Shown here: piece after piece, positions 1 to 64,000 of the stretch
How positions within the stretch are numbered: position 1 is the stretch's first letter
How the letters are laid out: every line of letters begins with the position of its first letter
Assembly (NCBI GenBank): GCA_965112735.1
Contig: OZ218953.1
Location: 1,488,001 to 1,552,000 of the forward strand
Length of the DNA: 64,000 nucleotides
Reading direction: 5' to 3'
Origin: Phaeosaccion multiseriatum
Taxonomy: Eukaryota > Protista > Ochrophyta, other classes
Notes under the pieces: model-generated
What the model saw: the letters and a program-made list of their open reading frames with translations, nothing else
Told to the model about the DNA's origin: nothing
The model's database searches: none
Position numbers and translations under genes: made by a program

Positions 1-162
1 GCCATCAAGGACCAAGCCTCGCCCAATCTCCACCGACATCTGCTTGCAAAGAACATGCGCATGCCATAGAAAAGAAGCTGCTGCCCGCACCACTGAGCGC
101 GCGTATAGCACACGTTGGTGCCTCCCACAGCACTTCAGTCGTCGCAAAACTCAGTTTCCTCC

Positions 163-654
163 TTAGGCCTCTTGCTCGGCAGGTAAATCCACACCCAGGA
201 CATTGGCCACGTCAGCCTTGCTCTTAATTCGGTTGATAATCTTATTACGAACCTCAACATTTGGCCCCATGCCACACTCTCCCAAGCTGCAGACGGGAGA
301 GAGCCAAGGGGGGGACAGGGACAGAGATGGGGGAGGATCAAAAGGTCAGTGTATCATGAGGCCCCACCAGACCCCCCCTTCCTTCTCTCACCACTCTATT
401 TCCTCGATCTGAACGTCGGTGCCCTCTGCCAGCTCCTTGAAAATCTTCAGCACACGTGCAGATCCTTTGCGGGAGCAATCCTTCGACTTCGAGCAGACTC
501 TCACGACATCTGGGGTGGCTCCTGCGTCTTGCGCACGGAGTAGGCCTCCCCGCCCTGCTCGTCCTCTTGTGGCTGCTCGAGCCGGCCCACCTTGTAGAAA
601 GGACTCACATGGCACACACAGAAGCAGAAGCAGTAGCCCTACCATGCCATTCAT
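163..654 (-). CDS. Plastid-targeted thioredoxin-like [2Fe-2S] ferredoxin family protein (2 exons: 654-392, 286-163)
   Basis: Splicing TG|gtgaga...ctgcag|C gives VRVCSKSKDCSRKGS...EEIECLGECGMGPNVEV, the four-Cys Trx-like ferredoxin pattern. A hydrophobic signal peptide ends at CES-F and is followed by an Arg/Ala-rich transit peptide (heterokont ASAFAP-type). Stop TAA at 165-163. Confidence 0.85.
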
Positions 655-781
655 CAAGAGGAAGTGTAGGAATAGTCAAGTGAAAAAAAAGAAGGGGGGC
701 AATTGACGACGCCCGTGCTACAACCGGTGTAGCAAAAAGTCGGCCCCTAACAAGAAAATTTGAAAAAACAAACCTAACAAG

Positions 782-881
782 CCAGAACCTGGAACCTGGC
801 CCGCTGGCGAGGCTTGGCAGAGCAGCCTTGGCCCTCATCATTGCCTTATTACATGGCTTTCCCCCAGAACCTGGAACCTGG
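782..881. promoter_or_regulatory. Repeated 18-bp motif CCAGAACCTGGAACCTGG (782-799, 864-881) upstream of the ferredoxin gene
   Basis: Exact direct repeat visible in the intergenic region. A regulatory role is only inferred from position. Confidence 0.3.
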
Positions 882-1211
882 GTCGCCTCAGAACCTTGTC
901 AGGGGGCGACAAAATGCCTCCTTCTTCGGAAAGAATGATAGAAGGAGGAGGTAACAACACTATACATTGAACGGGAGAGTTTCAACGCTATACTTAGGAG
1001 CGGTATCGGTCAGCTCCATACAGGACTACAGACCCGAGTGTGAACAAAAACCCTACAAGCCTACAAGCCTCCCCTGCTGCCTCCCTATAGCAATTACGCC
1101 CACGCAATTTTCCCACCCGGACATGCTGAGCGCACCATCGTAACGTGTTTAGTACGTGCCATGGGGAGGGGAAAAGGTAGTCACTTCACTCGCAGAAGGT
1201 GGCTTCACCCT

Positions 1212-4200
1212 TCAGCCCTCGGTGACCTCGAAGGTCATTCCCTTTGCCCGCAGTCGCTCCAGCAGCACATGCCCCAGCGCAGAAGCGGGCCCCAGCACGC
1301 CCCCCCGGGGGGACGGCGCCTCCTGCCCTTGGGCGCCGAGCACGAGGCCCAAGCCGCTCTCGCAGAGCATCTTTGCTGTCTCGTTGTACCTGTGTGGGCG
1401 CGTGAGAGTGAGGGACGCGTAAGTTGCGAAGGGCCACAGGAGGGAACTCACTCTATCACCATCATTCAATCACTCATCGCGCACTTTCTTCCTCTCTTAC
1501 CCACTCACTCACTCACTCACTCACGCACTCACTTACTCATTCTCTTCGTCCCTCACCCACCCTCACTCGCCCACTCACTCTCTTGCTCCACTCTCTGCAC
1601 TCACTCACTCACTCCAAAGCACACAGAACATCTCACAATGTTTACCTCAATCAATATCTCACAATATTTCACTCACTCACCCACTCACCCCCCCACGCTC
1701 TCCCTCACTCACCCGCAGTCGCCCTTGTCGCTCCCCACTCTTCCCCTGATGGCCACCTCCTTGCCGTCCTCCCCGGGGTAGGAGCGAGCAACAAAGTCGA
1801 GAAACCACTTGCTCGACTCGCGGAACTTCTTGCTGGGGCCGCTGCCGGTGGCGGGGAAAAGCTTGCGCACGAGAGGCCGGGTGAGGGGCAGGTAGAACAG
1901 CTTTAGCGTCAGGTTGACGACCGAGGTGAGCACCAGACCGCCTGGCGAGGAGGAGGGGCGGGAGGGGTTGGAGTGAACATCGGGGTGGCGTGGGAGAGCG
2001 AGAGGGGTGGGGGGGTTAAAGGAGGAAGGAGAAAGGTCGAAATTTCTACTTTGATGCACTGCATTCAATAGGCATATATGCACTTACAAAAGAAGCCCTT
2101 GATCTTCCCGGGCATGAGAAAGTAGTTGGAGTACGAGCAGGGCCCGTCCGCGCCGCCGTACCCCCCTGGGCAGAGCGACAAGCATTCGAGTACGAGCGTG
2201 AACGCAATTCTGAACTCGAGACACGAGAAGCTCAATCAAGCAGCAGGGAACAAGCAAGGGAAGCAAGCATTTCCTTAACGCACGTGCTCCCCCTCCTCAA
2301 TACACCAGAGACTCCTCCTTCTTTGCCTCCCCCCCCTCCCTTCCTCACCGAGCAACACGCTGGACCGCTGCACCATCTTGGCATCGTGGTGCGCAAGGGG
2401 CATGGGGCCTGTCCACCCTCCCTTGCCCTTGCTGGCGTCTTTGTCGTAGCCAAAGCCGGTCACGGAGCGGGGCAGACCCTCGGGCAGAGGGGCGGAGATG
2501 TCATCCGTGGCGAGGTAGAGGGGGCTCTCCAGTTGCTTCACGTTCTTGCCAGCGTCCCACATCATCGTCGAGATGACTTCGATACTAACGCAATCAGCCA
2601 GCAGAGCAGGGTCGGGGTCGGTCAGAGTAAGGCAGAGCAGAGCAAAGCATGGTCAGAGAAGAGGCATATGTATAGAGCAGAGGTATATGGGTAAAGTAGA
2701 GGCGTATGGGTAGAGCAGCGGCCTACGATATGTGCAGAGCGAGCGTGTGCGTGTATGGGTAGAGGTAGAGCAGGTGCAAAGCCCTTACCGCAAGGACCGC
2801 CCCCGGAGGATAATGCGTCCCCGACAAACACACGCCCCCCTCCCACCTACCTGTTGCTGGTTCCCCCGCTCAGGCCCAACTCGGTGACGTCCGCGCTCTG
2901 CTCGCCCATGAAGGACCTGTTGACGAGTGAGAGTGAGAGTGAGAGAAGGGGAGGGGAGGGGAGGGTAGGGGAGGGGGGTTGGGTGGACGTGGGCGTACGG
3001 CGAGAGGAGCAAGTACACGCGTGCTTGGCCTTGCGTCTCTACATACGTCGTTCTGCCTTTGAATCCGAGCAACTCTCGTTTCTTTCGCTCTTCGCCTCCT
3101 TCTTTCATGCCGGCAAGGGGCTCGTTCGTTGTGTGGGGCTTTCATGTGTACTTACTTGCACTCACGCATGGCCTTGCCGTGCTTGTCTTTGAGGTGCTCC
3201 TTCATCATGAAGGCTCCCAGCTCAGCTGAAGAATGAGGGGGGGGGGGAGAGCAGGGAGAGAAGAGAGAGGGAGAAAGAGAGAGAGGGAGAGAAGAGAGAG
3301 AGGGATAAGAGAGGTGAGAGTGAGGGAGGGAGAGAGGGAGAGGGAGAGGGAGTGGGAGAGGGAGGGAAGGAGAGAAGAGACACGAAGACAAAGCGCTACA
3401 CAGAGCTCTGAAAGGGTTGGAGTAGTAGGCATTGTTACCAAGGAGAATGTACACACTCACCTGGCACACAGTCATAACCGCACGAACACACAATTTTGGA
3501 TCCTGTCTTCTCGGCCTCCTCGTGGTGCCTGTCGATGATGTCCCTGACCCAGGGAGACTCGCCCGTCAAGTCACAGCAGTGAACCCCGCCCCTGACGCAT
3601 GCAGCCACGAGCTCGTTGCCGTACCTTCATTTACGCACGTGACGGGGGTAGGTACAAAGCAACCGAAGGCACGAACGAAAGACCGGAATGAGTTGCGGGG
3701 AAGGCGCGCAACAACATGCACTGAGCGCACTTGCTTGTTGGACGTTTCGCCTCCGCCCCGTCTGCTCTATTCGTACCACTCACAGCGAGTAAGGCCCGAC
3801 AGTGGTGATGATGCATTTGGTCTGCTGGCACATGCGCTCCAGAGTGTCGGGCTTGTCGCTGTCTGCGTTGATCACGGACAGGTCTTTGGCCTGCTCGCCC
3901 AACTTGGCCTTGAGCTGATCCAGCTGCTCCGAGGGAGAGGCATCAGCACCACGCCAGGAGTATGAGAAAAACGTACCGGGGGGATCAGAAAGGTTGGGGG
4001 GGAGGGGGGGGGGCAGGAGAGACGCGGTAAGAGGGTCTTGGAAGATAGACAGTCGACGACAGGAGCTGCCTGGAGATTGGTGGGACACAAGCAAAGGCTG
4101 TACGCTGCTCAGCCGGGTGCTCGTCTTTTTTTCTTCGGCAGCTTGCCTTGCTCGTTTCCTTTTGTTTTAATTTTCCATACACAAAAACATCCTCCTTCCC

Positions 4201-4490
4201 AGTTTCTTCCCCTCCGGCCGGAGCGACGCTCAGCAGCCACCTTGTCCTTGTTGCGCCCTGCCAACGCCCACTTAAAGTCCGAGGGCTCCGCGCCGTACTC
4301 CTTCAAGAGGTACTCGCAGACGATGTTGCCTGTGAAGCTCGTAGCGCCGTACACGACCTACGGGGAAATCGTGGTGGGACAGGAAGGGTAAAGGACGTGG
4401 GTGATGGAGCGGGGCATTCCAGCTGCCTTAGAGGCCTCTCTCGCGAGCTCTTACAAGATCGTACGCCTTGGAACCAGATGGGCCGGCCAT
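1212..4490 (-). CDS. SCCPDH: Saccharopine dehydrogenase-like oxidoreductase / trans-acting enoyl reductase family, multi-exon
   Basis: Exon peptides MAGPSGSKAYDL|VVYGATSFTG...WALAGRN, TTVGPYSL, HCCDLTGESPWVRDIIDRHH...CGYDCVP, LSGGT, GDCG|YNETAKMLCESGL...GGVLGPASALG...LLERL are hallmark motifs. The boundaries I checked are canonical GT-AG. Confidence 0.9.
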
Positions 4491-5201
4491 TGTTGGATGT
4501 TGCTCAGACTTTTGGAGGTTAGGTTTTGTCTTCTCTCTCAGCCAGTGCCACTGGTGGTGGAGTAGAGGGATGAAAGGAAAGGCTTGTGGGAACTTGGACC
4601 AGCGGCTGCGGAGGGAAAAGAAGAGCAGGTGCAGGATGAAGAATACGGGGCGGTGAACTGTGCTCCGTGCCGTGCTCTATAGTGCCAGCAGGACTCATGT
4701 TGCTCCTCGCCCGTGGTGATGTTTCCCCCCAAAAGACGATCGCACACCACCCAGGCGTGGAAACCCTCGTCCCTCCCAAACAACCAACAGCTTTTTTCCT
4801 TTTTTTCTGTTTTTTCCCTTGGATTTTTGTTCAGACTCCCCAACGAGAAAGGGGGATAGCACTCCCCAACAAAACAAAACACAATCGCAAGAGGTCTGTA
4901 TCAGCTTTCTCGTAAAGAGACAAAGGAACAAAGGCATCAAAGACAGGTAGGCACGAGCTGCGTATTAAAAAAAAATGCGTGCCATAAAAATGGCACGCCA
5001 CTGATAGTAGTGACTCCGCAGCTGCGGAGTAGAGCACCTCAGAGATTACGCATATCATCGTAGGTGTGAATTGCTGGTGGTGAGACTCCGTACCACTTCC
5101 TCCATTGGACCTGCGTTGCTCTCCTCTCTCCTGCTGGCTTGCCTCTTTGAAGACTGACGCCGAGAAGCTTTTCCACCAACGGTTCCCAATTGAAGGTGCC
5201 A

Positions 5202-8200
5202 ATGGGGAGGCCCGCGGTTCTGGCGGTGGTGGGTGCTTTGCTGGGCGCTCACGTGGCCTCGAGCTCTGCACCAATCAGCAGTCCGGAATGCTTTTGCAAC
5301 GGCATCTACCCCGACGGCACCCGCGAGATTTGCGTGGTTAATGAAGACTGCCTCACCAACACTGCGGGCTCTGGCTGCTTTCCGGACTTGACCGGGAGGA
5401 TGAGGTGCCAATTTGTGGACCCTCGCGGAACTGTGCCTCCTTCCCCGTCCACAACCACCCCTCCGTCTCCTTCCACGGCCTGCGGGGGAGCGGCCTGTGA
5501 CATGTGCGCTGACTTGTGCCCGGGATACATGCAGTGTTTCGTAGGTAAGCATGGCCAGTCCGCGAGAGAGTGGGTTCCTGGTGCCTCTGTTGGGGGCCGC
5601 TCCTCTCCTGACCCTTTAACTCGATGTCTGTCCCCTTCTTTCGTCATCCCCTACCGGCAGACCCTTCCTGTGCCGACGGTGGCTTGGGTTGCGGAGTCGG
5701 AGGCATGACGGAGTGTAGATTCTGCGAGAGCCCCCCCTACGAGAGTGTCGTCTGCTTGCCTTGCCCTACCACGGACGGTGACTGTGAGCCCCCGACCCCT
5801 TCTCCATCTCCTCCTCCCGTTGTTTCAACAACACCACCTCCATCTCCTCCTCCCGTGGTTACAACGACACCGCCGCCGTCGCAGTCAGATTCGGCTTGCA
5901 GCGTTGCGTGCCTGGAGCTCAACCCAGGCGAGCCCTGCTACACGGAGCCACAGTGCGCTCCCCAAGGAAGCATTAGCTTGGGGTGCAACGCGGGCGGAAT
6001 TCGGCCCGCTTGCAGGTGCGTGCGTGCGTGCGTGCGTCGTGTGTGCGTGAGTGACACTGCAATCGGTCTTTTCCCCACTTCGAAGGGGAGGAAGGGCTCC
6101 CTTTTGGTATATATGTCAAGTGCATTGTTTATGTCTTATGCTTTCACCCTGCCCACCCCTCTCTCTCTCACCCCCTGCTGGGCGGCAGATACTGCGGCTT
6201 TGGAGGGTTCGAGGCTTGTCCAGATGAGCCTACTGACGAGCCTATCCTCTGCCCAGAAGGCACAAGTGAGTGTCTTCGTCCTGGTCCTTATTACACTGCT
6301 TTACTTTGCTTTGGCTTCTGCCGAAGGGCCTCACTGAAGCTGTCCCATCTCCAGCACTGCGATGCCCTCCTACTGATTTATTGCGGTGTGTCCTGCGTTC
6401 CTTCTGCGCGTGTGCAGGCTTCAATCCCGCAAACGGGCCTTCCTGCCCGTGTACACAAACCGAGTACCTGCAGCTAGTGGAGGACGGGGCCATGGGCTGT
6501 ACCAGCAACTGCAAGTGAGTCCCAGCAGAGTAGGGAGAGGCCCCCCGTCTTGTTCCTGAGAGGCATGTCAGAGCGAGGTCTGTGCCCAACCTGGCTCCCC
6601 TTCCCCCACCCCCCCCTCGGCCCTCACCCCCTTGCCCCCCAGTTACGACTGTTTCTGCTGTAGCAACGACGACTTCTCGCCGACCTGTGATGGACCGAAC
6701 TGCCAGTGGACGGCCTTTGGTAGCTGCTCCGCTGAGGGAGGGTACTTCCCGTTGGCTGTGGCTGACGTGGGTCCTTGTCCCCTGGGAGACGAGTGCCCCG
6801 CCTCCGTCAGCGAGTGGGAGTTCCTCCAGGGTGTTGGGGTTCAGGGCTGTACCTTGGAGGAGAACTGCAAGTGAGTTGGCCTTGTATGGGCTTTTCCCCC
6901 AACGTGTATCACCAACACAACCGTATCATCACTGCAACGCAAAGCATGGGCTTTGCCTTTCGTCCTGTGAGCAGAGGACGAGCATGTTTGTACACATCAG
7001 GCCCTTTGTATTCACGCACGCACGCACGCACACATGCACCCCAGGTTCGATTGCTTCTGTTGTGATGAGGCCAACGTCACCCCTGAGTGCGATGGAGATC
7101 AGTGCGCCTCCTTGATTCAGGGCGGGTGCGCGGAGGACGGGACGTATGGGCCCCTTATCTACGGCGTCCGCCCCTCTCCCGATAGCTGTGACCCGGAGCT
7201 TCCTGACGCGTTCTGCCCGGCCTCAAGCAACGAGTGGATGGGGCTTGGGGGCGAGGAGGGGTGCAACACGCCCGAGGGAGGATGCACGTACGTCTTGGAC
7301 CAATGACGTCTTCTCATCTTTCTGTTTTTTTGATTGATTCGACACTTTTTTTGTCGGTGTGGCTGTTTTGCTTTCACTTCACTCTCTTCTGTGCTGCTGC
7401 CCTGGCCTCGCCCATGCTGCCTGTTCTTTCTCGCGTTTTCGGCCGACTCGGCGTGATGTCAATTACTTGCTAACCCACTTCTGTCACCCACCCACCCACC
7501 CACCCACCCACCCCGCTCTGCAATATGCTTCTGCGCGATTGTAAATGTCACCACTCCCTCAACGATTAGGTGGGACTGCTTCTGCTGTGACCCGGACAAC
7601 ATCACCGAGGAGTGCAACGCAGATGAATGCACTTGGACCAGCTTTGGGATTTGTGATACCGACGGAACTTACGGGCCCCTTGCACAGGCCGGCGTCCCTC
7701 AGTGTGACCCGGAGCTTCCTGACGCGTTCTGCCCGGCCTCAAGCAACGAGTGGATGGGGCTTGGGGGCGAGGAGGGGTGCAACACGCCCGAGGGAGGATG
7801 CACGTGCGTCTTTGACCAATGACGTCTTCTCATCTTTGTGTTTGTTTGATTGATTCGACACTTTTTTTGTCGGTCTGGCTGTTTTGCTTTCACTTCACTC
7901 TCTTCTGCTGCTGCCCTGGCCTCGCCCATGCTGCCTGTTCTTTCTCGCGTTTTCGGCCGACTCGGCGTGATGTGAAGTACATGCTAACCCACTTCTGTCA
8001 CCCACCCACCCACCCCGCGCTGCAATACGCTTCTGCGCGACTGTTAATGTCACCACTCCCTCAACGATTAGGTGGGACTGCTTCTGCTGTGACCCGGACA
8101 ACATCACCGAGGAGTGCAACGCAGATGAATGCACTTGGATCAGCTTTGGGATTTGTGATGCCGACGGCACTTACGGGCCCCTTATACAGGCCGGCGTCGC

Positions 8201-8219
8201 TCCGTGTGAATCCCCTTAA
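5202..8219 (+). CDS. Secreted cysteine-rich, Pro/Thr-linker repeat protein (8 exons: 5202-5544, 5661-6015, 6189-6265, 6418-6514, 6643-6870, 7045-7287, 7570-7803, 8072-8219)
   Basis: Signal peptide MGRPAVLAVVGALLGAHVASS. Three GGLGC...CR[FY]C-type modules are separated by PPSPSTTT linkers, followed by four 10-Cys DCFCC modules. All introns are GT-AG and phase-consistent. Stop TAA at 8217-8219. Confidence 0.85.
7187..8205 (+). repeat. Recent tandem duplication, unit about 516 bp (7187-7702; 7703-~8205), including intron sequence
   Basis: TGTGACCCGGAGCTTCCTGACGCG starts at 7187 and again at 7703. The intron copies are near-identical, with a few SNPs and indels. Confidence 0.95.
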
Positions 8220-8649
8220 TTTGTTTTGGGCGTGCGTTACGTCGTTTGGGATCTCTCTCACGCAATGCACGCACACTCTCACTCACGAACTGACTCACGC
8301 ACTCACTCACACAACACACTCACTCACCATTAGATAGTATTGTAGGGAGAGGTTGGGACGATCCTTTGGGGTCATCCTTGAGGGGAGGGGCAAGATGAGA
8401 ACAGAACAAGCTCGGGGCATAGACGTGGGTTTTCATTCCTAGGAAGCTGAGGACCTAGCACAAGGAAAAGCCGATACTGTATCAGCTGACGCCGGTGTAG
8501 AAAAAGAGAAAAGAAAAAGAAGAAAGTTATTTTTAAAATAAAATCAATTAAAACTGAATTAGTTTTTTTGTTTTTTCCCCTCTTTTTCTATTTTTTACTA
8601 TGATTACTGTACCTGTAAAAGTAAAGGGGGGGCAGTCAACGCCATCAAC

Positions 8650-9290
8650 ATGGAAAAGCGTGGCAAGAGAAAGCGTCCACGGGGACGGGAGGAAGGGCGG
8701 GGAGAAGAGAGAGATGGGAAGGAGAGAAACACCAGAGGCATGGATCGGAATCGGGGCGGAGACGACGACTGCTCCAGTGTTTGCTCTGACCTTGATGGCG
8801 AAGACGGTGTATGCGAGCTTCCCAGTGACACGTGGTTGGCCTTCATGAAACTGCACAAAGAGTTTTACGGACACCTGAGAGACAAGGTAGGTCAAAAAAG
8901 GAAGAAGGGAGGAGGGGGTGAGGAAGAGAGTTCACGTGCATGGAAATCTCCAAGCGGGGTTGGTCCATTCCAAAGATGGAGGCAGAGGAGAACCCCATCG
9001 CCTGCTGCCCCTGTTCCCTCTCGTCTACTCTGCTCTCACACAGGAGGTGGCGAGTACGGGTGTAGTGCTGCAGCATCAGCTCTACACGGTACTTGACAAC
9101 CCCACTGTGGTGGACACAGACGTTGACCAGCTAAGAGAGGAGGGCACCATTCGCATCTTCAATGTCCTCACAGGTAATGATTTGACTGGACTGCAATAGG
9201 AGGCGGTATCATGCTTTCCCTTCCTTGGGTCTCCCCCCCCCCCGGACTCAAAGGTAATTCCTCTCACTATCCCTCTCCCTTGCGTGCGCC

Positions 9291-9363
<73 letters not shown>

Positions 9364-10768
9364 GCCCCTCCCCTCGCTCATGCAACACATAGGCCGTCCT
9401 GACACCGGCTTAATGGCGAGCAAGGACTACATGAGCCTCGCCAAGCGGCTGATTGAAGAGTCCGGATCGGAGCCTCCGGATGTGGCCCAAGAAGCGAGCA
9501 ACACTCCAGAAACTCCACCGCCACCACCACCACCATCAGCAACAGCAGGGCGTACCACAGGGGGAAACTCTGCTGGCAGAGACTCGAGCTCCTTGAGTCA
9601 GAGGAGAGTCCCACCAGCACCTGCAGCAGCGGCAGCAGCGGCAGCAGCGGCAGCAGCGGCGAGGCGACTGCTGCTTCACCGGTGCTGCTTCGAGGCCTTT
9701 GGGGATCTGTTGGAGCAGTGCAGCGGCATGTTCGTGGACAAGAAAAGGGTGCTCCAAGTCGTGACTCACGCCCTTCGGCGAGGAGGGCGGGAGGAGCCAA
9801 GGCAGACGACAGAAGCAGCAGCAGGAGGAAGACGAGGGGCGGGGGGGTTACGGTACGCCAGAGGGGGGGATTGTGCCACGAGGTGCGAGAAGGAGGGCAA
9901 AGGAGAGGACAGTGGCGAAGGCGATGCGGGTACTGCTTCGAAGGAGAGAGTCAACGCTGTGATAAAGTAAGTGCGCACTCTGCGAAGGTAGATGCTCGGC
10001 GGAACTATTTCCTCTCTCTTCCTCTCCTTCCGTTCCTGTCTCCTTTCTTCTTCTCTTCCTCCCTCTCTCGCTCTCTCTCTCTCTGTCTGTCTCGCCCGCT
10101 CAGCTCTCTCCCTCTCCGCGCGTCTCATATATCTTGCTCCCTCTCCCTGCCCTCTCTCCCGCTCTCTCTCTCTCCCCCTGTATCGCGTTCTCTCACACAC
10201 TCTCTCTCTCTCTATCTGCCTATCTGTCTCCTCGCCCTCTCGCTCTTCTCGCCCTCTCAGTACACTGGTGCAGGTCCGTTTACTCCTGCCCAGGAGAGAC
10301 GTGAGCTACGGAAGAGAGGCCTTCTGGTTCTCCACACCTTCCCTGGGCACACTTGCAGTGCACCTGCGCAAGGGCAGGGAGGAGGTGCTGCAGGTCATAC
10401 AGGTGAGGGACAGGCTGGAGGCATATGGGGGAAATAGGCAGGTTTGCCTTGTCCTGGTGCTGGGAGAGTCGGACGTGTGGTCGACTTCTCACAAGCAAGT
10501 CTCCTCCTCCTCCTCCTCCTCCTCCTCCTCCTCCTCCTCCTCCTCCCATGAACCACCCTCCTCTCCTCCCCTCTACTGCCTCCTACGTACCCTGTCATAG
10601 CGCACTCGATACAAGGAGATGAAGGAGGGCGCTCTGAAGAAGCAGAAGCTTCGCAAGACCTCTCTGCCGCTGCCCTTCCTCGTCAGAGACCTCAAGGCCC
10701 TGGACAGGCTCAAGGCCTTCGACACCCCCTCGGGGACCTTCCTCCGGATGGTGGGCAAAGCCAAATAG
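8650..10768 (+). CDS. STK19: STK19 family winged-helix protein (transcription-coupled repair factor), about 5 exons
   Basis: ELPSDTWLAF, VVLQHQLYTVLDNPTVVDTDVDQLREEGTIRIF, LVQVRLLLPR...AFWFSTPSLG...LRKGREEVLQ, RTRYKEM...LPFLVRDL...DTPSGTFLRM follow the STK19 motif order. Stop TAG at 10766-10768. Confidence 0.85.
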
Positions 10769-10992
10769 CAGCAGCAGCAGCAGCAGCAGCAGCAATACGC
10801 TATAACGGTGTTTACGTTCACTTTTGTATACTATGATGTGTGTTGATATAAATCTGTTCAGCGCATCAGCGCGCCCTTCTCATCTCCCGAAGAGCAGGAG
10901 GGTGGCGCGTGTCCGTCTGTAACTTACCTATCTTATGTACAAAAGAGACACACAACATGGTAATGGTACTTCTACGTAAAACAAAGCATGGC

Positions 10993-13900
10993 TTACTCGC
11001 CGGCCCACTTGTGCTCTCCTTCCTCGCCCCGCTTGACGTGTATTCTGTATGACGACCTTCGCGGTGCAGCTTCCTCCACCGGCACCGGTGATCGTAGCAT
11101 AGGTCCGCCTATCGGACTCGGAGGGAGACCGAGCATGGTGCACGAGTGGCTGGGGGCCGCCGGACGCGTTGGTGCTTCGGCAACACCAGCAGACGAGGAG
11201 CAAGGGGAGGCGCGGCCGACGGAGGAGCCGTCCACCTCCTTGCCTCGATAGCTGCGACTCAGGCGGCTGAAGTCGTCGTCGCTGCCCACGCAGCTCCAGT
11301 CCACCGGCTCCTCCGGAGTCATATTCTTGCACTCTCGGAGCTCGGGTTGTGTGTAGCGGTAGGCAGAGTCGTACTGCTCACCGTGGGAGCCGACGTGGTC
11401 CTCCTCCCCTCCTCCTCCTCCTCCTCCTGCTGCTGCTGCTGCTGCTGCTGCTACTCCGCCCTTGTTGCGGCGGTCCTTGGAGAGAGCCTTGTTCCTGCCC
11501 AGCTGCTGCGTCATGGGCAGGTACAGCTTTGTGTACGAGTAACCCGTGTACAGCACCATGAGCGGCAGAGGCACGAGCGCGCACATTACATACGTGCCCC
11601 CCTCCTTGACGAAGCACAGGAAGCCGATGAGCACAATCTGAGACAGCACCAGCCCAACAATGATGGCCCAAAACAGGGTGTTCCAAAAGAAGCGACCCCC
11701 CGTCTCAAAGAGCGGTAGGTAGAGGTACAGCAAGTTGTACCGGAACACCATCTCTGCGAGGGTGAAGTAGAGCACCCCAATGGCCGTCACGTAGGGAGCA
11801 ATGCACTGATACACCTGACACAGCATGAGCACGAGCAGGCTGCCCGCGAAGATGGTGGGGTAGAAGGGGAAAGTCGGCTGGTGCAAGCCCTCGCGCTCCT
11901 GGCGGGCGGTGCGGCGCGTGCTGTCGCGGTGCAGAAATCGGCGAATGGAGTGCAGGGCAAGCAGATGGAACTTGAACACCTCTGGCCCCATCAAGCTGAA
12001 ACTCATCTTGGTCAAAAGCACAGACATGGCGTACACCGAGAAGCCAGGGATGGTGTCTCCCAGGCTCTCCATGGCCTCGGCGGGCTTTGTGTAGATGAGG
12101 GTCAGCAGATTAAAGGCGCTCTGTCCGCTCACGAGCACGTACACATTCACCACATTGAACCAAAACAGCCGCACAAGAGTCACCCGCTGGCACATGCTCA
12201 CCGACTTGTATCCCTCGTACTTGGAGGCGAGCAGCATACCCACCGGAGAGAGCGCCGCCAACAGGAGAATGAGGATCCACGAGGGGAGAAACGATGTAAA
12301 CACCGCGCGCAGGATGGCGTTCTCGGCCCACTTGCGAATGACGGACACACGCAGCAACTCGTTTCGAGACTGAAACACGAGGTTCACGAGCGAACTCCAG
12401 TAGAGCGCAGCGAGCGTGAGGCCAATGTTGACCACGAACTGCCGGTGCCTGATCTGCGCCTCCGGGTTGTGCGTGTTGCTCCAGATAATGTCTCGCGACT
12501 CGGGAGCGGCCCTGCACACCGCCAGGCCCGGTCGGTCTGCCAGTAGCACCTGCGTGGCCGTGTTCTTGCCCGTCAGCGACTTAAAGGTGACAAATCCAGT
12601 GACGCCCTTGACACCAACTGTGAGGAAGCGAATCTCCTTGAGCAGCACGAGCAGCACGTCCCAAAAGCCCCCCACGAGGAAGAGCACAACGCGGTTGAGC
12701 GTAATGTTCTTCAGAATGACCGGCGACCCAAACTTTGCATCCTCGTAGTAACGATTGTGGTCCCTCTCCTTGCGCAGCGCGGACAGCTTCGCCGCCCCGT
12801 TTTGCTTGCCCCTACTCATGGCGCTTCTCCCGCTGGTGTGTGCGAGCAAGGCATCTCCTTCTGCGTGGCCGTCGTCTTTCTTATTGCTATTCCCACTCCG
12901 CGTTGTTTGCACATGCAGCTTGTCCTGGTTCACCAACTCGTCTGCCGCCCTCGCCAGCACATCTCGCCGCTTGGTCCGCGGGGACCCCAGCGGTGCAGCC
13001 GCCGACCCCTTCCGGAAGGGGAGCCAGCTGCCCAACTTCGCCCGCTGCGCCCCCTCTCCTCCTCCTCCTCCTCCTCCTCCTCCTGCTCCTGCTCCTCCTC
13101 CTCCTCGTCCTCCCCACGCGCCCTCTCGCCCCGCTGCTGCGGTGTGCGCCTCTCCTGTGTTGCGCCCCAGTGCTATGGTGTGAAAGCGGTGGAGAGGGTG
13201 GACAACGGCGGAGCGGAGGCTGCTGTGATGGTCCGGGGTGGCTCTTGCGTGGTGCCGCAGATGCAAGCCTTCTCTGCCTCCCTTTGCGGGGCTTGCAGCA
13301 GCAGCTGCCGCAGCAGCAGCTCCTTCTCCTTTTCCTTCCCCTGTTGTTGGTGGTGGTGCTGCTGCTCCTGCTGCTGCTGCTCCTGCTGCTCCTGCTACCA
13401 CCCAACCCACATGAGGCGACCCTCCAGACCCAGACGACCCCGTTGTATTGCTCTCCCCCCTGTCAAGGAGGGCAAAACCGCCACCACTCCCCAAGGGTTG
13501 GGGGCAAGCCAGAGCAGATGGGTGACGCCTTTCTGCGGAGACTGTGTCCTCAACCCCCTCTCCTCCTCCGCCAAGGCCAACTCGCGCCTCCTCCCCAATC
13601 GTGTGTGAAAGCACGCCGTCATCATCCAATACCAAAGCAGGGTCAGTGACAGCACCAGCACCAGCAGCAATAGTAGTAGCAGTAGACGACGGGTAGTCGC
13701 TGCAGTTCATATCCTCCATGCCAACAGAGCCACCGACGGTTGCGCTTCGCTCCCTGCACGTGCTCTTGCTCCTTTCTCCGCCTCGAGTCGATTCCCAGCC
13801 CCTGTGGTGACTGGCGCTCAAGTCCCGGCCCTTCTTGTCCCCGACGTGTGCCTTACCCGCCAGCGAGCTACCGAGTCTCTTGAGGATGCTCCCCATACCC

Positions 13901-16900
13901 TTCGCACTTGCACCGCCCTCGGCGAAAGAATGGTCCCTCGTGCCCCTCCACCCAATATATTCTCCACTATCTGAGCAATGCCTGTCTCCAATAGACCGAG
14001 AGTGGTGTAAATCGAAGCCGAAGCGGCCGGGAGCGACCTCCCAATCGTCGTTCTCCAGCGAGCTCTTGCTCCTTGCTGCTGCTTCTCCTCCTCCTCCTCC
14101 TCCCACAGCACCACCAAAGCTGGCGAACATGCCCCCTCCACCTCTCTCCGCCTCCCCCCCCAACGAGGCCGGTCCCCCCTCATTGGCCCCGAAGAGCACA
14201 TTCTCAGCGGGCCCTAGCTCAAGCAAATCGAGGTGCTCCAGCACTTGCTGGCCCATGCCCATGTCTACACCCAGCGCCTCCGAAGGCCGGAAGTACTCAC
14301 TAAAATCGTCATCCTCCTCCTCTCCCCCCACCTTCTTGCCATAATCCAGTGGAGCAGAGCCAGCACAGTTGTGGGAGTCAAATACCGGATCCAAGGTGTC
14401 GGGTTTCGTGTGCGGGTAGTACTCAGACTGATAGCCTTGGTGGTTCGTGGTGGCGTAGAGACTGGCACGGCGTGCACTCCCGCCGACGCTCGACAGAAGA
14501 GGCTGTGTATTCAAGGGGAAGAGAAGGAGAGAAAGGAGGAAAGGGATGAGAGGGCCGCTCAAAGGCTGGGGTGCGACCTGGCCTTCCACCACCCCCCCAT
14601 TGCGACGATTCTCAGCCCATGAGTCCAAGGAAATTCACAGAAAATTCGAAGGCCATGAGTCCCAAGAACGAGACTCGTTTCATCACTCTCCCTTCTTCAC
14701 AGCCACAAGCCCCGTCTCTCGCCCACTTTTCCCCCTTGTTTCTTGTTGCTTTCGGTCCTCGACTCACCCACTCCGCAGAGCACCCTCCTCGGATCTCGCG
14801 CCTCGAAGTCCGACCCTCCGCTGCCGCCTTGTGGCCGAGCTTCCCCTTTCCCCTGCCCTTCCCATTGCCCCCTCGCTCTGGCGAAGACCCGATACTCGCA
14901 GTCGACTTGGACCGGCGCCTGGTCGTGGTGATGCACGAGTCGCTGCTTCTCGAATCGACTTCACCGCTACTGCCACCACCACGTTCGCTCACGCTATGGG
15001 ATCGCCGCCTCTCCATCCCCCCCATGTCATGTCTTTGCTTTACTCCATCCTTCACGCCCTCGCTGGACTTCGGCTTCATCTCCTCTTTTACACAGTCCTC
15101 CTCCCGAGCCGCGGCGGTGGAGCAGCTTTGTCCCTCCACACGAATGCCCCCTCCTCCTCCTCCTTCTCCTCCTTCTTCTGGTGTCTCTCTTGTCGCCGCC
15201 CCTGAAGACCCCCTTGCGACAGCTGCGTTGGCGCTGGAGGTGGAGCAGGGACTGGCAAGAGCAGGGCCCTCCGCCTCGGCGTCCCCCAGGGGTATCGTTG
15301 CTTCGAACGGCGAGGGGGCACTGAGGAAGGTGCCCTCCGAATCCTGTCCCATCGAATTGTCCAATTCATTCCGCGGCAAAGTGGGCCGCGGAAGCTCAAG
15401 TCCAAGTCCAAGTTCTTGTTGCTCCTGCTGCTGCTCCTCCTCTTCCCTCGCTGCTATGCTTCTCGTTACGCTTCTCCTCCTGAGCATTGGGAGAGAAGCC
15501 GAAGCCATAGTGTGCCTTGGACCCAACCGAGGCCTGGGTCCCGCTTGCCCCCCTCCTCTCCCCCTACCCCCTCCCCTATAACCACTTTCACCCAAGCTTC
15601 CAGTCCCACTCCCGCCGATGCCGGGAGGGCCCGCATTGGCAAGCGCAGGGTCCATCCCCAGCGAGCGTAGCGCGTTGGCCTGTATGATGCAAAGGTCGCC
15701 ATTGTACCAGCTCAGGGCCCGGCCCAAGTCCAAGTTGGTCGCCTTGAGCTCCAGCGAGAGGTAAGGCACTGACAGAACACTGACGAAAAGCGGGTCCCGA
15801 TCCCGTCCCGCGGCCTTTCTGTCGACCCCTCGGCAGAAATTATTCAGAAAGACCTCCTCGTCCACTGTCAAGGCATGAAACTGTTGACAATGCAGCTGCT
15901 GCTGTTCACTCTGCTGCTGATGATGGTGCCATCTGGGGTTGGCGCTTACCCACGAAGAGCCTGCCAGTCCCGCCCGCAGGGTCGTATCGTGCCTTGCGTG
16001 CCTCTCCTCCGAGTCCACGGGAGATTCCCTTCCTCGCGAACGCTCCCCTCCTGCTGCTCCCTCCTCCATGGAGGCGGCCGGGTTTGAGCTGTGCTCGGCT
16101 TCTTCCTGGATACTCCAAGGCAACGGCCTTTGGCCGAACGCGTGAATCAGCGTCTTGCGCCTTTGCTTGGCCGTCCTGCGGCAAATACGCATCGTGGGTT
16201 CTCTGCCGAGGACGACCCTGCATAGCAGGCATAGCAGAGCAGAGCACAGCAACAGATGAGTGGGTACACAGTACACCCGGCTTCACCAAAAAGTAGACAG
16301 CATCAAATGAAGAGGCATAATTCCAGGAACTTTTTCTTTCTCAAGAACAAACAATCACTAGGGTGTGTGGTCCTCTCCGATAAAAAAACATCCGTCAAAG
16401 CGTCAGAAACACCACAGGGGCCCAACATCCCACACATCCCGCCCCCGCATCTCTTACCTCTCCTGCAGAGCCGCCTCGAGCTTGCCCCGGATGGACAGCC
16501 GCTTGGCAATGATGTGTCTCAACCCCGTCGCTTCTCTGGCCACGGAAGAAGTGAGCACGTCCCCTGGGAAGAGCCCGTCGAAGAGGGCCTGTAACATTAG
16601 GGGGGTGCGGCACTGCGTGGGAATCCGCTCCACCATGACCGTGTAGTTGGTCTGCATGTCGTAGCCGAGATCACCTGTGGAAGGGGAGGGGAGGGGGGGC
16701 ACGTTGGGGGGGCGGGGGGGGCGGTGGGAAGGAGGGGAGGGGAGGGGAGGGGAGGGGAGGGGAAGGAGGGAGGGATGGATGGCGTTAGATGCCTTGCGAA
16801 GGAGAGAAGCGGAGGGACGCTTCCATCGCAAAGTGGTCTCTCTCACACACATGCATACACACTGTATACATACTCTTCCCCCTCTGCTTTCAATAAAAAG

Positions 16901-18199
16901 CAGACACACAAATGAAGCTGGCAAAAAAAAAGTTCATAAAAAAGGATGTATATCGTATACATGACATTGTCGTCAGCATTCTTACCCTCTGTCAAGAAGT
17001 CAGCTGCGAGGGCCGCCAACCGCTGGTACTCCTCTCGAAGAGATCGGAGGACCTGCAGGACCGAGGATAACCGAGTAGGAGAGGAGAGCGAGGGGGTCGA
17101 CAAGGGCGGGTAAGCAAGCAAGCAAGCTAAAAACTGCACACCGACCACGCAGCAGGGAGAACATGCCTCTCGACTGATTGGCATGGCAAGTACAACAAGA
17201 CACAGTAGAGAAGTAAGCACGTAAGTAAGTAAGTAAGGCTGAGACACACGTACCTGCACGGCGAAGACCCAGGCCCACACGATGACGACCCAAAACTTGC
17301 TGGAGTAGCCTTGCTCCTCGGGAAGGAGGTTGTCTATGGTGATTGAGGCAGGCCCGCTCTGCCTGCCCGACCCCGTGTAGAAAAGGGGGGTGAGCAGGCA
17401 GAGGCCCACTACTCCAAAGAGGCAGATCTTGAAGCCCATGCGGCAGAAGCGAATGACTTTTTGTTTGTTTGTTTGGGTATGGAGAGGGAGCGGAGCGGAG
17501 AAGCGGGAAGAAAGAGAGGAGTGTGGTTTGGGGGTTTTTTTGTTCAGTTCAGAGGTGCTCTCATTTCGGGACAGGACGGGTGGGTGGGCAGCGTTGTGTT
17601 CGAGTCGCGGCTCCAGTGAGTAACGCACACACGCCCGCCCGCCCGCACGCACGCACGCCCGCCCGCACGCACGCACGCCCACACGCACTCACCAAGGTAC
17701 CCGTCCAGACCCACGAGTTTGTGAATCTCTTTGTCGCCCAGGCTCCACACGGACGTGCCCCAGGCGAAGAGGCCGAAGGGGTAGGGAGGGGGCGGCGCGA
17801 GGCGGAGTCGCTCGTATTGGAGAGTCACTTCTTGCTCGCATCTGCCGTCAGGCACAGCGGACGGTTGTTGAGAAAAGAGGGGGACTTGTATGCACGTGAG
17901 CACTTTGTACAACGAATGGCAGCGTGACCTCCCATGTCTTTCCTCTCCTCTCCCACGCAAGTCTCTCGGGTGGCCCAAACCCCGTCCCCCCTCCCCCCCG
18001 CCGCCTTCCCCCGCATTGGCCTCACTCACCTCGTCCGATACATGCCGGCGAGCGACTTCTTCCTTCGAAGGATCTCAAAGAGCACAGTCATGAAGATACC
18101 GATGCCCGCATTGACCTCTATGGTGGAGGCAAAGGACGCCCAGCTCAGTAAATCGTCCGCCGTGGAGGCCTCAGACCCCTCCACCTCAGGGCTCGACAT
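10993..18199 (-). CDS. OSCA/TMEM63/CSC1 family mechanosensitive channel with a very large cytosolic insertion
   Basis: N-terminal TM (GIGIFMTVLFEILRRK...MYRTR), GLDGYL|VIRFCRMG, SITIDNL, NYTVMVERIP...LFPGDV, TGFVTFKSL, AAPESRDIIWSN, a multi-TM RSN1_7TM-like block, and YNLLYLYLPLFETGGRFFW. Probable intron about 14767-14503. Confidence 0.92.
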
Positions 18200-18997
18200 C
18201 TCCTCCTTCGGTGCTGCTGCCTCGTCTCCTTGGGAGTACAGTACTTAGTACTGTGGGAGCTTCTGGGGAGAGAGAATGAAGCAGGACCAAGAGACACACG
18301 CACCTAGGAGAGTAAGTTATAACAGCCTACTTCCACTCATTTCCAAAGAATTGTTCGACAAGATTGGGGGGAGTGAGAAAGAGTTGGCAAACCGTGGGGA
18401 ACACGCCAACAAGTACTGCCGGCCGTCTCACATCCGCCCTAACCCTGTAGTATAGCCAATGCCTCGTCCCATTCAAATCACAACTGCTACGTTGTACCAG
18501 AGCCAGGCCAAATTGTCAACTCCAAACAGAAAAGAATAAAGAAGAAAAGCTTCTTTCGTGCCGGGCCTACCTGATAGAGACTGCGTCGAGGCAGCATTGG
18601 ACGGGTTGGCTAGCCAGGTGCGCACAAGCCAAATCTATCCAAGTAGCCTTGCTTCTCCTCCCCCCCCACCCCCGCCACGGCTATCCCGCCTTTGCCTGAC
18701 CCCACTATTTTCCCCCAAAGGTCCTTAAATCTCAATTCGCCGTGCAGGCCCCACCGTGCCAGAGCGTATCAGGGAAAGAGAGGCGTAAAGGGACAATAGA
18801 GCAATGTTATTGGCCCTTCTCCTTGGCTGAGGCTACAGCGTCTTCAGAAACGAAGGACCAGGTCGACGTGGGATTTAGAACACCCAACTGTGAATTGAGT
18901 TGAGTGCAGAACGACCAACACGTTAAGTTGGCTTTTTTTCTCTCTCTCTCTCAATATCCTCTCTCACTAGGGCTAAAGGGAGGAGCTTGCATAAAAA

Positions 18998-20542
18998 ATG
19001 CCCTCCATTCTTCGTGTGAAGGTCCTCGAGGCGAGGGACCTGCCCGAGATGGACCGCAACGTCCGCGGAGAGCTGTACACAGACGCGTATGTGGATATAA
19101 AGTTCGGCCACTACGAGAGGGTGCGTGAAATGACCGTCATATCATATCAGCCCCGACCTGTGTAGCCCCCCCCCCCCCCCCGCCTCCTCGTTCGCCTGCT
19201 CTACTCCTTCTCTCTTGCTGGGCGCTCACTTGCCCCCAATTCTTTGCCCCCATTGTTCGTCCGTCGCCCGCCCCTCTTTGTGTCACCTCAGCGAACACGA
19301 GTGTGCCGCAAAACGCTCAACCCCCTATGGAATGAGGAGTTCAAATTCAGTGTTGTGGATGATTCCATCCTCCAGAATGAACCCATTGAATTCAAGGTTG
19401 GTACAATTTTCTTTCTTCAGAGCACACCCCCGTATCTGTTGGGAGAGAGTGAGCAAGGGTAGCTCGAAAGCGGGTAGCTAACAACTCAGAGTGGCATATT
19501 TATTCAATGTTTGGGACGCTCTCTTAAGTCCACATATCGCCCAACACAACACTGGACCAACACTGTACCTCCCCTCCCTCGTTTCGTTTCGTCTCCACAG
19601 GTCATGGATCACGACGTGTACACGAGCGACGACGCTGTAGGTGGGTACGAGAGCAAGTAGCCGCCTCTACCGCGACGAGAGAGGAAATCAAGCAGCGCGG
19701 TCTGTTGTACGGATTTTGATCTTAATCTCTTCCTCTTGCTCCTTCCTGTTGGTGCTGTGCTTCTGCCTTGCCGTGCCGCCGCCCCTCAACTGCAGGGCTG
19801 GTTTACATGGATATCGCGCCGCTACTGATGCGCACGGCCACCGAGAGAGATGCCAAGGACCTGGCCATCGAGGGTTGGTTTCCGCTGTACGACACACTCA
19901 AGGGCATGCGGGGGGAGATCTACCTCAGCGTCAAGGTCCGTCCACCAGGAAGGGGGGGGGGGGCGATTTTGATTGATTAAACCTCGGTTTTGCGTTTCGT
20001 TTTCTCGTTGTCGCGGAGAATCCGTCTACCGTCCACTGCCCCCCGCCCCCCCTCCCTGTGACGAAACTTGCGTGTGTTCAGCTCTCCTCCCCTCCCTCTT
20101 TTGCCCCATGTGTTTTGTTCGCTGTGCCTTGTGCCATGCCGTGGGGTGTGGGGTGCGGTGCCTGTGATATACATATAGGTCAAGTTCATCGGTGACGACA
20201 ACCCGTACCGCGCCTCCTCGGCAGGGGTGCGCTTCTTCAACCTCTCCAAGCTCAACCCTGATGTGTTCCTCATTCACAAGGGTGAGGCCAGAAGGAAGGA
20301 CGGAAGGAAGGATGGATGGAACAATGGATGGAGGGAAGGAAGGAAGGAAAGAAGGAAGGAAGAGAGGGAGAAGGAAGGAAGGGAGAGGGGGTGGGAGGAA
20401 GGGAGGAAGAGAGGGTGAGAGGAAGGGAGCAAGTACATATTCAAGTCTCGACAGGTCAAGCATCCACCCACCCCAAAGGGGGCGCGAGGCTTTGCAAGAT
20501 CCCAAGAGGCGAAGGGCACGTCCGATAAGTACCGGTGCATGA

Positions 20543-20575
<33 letters not shown>

Positions 20576-20846
20576 GCATTGCACTCTCCCGTCCGTCCTC
20601 CTGTCCCATCGGTTTTGTCCTGTGTCGGTCCCATAAACACTTGTCCCACACACACAACAAAAGTGTTCGGCTTTGTGGAGGAGCTGGCGGTGGAGAGTGA
20701 CCCGGAGTTTCAGTGGAGCGATAACTTCCGCAAGGCGAGGGCCACGAATCAGACCAGACAGGCGCTCTTCTACAGACTCGACTCCACTGTGCAGCGGAGA
20801 GTGGGCAAGAAGGTGGGTGGGTATCGCGTTGATTGATTGACTAATT

Positions 20847-20903
<57 letters not shown>

Positions 20904-21159
20904 GTAGATAGATAGATAGATGGATAGATGGATTGCTTGATTGATCGATTGGTTGATAGACAGATAGGTACATACACAGATAGATCGATAGGTAGGAAGG
21001 TAGGTAGATAGGTAGGTAGACAGATGGAGAGGCGCTGAAGAGCGGCTGAGCGACAGAGTGTCGATTCGATGGTGTTGACTTACCAGGTGTGGAATTTGTT
21101 GACTTACCAGGTGTAGAAGTTGTGCTCCTTTCCTGGTAGTTATGTACTGCAATGTGTGT

Positions 21160-21203
<44 letters not shown>

Positions 21204-22792
21204 ACAACCACAGGTGCTCGATATGGGAGGCAATGCCGTCCTGGGCTACCACAGCGAGTTCGACATCGAGGGGGACTCCGGCATCGTAGCCCGGGGCAGG
21301 GGCACGGCCTGCGTCATCTACAGGAAGGTACGCCACGCCACGTCACAACTCACACCACGTCATGCCGCTCTATTTCGTTGATGTCACTCCCCGCCTTGAT
21401 TGTTCATTCTCCTATTTACTGTCCGCTGCTGCTTGGCCCCTCTCTCTTCAATGCGATGGCAGGAGGAGCACGCAGAGCTTCTTCGCACGGAGCTGCTGGC
21501 GGAAGCAGCCTTTGTAGAGGCGGCACAGAGAGCAGCAGGAGGAGGAGGAGGAGGAGGAGGAGGAGGAGGAGGAGAAGGGGGGGGAGGGGGTGACGAGGGA
21601 GGAGGGGGGGGGGGGGGGGGAGGAGGAGTCGACGACGAGGACGGGGGGCTAGCAACAGGAGGAGGAGGAGGAGGAGGAGGACCAGGAGGAGGGGGGGGAG
21701 GAGGGGGGGGGATGAGCTCCGAGAGAGCCGAGCGCGACGGTAAGGCTGTACGAAACACCGCCAGCAGCTCCATGAAACTCAAACTTCCAAAGGGCAATGT
21801 GCCGGAGGGCCTGGGGCTGCTTCGGGCGGACGAGAACTCCTTCGCCGGAGACGTGCGGGTGCGTGCGTGCGTTACGTTGGGTTGGCAAAGAAGCTTCGGC
21901 TTATGTTATCTCGGACGCCCCCACTCATCCGTACGCCGCACCCGCATACCACACCGACCATCCTTGCCCTTGCCTTGCCCCCCCCCCCATCTCCCTCCCT
22001 CTCCCTCCCCTTGTGCTCTCTTCGGTCCTGTTCTCTCCCTCGCCTCGCCTTCCCCCCCTTCCCTTTCCCCTTCTTACCCTTATTATCCTTGCCCTTTGTG
22101 TCCCTGCTTCCCTCCTCCTTCTCTCCTGCGTGCAGCTTCTCACGCTGAAGGAGTTCGATCCGCATGTGCGTGTACGCCTCGGCGGTCTTGTCATGACACG
22201 CTCGGTCAAGTTCCTGGGCAAGCTCGCCTCGTCTCTCTCCGACCAGGAGACGAGGGACAGCTGGTGGGAGGTAAGGCCAGAGGTGTGGAGGAGGGAGCTT
22301 GGGGACCAATGAAGGTGATCTATCGCACTACCACGCGGCTGCCTGTTTGTCTTTGTGTTGTTTTCACACTTTCCGTACGATACGTGACCATGTGACTGGG
22401 ATAGACGCACCCCCGCTCCTCCCACAGCACGGGGGAGGAAGCTGCGGACTCATCCCATGAGGACAGCCCCATCCATGAAGCATGGTGCCTCTCATCCTCC
22501 CTTAAATCTCGTATGCCTCTAAATCCCCCCCCCGCAGGAGCTGCGCGAGGAGATCCGCGGCCACGCCCGTCTGCTCTGCTGCACGGAGGTGGTGGGCTAC
22601 AGCGAAACCGCCGCCGTCGGAGGAGATGTTTGCGTGCTCTCCGCCACCGGATGCGCCGCCTCCGTCAGGAAGGTGTGTACGTGTGTGTGTGTGTGTGTGT
22701 GTGTGTACGTACCTTGTTCCGTGCCGCTTGCCCGATGTACTGGGAAAGGAAGGAAGGGGTCCGGCGGGCAGCAGCATGAAAAGAAGCAGCAG

Positions 22793-22824
<32 letters not shown>

Positions 22825-23125
22825 CAAGTTGGTAATTCAGCAGTTTGGTGTATGTGTGTTTTGAGTCCTAAGCTCAGGCACCACATTTGTGATTGTTTGC
22901 TTTGCTTCCTCACCACGTTATTCCGACCGCTGCCTCTCGTTGTCCTCTTACTTCCTTGTCTCATTGTGGGTGTGGGTGGGCCATCCTACTCTTTGCCTCG
23001 CAGGTGCGCCATCCTATACTGGTGGCACTGGAGCAGAATCCAACGGAGCTGCTCAGAGAGACCCTGAGGGACGATGACGAGGTCAGTCAGCCCTCAGCCC
23101 GCCAAGCATATGGCCAGATAGGCAA

Positions 23126-23170
<45 letters not shown>

Positions 23171-23838
23171 CAAGCAGGCAAGCAGGCAGGCAAGCAGGCA
23201 GTCAGTCAGTCAGTCGGGCAGTCAGTCAATGTGCCAGTCACTTCATTTCACATCGAGCCAAGCCAAGCCAAGCCAAAGCAAGGGGGGGACCTCACAATAC
23301 TCTCTCCTCTTTCTCTGCTGTCCTGGTCCTCCCTCCCTCCATCCATCCATCCATCCATCCATCCATCCATCCATCCATCCCTCTCTCCGTCCCTCCCTCT
23401 CTCCCTCCATCCATCCATCTCGCAGCAGCCCCGGCGGGCGAGGCGACGGTCTACGTCCCTATCCTTCACCGACAAGCCCACACCACGGAGATCGAGTCTA
23501 GGGGGCACGTCCACCCAATTCACAGGTGGAGACGACGAGGAGGATGACCCTGACAGGAGGAGGCACGGGGAGGGAGGAGGTGAGAACCTGAGTGAGGGAA
23601 GGCCTTCCTACTTCATTCGCCCCGAGAACATTGCCACACTGCCTGTCTTCATTCCATCTCTCTCACTCTTCCAGATGGAGGAAATGCCTTCTCTGTGACC
23701 TCTCCTCCCTTCTTTGATCGTTCCATTCTCCTCTACTCACTCGTCCCAATTCGTCCCTCCCGTCCCCCAACAGACGAGCGAGACGATGGATTGGGTGGGC
23801 AGCTTGGAGAGCACGAGAGAGGCGCACGTCGAGAGAAG

Positions 23839-23877
<39 letters not shown>

Positions 23878-25486
23878 GAGGAGGAGGAGGAGGAGGAGGT
23901 GGAGGAGGAGGTGGAGAAGAAGAAGAACAAGAACAAGAAGAAGAAGAACAAGAAGAAAAAGAAGAAGAAGAAGAAGAAGGAGGAGGAGGAGGAGGAGGAG
24001 GAGGAGGAGGAGGAGAAGGAGGAGGAGGAGGAGGAGGAGGAGGAGGAGGAGGAGGAGGAGGAGGAGGAGGAGGAGGAGGAGGGGGAGGAGGAGGAGGAGG
24101 AGGGGGAGGAGGATGACGGGCCGGAGGTGAGAGAGCAGCCCGGCGAGAGGGGCGGGGGAGACCTCAGCACCAAGAGTCGAAAGAAGGCCTCGGCCAAGGG
24201 GAGGTGCGTTGCTGTTGCTGTGTCATCAACTGCTGTATCACCAACTGCTGTATCAACAGCTGCGGCTTGTCCTTTGTCGCGCTTGGCGTGGCCCATGCCC
24301 ATTCGCAGCCCTCCTACTCTATGACACTCTATGGCCCGATACGACCCCTCCCTCGCTACCTCTGCCGTGTTCTTCCTTTGGCTGCTGGGGGACTTGGACC
24401 GAGTCCCTACAGCCCCTTCTCCTCACCCCCTTCTCACCATTGGTATATATATATATGTATATATATTATATATATATGCCTCAACCTTGTCCCCTGAAGC
24501 AGCGAAAAGCAGACGCAACCGCCGAAGCATGGTCGAGGGAAGAACGGCAGCAGCGGCAGTCGGAGGTCGCTTTCGGGCCAGACACTGCCATCTTCCTTCT
24601 CCGGAGGCGGCGGGGACCGTGCGCCGCGAGAAAGGCAGAGGAAAAAGGGCCCGAGGGGGCTGCACAGGCCAGGTCAGTTGGTCAGTTGGTCAGAAGCGGG
24701 ACAGGATGAACTGAAAAAGACTAAAACGGAAACTCTGCTTCTCGCCCGAGACAGCCCCTTGCTTGCCTGCGGCCCCTCGTTGACTCTCCGTTGACCCTCC
24801 GTTGACTCTCCGTTGACTCTCCGTTGACTCTCCGTTGACTCTCCGCTGACTCTTCGTTGACTCTCCGTTGACTCTTCGTTGACTCTTCGTTGACTCTGGC
24901 CCTCACCCTGACCCTTGCCCCCGATCTTCACCCTCTCCCTCAACCTCGCACTGACCCTACCCCTGACCATGATTAACCCTGACCGTGACTGAGACGTGAC
25001 TCGGACTCCCCCTTCCCTCCCCTCCCCTTCCCTCAACCCCCCCCCATGACAATCACAGGCCGTACATGCACGCTCTTCCACGTGCCGTATCACCACCGCA
25101 CGGCGCCTTTCTCCAACATGCGTCTGGTTCCGTGCGGTTCCTGTGGGAGGAAGTGGGTGCCCGAGTCGCTACTAACCACGCTGGAGCCACCGGAGGACCT
25201 CCAGATGAGAGGCGAGGTGAGAGAGGAAGCGAGTGCGTCAATGAGTGATTGAGTGAGTGGTTAGGTTGTGGAGTGAGAGTTACGAGTGAAAGCCTTGGTG
25301 CAGATCAAATATATGCGTCTTTCCCTCTCTCTTCCCACGCCTCTCCCTCTCTCTCTCTCTTTCGTGCCGGTATGCCCCTAACTCTCTCACACCCTGCCTG
25401 TCCATACTCCTCTCTCTCTCTCCCATATGCCTCCGTCCGTCCCTCCCTCCCTCCCTCCCTCCTTTTCTTTCTTTGTTTCTCTTTCG

Positions 25487-25518
<32 letters not shown>

Positions 25519-27938
25519 ATGTGTGTGTGTGTGCTCTATCTCAGGGCTCTCTGGTGGAGGCCCGCGTGTGTCGCGCTCTGCCGCAGCTCGGGCCCGGCAA
25601 CTCCACGCAGGAATCTGCTGCCATCTCTGTGTCCGAGGCGCTGCCCTTCCTGGAGTACGACCTCCACAGACAACTCACACTCAAACTGAAGGTCATGGGC
25701 GCCAACGCCGCCTTCAACGTAGACACACAGGTGGGTGACCCCTTCAGCTCTATTTCGTTCCCTAGAATCGACCCGAGGATCACTATGACTATGACTGGCT
25801 GTGTATCTCTCTCACTTTGTGTATTTACATCCCTCTCTCTTCCTCTGTGTGTGTCTCCCATCGCCACTGCCCCCCTCTACACACACTCACACAGGTCCAG
25901 ATCGGCGCTGGCCTCATCATCACCACTATCCGCGCCACTGCCGTGTATGTTGAGGCTCTCCCCGCCCCCCCGCCCCTCGTCGTCAGCAGCAGCAGCGCGC
26001 TCAGAGCGGAGGTGAGGCAGTTACAGGCAAGGAAAGACAGGCTCGGTGGCACGCGCCGCTACCCCACTTGACAGGGTAGCAGGGACAGCAGCCAGTTTAC
26101 TTGCTTTCCTTTCCCTCTTACCTTTCTCCACCTCTTTCGCCCCTCTGTCTTTCTATCCTCTCCCCTCTCTCCCCCTCCCTTCTCTCTGTCTCGTACAATG
26201 ATCGAAGGGTGAGCGCGTATTCTCAGTCCTGCAGAGAAAGATTCAGCATGTTGCGGCCGCTAACCGCCAGCGCTTGCTGAGCCTCGCTCCTCCCCAGAAG
26301 GGCCTGAGCAAAAGGACCCACAGGGGCAGGAAGGTGTGTGTGGGGGGTGGGAGCGAACAGGGAAGAGGAGGGAACTGGAGAGGAGGGAAGGGGAGGGAAA
26401 GAAATGTAACTGAAAGTGAAACTGAACTGAACTGAACTGAAAGTCCTTCCTAAGTCAGTGCATTCCCTCCTCCTCCTCCTCCTCCTCCTCCTCCTCCTCC
26501 TCCTCCTCCTCCTCCTCCTCCTCCTCCTTCTCCTCCTCCTCCTCCTCCTCCTCCTCCTCCTCCTCCCCACCAGGGCACCGCGATGACCACGAATCGAACG
26601 CTGCCCCTGAGAGGAGGAGGGGGGGGCTCCGTAGCTCCGTACAAGAGCAAAAGAAGACTTTTGAAGAAGAAGAGGCAAGAACAGGGGCAGCAGCAAAGGA
26701 GGCGGGGGGAGGGCAAGGGGGCGGAGATGGGGGGCGGAGCGTCACGGTCACAGTCTATTCAGGCCGGTGGGGAGAGAAGGCCGCGGACGGCGAAGGGAGC
26801 ACGAGGCGCGAGGTCCAACAGCAGAGGCAAGACGAAGCGGACAAAGCAGGAGCAGCAGGAGGAGGAGGAGGAGGAAGGGAAGGAGGACGATAGCAGCAAG
26901 AAAGGAAGGAGGAATAAGGAGGAGAGGAAGAAGGGAAAGGATAAGTTGCAGAGCAGGCATGAGGGGGCACCGGCGGTTGGAGAGGAAGGAGAGGGAGCAA
27001 AGGAGGAGGAGGAGGAGGAGGAGGCGGGGGGGGGCAAGAGCTTGAAGGAAAGGCCTCCTCTCCGAAGAGAAACGTCTTCCTCTTCGTCCAAGAAGAAACG
27101 GGAGAGTAAGAGCCATGGTCATACCAAGGGCAAGGACAAAGACGACGAAGAGAAAGAGAAGGAGAAGGGGAAGGACAAGGAGAAGGATAAGGAGGAGGAG
27201 GGGGTAGGCGCAGAAGGAGGAGAAGAAGGAGGAGAAGGAGAAGGAGGAGGAGGGGGAGGAGGAGGAGGAGGAGGAGGAGGAGGAGGAGGAGGAGGAGGAG
27301 GAGAAGGAGGAGGCGACGACCCACTCAGCGCCAAGGCCAAGGCAAGAGAAGAGAAGGAGAGGAAGGTCGAGAAGAAGAGAGAGAAGAAGGAGAAAGAGAA
27401 GGAGCGGCAGAAGGCGAAGGAGGCGGCCAAGGAGAAGAAGAAGGAGGAGGAGAAAGAGAAAGAGAAGGAGAAAGAGAAGGAGAAAGGAGGCAAAAAGGAC
27501 AAGAAGGACTCAAGTGGACAAGGGATGCTTGGCAGGATGATGATGTCCAGTGAGAAGAGTGAGAAGAGCGGCCTCGGTGAGGGAGGAGGAGAGGCCAAGA
27601 AGGAGGCAAAGGGCGGCACTTCCTTGGTATCAATGTTCAAAATGGGCCTGGAAAGGGCCAAGGGCGGTGGAGGAGGAGGAGTCGGGGGAGGGGGAGCCGG
27701 AGGAGGAGAAGGAGGAGGAGGAGGAGGAGGAGGAGTAGCAGCAGGAGGAGGAGGAGGAGGAGCAGGAGCATCAGCAACAGCAACAGCAGGAGGAGAAACA
27801 AAAGCGGTAGGAGGAGAAGCAGCAGCAGCAGGAGCAGCAGCAGCAGGAGCAGCAGGGTCAGCAGAAGGAGCGGTAGGAGCTGCAGGAGGGGCAACAGAAA
27901 AGGAAGGACTAGCAGCAGCAGGAGCAGCAGCAGCAGCA

Positions 27939-27987
<49 letters not shown>

Positions 27988-30590
27988 GAGGAGGAGGAGG
28001 AGGAGGAGCAAGCGTGGATGTTACGGGCGAGAATGGAGACGAGGGAATGGAAAAGAAGGAGAAGAGTGAGGAGGGAGGGCAAGGCAGTCAACAAGTGGAG
28101 GGCGGGAAAGTAGCAGCGATAGCAACCGCTATTGTGCCGCCAGCAGCGCTGGCACAAGCAGTGGATGTAGGAGCAGGCGGGGGTGCGAGGGAAGAAGGAA
28201 AGGAAGGGCAAGACGCAGCACCAACAGTTGCAGCAGAACGGGTGCGACTCCCGTCCATCTCTTCGGCGTTGTCCGCACTTTCCTCCTCGGGTCCTTCTTC
28301 TGAGGACGACGGGTCCTCCTCCTCTTCTTCCCCCTCTTCTGGTGGGTCCTCTGCTTCCTCCTCTTCGTCAACATCATCTATATTGGGCTCGGCCTCTTCC
28401 TCCTCTTCCTCCTCCTCTTCTTCGCCTTCCTCCTCTTCCTCCTCCTCGTCTTCTTCCTTATTCTCATCCTCTTCGGAGGAAGATGCAGAGGAAAGCAGCG
28501 AAGGTGAAGGTGCAAGTCAGGAGAAAGGAGGCCTCGTAGCGGGAGGGGCCCATGAGCAGCAGAAAGAGGCCGATGGGGCAGCAACGGCGGTAGCAAGAGG
28601 AGGAGGAGGAGGAGGAGGAGGAGGAGGAGGAGGAGGAGGAGGAGGAGGAGGAAGGGAGGTAGAGGCAGAGGCGGGGGCGGAGGAAGATGAGCGCCTCTCC
28701 AGGAGGAATTCCTCCCGCTCTCGAGGGGATCGCATTGGCACGGGAAGCAGCGCCGGAGGAGGAGGTGTGGCATCCACTGAGGAGGAGGAAGAGGAGGAGG
28801 AGGGGGGGTACGTAGAGGAGGAGGGGGACGACGAAGAGGAGGAGGACGAGGACGAGGAGGAGGGGGAGGGCGGAATCAACGACGTGCGGGGCGTGGATGC
28901 CTTTCTCGATATGCTGGGGGAGGGGCGCGAGGAGGAGGGGGATGAGGACGACGAGGAGGAGGAGGACGAGGACGAACAGGCCATGTTGGAGCGAGAGGAG
29001 GAGGAGGAGGAGGCGGACAGAGTGCAGCAGCGAAGGACGAGGAAGCGCAGGTTCAGGGACGACCGCAAGGTGTGTGTGTGTGTGCGCGCGCGTACGTTAT
29101 GTCATCCGTCCATGTGTGTTCTCCCTCTTCCTCTCGATCCCTATTTCTCTCTACCTCTTCCTCGCCCTCTCTTATGATCTCTCTCTCTCACACCCTCCCT
29201 CTCTCCTCTGCCTGCGGCTCTACCTGCGGCTCTGCCTGCCCCTTTTCAGCCGTTCGTCTTGGATGTCGACGATGATACTGATGAAGACAGCCTCACCGTG
29301 CTCTTAGACCGGCAGGCACCCCCGGTAAGATCGCGACACCTTCTTCTTCACTGCCCCCTCTTGCCGTTGTGTTGTGTCATTTCCGTCTTCGCTCGAAGCC
29401 CAACTCAACTCGAGGGCGGTGTGAAACAAGTGCACTGCTCTTCAAACGCATACCGTAACGCCTCTCCTCTCCTCTTGTTCCTACTCTACTCTTGCTGGTA
29501 TGTGTGTGTGTGCGTGTGTGTGTGCGCGTGCAGGGCATCATCCTGTGCACGTCGCACCGCCCCCCCCTGGGACACGGGCAGTGGCCCACCTGCACGCAGA
29601 CGGCAAACGCGCAGATGGTGGTGGCTCTGAAACGCGCCAAGGCCGTGGACAACGTTCCTGGGCCCTCGGGGGCGAGGTCCACCCCCACTCAGTATCTCAC
29701 CAGGTGCGTGCGTGGGTGCGTGCGTGGGTGCGTGTGTGGGTGCGTGCGTGGGGTGAGCGGTTGCGTCTCTTTTGGCACTCTGTCCGTCGGTTGGTCGGTC
29801 GGTCGGTAGGGAAGGAGGGAGGGAGGGAGGGAGGGAGGGAGGGAGGGAGGGAGGGAGGGAGGGAGGGAAGAGGATAGAGGATGGAGACCAATGGGGGCTT
29901 AGGGGGGGGCTCAAATGGGGACCGAGTGGGGACAGAAGTGCTCACCATCTCATGTGCTCCGCCCGCCCTTCCCCCTGCCCCTCCCTGTCTCTCTCACCCT
30001 CTCGTTCCTCAGCCTGTACAGCGATCTCTACGCCCGCCTGTGCTTCAAACTGCGCTACCTCGTGCCCTGTGCACTTTGCGGCCTCACCACACGCGTCAAC
30101 CTCACCAGCGACGGCCTCGTGGAACTCGTGGCCACGGGCATGGCACTGCTCATGGACGCGCCGTCTGGTGCCATCCTCCCCATGCCCATCCCGCCCACCA
30201 TCAAGGGCCAGAGCCAGACCCACCGCCTTCGGTCCAGCCAGCACAGCCAGCACAGCCAGGAGGGCCCTGCTGGTGGTAGTGGTGGTAGTGGTGTGCGTGT
30301 TGAGGGAGGCAGTGGTAGTGGCAGCGGTCAGCACAGTCACAACCACGGCCATTCGTCGCTCGGGGGCAGTGTGGCGTACCATCGAAAGCCTTCCGTGGCG
30401 GCGTCTCTCCTTCCCCGAGAGGTGGAGCAGTGCATCCTGACTCAGTTGGTGGACGGGAGGAGAGACCTAGTGGGGGGGGTGGGGGTGGGCCAGCAAATCC
30501 AGGGTCAGGTAGGGGGTGGAGGCGGTGGCAGAAGTGAGGCAGAGTTGATTGGGTTGGTGGGGTCTGGCGGAGGGTGGGCAGACGAAGAGG

Positions 30591-30624
<34 letters not shown>

Positions 30625-31227
30625 CGTCACACATCGCATACGCAAGAGGAGTGGGGGGAGCAGTGCAGAGCTGACGGGGATGGCCCTGCTGGCGACGGCC
30701 CGCCAGCCCGGAGATCATCAACACGGGCAGCAGGCGCACCGACAGATCGGCGGCTTCGGGGGCGTGAACTCGTCTACCTCTGCCTCGCCGTGGCTCGAGG
30801 GAACTTCTCCCCTCCCTCCACCGCCCTCCTCCATCCCCTCGCCAGGAAGGGAGGAATCCGCCTTCGATGGTAGCGCTGCTTCTGCTGCTGGCCCCACGAC
30901 TCCGATTTTGCCCCGTCCGATTACTATGAGTGAGTGAGAAGGGATGGGGGAAGGAGGGACTTTTTCATGCTAGCGCGACTCGTATGGGTACATGTATCAC
31001 CGGAGGGTTCACATACTCTACTCACTGTATCAACGCAGGGTTCACATCCTCTACTCTACTCGGTCCTCACGCTTTCGGTCTGCCTTTGTTTTGCTTGTTC
31101 TGCCTTTGTTTTGCTTGTTCTGCCTGCCTGGGTGGGTGGGTGGGTGGGTGGGTGGGTCGTCGCTTTGCGTTTGCTCTTGTTGTGGTGTCCACGCCTACCT
31201 TCTGCTGCGGTGGCCTGTCCACCTGAC

Positions 31228-31258
<31 letters not shown>

Positions 31259-33656
31259 ACACTAACTCATAAGCCCACACATACGCACACCTCCCCATCT
31301 CTCTCTTCACCCCTCCCCCTCCCCCTCCCTCCTCCCCAAGGCTCTCGGTCCAACACTGTGGGGGGGGCAAGCAAGGCGGCTTTCCGAGGGGCCTCCGCCG
31401 TGTCGTATGCACATCGCCAGAAGGTGCTCGAGGGCAGTCTCAGGAGGAGCATCAGCGGGGGGAGCGGCAGGAGCGGGGGGAGCGGGGGGGGGGTAGACTT
31501 AGGCGGCGCCTTGCACAGCAGCGGAGCCAGCGGAGGAGGAGGAGGAGGAGGAGGAGGAGGAGGAGGGGTAGAGGCATTTGCGTTGACTCAGGGTCCCCCG
31601 GTGGGAGGAACGGCCGGCGGAGCAGCAGCAGCAGCAGGAGGAGGAGGGGGAGGAGGCTATTTGCCGTATGCCTTTTCCGCTTCGGCAGGCGGTAGACTTG
31701 GGTGGGGGGGGGGCTTTCCCACACCCAAACGCGGTTCCTCCCATCAGCGGCTTCCGCAGGCCAGCAACTACAGTCTCACCAGCGCCACCGGGGCAGGAGC
31801 AACAGCAGCAGGAGGAGCACCAGCAGCAGGAGGAGCTCCATCGAGTCGACCGGCGCGAGTAGTGGAGGTGACACCGCTATCCTTCATCCCCGGAGCCAAG
31901 GTGGGGCTCGGCTCTCGCCGCTGCCGGTGATAGTGATGGTGGTGGTGGTTGTTGTGCCTTTGGTGTTTCCCCCCCCCCATGACATTGTGCTCACACTCGT
32001 TTTGTTGCCCAATCCTCCTCCTGCTCTTCCTCCTCCTCCTCTTCCTCCTCCTCCTCCTCCTCCTCCTCCTCCTCCTCCTCCTCCTCCTCCTCCTCCTCCT
32101 CCTCCTCCTCCTCCTCCTCCTCCTCCTCCTCCTCCTCCTGCTGCTGCTCTTCCTCCTCCTCCTCCTCCTCCTCCTCCTCCTCCTCCTCCTCCTCTTCCTC
32201 CTCCTCTCCCTCCTCCTTCTCCTTCTTCTCCCATCAGGTGGTCCGTTACCTGGGGTGTATCAGCCTGCACTTCATCCGCGAGAGCTGGAGCGCGAGTCGT
32301 CGAGGAGAGATCGCCTCCTTCTTCCACGAGTTCATCCTCGACGTTAACGCCGTCACACGCGCCCACGTGGCGGCCCTGGGGGGCAACGGGCTGCTCTGCT
32401 ACAGGCTGGTGCAGCAGGACATTGGTGGAAAGGTGTACAAGAATCAGGTGAGTGAGTGAAGGCATTAGCGCGTGAGGGGGGAGGGGGAAGGGAAGGTGAG
32501 GGGAAGAGGAAGGGGAAGGGGAGGGGAAGGCGGGAGGAAGAGGGGGAAGGAGGGAGGAAGAGGGGGAAGGGAGGGGTCGAAAGGGGGAGGGGGGGTTAGG
32601 AGGGGGCTGTTCACATGATTTCATCGTCTCATAAAGACAACAAGTAAGTGTATGTCATCTTGGTGCGCCCACTTTCTCATGCACTCACTCACTCACTCAC
32701 TCATTCTCTCTGTCCGCTCGCGATCTGCCGCTTCCATTCACTGCCATCTTCTCCTGTGGTCTTTCACCCCTTCCCCTGCAGATCTACAACATGATTTCGG
32801 TGTACGGAGGTGGGTGTGTGTGTGTGTGTGTGTGGGAAGAGAGCGGCAAGCAAGGAGCAAGCCATTGCCTACGATGTACTCTCGTTGCGGGCATATGGGT
32901 GGGGAGTGAGTGAGTGAGTCTCCGAGTGTTGTGGGCAGGGGAGGAGTCTGAGTGAGCGTTAGCGTTGAGACTGTAGTGTGAAGGCAGGCGCTGATGTGGT
33001 GTGCTTCCCTTCCTCAGAGAGCGTCAAGCGTTTTGCGGTACCTGAGTCCTCACTCCTCACCCCACCCCACCCCATCTCATTCCACTGGCATCCCACGTCA
33101 TCCCGTTCCATGCTTAGACGCGGTGGTGGTGGAGTTCACCCCAGGAGCCGTATGGGGTCCCGTTCACTCGCACCACTCAAAGGAGAGAGGGGGGCGGGGA
33201 TTCGCAGCAGGCAGGCCGCTCTCAACGAGGCAGCCTAGCTGGAGAGTATTGAGCGTCGCCGCACACGCAGCAGCAGCAGGGAGGAGGGGATCAGACAGAC
33301 CAGGAGGGGAGGGGGGGGAGGGGGGCGGAGGAGGAAGAGAGGAGGAGGAGGAGGAGGAGAAGCAGGAGGAGGAGAAGCAGGAGGAGGAGCAGGAGGAGGG
33401 GGAGGGTGGGCTTGGTGGTGGGGGCGGGAAGATGGGGGAAGACGTGGGTCATCTCCACCTCGCCAGCCCAGGGTTGTCGGCCATGTCGCCGGCCTCACTG
33501 GCGGTGCATACGCCCACCCCTTCCAGGGGAGGAGGGGCAACAGCAGCAGGAGGAGGAGGAGAAGGAGGAGGAGGAGGAGGAGGAGGAGGAGCAGGAGGAG
33601 GAGGAGAAGGAGGAGGAGGTTTACCGCCGCTGTACCTTGGGCCGGCCGCGCGGTGA
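18998..33656 (+). CDS. C2CD5: C2 domain-containing protein 5 (C2CD5/CDP138/KIAA0528) homologue, >20 exons, with large low-complexity inserts
   Basis: [20 protein letters not shown]...[41 protein letters not shown]...[19 protein letters not shown]...[15 protein letters not shown]...[40 protein letters not shown]...[10 protein letters not shown] match C2CD5 blocks in order. Confidence 0.92.
20847..21020 (+). repeat. (GATA)n intronic microsatellite, degenerate at the 3' end
   Basis: Directly visible. Confidence 0.95.
23839..24113 (+). repeat. Compound (GAC)n(GAG)n(AAG)n(GAG)n trinucleotide repeat within a C2CD5 exon
   Basis: Directly visible. Splice phase puts it in the poly-D/E/K frame. Confidence 0.9.
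24778..24898 (+). repeat. 11-bp minisatellite CGTTGACTCT[C/T] x11, intronic
   Basis: I counted 11 consecutive units with few substitutions. Confidence 0.95.
26466..26565 (+). repeat. (CCT)n tract just upstream of a 3' splice site
   Basis: Directly visible. It ends before ccccaccag|GGCACC. Confidence 0.9.
32013..32225 (+). repeat. (CCT)n tract just upstream of a 3' splice site
   Basis: Directly visible. It ends before ccatcag|GTGGTCCG. Confidence 0.9.
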
Positions 33657-33844
33657 GAAGACAGGCTTCCTCCACGTCAAATTAATTACGTCCATCGCGT
33701 ATGGTACTGCACAGACAAGAGCCCGTGGATCCCTCTAATAACACGTCGCGTCTCTGCCAGCACTGCCACTGTAACTGTCACCCTTATCTGCCACACACCA
33801 CTGTGGGCACAACCCTTGCACCAAGCTTTGCTCCTCTTCCCTCC

Positions 33845-35242
33845 TCACAAGGACACCTCTACGAGGTCGTCTCCGCCTTCCTCCCCCCCCCCCTCCTTCT
33901 CCTCCTCCTCCTCCTCTCCCAGCGTCTTGTTCTTGGCGGCGTCGCTTTGCGGTGGCTGTGCGTGTATCGCCAACTGCTGCAGGAGCCCCTGCCCCTCAGC
34001 CACCGCAGCATCATCCGCTCTCCCCAGTGCTCCATCACGCCCCCCCCCAGCGCCAAAGTCGATCCCCTCGACATCATCTTCGAACAAGCCCCTTCCACTT
34101 CCGCTCCTGGCCACGGCGCTGGCGGGCTGAGCGTCCTCCGCTGGTGCTTCGTCGTCGTCGCCAAAGAGGGACGAGGATGAGAGCCCCGCTGGACCACCAA
34201 CACCCGCACCAGCAAAGGGTCCGTCTGCTACCCCCGGGTCCCCCCCCCCCGCGCCTCCTCCTCCTCCTCCTCCTCCAGCTGCTGCTGCTGCTGTTGCTGC
34301 TGCGCTACCCGCGTGCGCCCCCTTGCCCAGGGGAAGGTTGAGGTCATCGTTCCCTAAGTCATCAAAGAGGAAGCTGGTGCTGCCCGTGGTCCGCCTCGCC
34401 CCCCGGCTGCTGCCCATATGACTGCTGCTGCTCGTTGCTGCTGCGGTAGCCGCCCCGAACCCCGCCCCCTCTCCCGCCCCGGCCTTGGGAGAGTCGTCAA
34501 ACAAGCCGCTTCCGCCGCTCAGACTTGGGGCCCCACCCAAGACCCCAACATCGGCAAACAGCCCTCCTCCTCCGCCCGCCGACCGCTTCCTGCTACCTGC
34601 CTGCTTCGCTGGACCGCTTCCCAGCCCCCCTCCTTGCTCGTCCTGCTCCTCCTCTTCCTCCTCGTCGTCGTCTTTCTCGAACAAATTCGCCATAATGCCA
34701 GCCGTCCTTTGTCGCAAGGCCGCCTGCCGGGCCTCCTCCGCTTCTTTCCGCGCCGCCTCCTCCGCCTCGCGCTGACGCCGCTCCTCCTCCTCCCTCTCCC
34801 TCCTTCTTCGCTCCTTCTCCTCCCACTCTGCCTTGAGCTTCGCCTCGTGTTCCTCGCGCTCCCTTTGACGCAGCGCTAGCTCTGCCTCTCGCCGGGCCTT
34901 CTCCTATAGTATTCACACACAAACACACACACACACACACACGCACACCAAGAAAGAGTGCGCAAATTAAGCAAAGCAGAATCGGTGTACACGATCGATC
35001 GCGCGGCTTTCCATCGACGACCCAGTGGGGTGGATCCCACCCAGTCCCCCCCTCTCCCTGCCGCCACGCCCCTCCTCCTACTGCGCTACACACACACGCA
35101 CACGCACACGAACAAACCTCTGCTTCTTTCTGTCTTCGCTCGTTCTCTGTTGCTTGCCTCTGAGCCTGTAGCTGGGCCTCACGCTGAACCCTTTGTTCCT
35201 GTGCCCGAGCTTCCTGCTTGGCTCGTTCGGCCTGCCACACGT

Positions 35243-35281
<39 letters not shown>

Positions 35282-36486
35282 CACACACACACAACAGGAA
35301 GGCAGTTATTTCGTTCGTGAAACGTATTCGAGACATGGACCACCAACACAGATTGCAGCAGAGAGCAAAGAGCAGAGAGGGTTTCCAAGCGAGGTGGGGC
35401 ACTTACTGACCTTTTGCTGCCGCTGCCGCTCGCCAATCTTCGCCTGAGAGAGTTGCCACCCACGAGGCGCGAAGGAGAGAGTGGGGATGAAAGGGGCACA
35501 GTGGAGCGAGAGCGTGAGTTGAGTGAGCGTGTGAATGCTCGGAGTGCCCGACTGCGTGGGTGAGTGCGTGAGACCTCCATTCACCTGCATCTCCGCCCTC
35601 TCTGCCATGAACGCCCGCTGATTTTCGGCCCGAACGGCATCATCTGCTTCTCCTCCTCCTGGTTGGTTCTGTTGGGGGCGCTGCTGGTACTGCTGCTGCT
35701 GCTGCTGCTGCTTCTGTTGCTGCTGCTGCTGCTGAGGCGGCGTTACAACATTGGGGTAGCCCCCACCAATCCCACCTCCTCCGTAGCCACTATCCTGCTG
35801 CTGAGGGTAAAAGCTGGTGGGATGGGGCGAGCGTGGAGGGAAAAGCCCGAGAAAACTAAGTAACAAACCTATTTCGCGAGCCAATCATCTTAGGGTGGAC
35901 AACGGGTTGCCTTGGGAACAGTGAAACGAGGCAAGAGGACCAGGCCGGGAGAGAGTGACTTACTTGGGTGGCTGCTGTGGCTTCCTGTTGCCCCGGAGAA
36001 GAGCCTCGATTCCCACCACCTTGCCCATTACCTGAGTAGTAGTAGCAGCATGAAGAGAGATAGGTAATACACAATGAGTCGAAGGGCGAAGGAGACAAAG
36101 CTCTCTCCCTCTCCCGTTCACATCGCTGCACTCACCTCATTCACCTTGGCGTCGCCATTCTCGACCAAGTCCACCAACCCCATGATACCCTCCTGCTGGG
36201 CCAGCACTGTATCAGTTAGCGCTTTGAGGCCCGCTGCCTGCTCTTCACGCACCACGGTGAGCATGGACTGCAGGGATAAGAAAAAGTGAGCAAAACGGAA
36301 AATGAGAAAGATCAGAGGGAGACGGGGCAACACGGCTGATAGTCTCTTCCCCTTTACCTACGCACCATGACTTCCGCAAACCTCTCGTTCATTTTGTCCA
36401 TCGTTTCTCGCTCCCGCTATACAAAACACAAAACAGAGGTATTAGAATTGTCGATCGATTACAGATCGATTATCGTCCACTGCCAT
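33845..36486 (-). CDS. Hypothetical coiled-coil protein with C-terminal LF-acidic (FAM21-like LFa) motifs, about 8 exons
   Basis: Exons MAVDDNRS|RERETMDKMNERF, SMLTVVREEQ..., a Q-rich stretch and an E/R/K coiled coil, then a tail with NLFEKDDD, GLFADV, GLFDDS, FLFDDL, SLFGDDD, GLFEDD. The 5' exon is uncertain. Confidence 0.65.
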
Positions 36487-36584
36487 CTTTCCGCCGTCGG
36501 ATGAGGCGTTAAAATTTTTTTTTCTTCTTTTTTTTGCTCCTCGCTCCCTAAAAGTAGCCCCCCCTCCTCTAACTCGACTAGGCC

Positions 36585-39241
36585 ATGCCTTTTCATCCCA
36601 ATAGCTGTAGCTGGTGTATGAGGCTTCCGATAGGCAAGAAAGACGCAGAGGAAAGTGGCAAAAAAGACGGAAAATTTTCCGTCTGCAGCAGGTGCTTGCA
36701 CGTCGCGTATTGCTCAACCCAGTGCCAAAAAGCCCATTTGGAGACGCACAAAGATTTTTGCATGGGGATAGAGAAGCTGAGAAAGGATCCTGTCACCCAA
36801 GACTTGCTGCAGGAGCAAACTTTTCCTTCTCAAAGAGACTTGGTGAGATGGGAAGTCGTAGTAGCCTCTCCGAGAAATGAGAAGAGGGAGAGGAAAGAAG
36901 CAACGAAGGAGAGAATGAAGAGGGAAGAGATGAGAGACTTTTAATACGCGACAACCGCCACCGCCCCCTCTCCCCTCCCTTCTCTTCCCTATTCCCGCGT
37001 CTCTTGCGGTACTGTAACTCTTTCCCAACTCGCTTCCCCAGGGTATGCACAAGCTCGACACCCTCACGGCCCTTGAGTTTGCTATTGGAAGAAACCTCGA
37101 GCCGGACGAAAAGGTACGCGCGGAAGTCAACATCCAGACATGATCTTCCATCAGCCGACTGGGCTTAACTGTGCCTCCTTCCTCTCTTGATCTCCCTCCG
37201 TCAGACCACTGTCCTTCACCAGCGCAGCTGCTGTGTCTGCTGGAAAATCCACAGCGTGGATCTTCTGCCCTGTCCCCACTGCTTTGGCGTGTCGTTCTGC
37301 CGAGGCCACATGAAGGAGGTGAGCTGAAAGACGCTCTGTGACTTTGGACGAAGTAGTCAGGGCCAGCCCCAAAAAGATGTACCAAGAGATGCACCGTACC
37401 ACCTAACGAATGCCACCTCGACCTCTATTCTCTTCACTTGCTTGCTCGCCTGCTTGGACTGCCACCACCTGCAGGCCGTCGCTAAGCACCACGCGCACTG
37501 CGCCGAGTATCTGCTGAGTTTGACCACGGACGTGAAGCTACTCGCGAGGCAGGGTGACGCAAGCCAAGGCCAAGGGCCAGGCCAAACCGACTCGGAGCCC
37601 TGGTCCTTCCAACCATCTCCGTCGCCCCCGCCGGACTTTGACCCCTCGCATTCCTCTTCTTCCTCCTCTTCCTCCTCCTCCCGCTACCCAAGGACGTGGG
37701 CGGATTACTTCTGTCGGAGGCAAGGGAGGAAGAGAGAGGGAGAGGACGAGGGGCTCGAGGAGCGGGGGAGGGTGACCACTGCGCTGCTGACGGCGGAGGC
37801 CACGTATCCGATGACGCTCGTCTTTCTGGCACTTCGGCTACGGTCGGAGCGAGAGCAGGTAAGCCGTGGTTCATATAAACTACGGCTTTTTTGTGGGTGG
37901 ACTACTTTTCTTCACTAACTACGCTCCTATCCTACCCCTCCGAAAAAGGCGACCCCAGCCCGGCGTATGAACTCGCTCACCGTTGCTATTATTGGAGCGG
38001 GAATGGTGGTGAGTATGGAGCACGCGGCAAGGACCGTCCTGCACTGCTATGTGCTTGTCCCTCGATTGATTCCGCACTGTTCGCTGTACTTCTCCTTTCT
38101 TCGCTTCAATTCACGCTAAAGTATTGCCCAGATTCCTTCCCTCTCATTGCTTGCCCTGAATGAATGAATGAATGAATGAATGAATGTGTGTGTATGTACG
38201 TGTGTGCGTGCGTGCGTCAGCCCGACGTTCAGCCCGAAAGCCGTTATGAAGAGGTGCTACACATGCTACCACACATCAAGTGAGTGCGGGGCCGAGACAC
38301 GCGGAGGGAGCGCAGCGGTGGTGAGCTCTCTGCCCATGCTCGCAGCAGCGACTACTCTGTTTCTGCACAAATGGACGGAGAAATGGCGCCTACATTTTCG
38401 CTCACACGGAACTCCGTAATCTCTCCCCTCCCCTCCCCTCCCCTCAGGGTCCTTCGGCTCGTGATGATCGGGCCTTCTCTGCCCTCGGAGCTCGACAAGA
38501 CTGAGCTCAGACCAGGGTAAGCACGTCCTGCTGCAAGTACATATACAGCCCTCCTCGCTCGCTCATTCTCGTGTCCCGCCCCCTCCCTCTCTCCTCCCTC
38601 TTGGTTCATTCTCCGTGCCCCTCAGTCTGTGCCCGGCCTGCGTCGCTGCCGGTCGGTCAGTCGTGATCCACTTCTCCAACAGGCTATACCATCAGCACGT
38701 GGACTCACAGGCGTTCGACGACGCAGTGGGGGATGGCGCCAATGATGGGGGGGGCACCACCAACACCACTACCACCAACTACTACCCAGCCCCAGACTTT
38801 GCCGTCGCCTTCCACGCTGGGCTGTACCAAACGTGGGCCGACGAGGGTGGAGAGCACTGGAGTGCCACCCTCCGCCGCCTCTCCAGCAGCGGCCTGCCCA
38901 CTGCCTTCACTTCCTTCAACTCAGCCGAGTGCCGGGCAGATGCAAAGTGCTGGAGGGATGCGGCAGCGGCAGCGGCAGCGGCGCACGGACGCGACGGAGG
39001 AGGCGAAGGAGATGGCCTGACTGGCGTTGGCATCCCCCCCTGTCGGAACCCTTTCCGCAGCCTCAAGCCGCATCGGGAGCCCTTCCACACGAATGAGTTC
39101 TACAGCTGGAATGCTTGCCTCTTCACGAGCAAGGGCTTTGCGCCTCTGGCCAGCGAAGATGGCGCCCTGAGCTACTGCGACGAGAGAGAGGCGGGCCATG
39201 TCGATGTCGATATCGATGCGCAGCTCCTCGTACACCGATGA
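36585..39241 (+). CDS. MYND zinc finger protein with MSS51-like C-terminal domain, multi-exon
   Basis: CSWC...CSRCLHVAYCSTQCQKAHLETHKDFC is a MYND finger. TWADYF, TYPMTL, VAIIGAG, YEEVLHMLP, LVMIGP, LYHQ, PDFAVAFHAGL, FTSFN, NPFRSL...N are typical of the MSS51 C-terminal domain. Confidence 0.85.
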
Positions 39242-39511
39242 AAGCACTCATCAGTAGCTCTGCCAGGCCCATGCAGCACCTCCACAGGGGCTCGCTCCTG
39301 CAAGGCGCACGCTTGTTAGGCGCACGCTTGTTTTGCGTTCCATCCACACAGCCTGACGACTCCGGGTGCGAAGTGCCAACAACAATCCCACTAGCAGGCA
39401 TCATAAATACCAAAGCCTTCTAGCAAGCCGAGGAGAGAACGTTCACGTCCAAGCCGAGCTCGTTCTTATTCCTTTCCCTTTCCCTCCCGGGGTGGGGGGG
39501 GACAAGCTCCC

Positions 39512-41313
39512 TCACCCCGAGGGGGCAAGCTTTCCTATCATCCCCTCCAGCTCGCTCACCACCTCTCCCATGGAGGGCCGCTTCCCGGGCTCCGTCTGCC
39601 ACATGCGCTGCATCAGCTCCACGAGGCCATCGTGCCACTCTCCCCCTACTCGTCCTCCTCCTTTGCCGTCTTCGTCGTCGTGAAGATCCTTATGGGGAGT
39701 GAACCAAGTGTCCTGTTGCACCTCACGGAAACGCCGGGGCAGCTGGGCATAGAGGAACGCCACAGCAATGAGAGAGAGGGAGAGAGAGGGAGGGGCGGAG
39801 GGGCGCAAAGGGAGAGGGAGGGGCGGAGGGGGGCAAACAGAGAGGGAGGGGGGGAGGGGGGCAAAGAGAGAGGGAGAGAGAGGGAGGGGGGGAGGGGCGG
39901 GGGTCAGTAGGAGGCGAAGGAGAAAGCGTCGGGGTCCGATGTCGAATTGATTGATTGCGGGTAGGGGAGAGCTCAACACACGATTGTTGGAAGAAACGGA
40001 GGGACGACGCGGCCTTCCACTCGCCAGCTAATCTTACGTACGTACCCAAGGGCGCCGTCCTGCCAGAATGTCTTGTTGATAGCTGTAGTCCTTTTCGCCG
40101 TCCCGATGCCGCTCAAAGGGGTGCATGCCTCCGAACAGGGACCAGAAGATGAGTGCCGTGGAGTAGACATCGATCGATTGGTCCAGCGTGTTGTGCGAGG
40201 TGAACTCCTCAGGGGCCCTCCAGATGCCCTTTGCCTTTGCCACGTGGACCGTGCAGTGGGCAGTAGGCTGGTGGTGGTGGGTATCGGGGAGGCCCAAGAA
40301 GCGAAGACGGTTGAGATCGTTGATCTTCCACGTACCGTCCACGTCCTGAGCCGTGTATGTGTGCGTGCGTGCGTGCGTGTGCGTGCGTGGGTGTGTGGGT
40401 GGTTGTGGTTGAGGGTGAGGAACGAGGAAAAGAGTTAATAAATCGAGGAGGTAAGAGGCGCGTAGTCTTAGACTTCTTTGTAGGGTTCGTCTCAATCGAG
40501 AGAGAACCAACATGCTCACTGGCGGCCTCAGGGAAGGAAGCAAGAGGGGCGGAGTTCTTGAAGGTCTGCTACATATATACTTGCTTGCATGATCTGGCGG
40601 GGCTGAAGATCGGCGTGGACGATCGGGCCTCCCGAAGCCGAATGCATGCCTGCAACTCCTAAGAGGGGGACGTGAATGTCAGAGGTTGGAAAGAGAATCA
40701 ATGGGGCAAGAGCCGGAGAGGGGGCGAGCGGGAAAGGCGGCTTCCAGATGTCGGGGATCGGTCACTTGCTGCCCCCCCCCCCTATCCGTCGGGCCTTCGA
40801 GGACCGACCGGGCTCAACAGCTCACCTCTGGCCACTTGCAAGGCGATGGAGAGTCGCTCCTCATTGCCCAGAGTGGGCTGTCTCTCGAGCACATCCTCCA
40901 GACTTCTTGGCAGGTAAGGGGTGACAATGTCATAGTTGCAGTACCCCAACAGTGGCACTATGTGAGGCTCCTGGCAGAGGGTCAGTGTGGCGGGTTTGAG
41001 AGAGCTCATAGGGTAGGTTAGGAGGCAGTCCTCTCCGCGGAAAAATTTGGGCTCTGCGCTTCGCTCCGGAAAGCAAATCAACTCGAGCCGTCAAGGAAGG
41101 CCCATGCAAATTGGAATACGGGTAGGGGAGGTTGTCCCCCCTGGAAAGGCTAGTTTGTCCCCCCTGGAAAAGCTAGTGAAGTCGTCTCACCTCGCGGAGA
41201 TACCACAGCGCCGCCGCTTCCCAACGATGCCTTTTGAGGTTCCTGTCATTCCTGTCGTGCTTGCTCTTCATCTTCTTGTACACAACGTCTCTGGTTCAGA
41301 AGCATGGTTGTGA

Positions 41314-41345
<32 letters not shown>

Positions 41346-42186
41346 CAGCAGAGAGGAAGAAGTGGGTGGTAGAGTAGGGCAGGTGAGGACTAAGCTTCCA
41401 TACGCTCGGGCTTGACGAAAGGGTCAGCAGTCTTGTGTGACAGAGGGCGCGGCCAAAGAACCAGGCCTTCTCTCTCCCCACATCTACGTGTCCGCTTCTG
41501 GGAGGGATATCCTCTCGCACCTTCCCCGATAACTGGTGCGAAACACATCTCTCCAGAAGCCGTCATTGATGAGGCGTCCGGGGGAGGTACGGTACATGTC
41601 CTGCATGGCGTCGCAACCCCACAGAGAGGTCTCGTTCATGAGAGTGAGCGACGCCAGGGGACTGAGAGAGAGGGGGAAGGGGGGGAAGGGGAGAGGGGGA
41701 GGTGGGGGGGGATGAGGACTGCGTGGATTAGATGGACGTCTCTAAAATCCCCTCTCTCCCCCCTCTAAATTTGCCTACCACTAACCTCGCGATGCATCCT
41801 TTAGCCATCCTCAGCGAGGGTGATCGATGTTCGACGACCGCTCTGGTAACCTCCCGGAGAAGACTCTTGCCGAAGTAAAACAGCAAAGTTCCGGTTAACA
41901 AGAACAACACGGCCTTGTTTCCGTGCGAGAGAGAGTGAGAGGGAGGGAGAGGGAGAGGGAGAGGGAGAGGGAGCGAGAGAGAGAGAGAGAGAGAGCGAGA
42001 GAGACAGAGGGAGAGACAGAGAGACAGGAGAGAAGAGAAGAGAGTGAGAGAGGGAGATAAAATAAGGGCCCATTATTATCTTCTTGTGTCCCATACCAGA
42101 GCGATGGAAAGTCGAACCCGCTCCTTGTGAAGTGCCTCCCGCAGCTTGTCCTCCTTCTCCCCTCGCTGTGAAGACGGCGAATTCAT
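39512..42186 (-). CDS. Type II membrane atypical protein kinase, VLK/PKDCC-POMK-like
   Basis: TM anchor LSIAL|AVLFLLTGTLLFYFG; LINDGFWRDVF (G-loop); VVYKKM; HRWEAAAL; HIVPLLGYC; IVHADLQPRQ; KINDLNR; WRAPEE; DVYS; WQTEPGKRPS. The start codon could lie further upstream (about 42300). Confidence 0.8.
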
Positions 42187-42375
42187 GATGAGCACCCCGG
42201 CTTCGTCGTCATGCCATCTCTGGATCGGATTCGGCTTGCTTTTTCTGGAGGGAAAGCGGAGGGAACTCCCTCGCCAACCATGAACTTGGAGAACCAACAT
42301 GCGATCTTGTGAGGCGCTCCTGTGGGTGGCGATATCGGATTTATAAGACCACAAGATCACTACATCTTGAGAACG

Positions 42376-43121
42376 ATGGGAAAGGTCAATACGAAGCCGA
42401 AGAAGGCAAAGTCTGCTGCATCAGCAGGTAAAGAAGAGAGAGAAGGAAGAAGGGAAGCGGACCCTCCTCTCTCCCCTCCTCTCCCCTCCTCTCCCCTCCC
42501 CTCTAACCTCCTCCCGCCCCTCCTTCTCCCCTCACAGGTGGGAAAGGCCTCAACAAGGGTGGGAAAGCAGTGAATACAAGCGGCCTTGTGCCCCTTAATA
42601 GTAGTAGTGCTGCTACCGGGTCTGATGCCCCTGCTGCTACCACACGATCGCTCAGCCGCGGCCAGCGGAAGCGCAAGCAGAAAAGCCTCAAGGCCCAAGC
42701 CAAGAAGAAGGAGTTTTCGCCGGAGGTCCTTGCCAAGCTCAAGAAGGAGGTACAGGCCCAACAACAGGCGCTGAAGAAGGGCAAGGGTAAGGGCAAGGGC
42801 GCTGGAGGTGAAGGTGGGGGTGGTGGGGCACTGGGCAGCCTGAGCTCTTCCCTCATGGACTCACTCATGGAGGACGATGGAGCGGCGAGTACTGGGGAGG
42901 GGGATAGCGGCCGCTCTGGGAAGAAAGCGAAAGCCAAGGTCGTCCCCTTCAAGCTCGTAACCTCGGACAGAGTAGTAAGCAACCGTGGCAAGAAGAATGT
43001 CCTCTCGCTGGAGCTGGGGCAGCTCGGTGCGGTGATGAATCACCCCGCCTTTGTGGAGAATCCCTTTGCTACCATCCAGCACCACTTGCAGGCGAAGCTT
43101 GATGAGAAACAGCAGCACTAG
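42376..43121 (+). CDS. SLX9: Ribosome biogenesis protein SLX9/FAM207A homologue (2 exons)
   Basis: Basic protein with LSRGQRKR and a C-terminal ELGQLGAVMNHPAFVENPFATIQHHL signature. Intron about 42428-42537. Confidence 0.8.
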
Positions 43122-44925
43122 CAGCGGTAGCGAGGAAAGTGAGTGAGAATCTCCCTTGGCGGATGGATGCCAAAGGGGGGGGGGAGGGGGCAGAAAGTCG
43201 CGTCGAAATGCTGTACGTGTGACGCCCTACAGATGTAGGAACAGCGCCGCAGCAGCTGCTCCACTCCCTCCGGATCCTCCACACGGTTGCCTAAGGTCAT
43301 GGTCACTACTGTGGCTGAGTGTCGGAGACAGTCGAAGACAGGCGCCCGTGTGTGGATCGTGCGGATGGTCAGTGTTGGCGACGTCCCAAGAGGGCCCCGA
43401 CCCAGCAGGCACATCGGGGGGTGGGGTGGGACCATTCACTCTTTGCCTTCGGTCTTCCGGTCAGTCTTCTGGTCAGTTCGCGCGAGTCTTTCAGAGACTG
43501 AGAGGGGGCAGATGACAAGGTCGGCGAGACACTTCTCAGAGGTGCAGAGGGGACTTGGCAGCAGTGAAGTGAAGAGGTGCACCGCAGGCTCAAGGACGTA
43601 TGGTAGGGTCCCGATGCTGCTCCGGTGGTGCTTCCCATCCATGTCGCCTCGGCCTCCGCCAGTCGCAGCCCCACCCCGTTGGGTCACACTTACTCCGAGA
43701 TTCTCGCGGGTGTTGTGTTGCGGAGCAGGCCTACGGGCCTACGGACCGTGTTTCTGTGCGGCAAGGCAAGCGCTACTCGGCGGGAAGATGAGACGGCGTA
43801 GCTTCCAGTTCTCCATGGGCCCTGTTGAAGTGGTTTTTGGAAATGGTACTCTCCAGTGCACAACCTTCCAGTGCACAAGGGCCTGAGGGTTATGGAAGGC
43901 AGGGAGGGGCCTGCCTTCCTCTTCAATAGGGCCTGACGTCGGGTGCAAAGGTGTAGCGTTCCCTTGCGACACAGTGCGGTGGGTATGCGGGATGCAGAAG
44001 GTAGATATTTAGCCCTCTGTCCATTTACAAATACATACATCCACATACGTACAACTAGTTGTGTCTCTTCTGCTTTGCCAGCAGCGTCTGCTGACACCTT
44101 CCACCTATTACTACTAGCCTGTAGGCCCCACAACCTCACCCTTTTGTGCCCTTTGGGTCCATGCAGTGTGCCATCCCAGCCTCAGCCAACAAGTGGCGCA
44201 AGCACAAGGGCTCGCTCAGGAGCAGAGCAAAGCAGCGCACAACCTGCAAAGTGTTTCCCTCCGCCCCGCCCCGCCCCTTCCCTGCGCTTGAAATGGCATC
44301 CTCTCTCTCCTTCGTCTCCTCCTCTCGGCTGGGTCAGTTCTCTTATCTCTCGCCCCTGTACCCGTTCCCCTTACGCCAGACCACCCCCCCCCCCCCTCTC
44401 TCTATCTGTCTCTCTGTCTGTTGCGGGAGGGAGGTCAGCGCCACATACACACACAGGCCAAGTGCCGCGGTGCTTCTTGCCCCGGAGCGGGGATGCCCTC
44501 GTCCATGAGAGAGGGAAGATAGCGAAGGATTTACGCGGGAGAGTGGGGTCTTCGTCGTCCACCGTCGAAGTGGATCCAAACTCAAATTTTCGGCGCGACT
44601 CTTGTCGCCATCGAGTCTACGAGGTGTTGAGGTGACAGGGCCCCACCCTCGTCCACCCCTCCGGTCCTTGTGCCGCTCTTCGTCCCACCGAGTACCGCCG
44701 CATCTCTACGAGGGCGGAGATAGACTCCCTTCCCTTTTGTCTCATGCATTGGCGTCAGGGCTCCAGTAGGAGACCTGACGAGCGATCAAAGTCCGCTGCG
44801 CAGTCTGCTGACACGCAGACAGACAGCGGCTCGGTCAGTAAGTCAGTCAGTCGGTCGGTCGGTCGGTCGGTCGATCGGTCATTCAGCAGCCAGTTAGTCG
44901 GTCAGTCCGTCAGTCAGTCGGGCAA

Positions 44926-45933
44926 TCAGTCCGTAGGGCTGGCGTGGTCCAATGCGGCCTCGAACAGCGCCTCCGCCAGCACAAGCTCCACCTCCTCTCC
45001 CAGCGGTCCCAGGGCTCTCAGAGCCAGCTTTCGGACGTGAGCCCTCAAGGCCTCTGGGGGCTCGTGGACAAGGGAAGTGGTCCAGGCCAGCGCTCTCGCT
45101 ACAGCCAACACACCCGTCTTTTGGTGCTGCTGCCGCTGTCGCTGTTGCTGGCGTGGCTGCTCCAACGCCTTGAGCGCGTGAGGGAGCACGAGACCACGAA
45201 GGAGCAACGCGTCAGCCAGTGATTGGCTCTGGCAGTGGTGGATGAAGGCGGCGAGGAGGTGCCAGTCCAGAGTGGACACGTCCAAGTGACGACGCTCCTC
45301 ATCAAAGCAGACCGTCCATTCGTAGGCCTGAAGCTCTCGTGCCCTCCTCGTGAGGGGCAGGGGAAACAGAGACAATGGGACTGCCACGTTCGTTTTCGAC
45401 TGGCTCTGATACAGCACCCCATTTCTCTCACTGCCCCTCCCCATGCTCTCCTCGCCAGCGGCAGGGATGGCCAAGACCTTTTGCAAATCGGAGCAAAATG
45501 CAGCAAGTGCGCTCTCCACCACCGCCTCACCGCCTGCAGAAGCTCCGCCAGACGGCCTTTTGCGCGTAGCAATACCCGGAGTACTAGCCGTGGTAGTCGT
45601 GACCCGCTCACAAGGTGCTGGTGGGACAATGAAGGCAGGCGCGACGAGCACCGCGGTATGTAGGCCAAACACGGCAGGCACCAGCTCCCCGTCGTCCAGC
45701 CCTGTCAGCCCCCGCACCTCCTCATCAGTCTCCACGAACGGCAGCCTCATCCACTTCAATTTCAACTGTGTGCCCTCCTCTGGACCCGCTTGACACAGCT
45801 GGCTCCCCCATGAAGTGTTGTCCTCTTCACCTTCCGCATCTTCTGATGTTCGTCGCTGTTCCTCTACAATGGCTCGAATAGAGGGGGGCAGAGAAGCAAG
45901 GGCTTCATCGTCGTCCTCGCTCCCGACCTCCAT
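44926..45933 (-). CDS. Hypothetical helical protein (weak resemblance to the FANCE C-terminal domain)
   Basis: 335-aa ATG-initiated ORF downstream of a poly-A tract, with a Leu-rich helical C-terminal half (LLLRGLVLPHALKALEQP). It may contain introns or have further exons. Confidence 0.5.
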   Translation of the reverse strand: MEVGSEDDDEALASLPPSIRAIVEEQRRTSEDAEGEEDNTSWGSQLCQAGPEEGTQLKLKWMRLPFVETDEEVRGLTGLDDGELVPAVFGLHTAVLVAPAFIVPPAPCERVTTTTASTPGIATRKRPSGGASAGGEAVVESALAAFCSDLQKVLAIPAAGEESMGRGSERNGVLYQSQSKTNVAVPLSLFPLPLTRRARELQAYEWTVCFDEERRHLDVSTLDWHLLAAFIHHCQSQSLADALLLRGLVLPHALKALEQPRQQQRQRQQHQKTGVLAVARALAWTTSLVHEPPEALRAHVRKLALRALGPLGEEVELVLAEALFEAALDHASPTD

Positions 45934-46112
45934 TTCTCTCTTCGATCTTCTCTCTCTTTTTTTTTTTTTTGCTGCTGGTCGACAACGAGTGGCGGAAACC
46001 CCCTTTCCCTTGTCCCAGCACCGCTGAGCGATTGAACCAAAAAAGCAAAAAAGGCATAGCTTTCCCTCCCTCCCTTCCTTCCTCCTCTCCTCGCGTTCTT
46101 GCCAAGGACCCT

Positions 46113-48037
46113 ATGCATCGAGGCAGGGAGGCGGGGGCGGCGACGGAAGAGCGGCCGGGAGGGCGAAGGAGGAGGCCAAGGCCTGCTTCTTGGCGGCCTC
46201 AGAGCCTGCTGCTGGGAGTGGCGGGGCTGCTGCCTCTTGGCGCCGGACTCTTGGTGGCGGACCTCCAGCCCTGCAAAGGAGGTGCTCATCACCAGCAGAG
46301 ACAGAGGCAGGCGAGGAGGGAGGCAGCGTGCGCCACAAGTGACCAGGGGAGGGAGTGGAGGAGGGCTTGTGGCAGCAGTGGCAGCAGCAGCAGCCTCTGC
46401 AGCAGGAGCCTGAGTTGCAGTGAGGACAGCATGAGCCACAGTGAGGATAGCGGTACCGCTAGTGGTGGCAGTAGCAGAAGCAGCAGGAGCAACAGGAGCA
46501 CAAATAGCGGCATCCGCAGAGGCTCCCGCAACGGCAGAAATCTCGGCCAGAGCAACAGTAGCAGCAGCGGCAGCAGCAGCGGGAGGAATAGACGGAGCAG
46601 CCGTATGAGCAGCAGTAGGAGTAGCAGTGGGGTACGCACTAGCAACGGTGGCAACTTTGCCACGCTCCAGGAGCAGCAGGGGTGTCCCCACGTGCTAAAA
46701 ATCGAGGAGAAGGTGATGTACCTGACCAAGGAGCTTGGGCTGACCGAGGAAGAGGTGCAGGGCATTCTCCAAGTGCCAGGCCTCCGAAAGGTGGTGCGGG
46801 TAACGAGCCTGAGTAAGATGCGCTCTGTGGTGGCCGTGCTGACCGAAGAGATGGAGGGCGCGACGCCGAGGGAAGTGGGCCTCGCTCTGCCGAGACTGCT
46901 GGGGCCGAGCATAGAAGGCACCATCAAGCCGAGGTTGGCGCGAATGAAAGAGCACGGTATCCGGCCGGACTTCCGCATGCACCAAACAAAATTTAGGCAC
47001 AACTTTCGGAGCGAGGACTTCGATCAGTGGTTGCTCCAGGCACTGCGCCAACAGCAGCAGCAGCAGCTGCGAGCGGCTGGTGGGGGCGAGGGAGGGGCTT
47101 TACCCGAGGACTCCCTCCTGGAGGAAAAGAAGCAGTGGTTCATGCGCGACTTGGGCTTGACCGAGGAGGAGTGGAGCGGCCTGTTCAACTCGGGCCGGAG
47201 AGCCAAGGCTATCCAAGAGGTGTCACTGGACAAGATGAGATCGGTGGCTGCTCTGTTGCGGGAGGAAATGAGCGAAGCCACTCCGCGGGCGCTGGGGCTG
47301 GCGCTGCCTCGCTTGATCAAGTCCAGCATTGAGCGCACCATAAAGCCTCGACTGGCGCGGATTAGGGACATGGGCATCTCGCGACCCCAATTTCGCACCT
47401 ACGCCAGGGCGGTGTGCAGCGGCGACTTTACAGACAAGGAGTTTGAGGCCTGGGTGGCGGAAGGTCCGCGCCTGACTGGGGCCGAGAGCATGGAAGAGAA
47501 GAGGGTGTGGTGCACCAAGGCACTGGGGCTGAGAGAGGAGGAGTGGGAGGGCTTTATGAGCGACAAGAACACCGCCAAGAGGCTTCGAGGCACCTCCCTG
47601 GCCAAGATGAAGGCGTTGGTGGAGGCGTTGGGGGACGGTATGGAGGGCGCCACACCAAGGGAGGTGGGGAGGATGCTTCCCCACTTGGTGTACGCGGTGA
47701 TTGGCAACACCGTCAAGCGGCGGCTGGAGTGGATGCGGGAGATGGGGGTGGAGCCGTCCTTCCACACGCACGCGAGGAGGCTGTGCCTCAACGGCAACGA
47801 TGAAGCCTTCAAGACTTGGGTCCTCCGAGGAGCTCCAGCGCGGAGAAATCAGGTACGCCGTGGGGGGGGTCAAGAGGTGGCGCGGGGAGCGGCGAGGGAG
47901 AAGAGAGGTGGTCCACAGATTGCCCAGAGCAAGTTGTTCTTTTGCTCCTTCCTCTCCCCGCCGCGCGGAGGACTTTGTTCCATGCTCCCTGCGGCGCTCT
48001 CTCTGTCGCTCACATCTTTTCTGCTCCCATGTGCCCC

Positions 48038-48080
<43 letters not shown>

Positions 48081-49231
48081 CCCGGCAGGACACAGCGGCA
48101 CTGGCGGAGAAGAAGGCATGGTTCACGGTAGAGCTGGGGCTCTCGGAGTCCGAGTGGGCGAACTTGTTCCTCTCTGCCACGTGGACGACTAAGCTGAGGA
48201 GCGCCAGTCTGGAGCGTATGCAGCATCTGCATGCCACTCTCGTGGAGGGGATGGCAGTGGATGGGGTGGCCCCGCGGGAGGTGGGACTGCAGCTGCCCTC
48301 TCTATTAGGCCCGAGCGTGGACAATGTGGTAAAGCCGAGACTGGCGCGGCTTAGGGAGTTGACGGGGGCGCGGCCTGACTTTCGAGCGCATGCTCGGGCG
48401 GTGTGCAAAGCGTCGTCAGCACTGATCAAAGACGAGGCCTTTGAGGCGTGGCTTGCAAAGGGGGCGCCCGCCGTGGAGAGGGGGTGGGAGGGGATCGATG
48501 CGAAGCGGCGCTTCTTTGTGGATGAGCTGGGCCTGACCGAGCTCGAGTGGGCGGCCTTTTTCCAGGAGCCGGAGGTTGTGGACCGCCTGCAAGGGGTGCC
48601 CTTGTCCAGGATGCGGGCCATGGCGGACGTGCTTCTCTACGAGATGGACTTTGCTACCCCGGAGGAGGTGGGGTTAGAGTTGCCGGCCATGCTCGGGACC
48701 AGCGTGGAAACGACGGTCAAGCCCAGGCTGGCGCGGATGAGGGAGATGGGCATTGATCCAGTGTTTCAGGAACACGTGTACAGGCTGAGGGGCAGGTACA
48801 GCAACAAGTGCTTCGAGGCCTGGCTCTTGAGGGGTACACCGGCGCAGAGAATGAGGGAAAAGAGACTGTGGTTCATGGAAGAGCTCGGCTTGCTGCAGGA
48901 CGATTGGCTGGACTTTTTCGAGCTGCCTTCCTGGGAGAAGAAGATGCGCAGCACCAGCATCGGCAAGATGAAGGTGCTCGCCGAGTTGCTTCTGAGAGAG
49001 ATGAAGGGCGCCACGCCACTGGCAGTGGGGCTGGAGCTTCCTCGGCTCTTGGGGGTGAGCGTGGGGCGGACGGTGATTCCCAGGCTCGCCCGTCTGAGGG
49101 AGGAGGGCATCACGCCAAACTTCGAGCTGCATGCCGTGAGCGTGTGCAGCTGCTGCCTGAACGAGGTGGCCTTCGAGCGCTGGCTTGCGCAGGTGGTACT
49201 GGCCGAGAAGGAGGGGGAAGACAGACCATAG
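46113..49231 (+). CDS. mTERF-like protein made of six ~115-aa tandem modules (2 exons; intron 47853-48088)
   Basis: Six copies of K.[WF]F..[ED]LGL.E.EW...SL.KM......L...M..ATP.EVG..LP.LLG.S[IV]..T[IV]KPRLAR..E.G..P.F..H......FE.WL. The LGL and P.L..S....PR elements are mTERF-type. A phase-0 intron joins the two long ORFs. Confidence 0.8.
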
Positions 49232-49745
49232 CTATAAGGAAGGGAAGCCGGCAAAGCGTTCTGAGCATACCCAACTGCATTCCAAAACGAAACGGGCGGG
49301 CGGTGAGAGAGTTTGTTATGTCATTTACGAGAGTGTGTGTGAAAGTTTTAAAGTGATTGCACACACAGATTTTTTTTTCTTCTACGAAGTATAAACGTAA
49401 CCCAGAGGAAGGAAGGAAGAAAGAAGGAAAGTGTAGTGTGTGTGCGTGGGGGGGGGGGAGGGGGAAGGGAAGAGAGAAGATATGTTGCCATCGGATGTCT
49501 AAAAGTAACGTCTCACAGATGTGGCTTGGATGAGGATTTGCGCGAAATATTATAGTACAGCCAAGTGCAAAGGAGGAGGGTTGCTGCTCCTGCTGCTCCT
49601 GGAGGCGACTCGTCCTCCTACCTCTGTTGCGTAGATTCACGCCCTGAAGGTCTTCTCCCCTGCGGCCTTTTTGCGACGCCTCACACTCTTCCCAAATTGA
49701 AACGTTTTTTTCTTTTTCTCTTGGGCTGTACACGCACGTGCTGCT

Positions 49746-52700
49746 ATGCGATTAGAGTGGAGGCCGCGGTGGCGGCCGAGTGAAAGGGACGGGAAGGAGG
49801 ATGTACAGGATGAAGACGGGCTTACCACTCCCAGGAGGAATAAGTATACAGTTGTGAGAGCGATTGGGGCTGGCTCCTTTGGGTCCGTCGAACTCGTCTC
49901 GCTGAACGGAGATGGGCGGCTCTATGTCAGGAAGGTGAGAGAAGTCGAGGGAGGAGAGAGAGAAGGGGGGTTGGGGTTGGGTTTTGGCTGGGCGTGGCTG
50001 CCTTTCCTTTTGACGTTTACCCATTATTCTATTGTTCTCCCCTCTTGGCTTTCATGCTCCGCCCCTGTCTCCGGACGTGAATTTCATGGTGTAAAGGTGG
50101 TCAAAGACAACTCGGCCAATAAAAAGGCAAAGGTCGAGGCCATGCGGGAGATTTGGGTCCTCAAGTCCCTCAAGCACCCCAACATTGTCAGCTTTGAAGA
50201 GGGCTACAAAAGAGACGCCCAAGGAATGGCCGGGCGGGGCGGCGGCGGTGCCAGCGGCGGACAGCTGTGCATCATCATGGAGTACTGCGAGGATGGAGAC
50301 TTGGGACACGCCATCTCCCAGGCCAGGAAGAAGGGCCGTCTCATTGCGCAGGAGACGGTGATGGACTGGTTTGTGCAGCTCCTCTTCGCCCTCAAGTACC
50401 TACACGGGAAACACATCTTGCACAGGTCAGTGGGCGGCTTCATTCGAGGTCGTGGGCTGCAGGCATGGGCGACAGGAGTGTAACAACTGCATTGATGTAC
50501 CTTCCGGGCCAGAGACGTTTGCTGAATCGCTCTCTCTCCCTCCCTCCCTCCCTCCCTGCCTTCCTTCGTTCCCCAGAGACTTGAAGCCGCAGAACTGCTT
50601 CCTCACCAATAAGGGAAGAGTGCTAAAACTCGGGGATTTCGGCATCACTAAGGTGGGGCCATACCCATACATGCTCACATACACGCTTTGCTTGACGGCC
50701 CGAGAGAGGTTGGGGTCCGAGCACGGAGGGGAGGGAGGGCGCAGTGAGACGGGGTAATAAGTGTCCCGCACCCACACCCTTTGATGTTGCACCTGGCTCT
50801 GATCTCTCCCCTCCCCTCTGGCCCTGCTATCTGCTATCGCTACCTCCGTTTGGTTTGTTGCTCCTCCCCCCTCTGCCCCTCTGCGGCCCGTCGTGGGCAT
50901 CGCTCTCAGGAATTGGACAACACCGCCGCCAACGCGCTGACAACGATCGGAACCCCTCTGTACTTTAGCCCGGAGATCTGGTAAGTGCGTAAGTGCGCCA
51001 GCGCCAGAGGATTGTCGAACAAGCGGCCCTGTAGGTCTTTCGCACGCCCCTTCCGCCTCGAGGAAGTAAAAGTGGCGGCGGCAAAGAGCCAGCTGATGCG
51101 CTGTACGTATCCGCTCTCACACCGCTCTACACTCCGTGCTCTTTTGACTGTTGCTCTCGCTATCCCTCTCGCTCTCACTCACACCAGCCAAAACGAACCG
51201 TATGGGTTCAAATCGGACGTGTGGGCACTCGGTATTGTTTTGTACGAGCTGTTGGCGCTACAGGTGAGCGAGAGACGGAGCCGTTAAGGGTCGCTCACGC
51301 ACACACGCCCGCGACCGGGGGGGATAAGGGAGAGGGCGCCGCTTGCTCTTGACCTGAGGAAAAGAAAGCCCAAACGTAAAACTGCCCCTCTCTCTCTTCT
51401 CTCTCTCTCTCTCTCTGTGTGTGTGCGTGCTCTGCAGGTGCCCTTCCAGGCCAACAGTCTCAAGGATCTGATTCAGAAGATTCTCTTCACCAAGCCCTCC
51501 GCGCCCAACAAGGAGAAGTACTCGGTGGGTCCGGCTTTGCTGACGTTTGTGGGCACGTGAGCATTTCGGTTGGCATGTGCGCTCATCGCTCTTTCCCTCT
51601 GGCTCTCTCTCTCTCTCATTCACCTCTCAGATGTCCATCTTGCGTCTGGTGGTGGCCATGCTTGCCAAGGCCCCTGTTCGGCGGCCCTCCGTGAAGGAGC
51701 TTCTGCAGAACGAATACGTCCAGACGCACGTCAAGGGCTTTGCCACACGCTACGCCTCCCTCATGGAGTTTGGTGCCTCTCTGCGCCGCACCACAGGGGA
51801 CGGACAAGTGTTGGAAGAGAGCGATACCGATGGAGCTGCCCGGCTGCAAGGAGTACGGTACAGGGGCAGGAGCGGCAGGTCGTCGCCAGCCCGACCAGGT
51901 GGCGATGGTGATGATGATGGAGCAGATGACAGAGACAATCGCGCGGGTGGTGAAGAGGAAAGCAAGAGGAAAGGTCGAGGTGCAGATGGCCATAGAGGGG
52001 AGGCGAGACGAGACTACGCCTCTGAAGACTCACAAGTGGCGGCAAGGGCGGACGAAAAGGTGGCGGCAGCAGCAGCTGTACAAGCGGCAGTCGACGCCGC
52101 CAATGGTGGGCGGGGCCGACATCGCGACGATGCAACTCCGAGTTCTCATGAGCAGGGCGCGGGGGGGGGGCGTATGGAGGCGAAAGGGAGGGTAGGTGAG
52201 GAGGAGCAGCAGCAGCAGCAGCGGGAGGAGGAGGAGGAGGAAGAGGAGGAGGAGGGTGCAGTTGGCGGAGATGGCGCCATCGGTTTGGACCTTCGGGCGC
52301 TGCCGGATAGCGTACTGCAGATGCACGAAGCTGCGCGGAGTCAAGGGCTCACGGCCACTTGCGAGGAGCTTGTGGGTGTGGCGTTGCTGGAGATCGGGGC
52401 GGTGCCGGAGGGAGGGGAGGAGGGGCACCAGCGGCTAGGGAGTGGGGAAGGGGGGCAAGTGAGGGAGAAGAAGGAGGGGGAGGAGGGAAAACCGGACCCT
52501 GAGGATAGGAGGAGGCACTCTCGATTACGTCAGGGGCTGCAAGGTGGACGAGAAAGCAGGCAGCATAGAGGGCAACAGGATGAAAGGAGAGCCAAGACCG
52601 AGGGGAGCACGCCGAGCAGCGGTAGGAGAACCAGCGGCAGAAGCAATAGTAGTAGTAATAGTAGTAGTAGTAGTAGTAGTAGTAGTTGTAGTAGCAGGAG

Positions 52701-53323
52701 CGACAGGCTCAACAACACGCGGCGCCCGAGGGTGAGCATGGTTGATGCCGCCGAGGCCGTGGATGCCGCCCATGCCATCCATGCAGTGGCGAGTGGGGCG
52801 CGAGGGGAGGGCTACAATGCTGCGGCCGCTGAGTCCTTCACACCACCGCGGAGGGTTTCCGAAGCGTCGAGCGAGGCGAGGGCGACGACGACGACAAGGA
52901 GGAGGAGGAGGAGGAGGAGGAGGAGCCATCTTCGCCTCCAAGCTCAGCCCCCCTGGGCACAAGGCGATGCGGAGCGTGAGGGTGAAGAAGAAAAAGGAGG
53001 GGGAGGGGGCGGCTCCTCGAGGGCTTCCGACTTGTCGCAGCAGAACAGCGCTCCATCCGCCCGCCACCGCCACGACGACGACGACGACGACAACGATAGA
53101 CTGAGTCCCCAACAGCCGTATGACCAACAGTCCTATGATGGCCCGGAGGCGCGTCGTCGCCCTCCTACAAACAGTAGCAGGAGCAGGAACAGCGGTGGTG
53201 AGACAAGTCCAGCAGGCGGGGTGGGGGGTGGGGAGGAGAGGGAGGAAGGGGGATACCACCGTGCGGCCATTAGCAGCAGTGAGGATCGCCGGAGAAGGAA
53301 GGAGGAGGAGCGAGAGCATCATG

Positions 53324-53363
<40 letters not shown>

Positions 53364-54653
53364 CCAAAGCATGCGGGACAAGGAGAATGTGGGGACAGAC
53401 GCCGTCGAGGTGCAGTCGGCTCGAGCGACGACGGCGGACGCGGGGCGGAGGAGAGAAGGAGAGGGAGGAGGGATTCCGAGTCGAGGAGGAGGAGGAAGGA
53501 GGGAGAGCGAAAGTCCTCGGGTACTGGCCAGGCTCGGGGCACTGCGGGGGGTTGCTGGTGACGTCGTTGGGGCCCGGGGTGGTGGGGGCAAAGAAGTAGC
53601 CACACCAGCAGCAGCAGCAGCAGCAGCACTTGGTGATAAAGCAACAGCAGCAGCCGCCGCTCAACCTTCCCGCATCGTGACGCGACAAAGCGTGAGTAAC
53701 AGCATCAACCGTTATGCGGGCAGAACCCCGGGGGGCGACTACGTGTCGCACAAACGCACCAGTCCCAACCAGAGAAGCAGAAAGGGCTCGTCTGGCACCA
53801 TCGCCGGTGGCAATGGTGGCAGTGGTAGAGGTAGCGGCAGCTCCTGGTTGGGTTCTGATCCTGAAACACCCAGAGGAGGAGCGAGGGGCGCTTCTTCCGG
53901 CCCTGCTTCTCCATCTTCTGCTTCCCCTGCTGCTGCGGCCACTGGGGGGGGCAGAGGAGCTGGCACCGAACGTCGCCCGAGGCCCTCAATTCTTGTCGAC
54001 GAAGGACGACTGGGAACCCCGACTAGCGGTGCACCCCCCTCGGGATCGTCTGCGAGGAGGTCTGAAGCTTCAATAGAGTCCTTTGCAGACGAGGAGAGCG
54101 AGCGGCAGCAGTGGGAGGAGCAGGTGAGTGAGTCATTGCATGCGTGAGGGAGGGAGGGAGGGAGGGAGGGAGGGAGGGAGGGAGGGAGGGAGGGAGGGAG
54201 GGAGGGAGGGAGGGAGGGAGGGAGGGAGGGAATGAGTAAAAAAGCGAGGAAATTCTGCTCGTCAAACAGCTGTGTTAGGGCAGGCCCAAGGGATTAGCCA
54301 AGTTTTTTTTTTGTTTCGTGCCTCTGCCCTCCTGGGCAGTCAGTGTCTCTCTCTCCCTCTACGTCACCTTTGCCACTGCCCTCCGAGCCGACAAGTCCAT
54401 GTTTCCCCCAACTGACCCCGACGTTTGTCTCTCTCACTCGCTCGTCGTATAACCACCGCAGCGGGTCCAAGAGCAAGCAAGGAGGAGGGAAAGGAGTCGA
54501 GGCTCTGGCGGTGGTAAGAGGGTAAGCCGAGAGAAGCTGGGCAGGTTGGGGGCCGCCATCCTCAATCGCAGCCTGGATGGGACGCTCGAGACGGAGGAGG
54601 AGGTCAGGGAGGCCGTCGCCAGCATGCAGCGCAACATGGAGGACAAGAAGCAG

Positions 54654-54687
<34 letters not shown>

Positions 54688-55699
54688 GAGACAAGCTGAA
54701 GGAGTCTTTGCATCTGCCAGAGTTGCCGCCTCCCTCCTCTCCGCGGCCGGACAGCGCTTGCAGGTGAGCGAGTGGGCTACACGCCCCCCCATCCTCGAGG
54801 GCCAGCGAGCACATGAATAGACGCAACCTCTCTCGCTCTCTGACCCTGACCTCTCGGTCTCCGTCTCCCTCTCCCTCTCTCCCTCTCTCTCTCTCTCTCT
54901 CTCTTTGTGCGGTGGTTGCAGTACCGCCCGCGCGTCGGTCCAGGGGGGTAGCGTCCGCCAGGCTTCTGAACCCCACATCTTTGATCACAGCGGCCAGCAC
55001 AGCAGCCGCAGCCAGCACAGCAGAAGAAGCAAGAGTAGGGCCAGCAGCGAGCGGCGGATCGAGTACACTCGGAGTATAGCAGGAGAGGCCTCGAGTGCTG
55101 GCGACGACGGGATGGAAGGAGGAGGGCGCAGCCGACGATCCGACCGACCGGGTTTCTCTCCCCATCAGGCTCATGGAGACGCCGCACGGCAGGGGTTGGG
55201 GGTGGGGGCAGGGCTCGATGTTCCGCAGAAGCAGAGGCGCCTTTCTCGCGCCGAGCTCGAGATGCTCGACGGCATGGGCGACGAAGTGTCTCAAGCAGAC
55301 GGGGCTGGGCGGGCGAATAGGGGGGGACGTAGTGGTCGTCAAGACGGCTCTCGGCAGTGGCATCATGGTCGTGCCCGAGGAGGGGAAGGAAGGGAGGAAG
55401 GCCACCGTCCCGAGGGGGCTGAACGCGCCGCGAATGCAAGCGGTAGTGTCAGTATCAGCAGCAGCAGCAGCAGCAGTGGCAGCCGCAGTAGCAGTAGGGG
55501 CAGCAGCAGGGGCAGTAGAAGCGGCAGCAGCGGCGGCGGGGGGAGCAGCTCAGGGGGCAGCAGTCGCGCTTTGGCGAATGTCGGACTGTCTTTGTTTCGC
55601 CAGAGCTCGGACGATGTGCCCATTCTACGCGCACATGCCCAGCCCAGACAACTGCTGCCGCTTCAGTCTCTGGCAGGAGCGGTGGGAGGGGAGGATTGA
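49746..55699 (+). CDS. NIMA-related (NEK) Ser/Thr kinase with a long low-complexity C-terminus
   Basis: IGAGSFGSV, LKHPNIV, LCIIMEYCEDGDL, MDWFVQLLFALKYLH...HR|DLKPQN, LGDFGITK, IGTPLYFSPEI|CQNEPYGFKSDVWALG, PFQANSL. Exons are in phase through to the stop at 55699. Confidence 0.93.
54148..54230 (+). repeat. (GGGA)n intronic tract near a 5' splice site
   Basis: Directly visible. A similar tract lies at 29809-29868. Confidence 0.9.
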
Positions 55700-56074
55700 G
55701 GCCAACGCCAGGGTGCCACAGGCGGGGGTGGGTCTACGCCGTGCAAGGACCCACGAGGGAAAGGGAAAGAGGGAGGGAGGGAAGGAAGGATGGAGAAAGG
55801 AAGGAAGCGAGGGAGGGAGGGAGGGAGAGAAGCGGAAGGGGAATGAAGAGGCCCCATCCGGACGCACTCAATGCCGGAGTATCCCCGCGTGTCAACTTCG
55901 AGTAGTAGCGTGCACCCGTTAGTTTACCATAGCGGGTAACCAATGACTGACAACAAGAACAACAAGAACAACAACAAGAAGAATTCTATTTACAAGTTGA
56001 ACTCCAAGCGACAAGCACAGAGATTGCACCATATTTCGTTCGTTCTATAACGTCCTTCCTCCTTGGAGCCTAGG

Positions 56075-57258
56075 CTATAATGTCCGTTCTCTTTGTAGCA
56101 CCGCCTGCTCGAACTTGATGAGAAACACGGTCTTGTCTGCCTGCCCATCCTCCATGCTCACATAGTGGGCAGTCACACGGGCCGGAAAGGAGGAGCCGTC
56201 GAGGATGCCGGCCAGCACACCGGCGATGAGCGCTCCGCAGTTGAGCTGGCCAAGGTCGGGCGGAACGCTGACGAAGGTGTTGGTGATGGGCTGCTTCTCG
56301 TGGATCATGTACTCGTCCTCGTTCTCGGTGCTGCGCTCGAGGGAGTCCGCGGACTTTCCAAACAGCGCCTTTGTGTGTGTGTTTGTATTGTATGGTAGTA
56401 ACAGGCGGAGGAAGAGGAGAGGGAGGGGGGTTTTGTATGGGTGCGGTATTCAATACCTTTGCGGCCGTCGGGGAGTTGTGTGCTTCGCCTTGGGAGGAGG
56501 GCGCGTCAATAGTCCAAGAGCGGTGTAGTGGTAAGGTCAGAGATCCACCCAGGCCGGCAGTCACACAAGCCCTGTGCTAAACTCTGTCCTCTGGATAGAG
56601 ACTTGATCCCCCTCATCCCGCACCCATCCCGGCAAGCCAGGCCCGACTCACCTTCCAGACGTTCGAGCTGACCCACTGAAGCATCGGCAGCAGACGCGTG
56701 CGGCGTTTGTGCTGCTTTTCCCTAAGACTAAGAACCTCTAGTACGCGCAGTCCTATTGAGTAGCCTGGGGGGGATGAGAGCGGGCACGGTGCACCACAGG
56801 GCGAGGGGTCAGGATCGACGTGTCAGAAGAAGGTAGAGGGGGCGTAGCAGTGTCGTGAGGGAAAGAGTACGGGACAGAAGCTTGTGCAAAGGTGCTACAG
56901 CTCTTTTGGAGCGAGCAGCCGCCAACGGCAGGGGCAGTGGAGGTGCCAGAGAGTGGTACGGATGTGAGTGAGTGCCGCTGACGGACCTGTCTCCTCCAGC
57001 CTTCGCTCGAGGCCGTCGATGCTAGCCACTCGCCCTTGGAAGTACTGCACCATTTCACTGAATAAGAAGCTGAAAGCACTTAAGCTCACCTGAGAGAGGA
57101 GAGAGGAGCAAATTAACCAAACAGAGAGAGCTTGCCATCACCATCATATCTCTCCTCTTCCAACAACGTACCTCATTCGGTTTGCCGCCCTTGGAAGTTG
57201 GAGCTGCTATTTGACGGTCCAGGATGGAGGCCCGCCCTGCCCTCTTGACGGGGTCCAT
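56075..57258 (-). CDS. TRAPPC5: Trafficking protein particle complex subunit 5 (Trs31), 4 exons
   Basis: SILDR, EVSLSAFSFLFSEMVQY, GYSIGLRVLE, VWKALFGKSADSLERS...EYMI, FVSVP...LNCGALIAG, FPARVTAH, TVFLIKF. Confidence 0.95.
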
Positions 57259-57743
57259 TGTCACAACGCCCTCCTTGAGGGAGCAACAGAGGGAAGGTTA
57301 TATGCGGCAATTCCTTCCCAAAAGCGTTTGTTGCCGCTCTAAGGTAGAGCAGGGCTTTGAAGGGCCTTGGGGACACGGAAGAGGCAGAGGAAGAGGGGAG
57401 AAGTTGCGGGAAGAGGGACGAAGAGCACGGTGGATAAAATTCGTCGCCTGTGGGCAAGCTGCGGCAAGCTCTATGCGTAGTTGGGTCCGACAGAAAGTGG
57501 GCTTGTTTGTGTGAGCACGCTCCAGGCCTTTTCTCCGACAGGGTGCCTTCTCTTTGGGCGTGGCAGCAGAAGAAAGGGGAGCTTAGTAGTGGGAGGGAAA
57601 TTAGTAGCAGCAGGGGCGTGTAGGGAAGCAGCCTAGCCCTCGCAGTGGCTCTTTTAACACAAACATCCCGAGCAAACTCGTATTCCAGCGACGAAACACC
57701 CTGGAAAGAAAGCAAAAGAAGTGAAAGGCGAGTAGAAGCAGCC

Positions 57744-59177
57744 ATGTGGAGAGTCGGCCGGCCTTGTCTGTCGGCCTCTGCCTCCGTTTCCGCTTCCGGG
57801 GCGTTTAAGCGTGGAGTCCAGGCAGGGAGGAATTTGCACAATGGCCACCACCGTCAGAGGACAGTGGAAGTGAGTAGGAGCTGTCGCAGTAGCAGCAGTA
57901 GTAGCTTCAGTGGCGATGGAGGCAGTGAGGATAGGGCCAGGAACGGCGGCAGCAGTATTGGCAGCAGCAGATGCAGCAGCAGCGAGAGCAGCGGCAGCAG
58001 CAGCAGCCCTGCCAATGCCAATTGCAGGAGCAGCAGGAACAAGAGCAGCAGCCCAGCCACTTGCAGAACCGGCAGCACCGAAGAGAGAAAACAAGAGGGA
58101 GCGGAATCGAGCGGTGTGGGGCTAAGGCTCATGGGGGAGAGAAGAAGCGGGCTGAAGCGAGAGAAGGTGTCCCTGACGTCGAGCTTTATGCCCACCCCGA
58201 TGGCTTTAGAGGTGTCCACGATCCACTACGCTGCCTTGGTGGCCGCAGCGAGAGGAGGCAAGGGACTGGTTGGGGCAGGCGCGGGCGCAGCGGCGGCGGC
58301 AACACCGATTGGCAGCGCAGCGGCTCTTTTCTCCAGGATAGAGCAGGGCGAGCAGCAGCACGGCAATCCTTCTGGTGAGGAGAAGATGAAATCCTCACAC
58401 AGCAGCAGCAGGAACGCCACCAGCGACAACAGCGACAAGAACAACAGCAGCAGCAAAAGTAAGAGTAAGAGTGGTCGCGTGAATGAGCCCGGGCCTCTCT
58501 TGTCCGGCGGGGTGCCCCCTGGCTCGGCCTCCGCTCATGCTGCGGGCTACTTCTTGCTGGAGCCCACTATAGCAGCCGCAGTGGTGGAGCAATTCTTCTA
58601 CAACCATCAGAGGGACTTGCCGGTAGTGGAGCCGCGCGAGAAGTCGGCTTCAGATGCGGAAGCACGTCCTGCTACTACTGGTGCTGCTGCTGCTGCTGCT
58701 CCTGAGGAGGTGGTACAAAGGCAGGAGAGGGCCGCAATCGAAGCGGAGGAAGCTCAGATTGCGGCGGAGGAGGCGGCCGAAATGGCGCATATGCAGCAAG
58801 AAGTTATGGCTCACGAGGTTTTGGAAGTGCTCCTCCCCTCCGAACTTATCGATGGCATTGTGCATCAGCAGCAGAAGCAGGAAGTGGAGGAGGAAGAGGA
58901 GCAAGGGCAGGGGGGGTTGCACGACGAGGCTGGAATGCCCATCCCAGCAGGGATGGAGATGCCTTCGGCCACCACGGGAGCCTCGCTCAATGAGGAGGGA
59001 GGGGAGGAGGCGGGGGTTGCGACCCCCATTGAGGCGATGAACCGCAACGCACGCCGACCCAAGAAGGCCAACCACGGCAAGCGGCCTTGCAGCAGGGTGG
59101 GGAGGGTGGAGAGGTTCAAGCACCGCCTGGCGGGCAAGGGCAGGCGCTACAGGGGCAAGGGGGACAGCCCGCGGTAG
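57744..59177 (+). CDS. Hypothetical, probably mitochondrial protein with a short basic C-terminal motif (MNRNARRPKKANHGKRPCSR)
   Basis: Single long ORF. The N-terminus is Arg/Ser/Ala-rich and presequence-like, the middle is low-complexity and acidic, and the last ~45 aa are highly basic. Confidence 0.65.
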   Translation: MWRVGRPCLSASASVSASGAFKRGVQAGRNLHNGHHRQRTVEVSRSCRSSSSSSFSGDGGSEDRARNGGSSIGSSRCSSSESSGSSSSPANANCRSSRNKSSSPATCRTGSTEERKQEGAESSGVGLRLMGERRSGLKREKVSLTSSFMPTPMALEVSTIHYAALVAAARGGKGLVGAGAGAAAAATPIGSAAALFSRIEQGEQQHGNPSGEEKMKSSHSSSRNATSDNSDKNNSSSKSKSKSGRVNEPGPLLSGGVPPGSASAHAAGYFLLEPTIAAAVVEQFFYNHQRDLPVVEPREKSASDAEARPATTGAAAAAAPEEVVQRQERAAIEAEEAQIAAEEAAEMAHMQQEVMAHEVLEVLLPSELIDGIVHQQQKQEVEEEEEQGQGGLHDEAGMPIPAGMEMPSATTGASLNEEGGEEAGVATPIEAMNRNARRPKKANHGKRPCSRVGRVERFKHRLAGKGRRYRGKGDSPR

Positions 59178-59952
59178 GCAAGAGGAGTGAGTACCGAAGG
59201 AGATGCGCATATGACGGGGGGGGGGACTCTAATCCTTGTTGCGCAAAGTCTGATTGTCTGAGGCGCACATGAGAGAGAGAGGTTACTTTAGGATACTGTA
59301 CATACGTGGAGAAGGATGGAAAAGAGAATGGGTGTCTGATTCCTGGTGAGCCAGTGGGCGGCTGAGTGACGACGTAAAGCCCCCCTCCCGCCCACGGCAG
59401 CAGAGGCATTTAGCGACTAGTGGGGCGAGGGGAAGGGAAGGGATGGAAACAATAACATAAGACCACCGGTGGTGGTGGTGCCACACAACTTGTGCCTCTG
59501 GCCTTGTGCTGGTAGAGCTGTCCTGTTCGCCTCGGCTCCTCTCCCTATGCTTTGACGTCATAGGTGCGGGTCAGGAGGTGGCAATACACGGCTGTAGGGC
59601 GACACCGGAGAATGAAAAAAAGAGATTGAAGGAAGGCCGGTCGGGCGTCGGGTGTTCCTTCCCTCCCCTCTCCGTCCTCCTCCTTTCCTCGATGATACGA
59701 TGATCAGTAGTATTTGGTATATACAAGCCGGACGCCCTTGCCCGCTTTTTTTGCTCCACGATACCGCGAAGGGTGGGTTCCTCTCCTCTCCTCTCCTCCT
59801 TGTGTTACAAGTCCACGCGAGGGCTACACCGTGGCTTCGTCATCTGCAACATCGCCATCTAGGTGAGGAAGGGCCGTCTTTCCGGCGCTTGCTAGGAGGG
59901 TGGACCGACTCCACTAAAAAGTAGTCGGAATGTCCTACCTTTCACACGTCTA

Positions 59953-60562
59953 TCATCCGCAGCCGGCCTTGTACATCATCACAGCTTTGTCCCCGAGGTA
60001 AAAGTAGACGAAGCACCGCGTCTCATGCGTGACTAAGGAGCCGAAATTCCGACCTATGATGACATGCCAATGTAAATCCCAATTGCTGTCGAAATGCTTT
60101 TTTATTTTCTCTGCACAGGCTAGACCTGCGTGACGGAGACACAGAGCGAGAGGAGGTCAGGCAAGGTGAGCTTCGAGGCACGGTAATAATAGCGTTGAGA
60201 AAGGGGAGGGGGGAGGAGGGCCGTATAGAGCTAACGCCTCTAGTCCCTTGAGTATCTTGGTGGTAATGAGCGATACCTGCGCACCTCCGAATGTGCCCGT
60301 GACCATTGGCAGGGCCAGAGAGATACCACAGAGAGAGAGAGTGAGAAAAGGGGAGGCCAATCACGGCAGGCATAGGCAGCCTGATCTCCTTCTTCGCAAG
60401 GACTTCGAGAACGCACGTACCGTCCGCGTCAAAGTCTTGCACGTCGTCGAGGTGCTTCCTAGTGGTGTGGATTGCGTCCCGCAGCATGTCGTCTGGCATG
60501 TCCACAGGCTGCTTCACCTTCGCCCCCCACATCATTGCCCATTCAGGCACCTCTTCGCCCAT
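59953..60562 (-). CDS. Dynein light chain type 1 (LC8 family), 2 exons
   Basis: VKQPVDMPDDMLRDAI...|LACAEKIKKHFDSNWDLHWHVIIGRNFGSLVTHETRCFVYFYLGDKAVMMYKAG. Stop TGA at 59955-59953. Confidence 0.92.
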
Positions 60563-60870
60563 TCTTTCCTGCTAGGATCCCGAGCCTTGCTGCTCCTTCC
60601 TCTACTACTGCTGCTGCTCCGCTGATCCTCCTCTATTCCACACAGCTCTCTTTTTTCTCCTTACCTCGTTTTTCTTTGACCCGTTACGATGTTACCTTTG
60701 ATTGACATCGACTTTATTTCGATTAGGACGAAACGAAAAATCGATCCCTATCTAAGAGTAAAAAAATTGTTTTTGAAGGTGTAATAAAGAGAGAAAGAAG
60801 AAGAGAGGAATGAGAAGACTGATGGGCTGGGTCCTGAAGAACTGATCCAGCTGCGTACAGAGAGAGGGAC

Positions 60871-60907
60871 AGAAGAAGAAGAAGAAGAAGAAGAAGAAGA
60901 AGAAGAA
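60871..60907 (+). repeat. (AGA)n tract abutting the seipin start codon
   Basis: Directly visible. Confidence 0.9.
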
Positions 60908-62525
60908 ATGGCGCTTCAAATGCTTGTTCAGTCGGTGCTTCCGGCAATCCTCGGAAGTCAGCAGCAGCCCCAGGGACGGGGACGGGACGACGGGCAGAGA
61001 GCTGCTGGAGAGTCAACTGCAGGTGGAATCGTAGGGAGCGCTGTGGAGCGACTGGGGGAGTGGGGGGAAAGGGCCCAAAAGGTCGCCATCGCCGCGTTTA
61101 AGATCCTCGTTGTGTTGCAGGTGCTTTTCCTCTTCGCGGCCTTTTGCTATGCCTTTGTCTACTGGGCCATTGTGCCGGACAGCCTTCACACGCGGACGCT
61201 CATTTTCGACTACGGCATGCGAGGCGCCCCCGAGTACAACTTGGGGCATCAACCCACCATGATGCCGGGCAGTACCCGCAGCAGCGCTCGTGGTGCTTTC
61301 GACGGCAATACTTGTGCTGCTGACTTGGGAGACGGCAGTTGCCATGCAGGAGATCGGAAGCAGAACCATCCCGGCCTAGACCATCTCCCGGTATACGATC
61401 CGTTTCCCAAGCTCGCAGCCCACCCTCTCCGCTCTCCGGTGGCCGTACTCGACCTCCTGACGGATATCACTTGGACCCCCGGAGGGGTGATGGAGCAGGC
61501 GTTCCGGGAAGCGAAAGAGGCCGCTGAGCCGCGCAGCGTCAAGAGGAAGAGGGAGGAGCGGCGCAAGAAGCACACGCAGAGGCAGGCGGAACGGCAGAAG
61601 GAGAGGGAGGCGAAGGCGAAATCAGAAGGGGGTATAGGAGCCATAGCAACCTCGTCGCAGAGTGATATCATGGGTACGGCGGCGAGGAGGGTGGGGGAGG
61701 ATGAAGCACATGCAGCCGCGGGAGCAGCAACAGCAGCAGCAGCGCTGAGGGACCCCTCCGACAGGTGAGCGAATGTTTCGGCACAAGGAAGGGAAAGGTT
61801 GGGGCGGGGAGGGAGGGGAGACGGTTCCCTCCGGGAGACGGTTCCCTCCTCGATGACAACACACCGCTCCCATATGGATAACACATCACATGCCTCATGC
61901 CACGTACCCACGTCTTAACTATGGAACAATTGTTGGCTTCTGTCTCCCTTTCCGCCGCTGAAATAAATACATTCCCCCAATCCTTGGTGTATCCCCTCCA
62001 AGGCTGCTGGCGGCCGGGGTGAAGTACAACGTGGGTCTGGAGCTAGAGCTGCCCCTGTCGGAGAGTAACGCCAAGATGGGGCCCTTCATGGTGTACGTGA
62101 CGCTCTTGGCGCAGGATGGAGTCGTCCTCGGTCACAGCGCCAGGCACGCCATGCTGTCCTACACCTCCCCGGGGCTGAGGTACATGCGCATGGCCTGCCT
62201 CGCCCCCCTCTACCTGCTTGGCTTGAAAACAGAAGGTATCGTACGTACCCGAAGTGGTTGTCTTGTGTCAGTTCAGTTCCCAGGAATGCTTGACTTGTCA
62301 GATATGTATAAGCTTGGCCACCTCCAACCCCTCTTAATACATTTTCTATGTGCCCAACCTCCTTTCCGCCCTCTTCTGCTTCTGATTGTGTTCCCCCCAA
62401 CTCAGCCGAGAAGATTTTCATCACGAGTTTTGACCACCTCTTGGAGCTCGAGGACTATCCCCTCACCAGAATAGAGGTGAGTGGGTGGGTGGGCGGTCGG
62501 GCAACAGTAGCAAGCATTAGTAGTT

Positions 62526-62600
<75 letters not shown>

Positions 62601-64000
62601 TTTAACAGCCGTGAAGGAGGAGGAGTGCTACCACCGCAGCTGCAGGTATGCCATGAGATCATAGCTGGCACCTTCTTCGCTTCTCCGATGACGGCGCTGA
62701 CTTGGTCCCTTCCTCCCCGCCCCGCTCGGTTCTCTGATTCTCTCGCTTGCTCCTTTTTTCCCGCCCCCCAGATTGTCCTTTCGAATCACAATATCGAGCT
62801 GAAGCGCTCACTTTTGACCATCAAGCCGCAACTCCACGGCATCCGATACCTTATGAGCGAATGGTGAGCACACGGCACAAGCCTTGGGGGAACAGGTGGC
62901 AAGCGAAAGGCCGAGCCGGGTGCGAATACTCGTTGAGCTAGCTGCCCGTTCCCTCGCACTGTTCTGCCTTCGCATCTCCCCCCCCCCCCGCTGTGTGTTT
63001 TCTTCTTATTTGAACTCAACGCATGCCATGCTACACGCCGTCCCTCCCTGTTTTATTGACTTAATACAGGTTCTACTCGTCCTTGGTCATGGGGACCGCC
63101 TTCATCGCCTGCGGCCTAAGCGGCGCCTTCGTCCTCATTTACTTCTTCTATTGGACGACGCAGCAGCAGGAAGAAGAGGGCACGGACGGGAAGGACGGCA
63201 GAGGAGGAGGAGGCAAGATGGGCTCCAGGCAGATGCAGCCCAGGCGGCAGAGCAGGCAGGATGATGGGGCCCAATCTGGTGCCCAATTCGGCAGTACGGG
63301 AGAGCCGAGGACCCTGCTGAATGCTAGCAGTGGAGGCCTCCATCAGCGAGGGAGCAGTGCTGTGTACAGATCAGTCACCACCACCACCTCGAGCAGCAGT
63401 ACGCTGCAGCGAGCTCGAAGCGACAATGTGGTGGAGCCCCTGTCTGGTGGGGAGGGCATGGGGCCCGTGGGGACGGCGGCGGAAGGGGGTGTGAGAAGAG
63501 AGGAGGCGAAGGCAAGCGACAGTAGTACAAGAACAGAGACAGTGGATGGGCGAGAAGATGAAGGACAAGAGGGAAGAGCGGATGATGCAGCGAGTATTGG
63601 TGTGGAGAGCGCCACCTCCTCTGATGATAACAATGTCGTACTAGACGCCTCGGTCGAGAGCCGTGGGGACGAGGCCGAGGGGGAGGGTGGTGATGAAGGA
63701 GCTGCGCACATGATTGATGACTCGGCGGATGAAGACCCCCAAGGCAATGAAAGCGATGAGAAGGAGGGGGAGGACGGGGATGAGGACAGGAGCTCTGCTG
63801 GTGGTGGCGCTGCTGCCGTCAGCGCGTGGCGTGAAGGCTGTGGTGGCCCGAGCTCTGCTTCTTCCTCATGCCAGCAGAAAGCAAAAGACGACGATGGCAG
63901 TTGTGGCGGTGCTCCTGCTGCTGTTGAGAGCAAAGGAGAAGGGGGGGGCGGGCCAGACTTTTGGGAGAGCACGGGTTCCCTTCTCGGAGGTGTCGTGTCA
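60908..64000 (+). CDS. BSCL2: Seipin family lipid-droplet biogenesis protein (3' end runs off the window)
   Basis: TM1 ending FYWAIVP-like (FVYWAIVP), then LIFDY, YNVGLELELPLSESNAKMGPFMV, SARHAMLSYTSP...APLYLLG, LHGIRYLMSEW|FYSS and TM2, then an acidic tail. Confidence 0.92.
62518..62600 (+). repeat. (TAG)n intronic microsatellite
   Basis: Directly visible. Confidence 0.95.

Follow-up and report, generated by a model that had tools for sequence, protein, structure and literature searches.

A 64-kb window, the entire stretch of DNA analysed here, probably contains an intact nuclear gene of the mTERF family, likely that of a stramenopile alga, whose predicted product carries six tandem modules. 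We assign a probability of about 65% to this explanation taken jointly, including the organellar function proposed below. The layout is a rare architectural variant of a known family, in which two or three copies of the module are known from brown-alga relatives and six copies are new.

Gene Model and Unit Array

The six units are split over two open reading frames, with units 1–3 in the frame of ORF 45969–48131 and units 4–6 in that of ORF 47816–49231. Joined by a predicted splice and begun at a predicted start codon, these frames form a two-exon gene on the + strand that would encode a protein of 963 aa. As read from ORF frame and sequence, exon 1 (46113–47852, +; 580 codons) comprises an N-terminal region (46113–46700, +; 196 aa) and units 1–3. 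Its start codon at 46113 is the first ATG past a divergent upstream gene, and the sequence between the start of that gene (45933) and 46113 contains no ATG. The predicted intron (47853–48079, +; 227 nt) is of the GT..AG type, with donor CAG/GTACGC, acceptor CAG/, and a polypyrimidine tract consisting of (CT)18.5 at 48041–48077; an alternative in-frame acceptor lies 9 nt downstream of the CAG acceptor and ends at 48088. Splicing 47852 to 48080 places codon boundaries at both exon ends and restores both the frame and the unit period. Exon 2 (48080–49231, +), delimited in the same way, comprises the remainder of the linker between units 3 and 4, units 4–6, and a TAG stop codon (49229–49231). The coding sequence runs for 2.5 kb without stops or frameshifts, at 58–62% GC.

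All six unit starts given in the initial annotation were found, and the units span 119–139 aa. Unit 1 (46701–47117, +) has 139 aa, including a Gln/Gly-rich linker of ~30 aa to unit 2, and matches the unit HMM over positions 1–121 with 179.6 bits. Unit 2 (47118–47489, +; 124 aa) and unit 3 (47490–47852, +; 121 aa in exon 1, with its linker running on into exon 2) were placed by sequence, unit alignment, and unit HMM. For unit 4 (48101–48493, +; 131 aa), unit 5 (48494–48850, +; 119 aa), and unit 6 (48851–49228, +; 126 aa, with a short C-terminal tail), support comes from the alignment, the unit HMM, and an AF2 model. Units 5 and 6 are acidic, with pI values of 5.2 and 5.6, respectively.

Over a core of ~113 columns, the units are 38–50% identical in pairwise comparison, and units 1 and 6, the least similar pair, align by BLASTP at 38% identity with an E value of 3e-30. 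This similarity among the repeats is far beyond chance. Eighteen columns are invariant across the six units, including LGL, the P of ATP, LP, the RL of PRL, and F..W, which bears out the conserved scaffold described earlier. The two variable segments described with it are also real: column entropy in the six-unit alignment peaks at columns 22–35 (after E.EW) and 99–112 (before F..W) and is lowest around TP.EVGL and KPRLARM. Basic helices (the E-K-K/R start, S-L-x-K-M-R, and K-P-R-L-A-R-M-R) are conserved in all units, and the units are separated by linkers of 10–30 residues with Gly/Pro or Gln/Gly runs. No tandem repeat with the unit period was found at the DNA level. Duplication of a three-unit block (units 1–3 giving units 4–6) was considered and rejected, as the pairs 1/4, 2/5, and 3/6 show no greater similarity than the remaining pairs and the six-unit tree is nearly star-like.

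The gene model is built from sequence alone, unit 4 is preceded by an in-frame ATG at 48029, and neither the exact protein nor any orthologue is present in protein collections, all of which would suit an artefact in which two neighbouring three-unit genes, or a functionless decaying duplicate, were taken for one gene. We regard such an artefact as very improbable. A canonical GT..polypyrimidine..AG intron falls exactly at the frame change with exon ends on codon boundaries, the linker between units 3 and 4 begins R-G-A-P-A across the splice, as do the other linkers, and the 18 invariant scaffold residues are kept in all six units with no stop. The missing database entry is attributable to an unsampled genome, since five further ATG ORFs of the window are likewise absent from the collection by exact look-up.

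Each Unit Resembles the C-Terminal End of an mTERF Protein

Pfam scores support the original assignment of the protein to the mTERF family (PF02536/IPR003690), with 39.1 bits for the exon 1 product and 34.4 bits for the exon 2 product against a gathering cut-off of 23.1. Taken singly, four of the six units match this profile at E ≤ 1, among them unit 1, which at 24.2 bits exceeds the gathering score. The units always align to profile positions ~215–306 of 314, and the sequence evidence supports each unit being a copy of a canonical mTERF's C-terminal end, corresponding to the last ~90 profile positions. The canonical layout was described at the outset as a run of repeats closed by one C-terminal cap, and a single end piece is indeed found in 70 of the 150 best relatives, with a median distance of 29 aa to the C-terminus. 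The chain studied here departs from this usual architecture of a single terminal motif by having six terminal-type motifs.

Sequence searches of the PDB with the exon 2 product and with the unit profile returned no mTERF match, including the solved mTERFs. A six-frame scan revealed no further mTERF copies in the 64-kb window, and no tRNA or Rfam family was found there. We also considered and rejected a reader of the PPR, OPR, or TALE type, in which one repeat recognizes one base: no PPR, OPR, or TALE Pfam match was obtained at E ≤ 10, and the variable stretches comprise 12–15 residues instead of being confined to one or two specified sites. The Foldseek matches to TAL effectors are all weak (probability 0.13–0.41, TM ~0.2).

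Predicted Structure

An AF2 model of units 4–6 computed from a single sequence was unusable (pLDDT 51). With an in-register three-unit alignment as input, in which 26 single-module homologues all lie on unit 4, the only deep unit, the model has a pLDDT of 90.2, a pTM of 0.57, and eight helices per unit. Grouped by eye, these helices can be read as three mTERF motifs, h1–h3, h4–h5 (with the P-x-L-L turn), and h6–h8, and the model displays the tandem motifs of ~30–40 aa, each with two alpha-helices and a short third, by which mTERF proteins are recognized. The unit had been proposed to contain about two motifs plus a cap. The terminal-type end is retained in the model, but the count is revised to three motifs, the third of which is terminal.

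Foldseek searches of the PDB gave human MTERF1 for all eight top matches (probability 0.87–1.0), with MTERF4 and MTERF3 next. In the best MTERF1 matches (probability 0.99–1.0), ~340 of 376 residues are collinear, with a TM of 0.27–0.31 and an rmsd of ~13 Å, so that the model agrees locally with the mTERF-like fold anticipated for the units. A global TM in this range is about the value expected from one well-fitted unit in three. MTERF1 (PDB 3MVA, 3MVB, 3N6S), the best structural match, is one uninterrupted superhelix wrapping duplex DNA and has nine three-helix motifs, as do three units here; its identity to the model is 15–16%, and it shows no sequence-level match with the unit profile.

Because the TM to MTERF1 is only 0.27–0.31, the model does not appear to be an ordinary continuous mTERF solenoid, an outcome that would have told against the initial annotation; superposition on MTERF1, MTERF3, and MTERF4 gives TM values of 0.27–0.35 and rmsd values of 9.5–13.8 Å, values that derive, like the relative unit orientation, from a single AF2 model lacking PAE and coordinates. 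The accompanying image of beads on a string holds only in part. Low-confidence spots occur in a loop of unit 4 (model residues 106–108) and in the linker between units 4 and 5 (126–128), whereas the junction between units 5 and 6 is a confident two-residue turn or break (pLDDT 85–95), and some adjacent units, at least, may be rigidly packed.

This rigid junction raises the question of whether the 18 motifs form one continuous superhelix, in which the cap is merely the third and last motif of a super-repeat produced by tandem duplication, the units are not separate beads, and the protein would occupy a single long nucleic-acid segment, about twice the MTERF1 footprint. The eight helices per unit suit three complete motifs, and the collinear alignment with nine-repeat MTERF1 and the brevity of the break between units 5 and 6 fit such an arrangement. 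We nevertheless consider it somewhat unlikely, as the superpositions on the three human proteins are poor despite a pLDDT of 90, the pTM is 0.57, and the Gly/Pro- or Gln/Gly-containing linkers differ in length. Moreover, the F..W helix terminates the chain in the 70 canonical relatives, and hence needs no following motif.

Relatives and Origin of the Array

The unit-profile search covered 1.84 billion representative proteins, and counts were taken from the 150 best matches. Among these, 70 proteins have one end piece, seven have two, two have three, and none has more than three; the search found no orthologue of the six-module protein. A word-indexed protein search with units 1–3 returned nothing at E ≤ 1e-3, and the same type of search with a three-module protein of Choristocarpus returned two distant proteins only. 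Scans with the exon 1 and exon 2 products detected no relatives in JGI metagenome contigs. In the literature, we found no description of a six-module layout or of stramenopile mTERFs. The architecture, which had not been recognized initially, is rare but not unprecedented, since two- and three-module relatives occur in Choristocarpus, Phaeothamnion, and Chrysoparadoxa. Nor is it already common, as nine of the 150 best relatives have two or three end pieces; the sources of three of these nine were checked, and all are ochrophyte algae.

The closest counterpart in layout is an unnamed protein product of Choristocarpus tenellus (CAM9431374.1, P0005; 538 aa) with three tandem modules at 150–268, 282–400, and 418–538. 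It shares with the array three-motif modules ending in PRL...G-I-x-P-x-F...F..W and Gly-Pro-Ala-type linkers behind the F..W helix, and it aligns collinearly with units 4–6 at 24% identity (E 4e-13). It differs in having three modules rather than six, ordinary mTERF motifs before the first module, and a canonical P-x-L-L signature retained in motif 1 of its modules. Its duplication was independent: in the module tree, its three modules group together (99/95), next to a single-cap protein from Ectocarpus.

The proteins of Phaeothamnion confervicola (CAM9704643.1, P0009) and Chrysoparadoxa australica (CAM9856990.1, P0019) have two F..W end pieces per chain and thus tandem mTERF domains. These domains are longer than the array units (~185 aa, with more motifs each), and their caps are orthologous between both species, indicating an older, fixed two-domain state distinct from the array. 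In the single-cap mTERFs of Ectocarpus siliculosus (CBJ33384.1, P0108) and Ectocarpus fasciculatus (CAN0051243.1, P0023), the last ~110 residues match the unit profile over positions ~3–114 with the same landmarks; unlike the array, both have one C-terminal end piece behind a run of ordinary motifs.

In the module tree, the six units form a single clade with support of 100/100. Sequence comparison has shown the six modules to derive, most probably, from repeated internal duplication within their own lineage. The clades of the module tree also show that the two- and three-module expansions arose independently.

N-Terminal Region and Localization

The N-terminal 196 aa are of low complexity and rich in Ser, Arg, and Gly (43, 30, and 26 residues, respectively; pI 11.8), with many RS and SR dipeptides, in agreement with the Arg/Ser-rich N-terminus of ~195 aa noted previously. 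AGC/GCA trinucleotide arrays underlie the region, and a Pfam scan detected no domain in it. Kyte–Doolittle analysis locates a hydrophobic stretch at 46203–46259 (+; residues 31–49, limits drawn by eye), with the maximum of a 15-residue window starting at residue 34 (mean 2.1). Residues 31–49 could form the core of a signal peptide or an anchor. Acidic residues are present within the first 14 positions, an aromatic residue is missing after the hydrophobic stretch, and a clear ochrophyte plastid signal is not visible by eye in the N-terminus.

The abundance of Ser, Arg, and RS/SR dipeptides, together with the absence by eye of a clear plastid or mitochondrial signal, would also fit a nuclear or cytosolic RNA-associated protein with an RS-like N-terminal domain and mTERF modules recruited to a non-organellar role. 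Ser/Arg-rich, acid-poor stretches are, however, typical of transit peptides as well; the hydrophobic stretch at residues 31–49 and the hydroxylated basic region behind it fit the outline of a bipartite signal, and the low-complexity region on trinucleotide arrays may be poorly constrained. Furthermore, all characterised mTERFs are described as organellar (PMC7826268, PMC3471360, PMC7909791). We therefore judge a nuclear or cytosolic role quite unlikely.

Proposed Function

Under the preferred reading of an organellar mTERF, the protein would comprise 18 mTERF motifs in six modules, each a three-motif C-terminal end piece whose third motif would close with a K-P-R-L helix, a Gly-x-x-Pro-x-Phe turn, and an amphipathic F..W helix, the modules being joined by the Gly/Pro-containing linkers of 10–30 residues. 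By analogy with characterised mTERFs, we infer that it would be imported into the plastid or mitochondrion and would bind organellar DNA or RNA there. The conserved basic helices (E-K-K/R, S-L-x-K-M-R, K-P-R-L-A-R-M-R) would touch the nucleic-acid backbone, six semi-independent modules would permit multivalent or extended binding, and the divergent h2–h3 and h7-loop segments would set the modules apart. Units 5 and 6 are net acidic, which would be unexpected for a simple nucleic-acid-binding surface.

These acidic units would also fit a multivalent protein–protein adaptor, in which each copy of the C-terminal module would recruit a partner enzyme and nucleic-acid contact would be secondary. 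Human MTERF4 contacts NSUN4 through its C-terminal part (4FP9 complex), MTERF4–NSUN4 entries are among the Foldseek matches, and it is precisely the C-terminal module that was duplicated. Such an adaptor is nonetheless decidedly unlikely: it has no known partner and none is suggested within the window, the basic helices are conserved in all units, and the resemblance to MTERF1 is stronger than that to MTERF4. A bolder version of the nucleic-acid-binding proposal, which we hold to be unlikely, is that the end block of this ochrophyte mTERF subfamily folds and binds autonomously and was copied independently at least three times, and that the six diverged copies would each read a different short stretch of organellar genome or transcriptome, making the protein a modular reader of mTERF triplets in place of single repeats.

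The mTERFs belong to the principal nucleus-encoded regulators of gene expression in organelles, and little is understood of how their targets are selected. A protein made of six end-piece copies offers a natural test of whether the three-motif block can fold and bind alone and of whether specificity is tuned by copy number and module divergence. If single modules have separable preferences, nucleic-acid binders could be designed from the block; if not, the array stands as a case of internal duplication within a repeat family, and its interest would lie chiefly in annotation and in how ochrophyte organelle factors evolved.

For pTERF, the prokaryotic mTERF-like tandem-repeat DNA binders, it has been suggested that DNA is read module by module (PMC11417379). 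Like the array, pTERF proteins consist of regular tandem mTERF-like helical units, in 3–11 copies, but their repeats are bacterial single motifs with 9–18% identity to eukaryotic mTERFs, whereas the unit repeated here is a three-motif eukaryotic block (PMC11417379).

Gene Structure and Repeat Units

The six-unit gene runs across two plus-strand open reading frames (ORFs) in different frames, 45969–48131 and 47816–49231. The point of frame change coincides with a predicted canonical intron, the only one in the gene, with donor CAG/GTACGC at 47852/47853, a polypyrimidine tract consisting of a perfect (CT)18.5 microsatellite (48041–48077), and an acceptor CAG ending at 48079. Splicing from 47852 to 48080 would join whole codons and regain the repeat period. 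A second acceptor CAG, also in frame, ends 9 nt further on at 48088; alternative use of the two 3′ splice sites could gain or lose three residues in the linker between the third and fourth units. The predicted start codon at 46113 is the first ATG past a divergent upstream ORF (335 aa from an ATG, without a Pfam domain; 44926–45933, minus strand), with no ATG in any frame between the two. We infer this start and splice from the genomic sequence, and the predicted product has 963 aa, ~108 kDa, and a pI of 9.6, with units u1–u3 in exon 1 and u4–u6 in exon 2. The two divergent start codons lie only ~180 bp apart, across a pyrimidine-rich gap (45934–46112) with a T13 run and TCCC repeats, which makes this gap a likely bidirectional promoter.

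All six unit starts named in the initial annotation were found. The units are 119–139 aa long and 38–50% identical in pairs over the unit core, the least similar pair giving a BLASTP E of 3e-30; their alignment has 18 invariant columns and a mean column identity of 54%. Column entropy places the strongest conservation in the T-P-x-E-V-G-L and K-P-R-L-A-R-M segments and bears out the two variable stretches described earlier, at alignment columns 22–35, after the E-x-E-W helix, and 99–112, before F..W. Linkers of 10–30 residues run from the F..W helix to the following E-K-K/R helix. Four of the five start with a Gly-then-Pro turn (e.g., R/K-G-A/T-P-A); the exception, between u1 and u2, is a Gln/Gly run. 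At the DNA level, no tandem repeat at the unit period was found in the window, as expected given the divergence of the units.

Family Membership and Architecture

Both its sequence and its local fold place the protein in the mTERF family. Pfam mTERF (PF02536, gathering score 23.1) matches the exon 1 product at 39.1 bits and the exon 2 product at 34.4 bits. Four of the six single units match at E ≤ 1, and u1 alone passes the gathering score; every best stretch falls at the C-terminal end of the model (profile positions ~215–306 of 314). An exhaustive search of 1.84 billion representative proteins with a profile built from the six units returned 172 matches at E ≤ 1e-3. Since the top score is 86 bits, against a self-match above 1000 bits, neither the protein nor an orthologue is present in this collection. 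Exact look-up of five other long ATG-initiated ORFs of the window in a 15-billion-protein collection also found none of them, indicating that the genome itself is unsampled. Among 20 profile matches looked up, eight have a named source, and all eight are ochrophytes of the brown-alga/PX-clade neighborhood (Ectocarpus, Choristocarpus, Discosporangium, Phaeothamnion, and Chrysoparadoxa); on these grounds the DNA is taken to come from an ochrophyte-like organism.

We rescanned the best 150 of the 172 matches locally for the end piece, the C-terminal mTERF part ending in the F..W helix, which was counted when the rescan reached profile position ≥108. Seventy of these 150 carry one end piece (median distance to the C-terminus, 29 residues), seven carry two, two carry three, and none carries more than three. 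This confirms, among the best 150 matches, the earlier premise of a normally single, C-terminal end piece, and these sequence comparisons show the six-fold end piece to be exceptional. The feature is real and was largely described correctly. We found no literature account of a six-fold capped-module layout or of stramenopile mTERFs. Another, different multidomain kind of mTERF is represented by P0001, P0004, P0007, P0010, P0021, and P0022, metagenome- or Logan-derived "mTERF domain-containing proteins" of 1022–1161 aa, in which one full unit match near residues 350–510 is followed by several hundred residues with additional mTERF motifs.

Precedents and Origin of the Copies

Choristocarpus tenellus CAM9431374.1 carries three such modules in tandem; PRL...G-I-x-P-x-F...F..W closes each one, and a G-P-A-type linker comes after it. 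This protein aligns collinearly with u4–u6. Two end pieces occur in each of the proteins from Phaeothamnion and Chrysoparadoxa. The closest published idea, the bacterial pTERF tandem-repeat family (PMC11417379), repeats single motifs. Maximum-likelihood analysis of 38 modules unites the six window units in a single clade on a long branch (support 100/100). The three Choristocarpus modules cluster with one another (99/95), next to a single-cap protein of Ectocarpus, and the Phaeothamnion and Chrysoparadoxa caps group first with first and second with second, as orthologous pairs. These groupings indicate that the capped module was duplicated independently at least three times. Among themselves, the window units give a nearly star-like tree, and a 3+3 block duplication has no sign in the module tree or in the pairwise identities.

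Predicted Structure

A single-sequence model of u4–u6 was unusable (pLDDT 51). The model from a 29-row alignment has a mean pLDDT of 90.2, with five of five models at ≥89, and a pTM of only 0.57; the alignment is deep at u4 alone, and in a model of this kind the placement of the units relative to one another is the least certain. The pLDDT falls below 50 only at the u4 loop before the F..W helix and at the u4–u5 linker, and the u5–u6 junction is a two-residue break at pLDDT 85–95. Each modeled unit has eight helices, which we read as three mTERF motifs: h1–h3, h4–h5 with the P-x-L-L turn, and h6–h8. The initial annotation had proposed about two motifs plus a cap. The modeled helices correct this to three motifs, with the cap then being helices 2 and 3 of the last motif and a variable loop preceding the F..W helix.

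The top eight Foldseek matches in the PDB are human MTERF1 entries (probability 0.87–1.0), with ~340 aligned columns at 14–16% identity, a TM of only 0.24–0.31, and an rmsd of ~13 Å; MTERF4 and MTERF3 give a TM of 0.32–0.35, normalized by target. A TM near 0.3 is roughly the contribution of one well-superposed unit out of three. Given the collinear columns and the low global TM, the u4–u6 model is collinear with mTERF locally and is not an ordinary continuous solenoid globally, as the initial annotation had anticipated. The protein thus departs from the usual mTERF architecture in having six terminal-type motifs where one is usual and, as modeled, in lacking the canonical global superhelix.

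N-Terminus and Possible Function

Organelle import and the binding of organellar DNA or RNA belong to the known biology of mTERFs (PMC7826268, PMC3471360, PMC4005652). By analogy, this protein may enter an organelle and bind DNA or RNA there, and the array could confer multivalent binding by semi-independent modules or else an extended footprint. Basic positions are conserved in h1, h4, and h6 of the units; u5 and u6 are net acidic. The N-terminus has a 30-residue charged start, a hydrophobic stretch at residues 31–49, and then a long Ser/Arg-rich, acid-poor region, a makeup that would fit a bipartite plastid signal, a presequence, or an RS-like domain alike; no Pfam domain was found in it. 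The acidic u5 and u6, this ambiguity, and the lack of an N-terminal Pfam domain weaken the simple picture of an organellar nucleic-acid binder.

The variable segments may encode specificity, as the initial annotation suggested. In canonical relatives, however, the first of them corresponds to the P-x-L-L part of motif 1, conserved there and degenerate here, so relaxed constraint is an equally good reading. The array would gain in interest if single modules proved to be autonomous binders.

Neighboring Genes

A multi-exon protein kinase gene (49746–50754, plus strand; Pfam Pkinase, 70 bits), in at least two ORF pieces, follows closely downstream. The 866-codon open frame after it (51547–54147, plus strand) begins with an apparent kinase-domain end and continues as very low-complexity sequence (poly-Gln, poly-Glu, poly-Arg, and poly-Ser). 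Neither tRNA genes nor Rfam families at gathering score were found in the 64-kb window. A candidate gene at 26583–29177 (plus strand), an 864-aa ATG ORF with no Pfam match, consists almost wholly of homopolymer or low-complexity runs (Gly up to ~25, Ala, Ser, Glu, and Lys/Glu) and overlaps the part of the window where purine skew peaks (26001–28000; GC skew 0.32 and AT skew 0.48). Of two further plus-strand ORFs, the one at 29915–30934 has a C2CD5-type YbjQ-like domain (42.8 bits), and the one at 60908–61765 has a seipin-like match that is weak, at 22.9 bits under a cut-off of 25. A 1211-aa minus-strand ORF (10996–14628) encodes a channel domain of the OSCA/TMEM63 type, RSN1_7TM; the closest database proteins are fungal DUF221 proteins of only 28–30% identity, which suggests that the protein collection covers the source lineage poorly.
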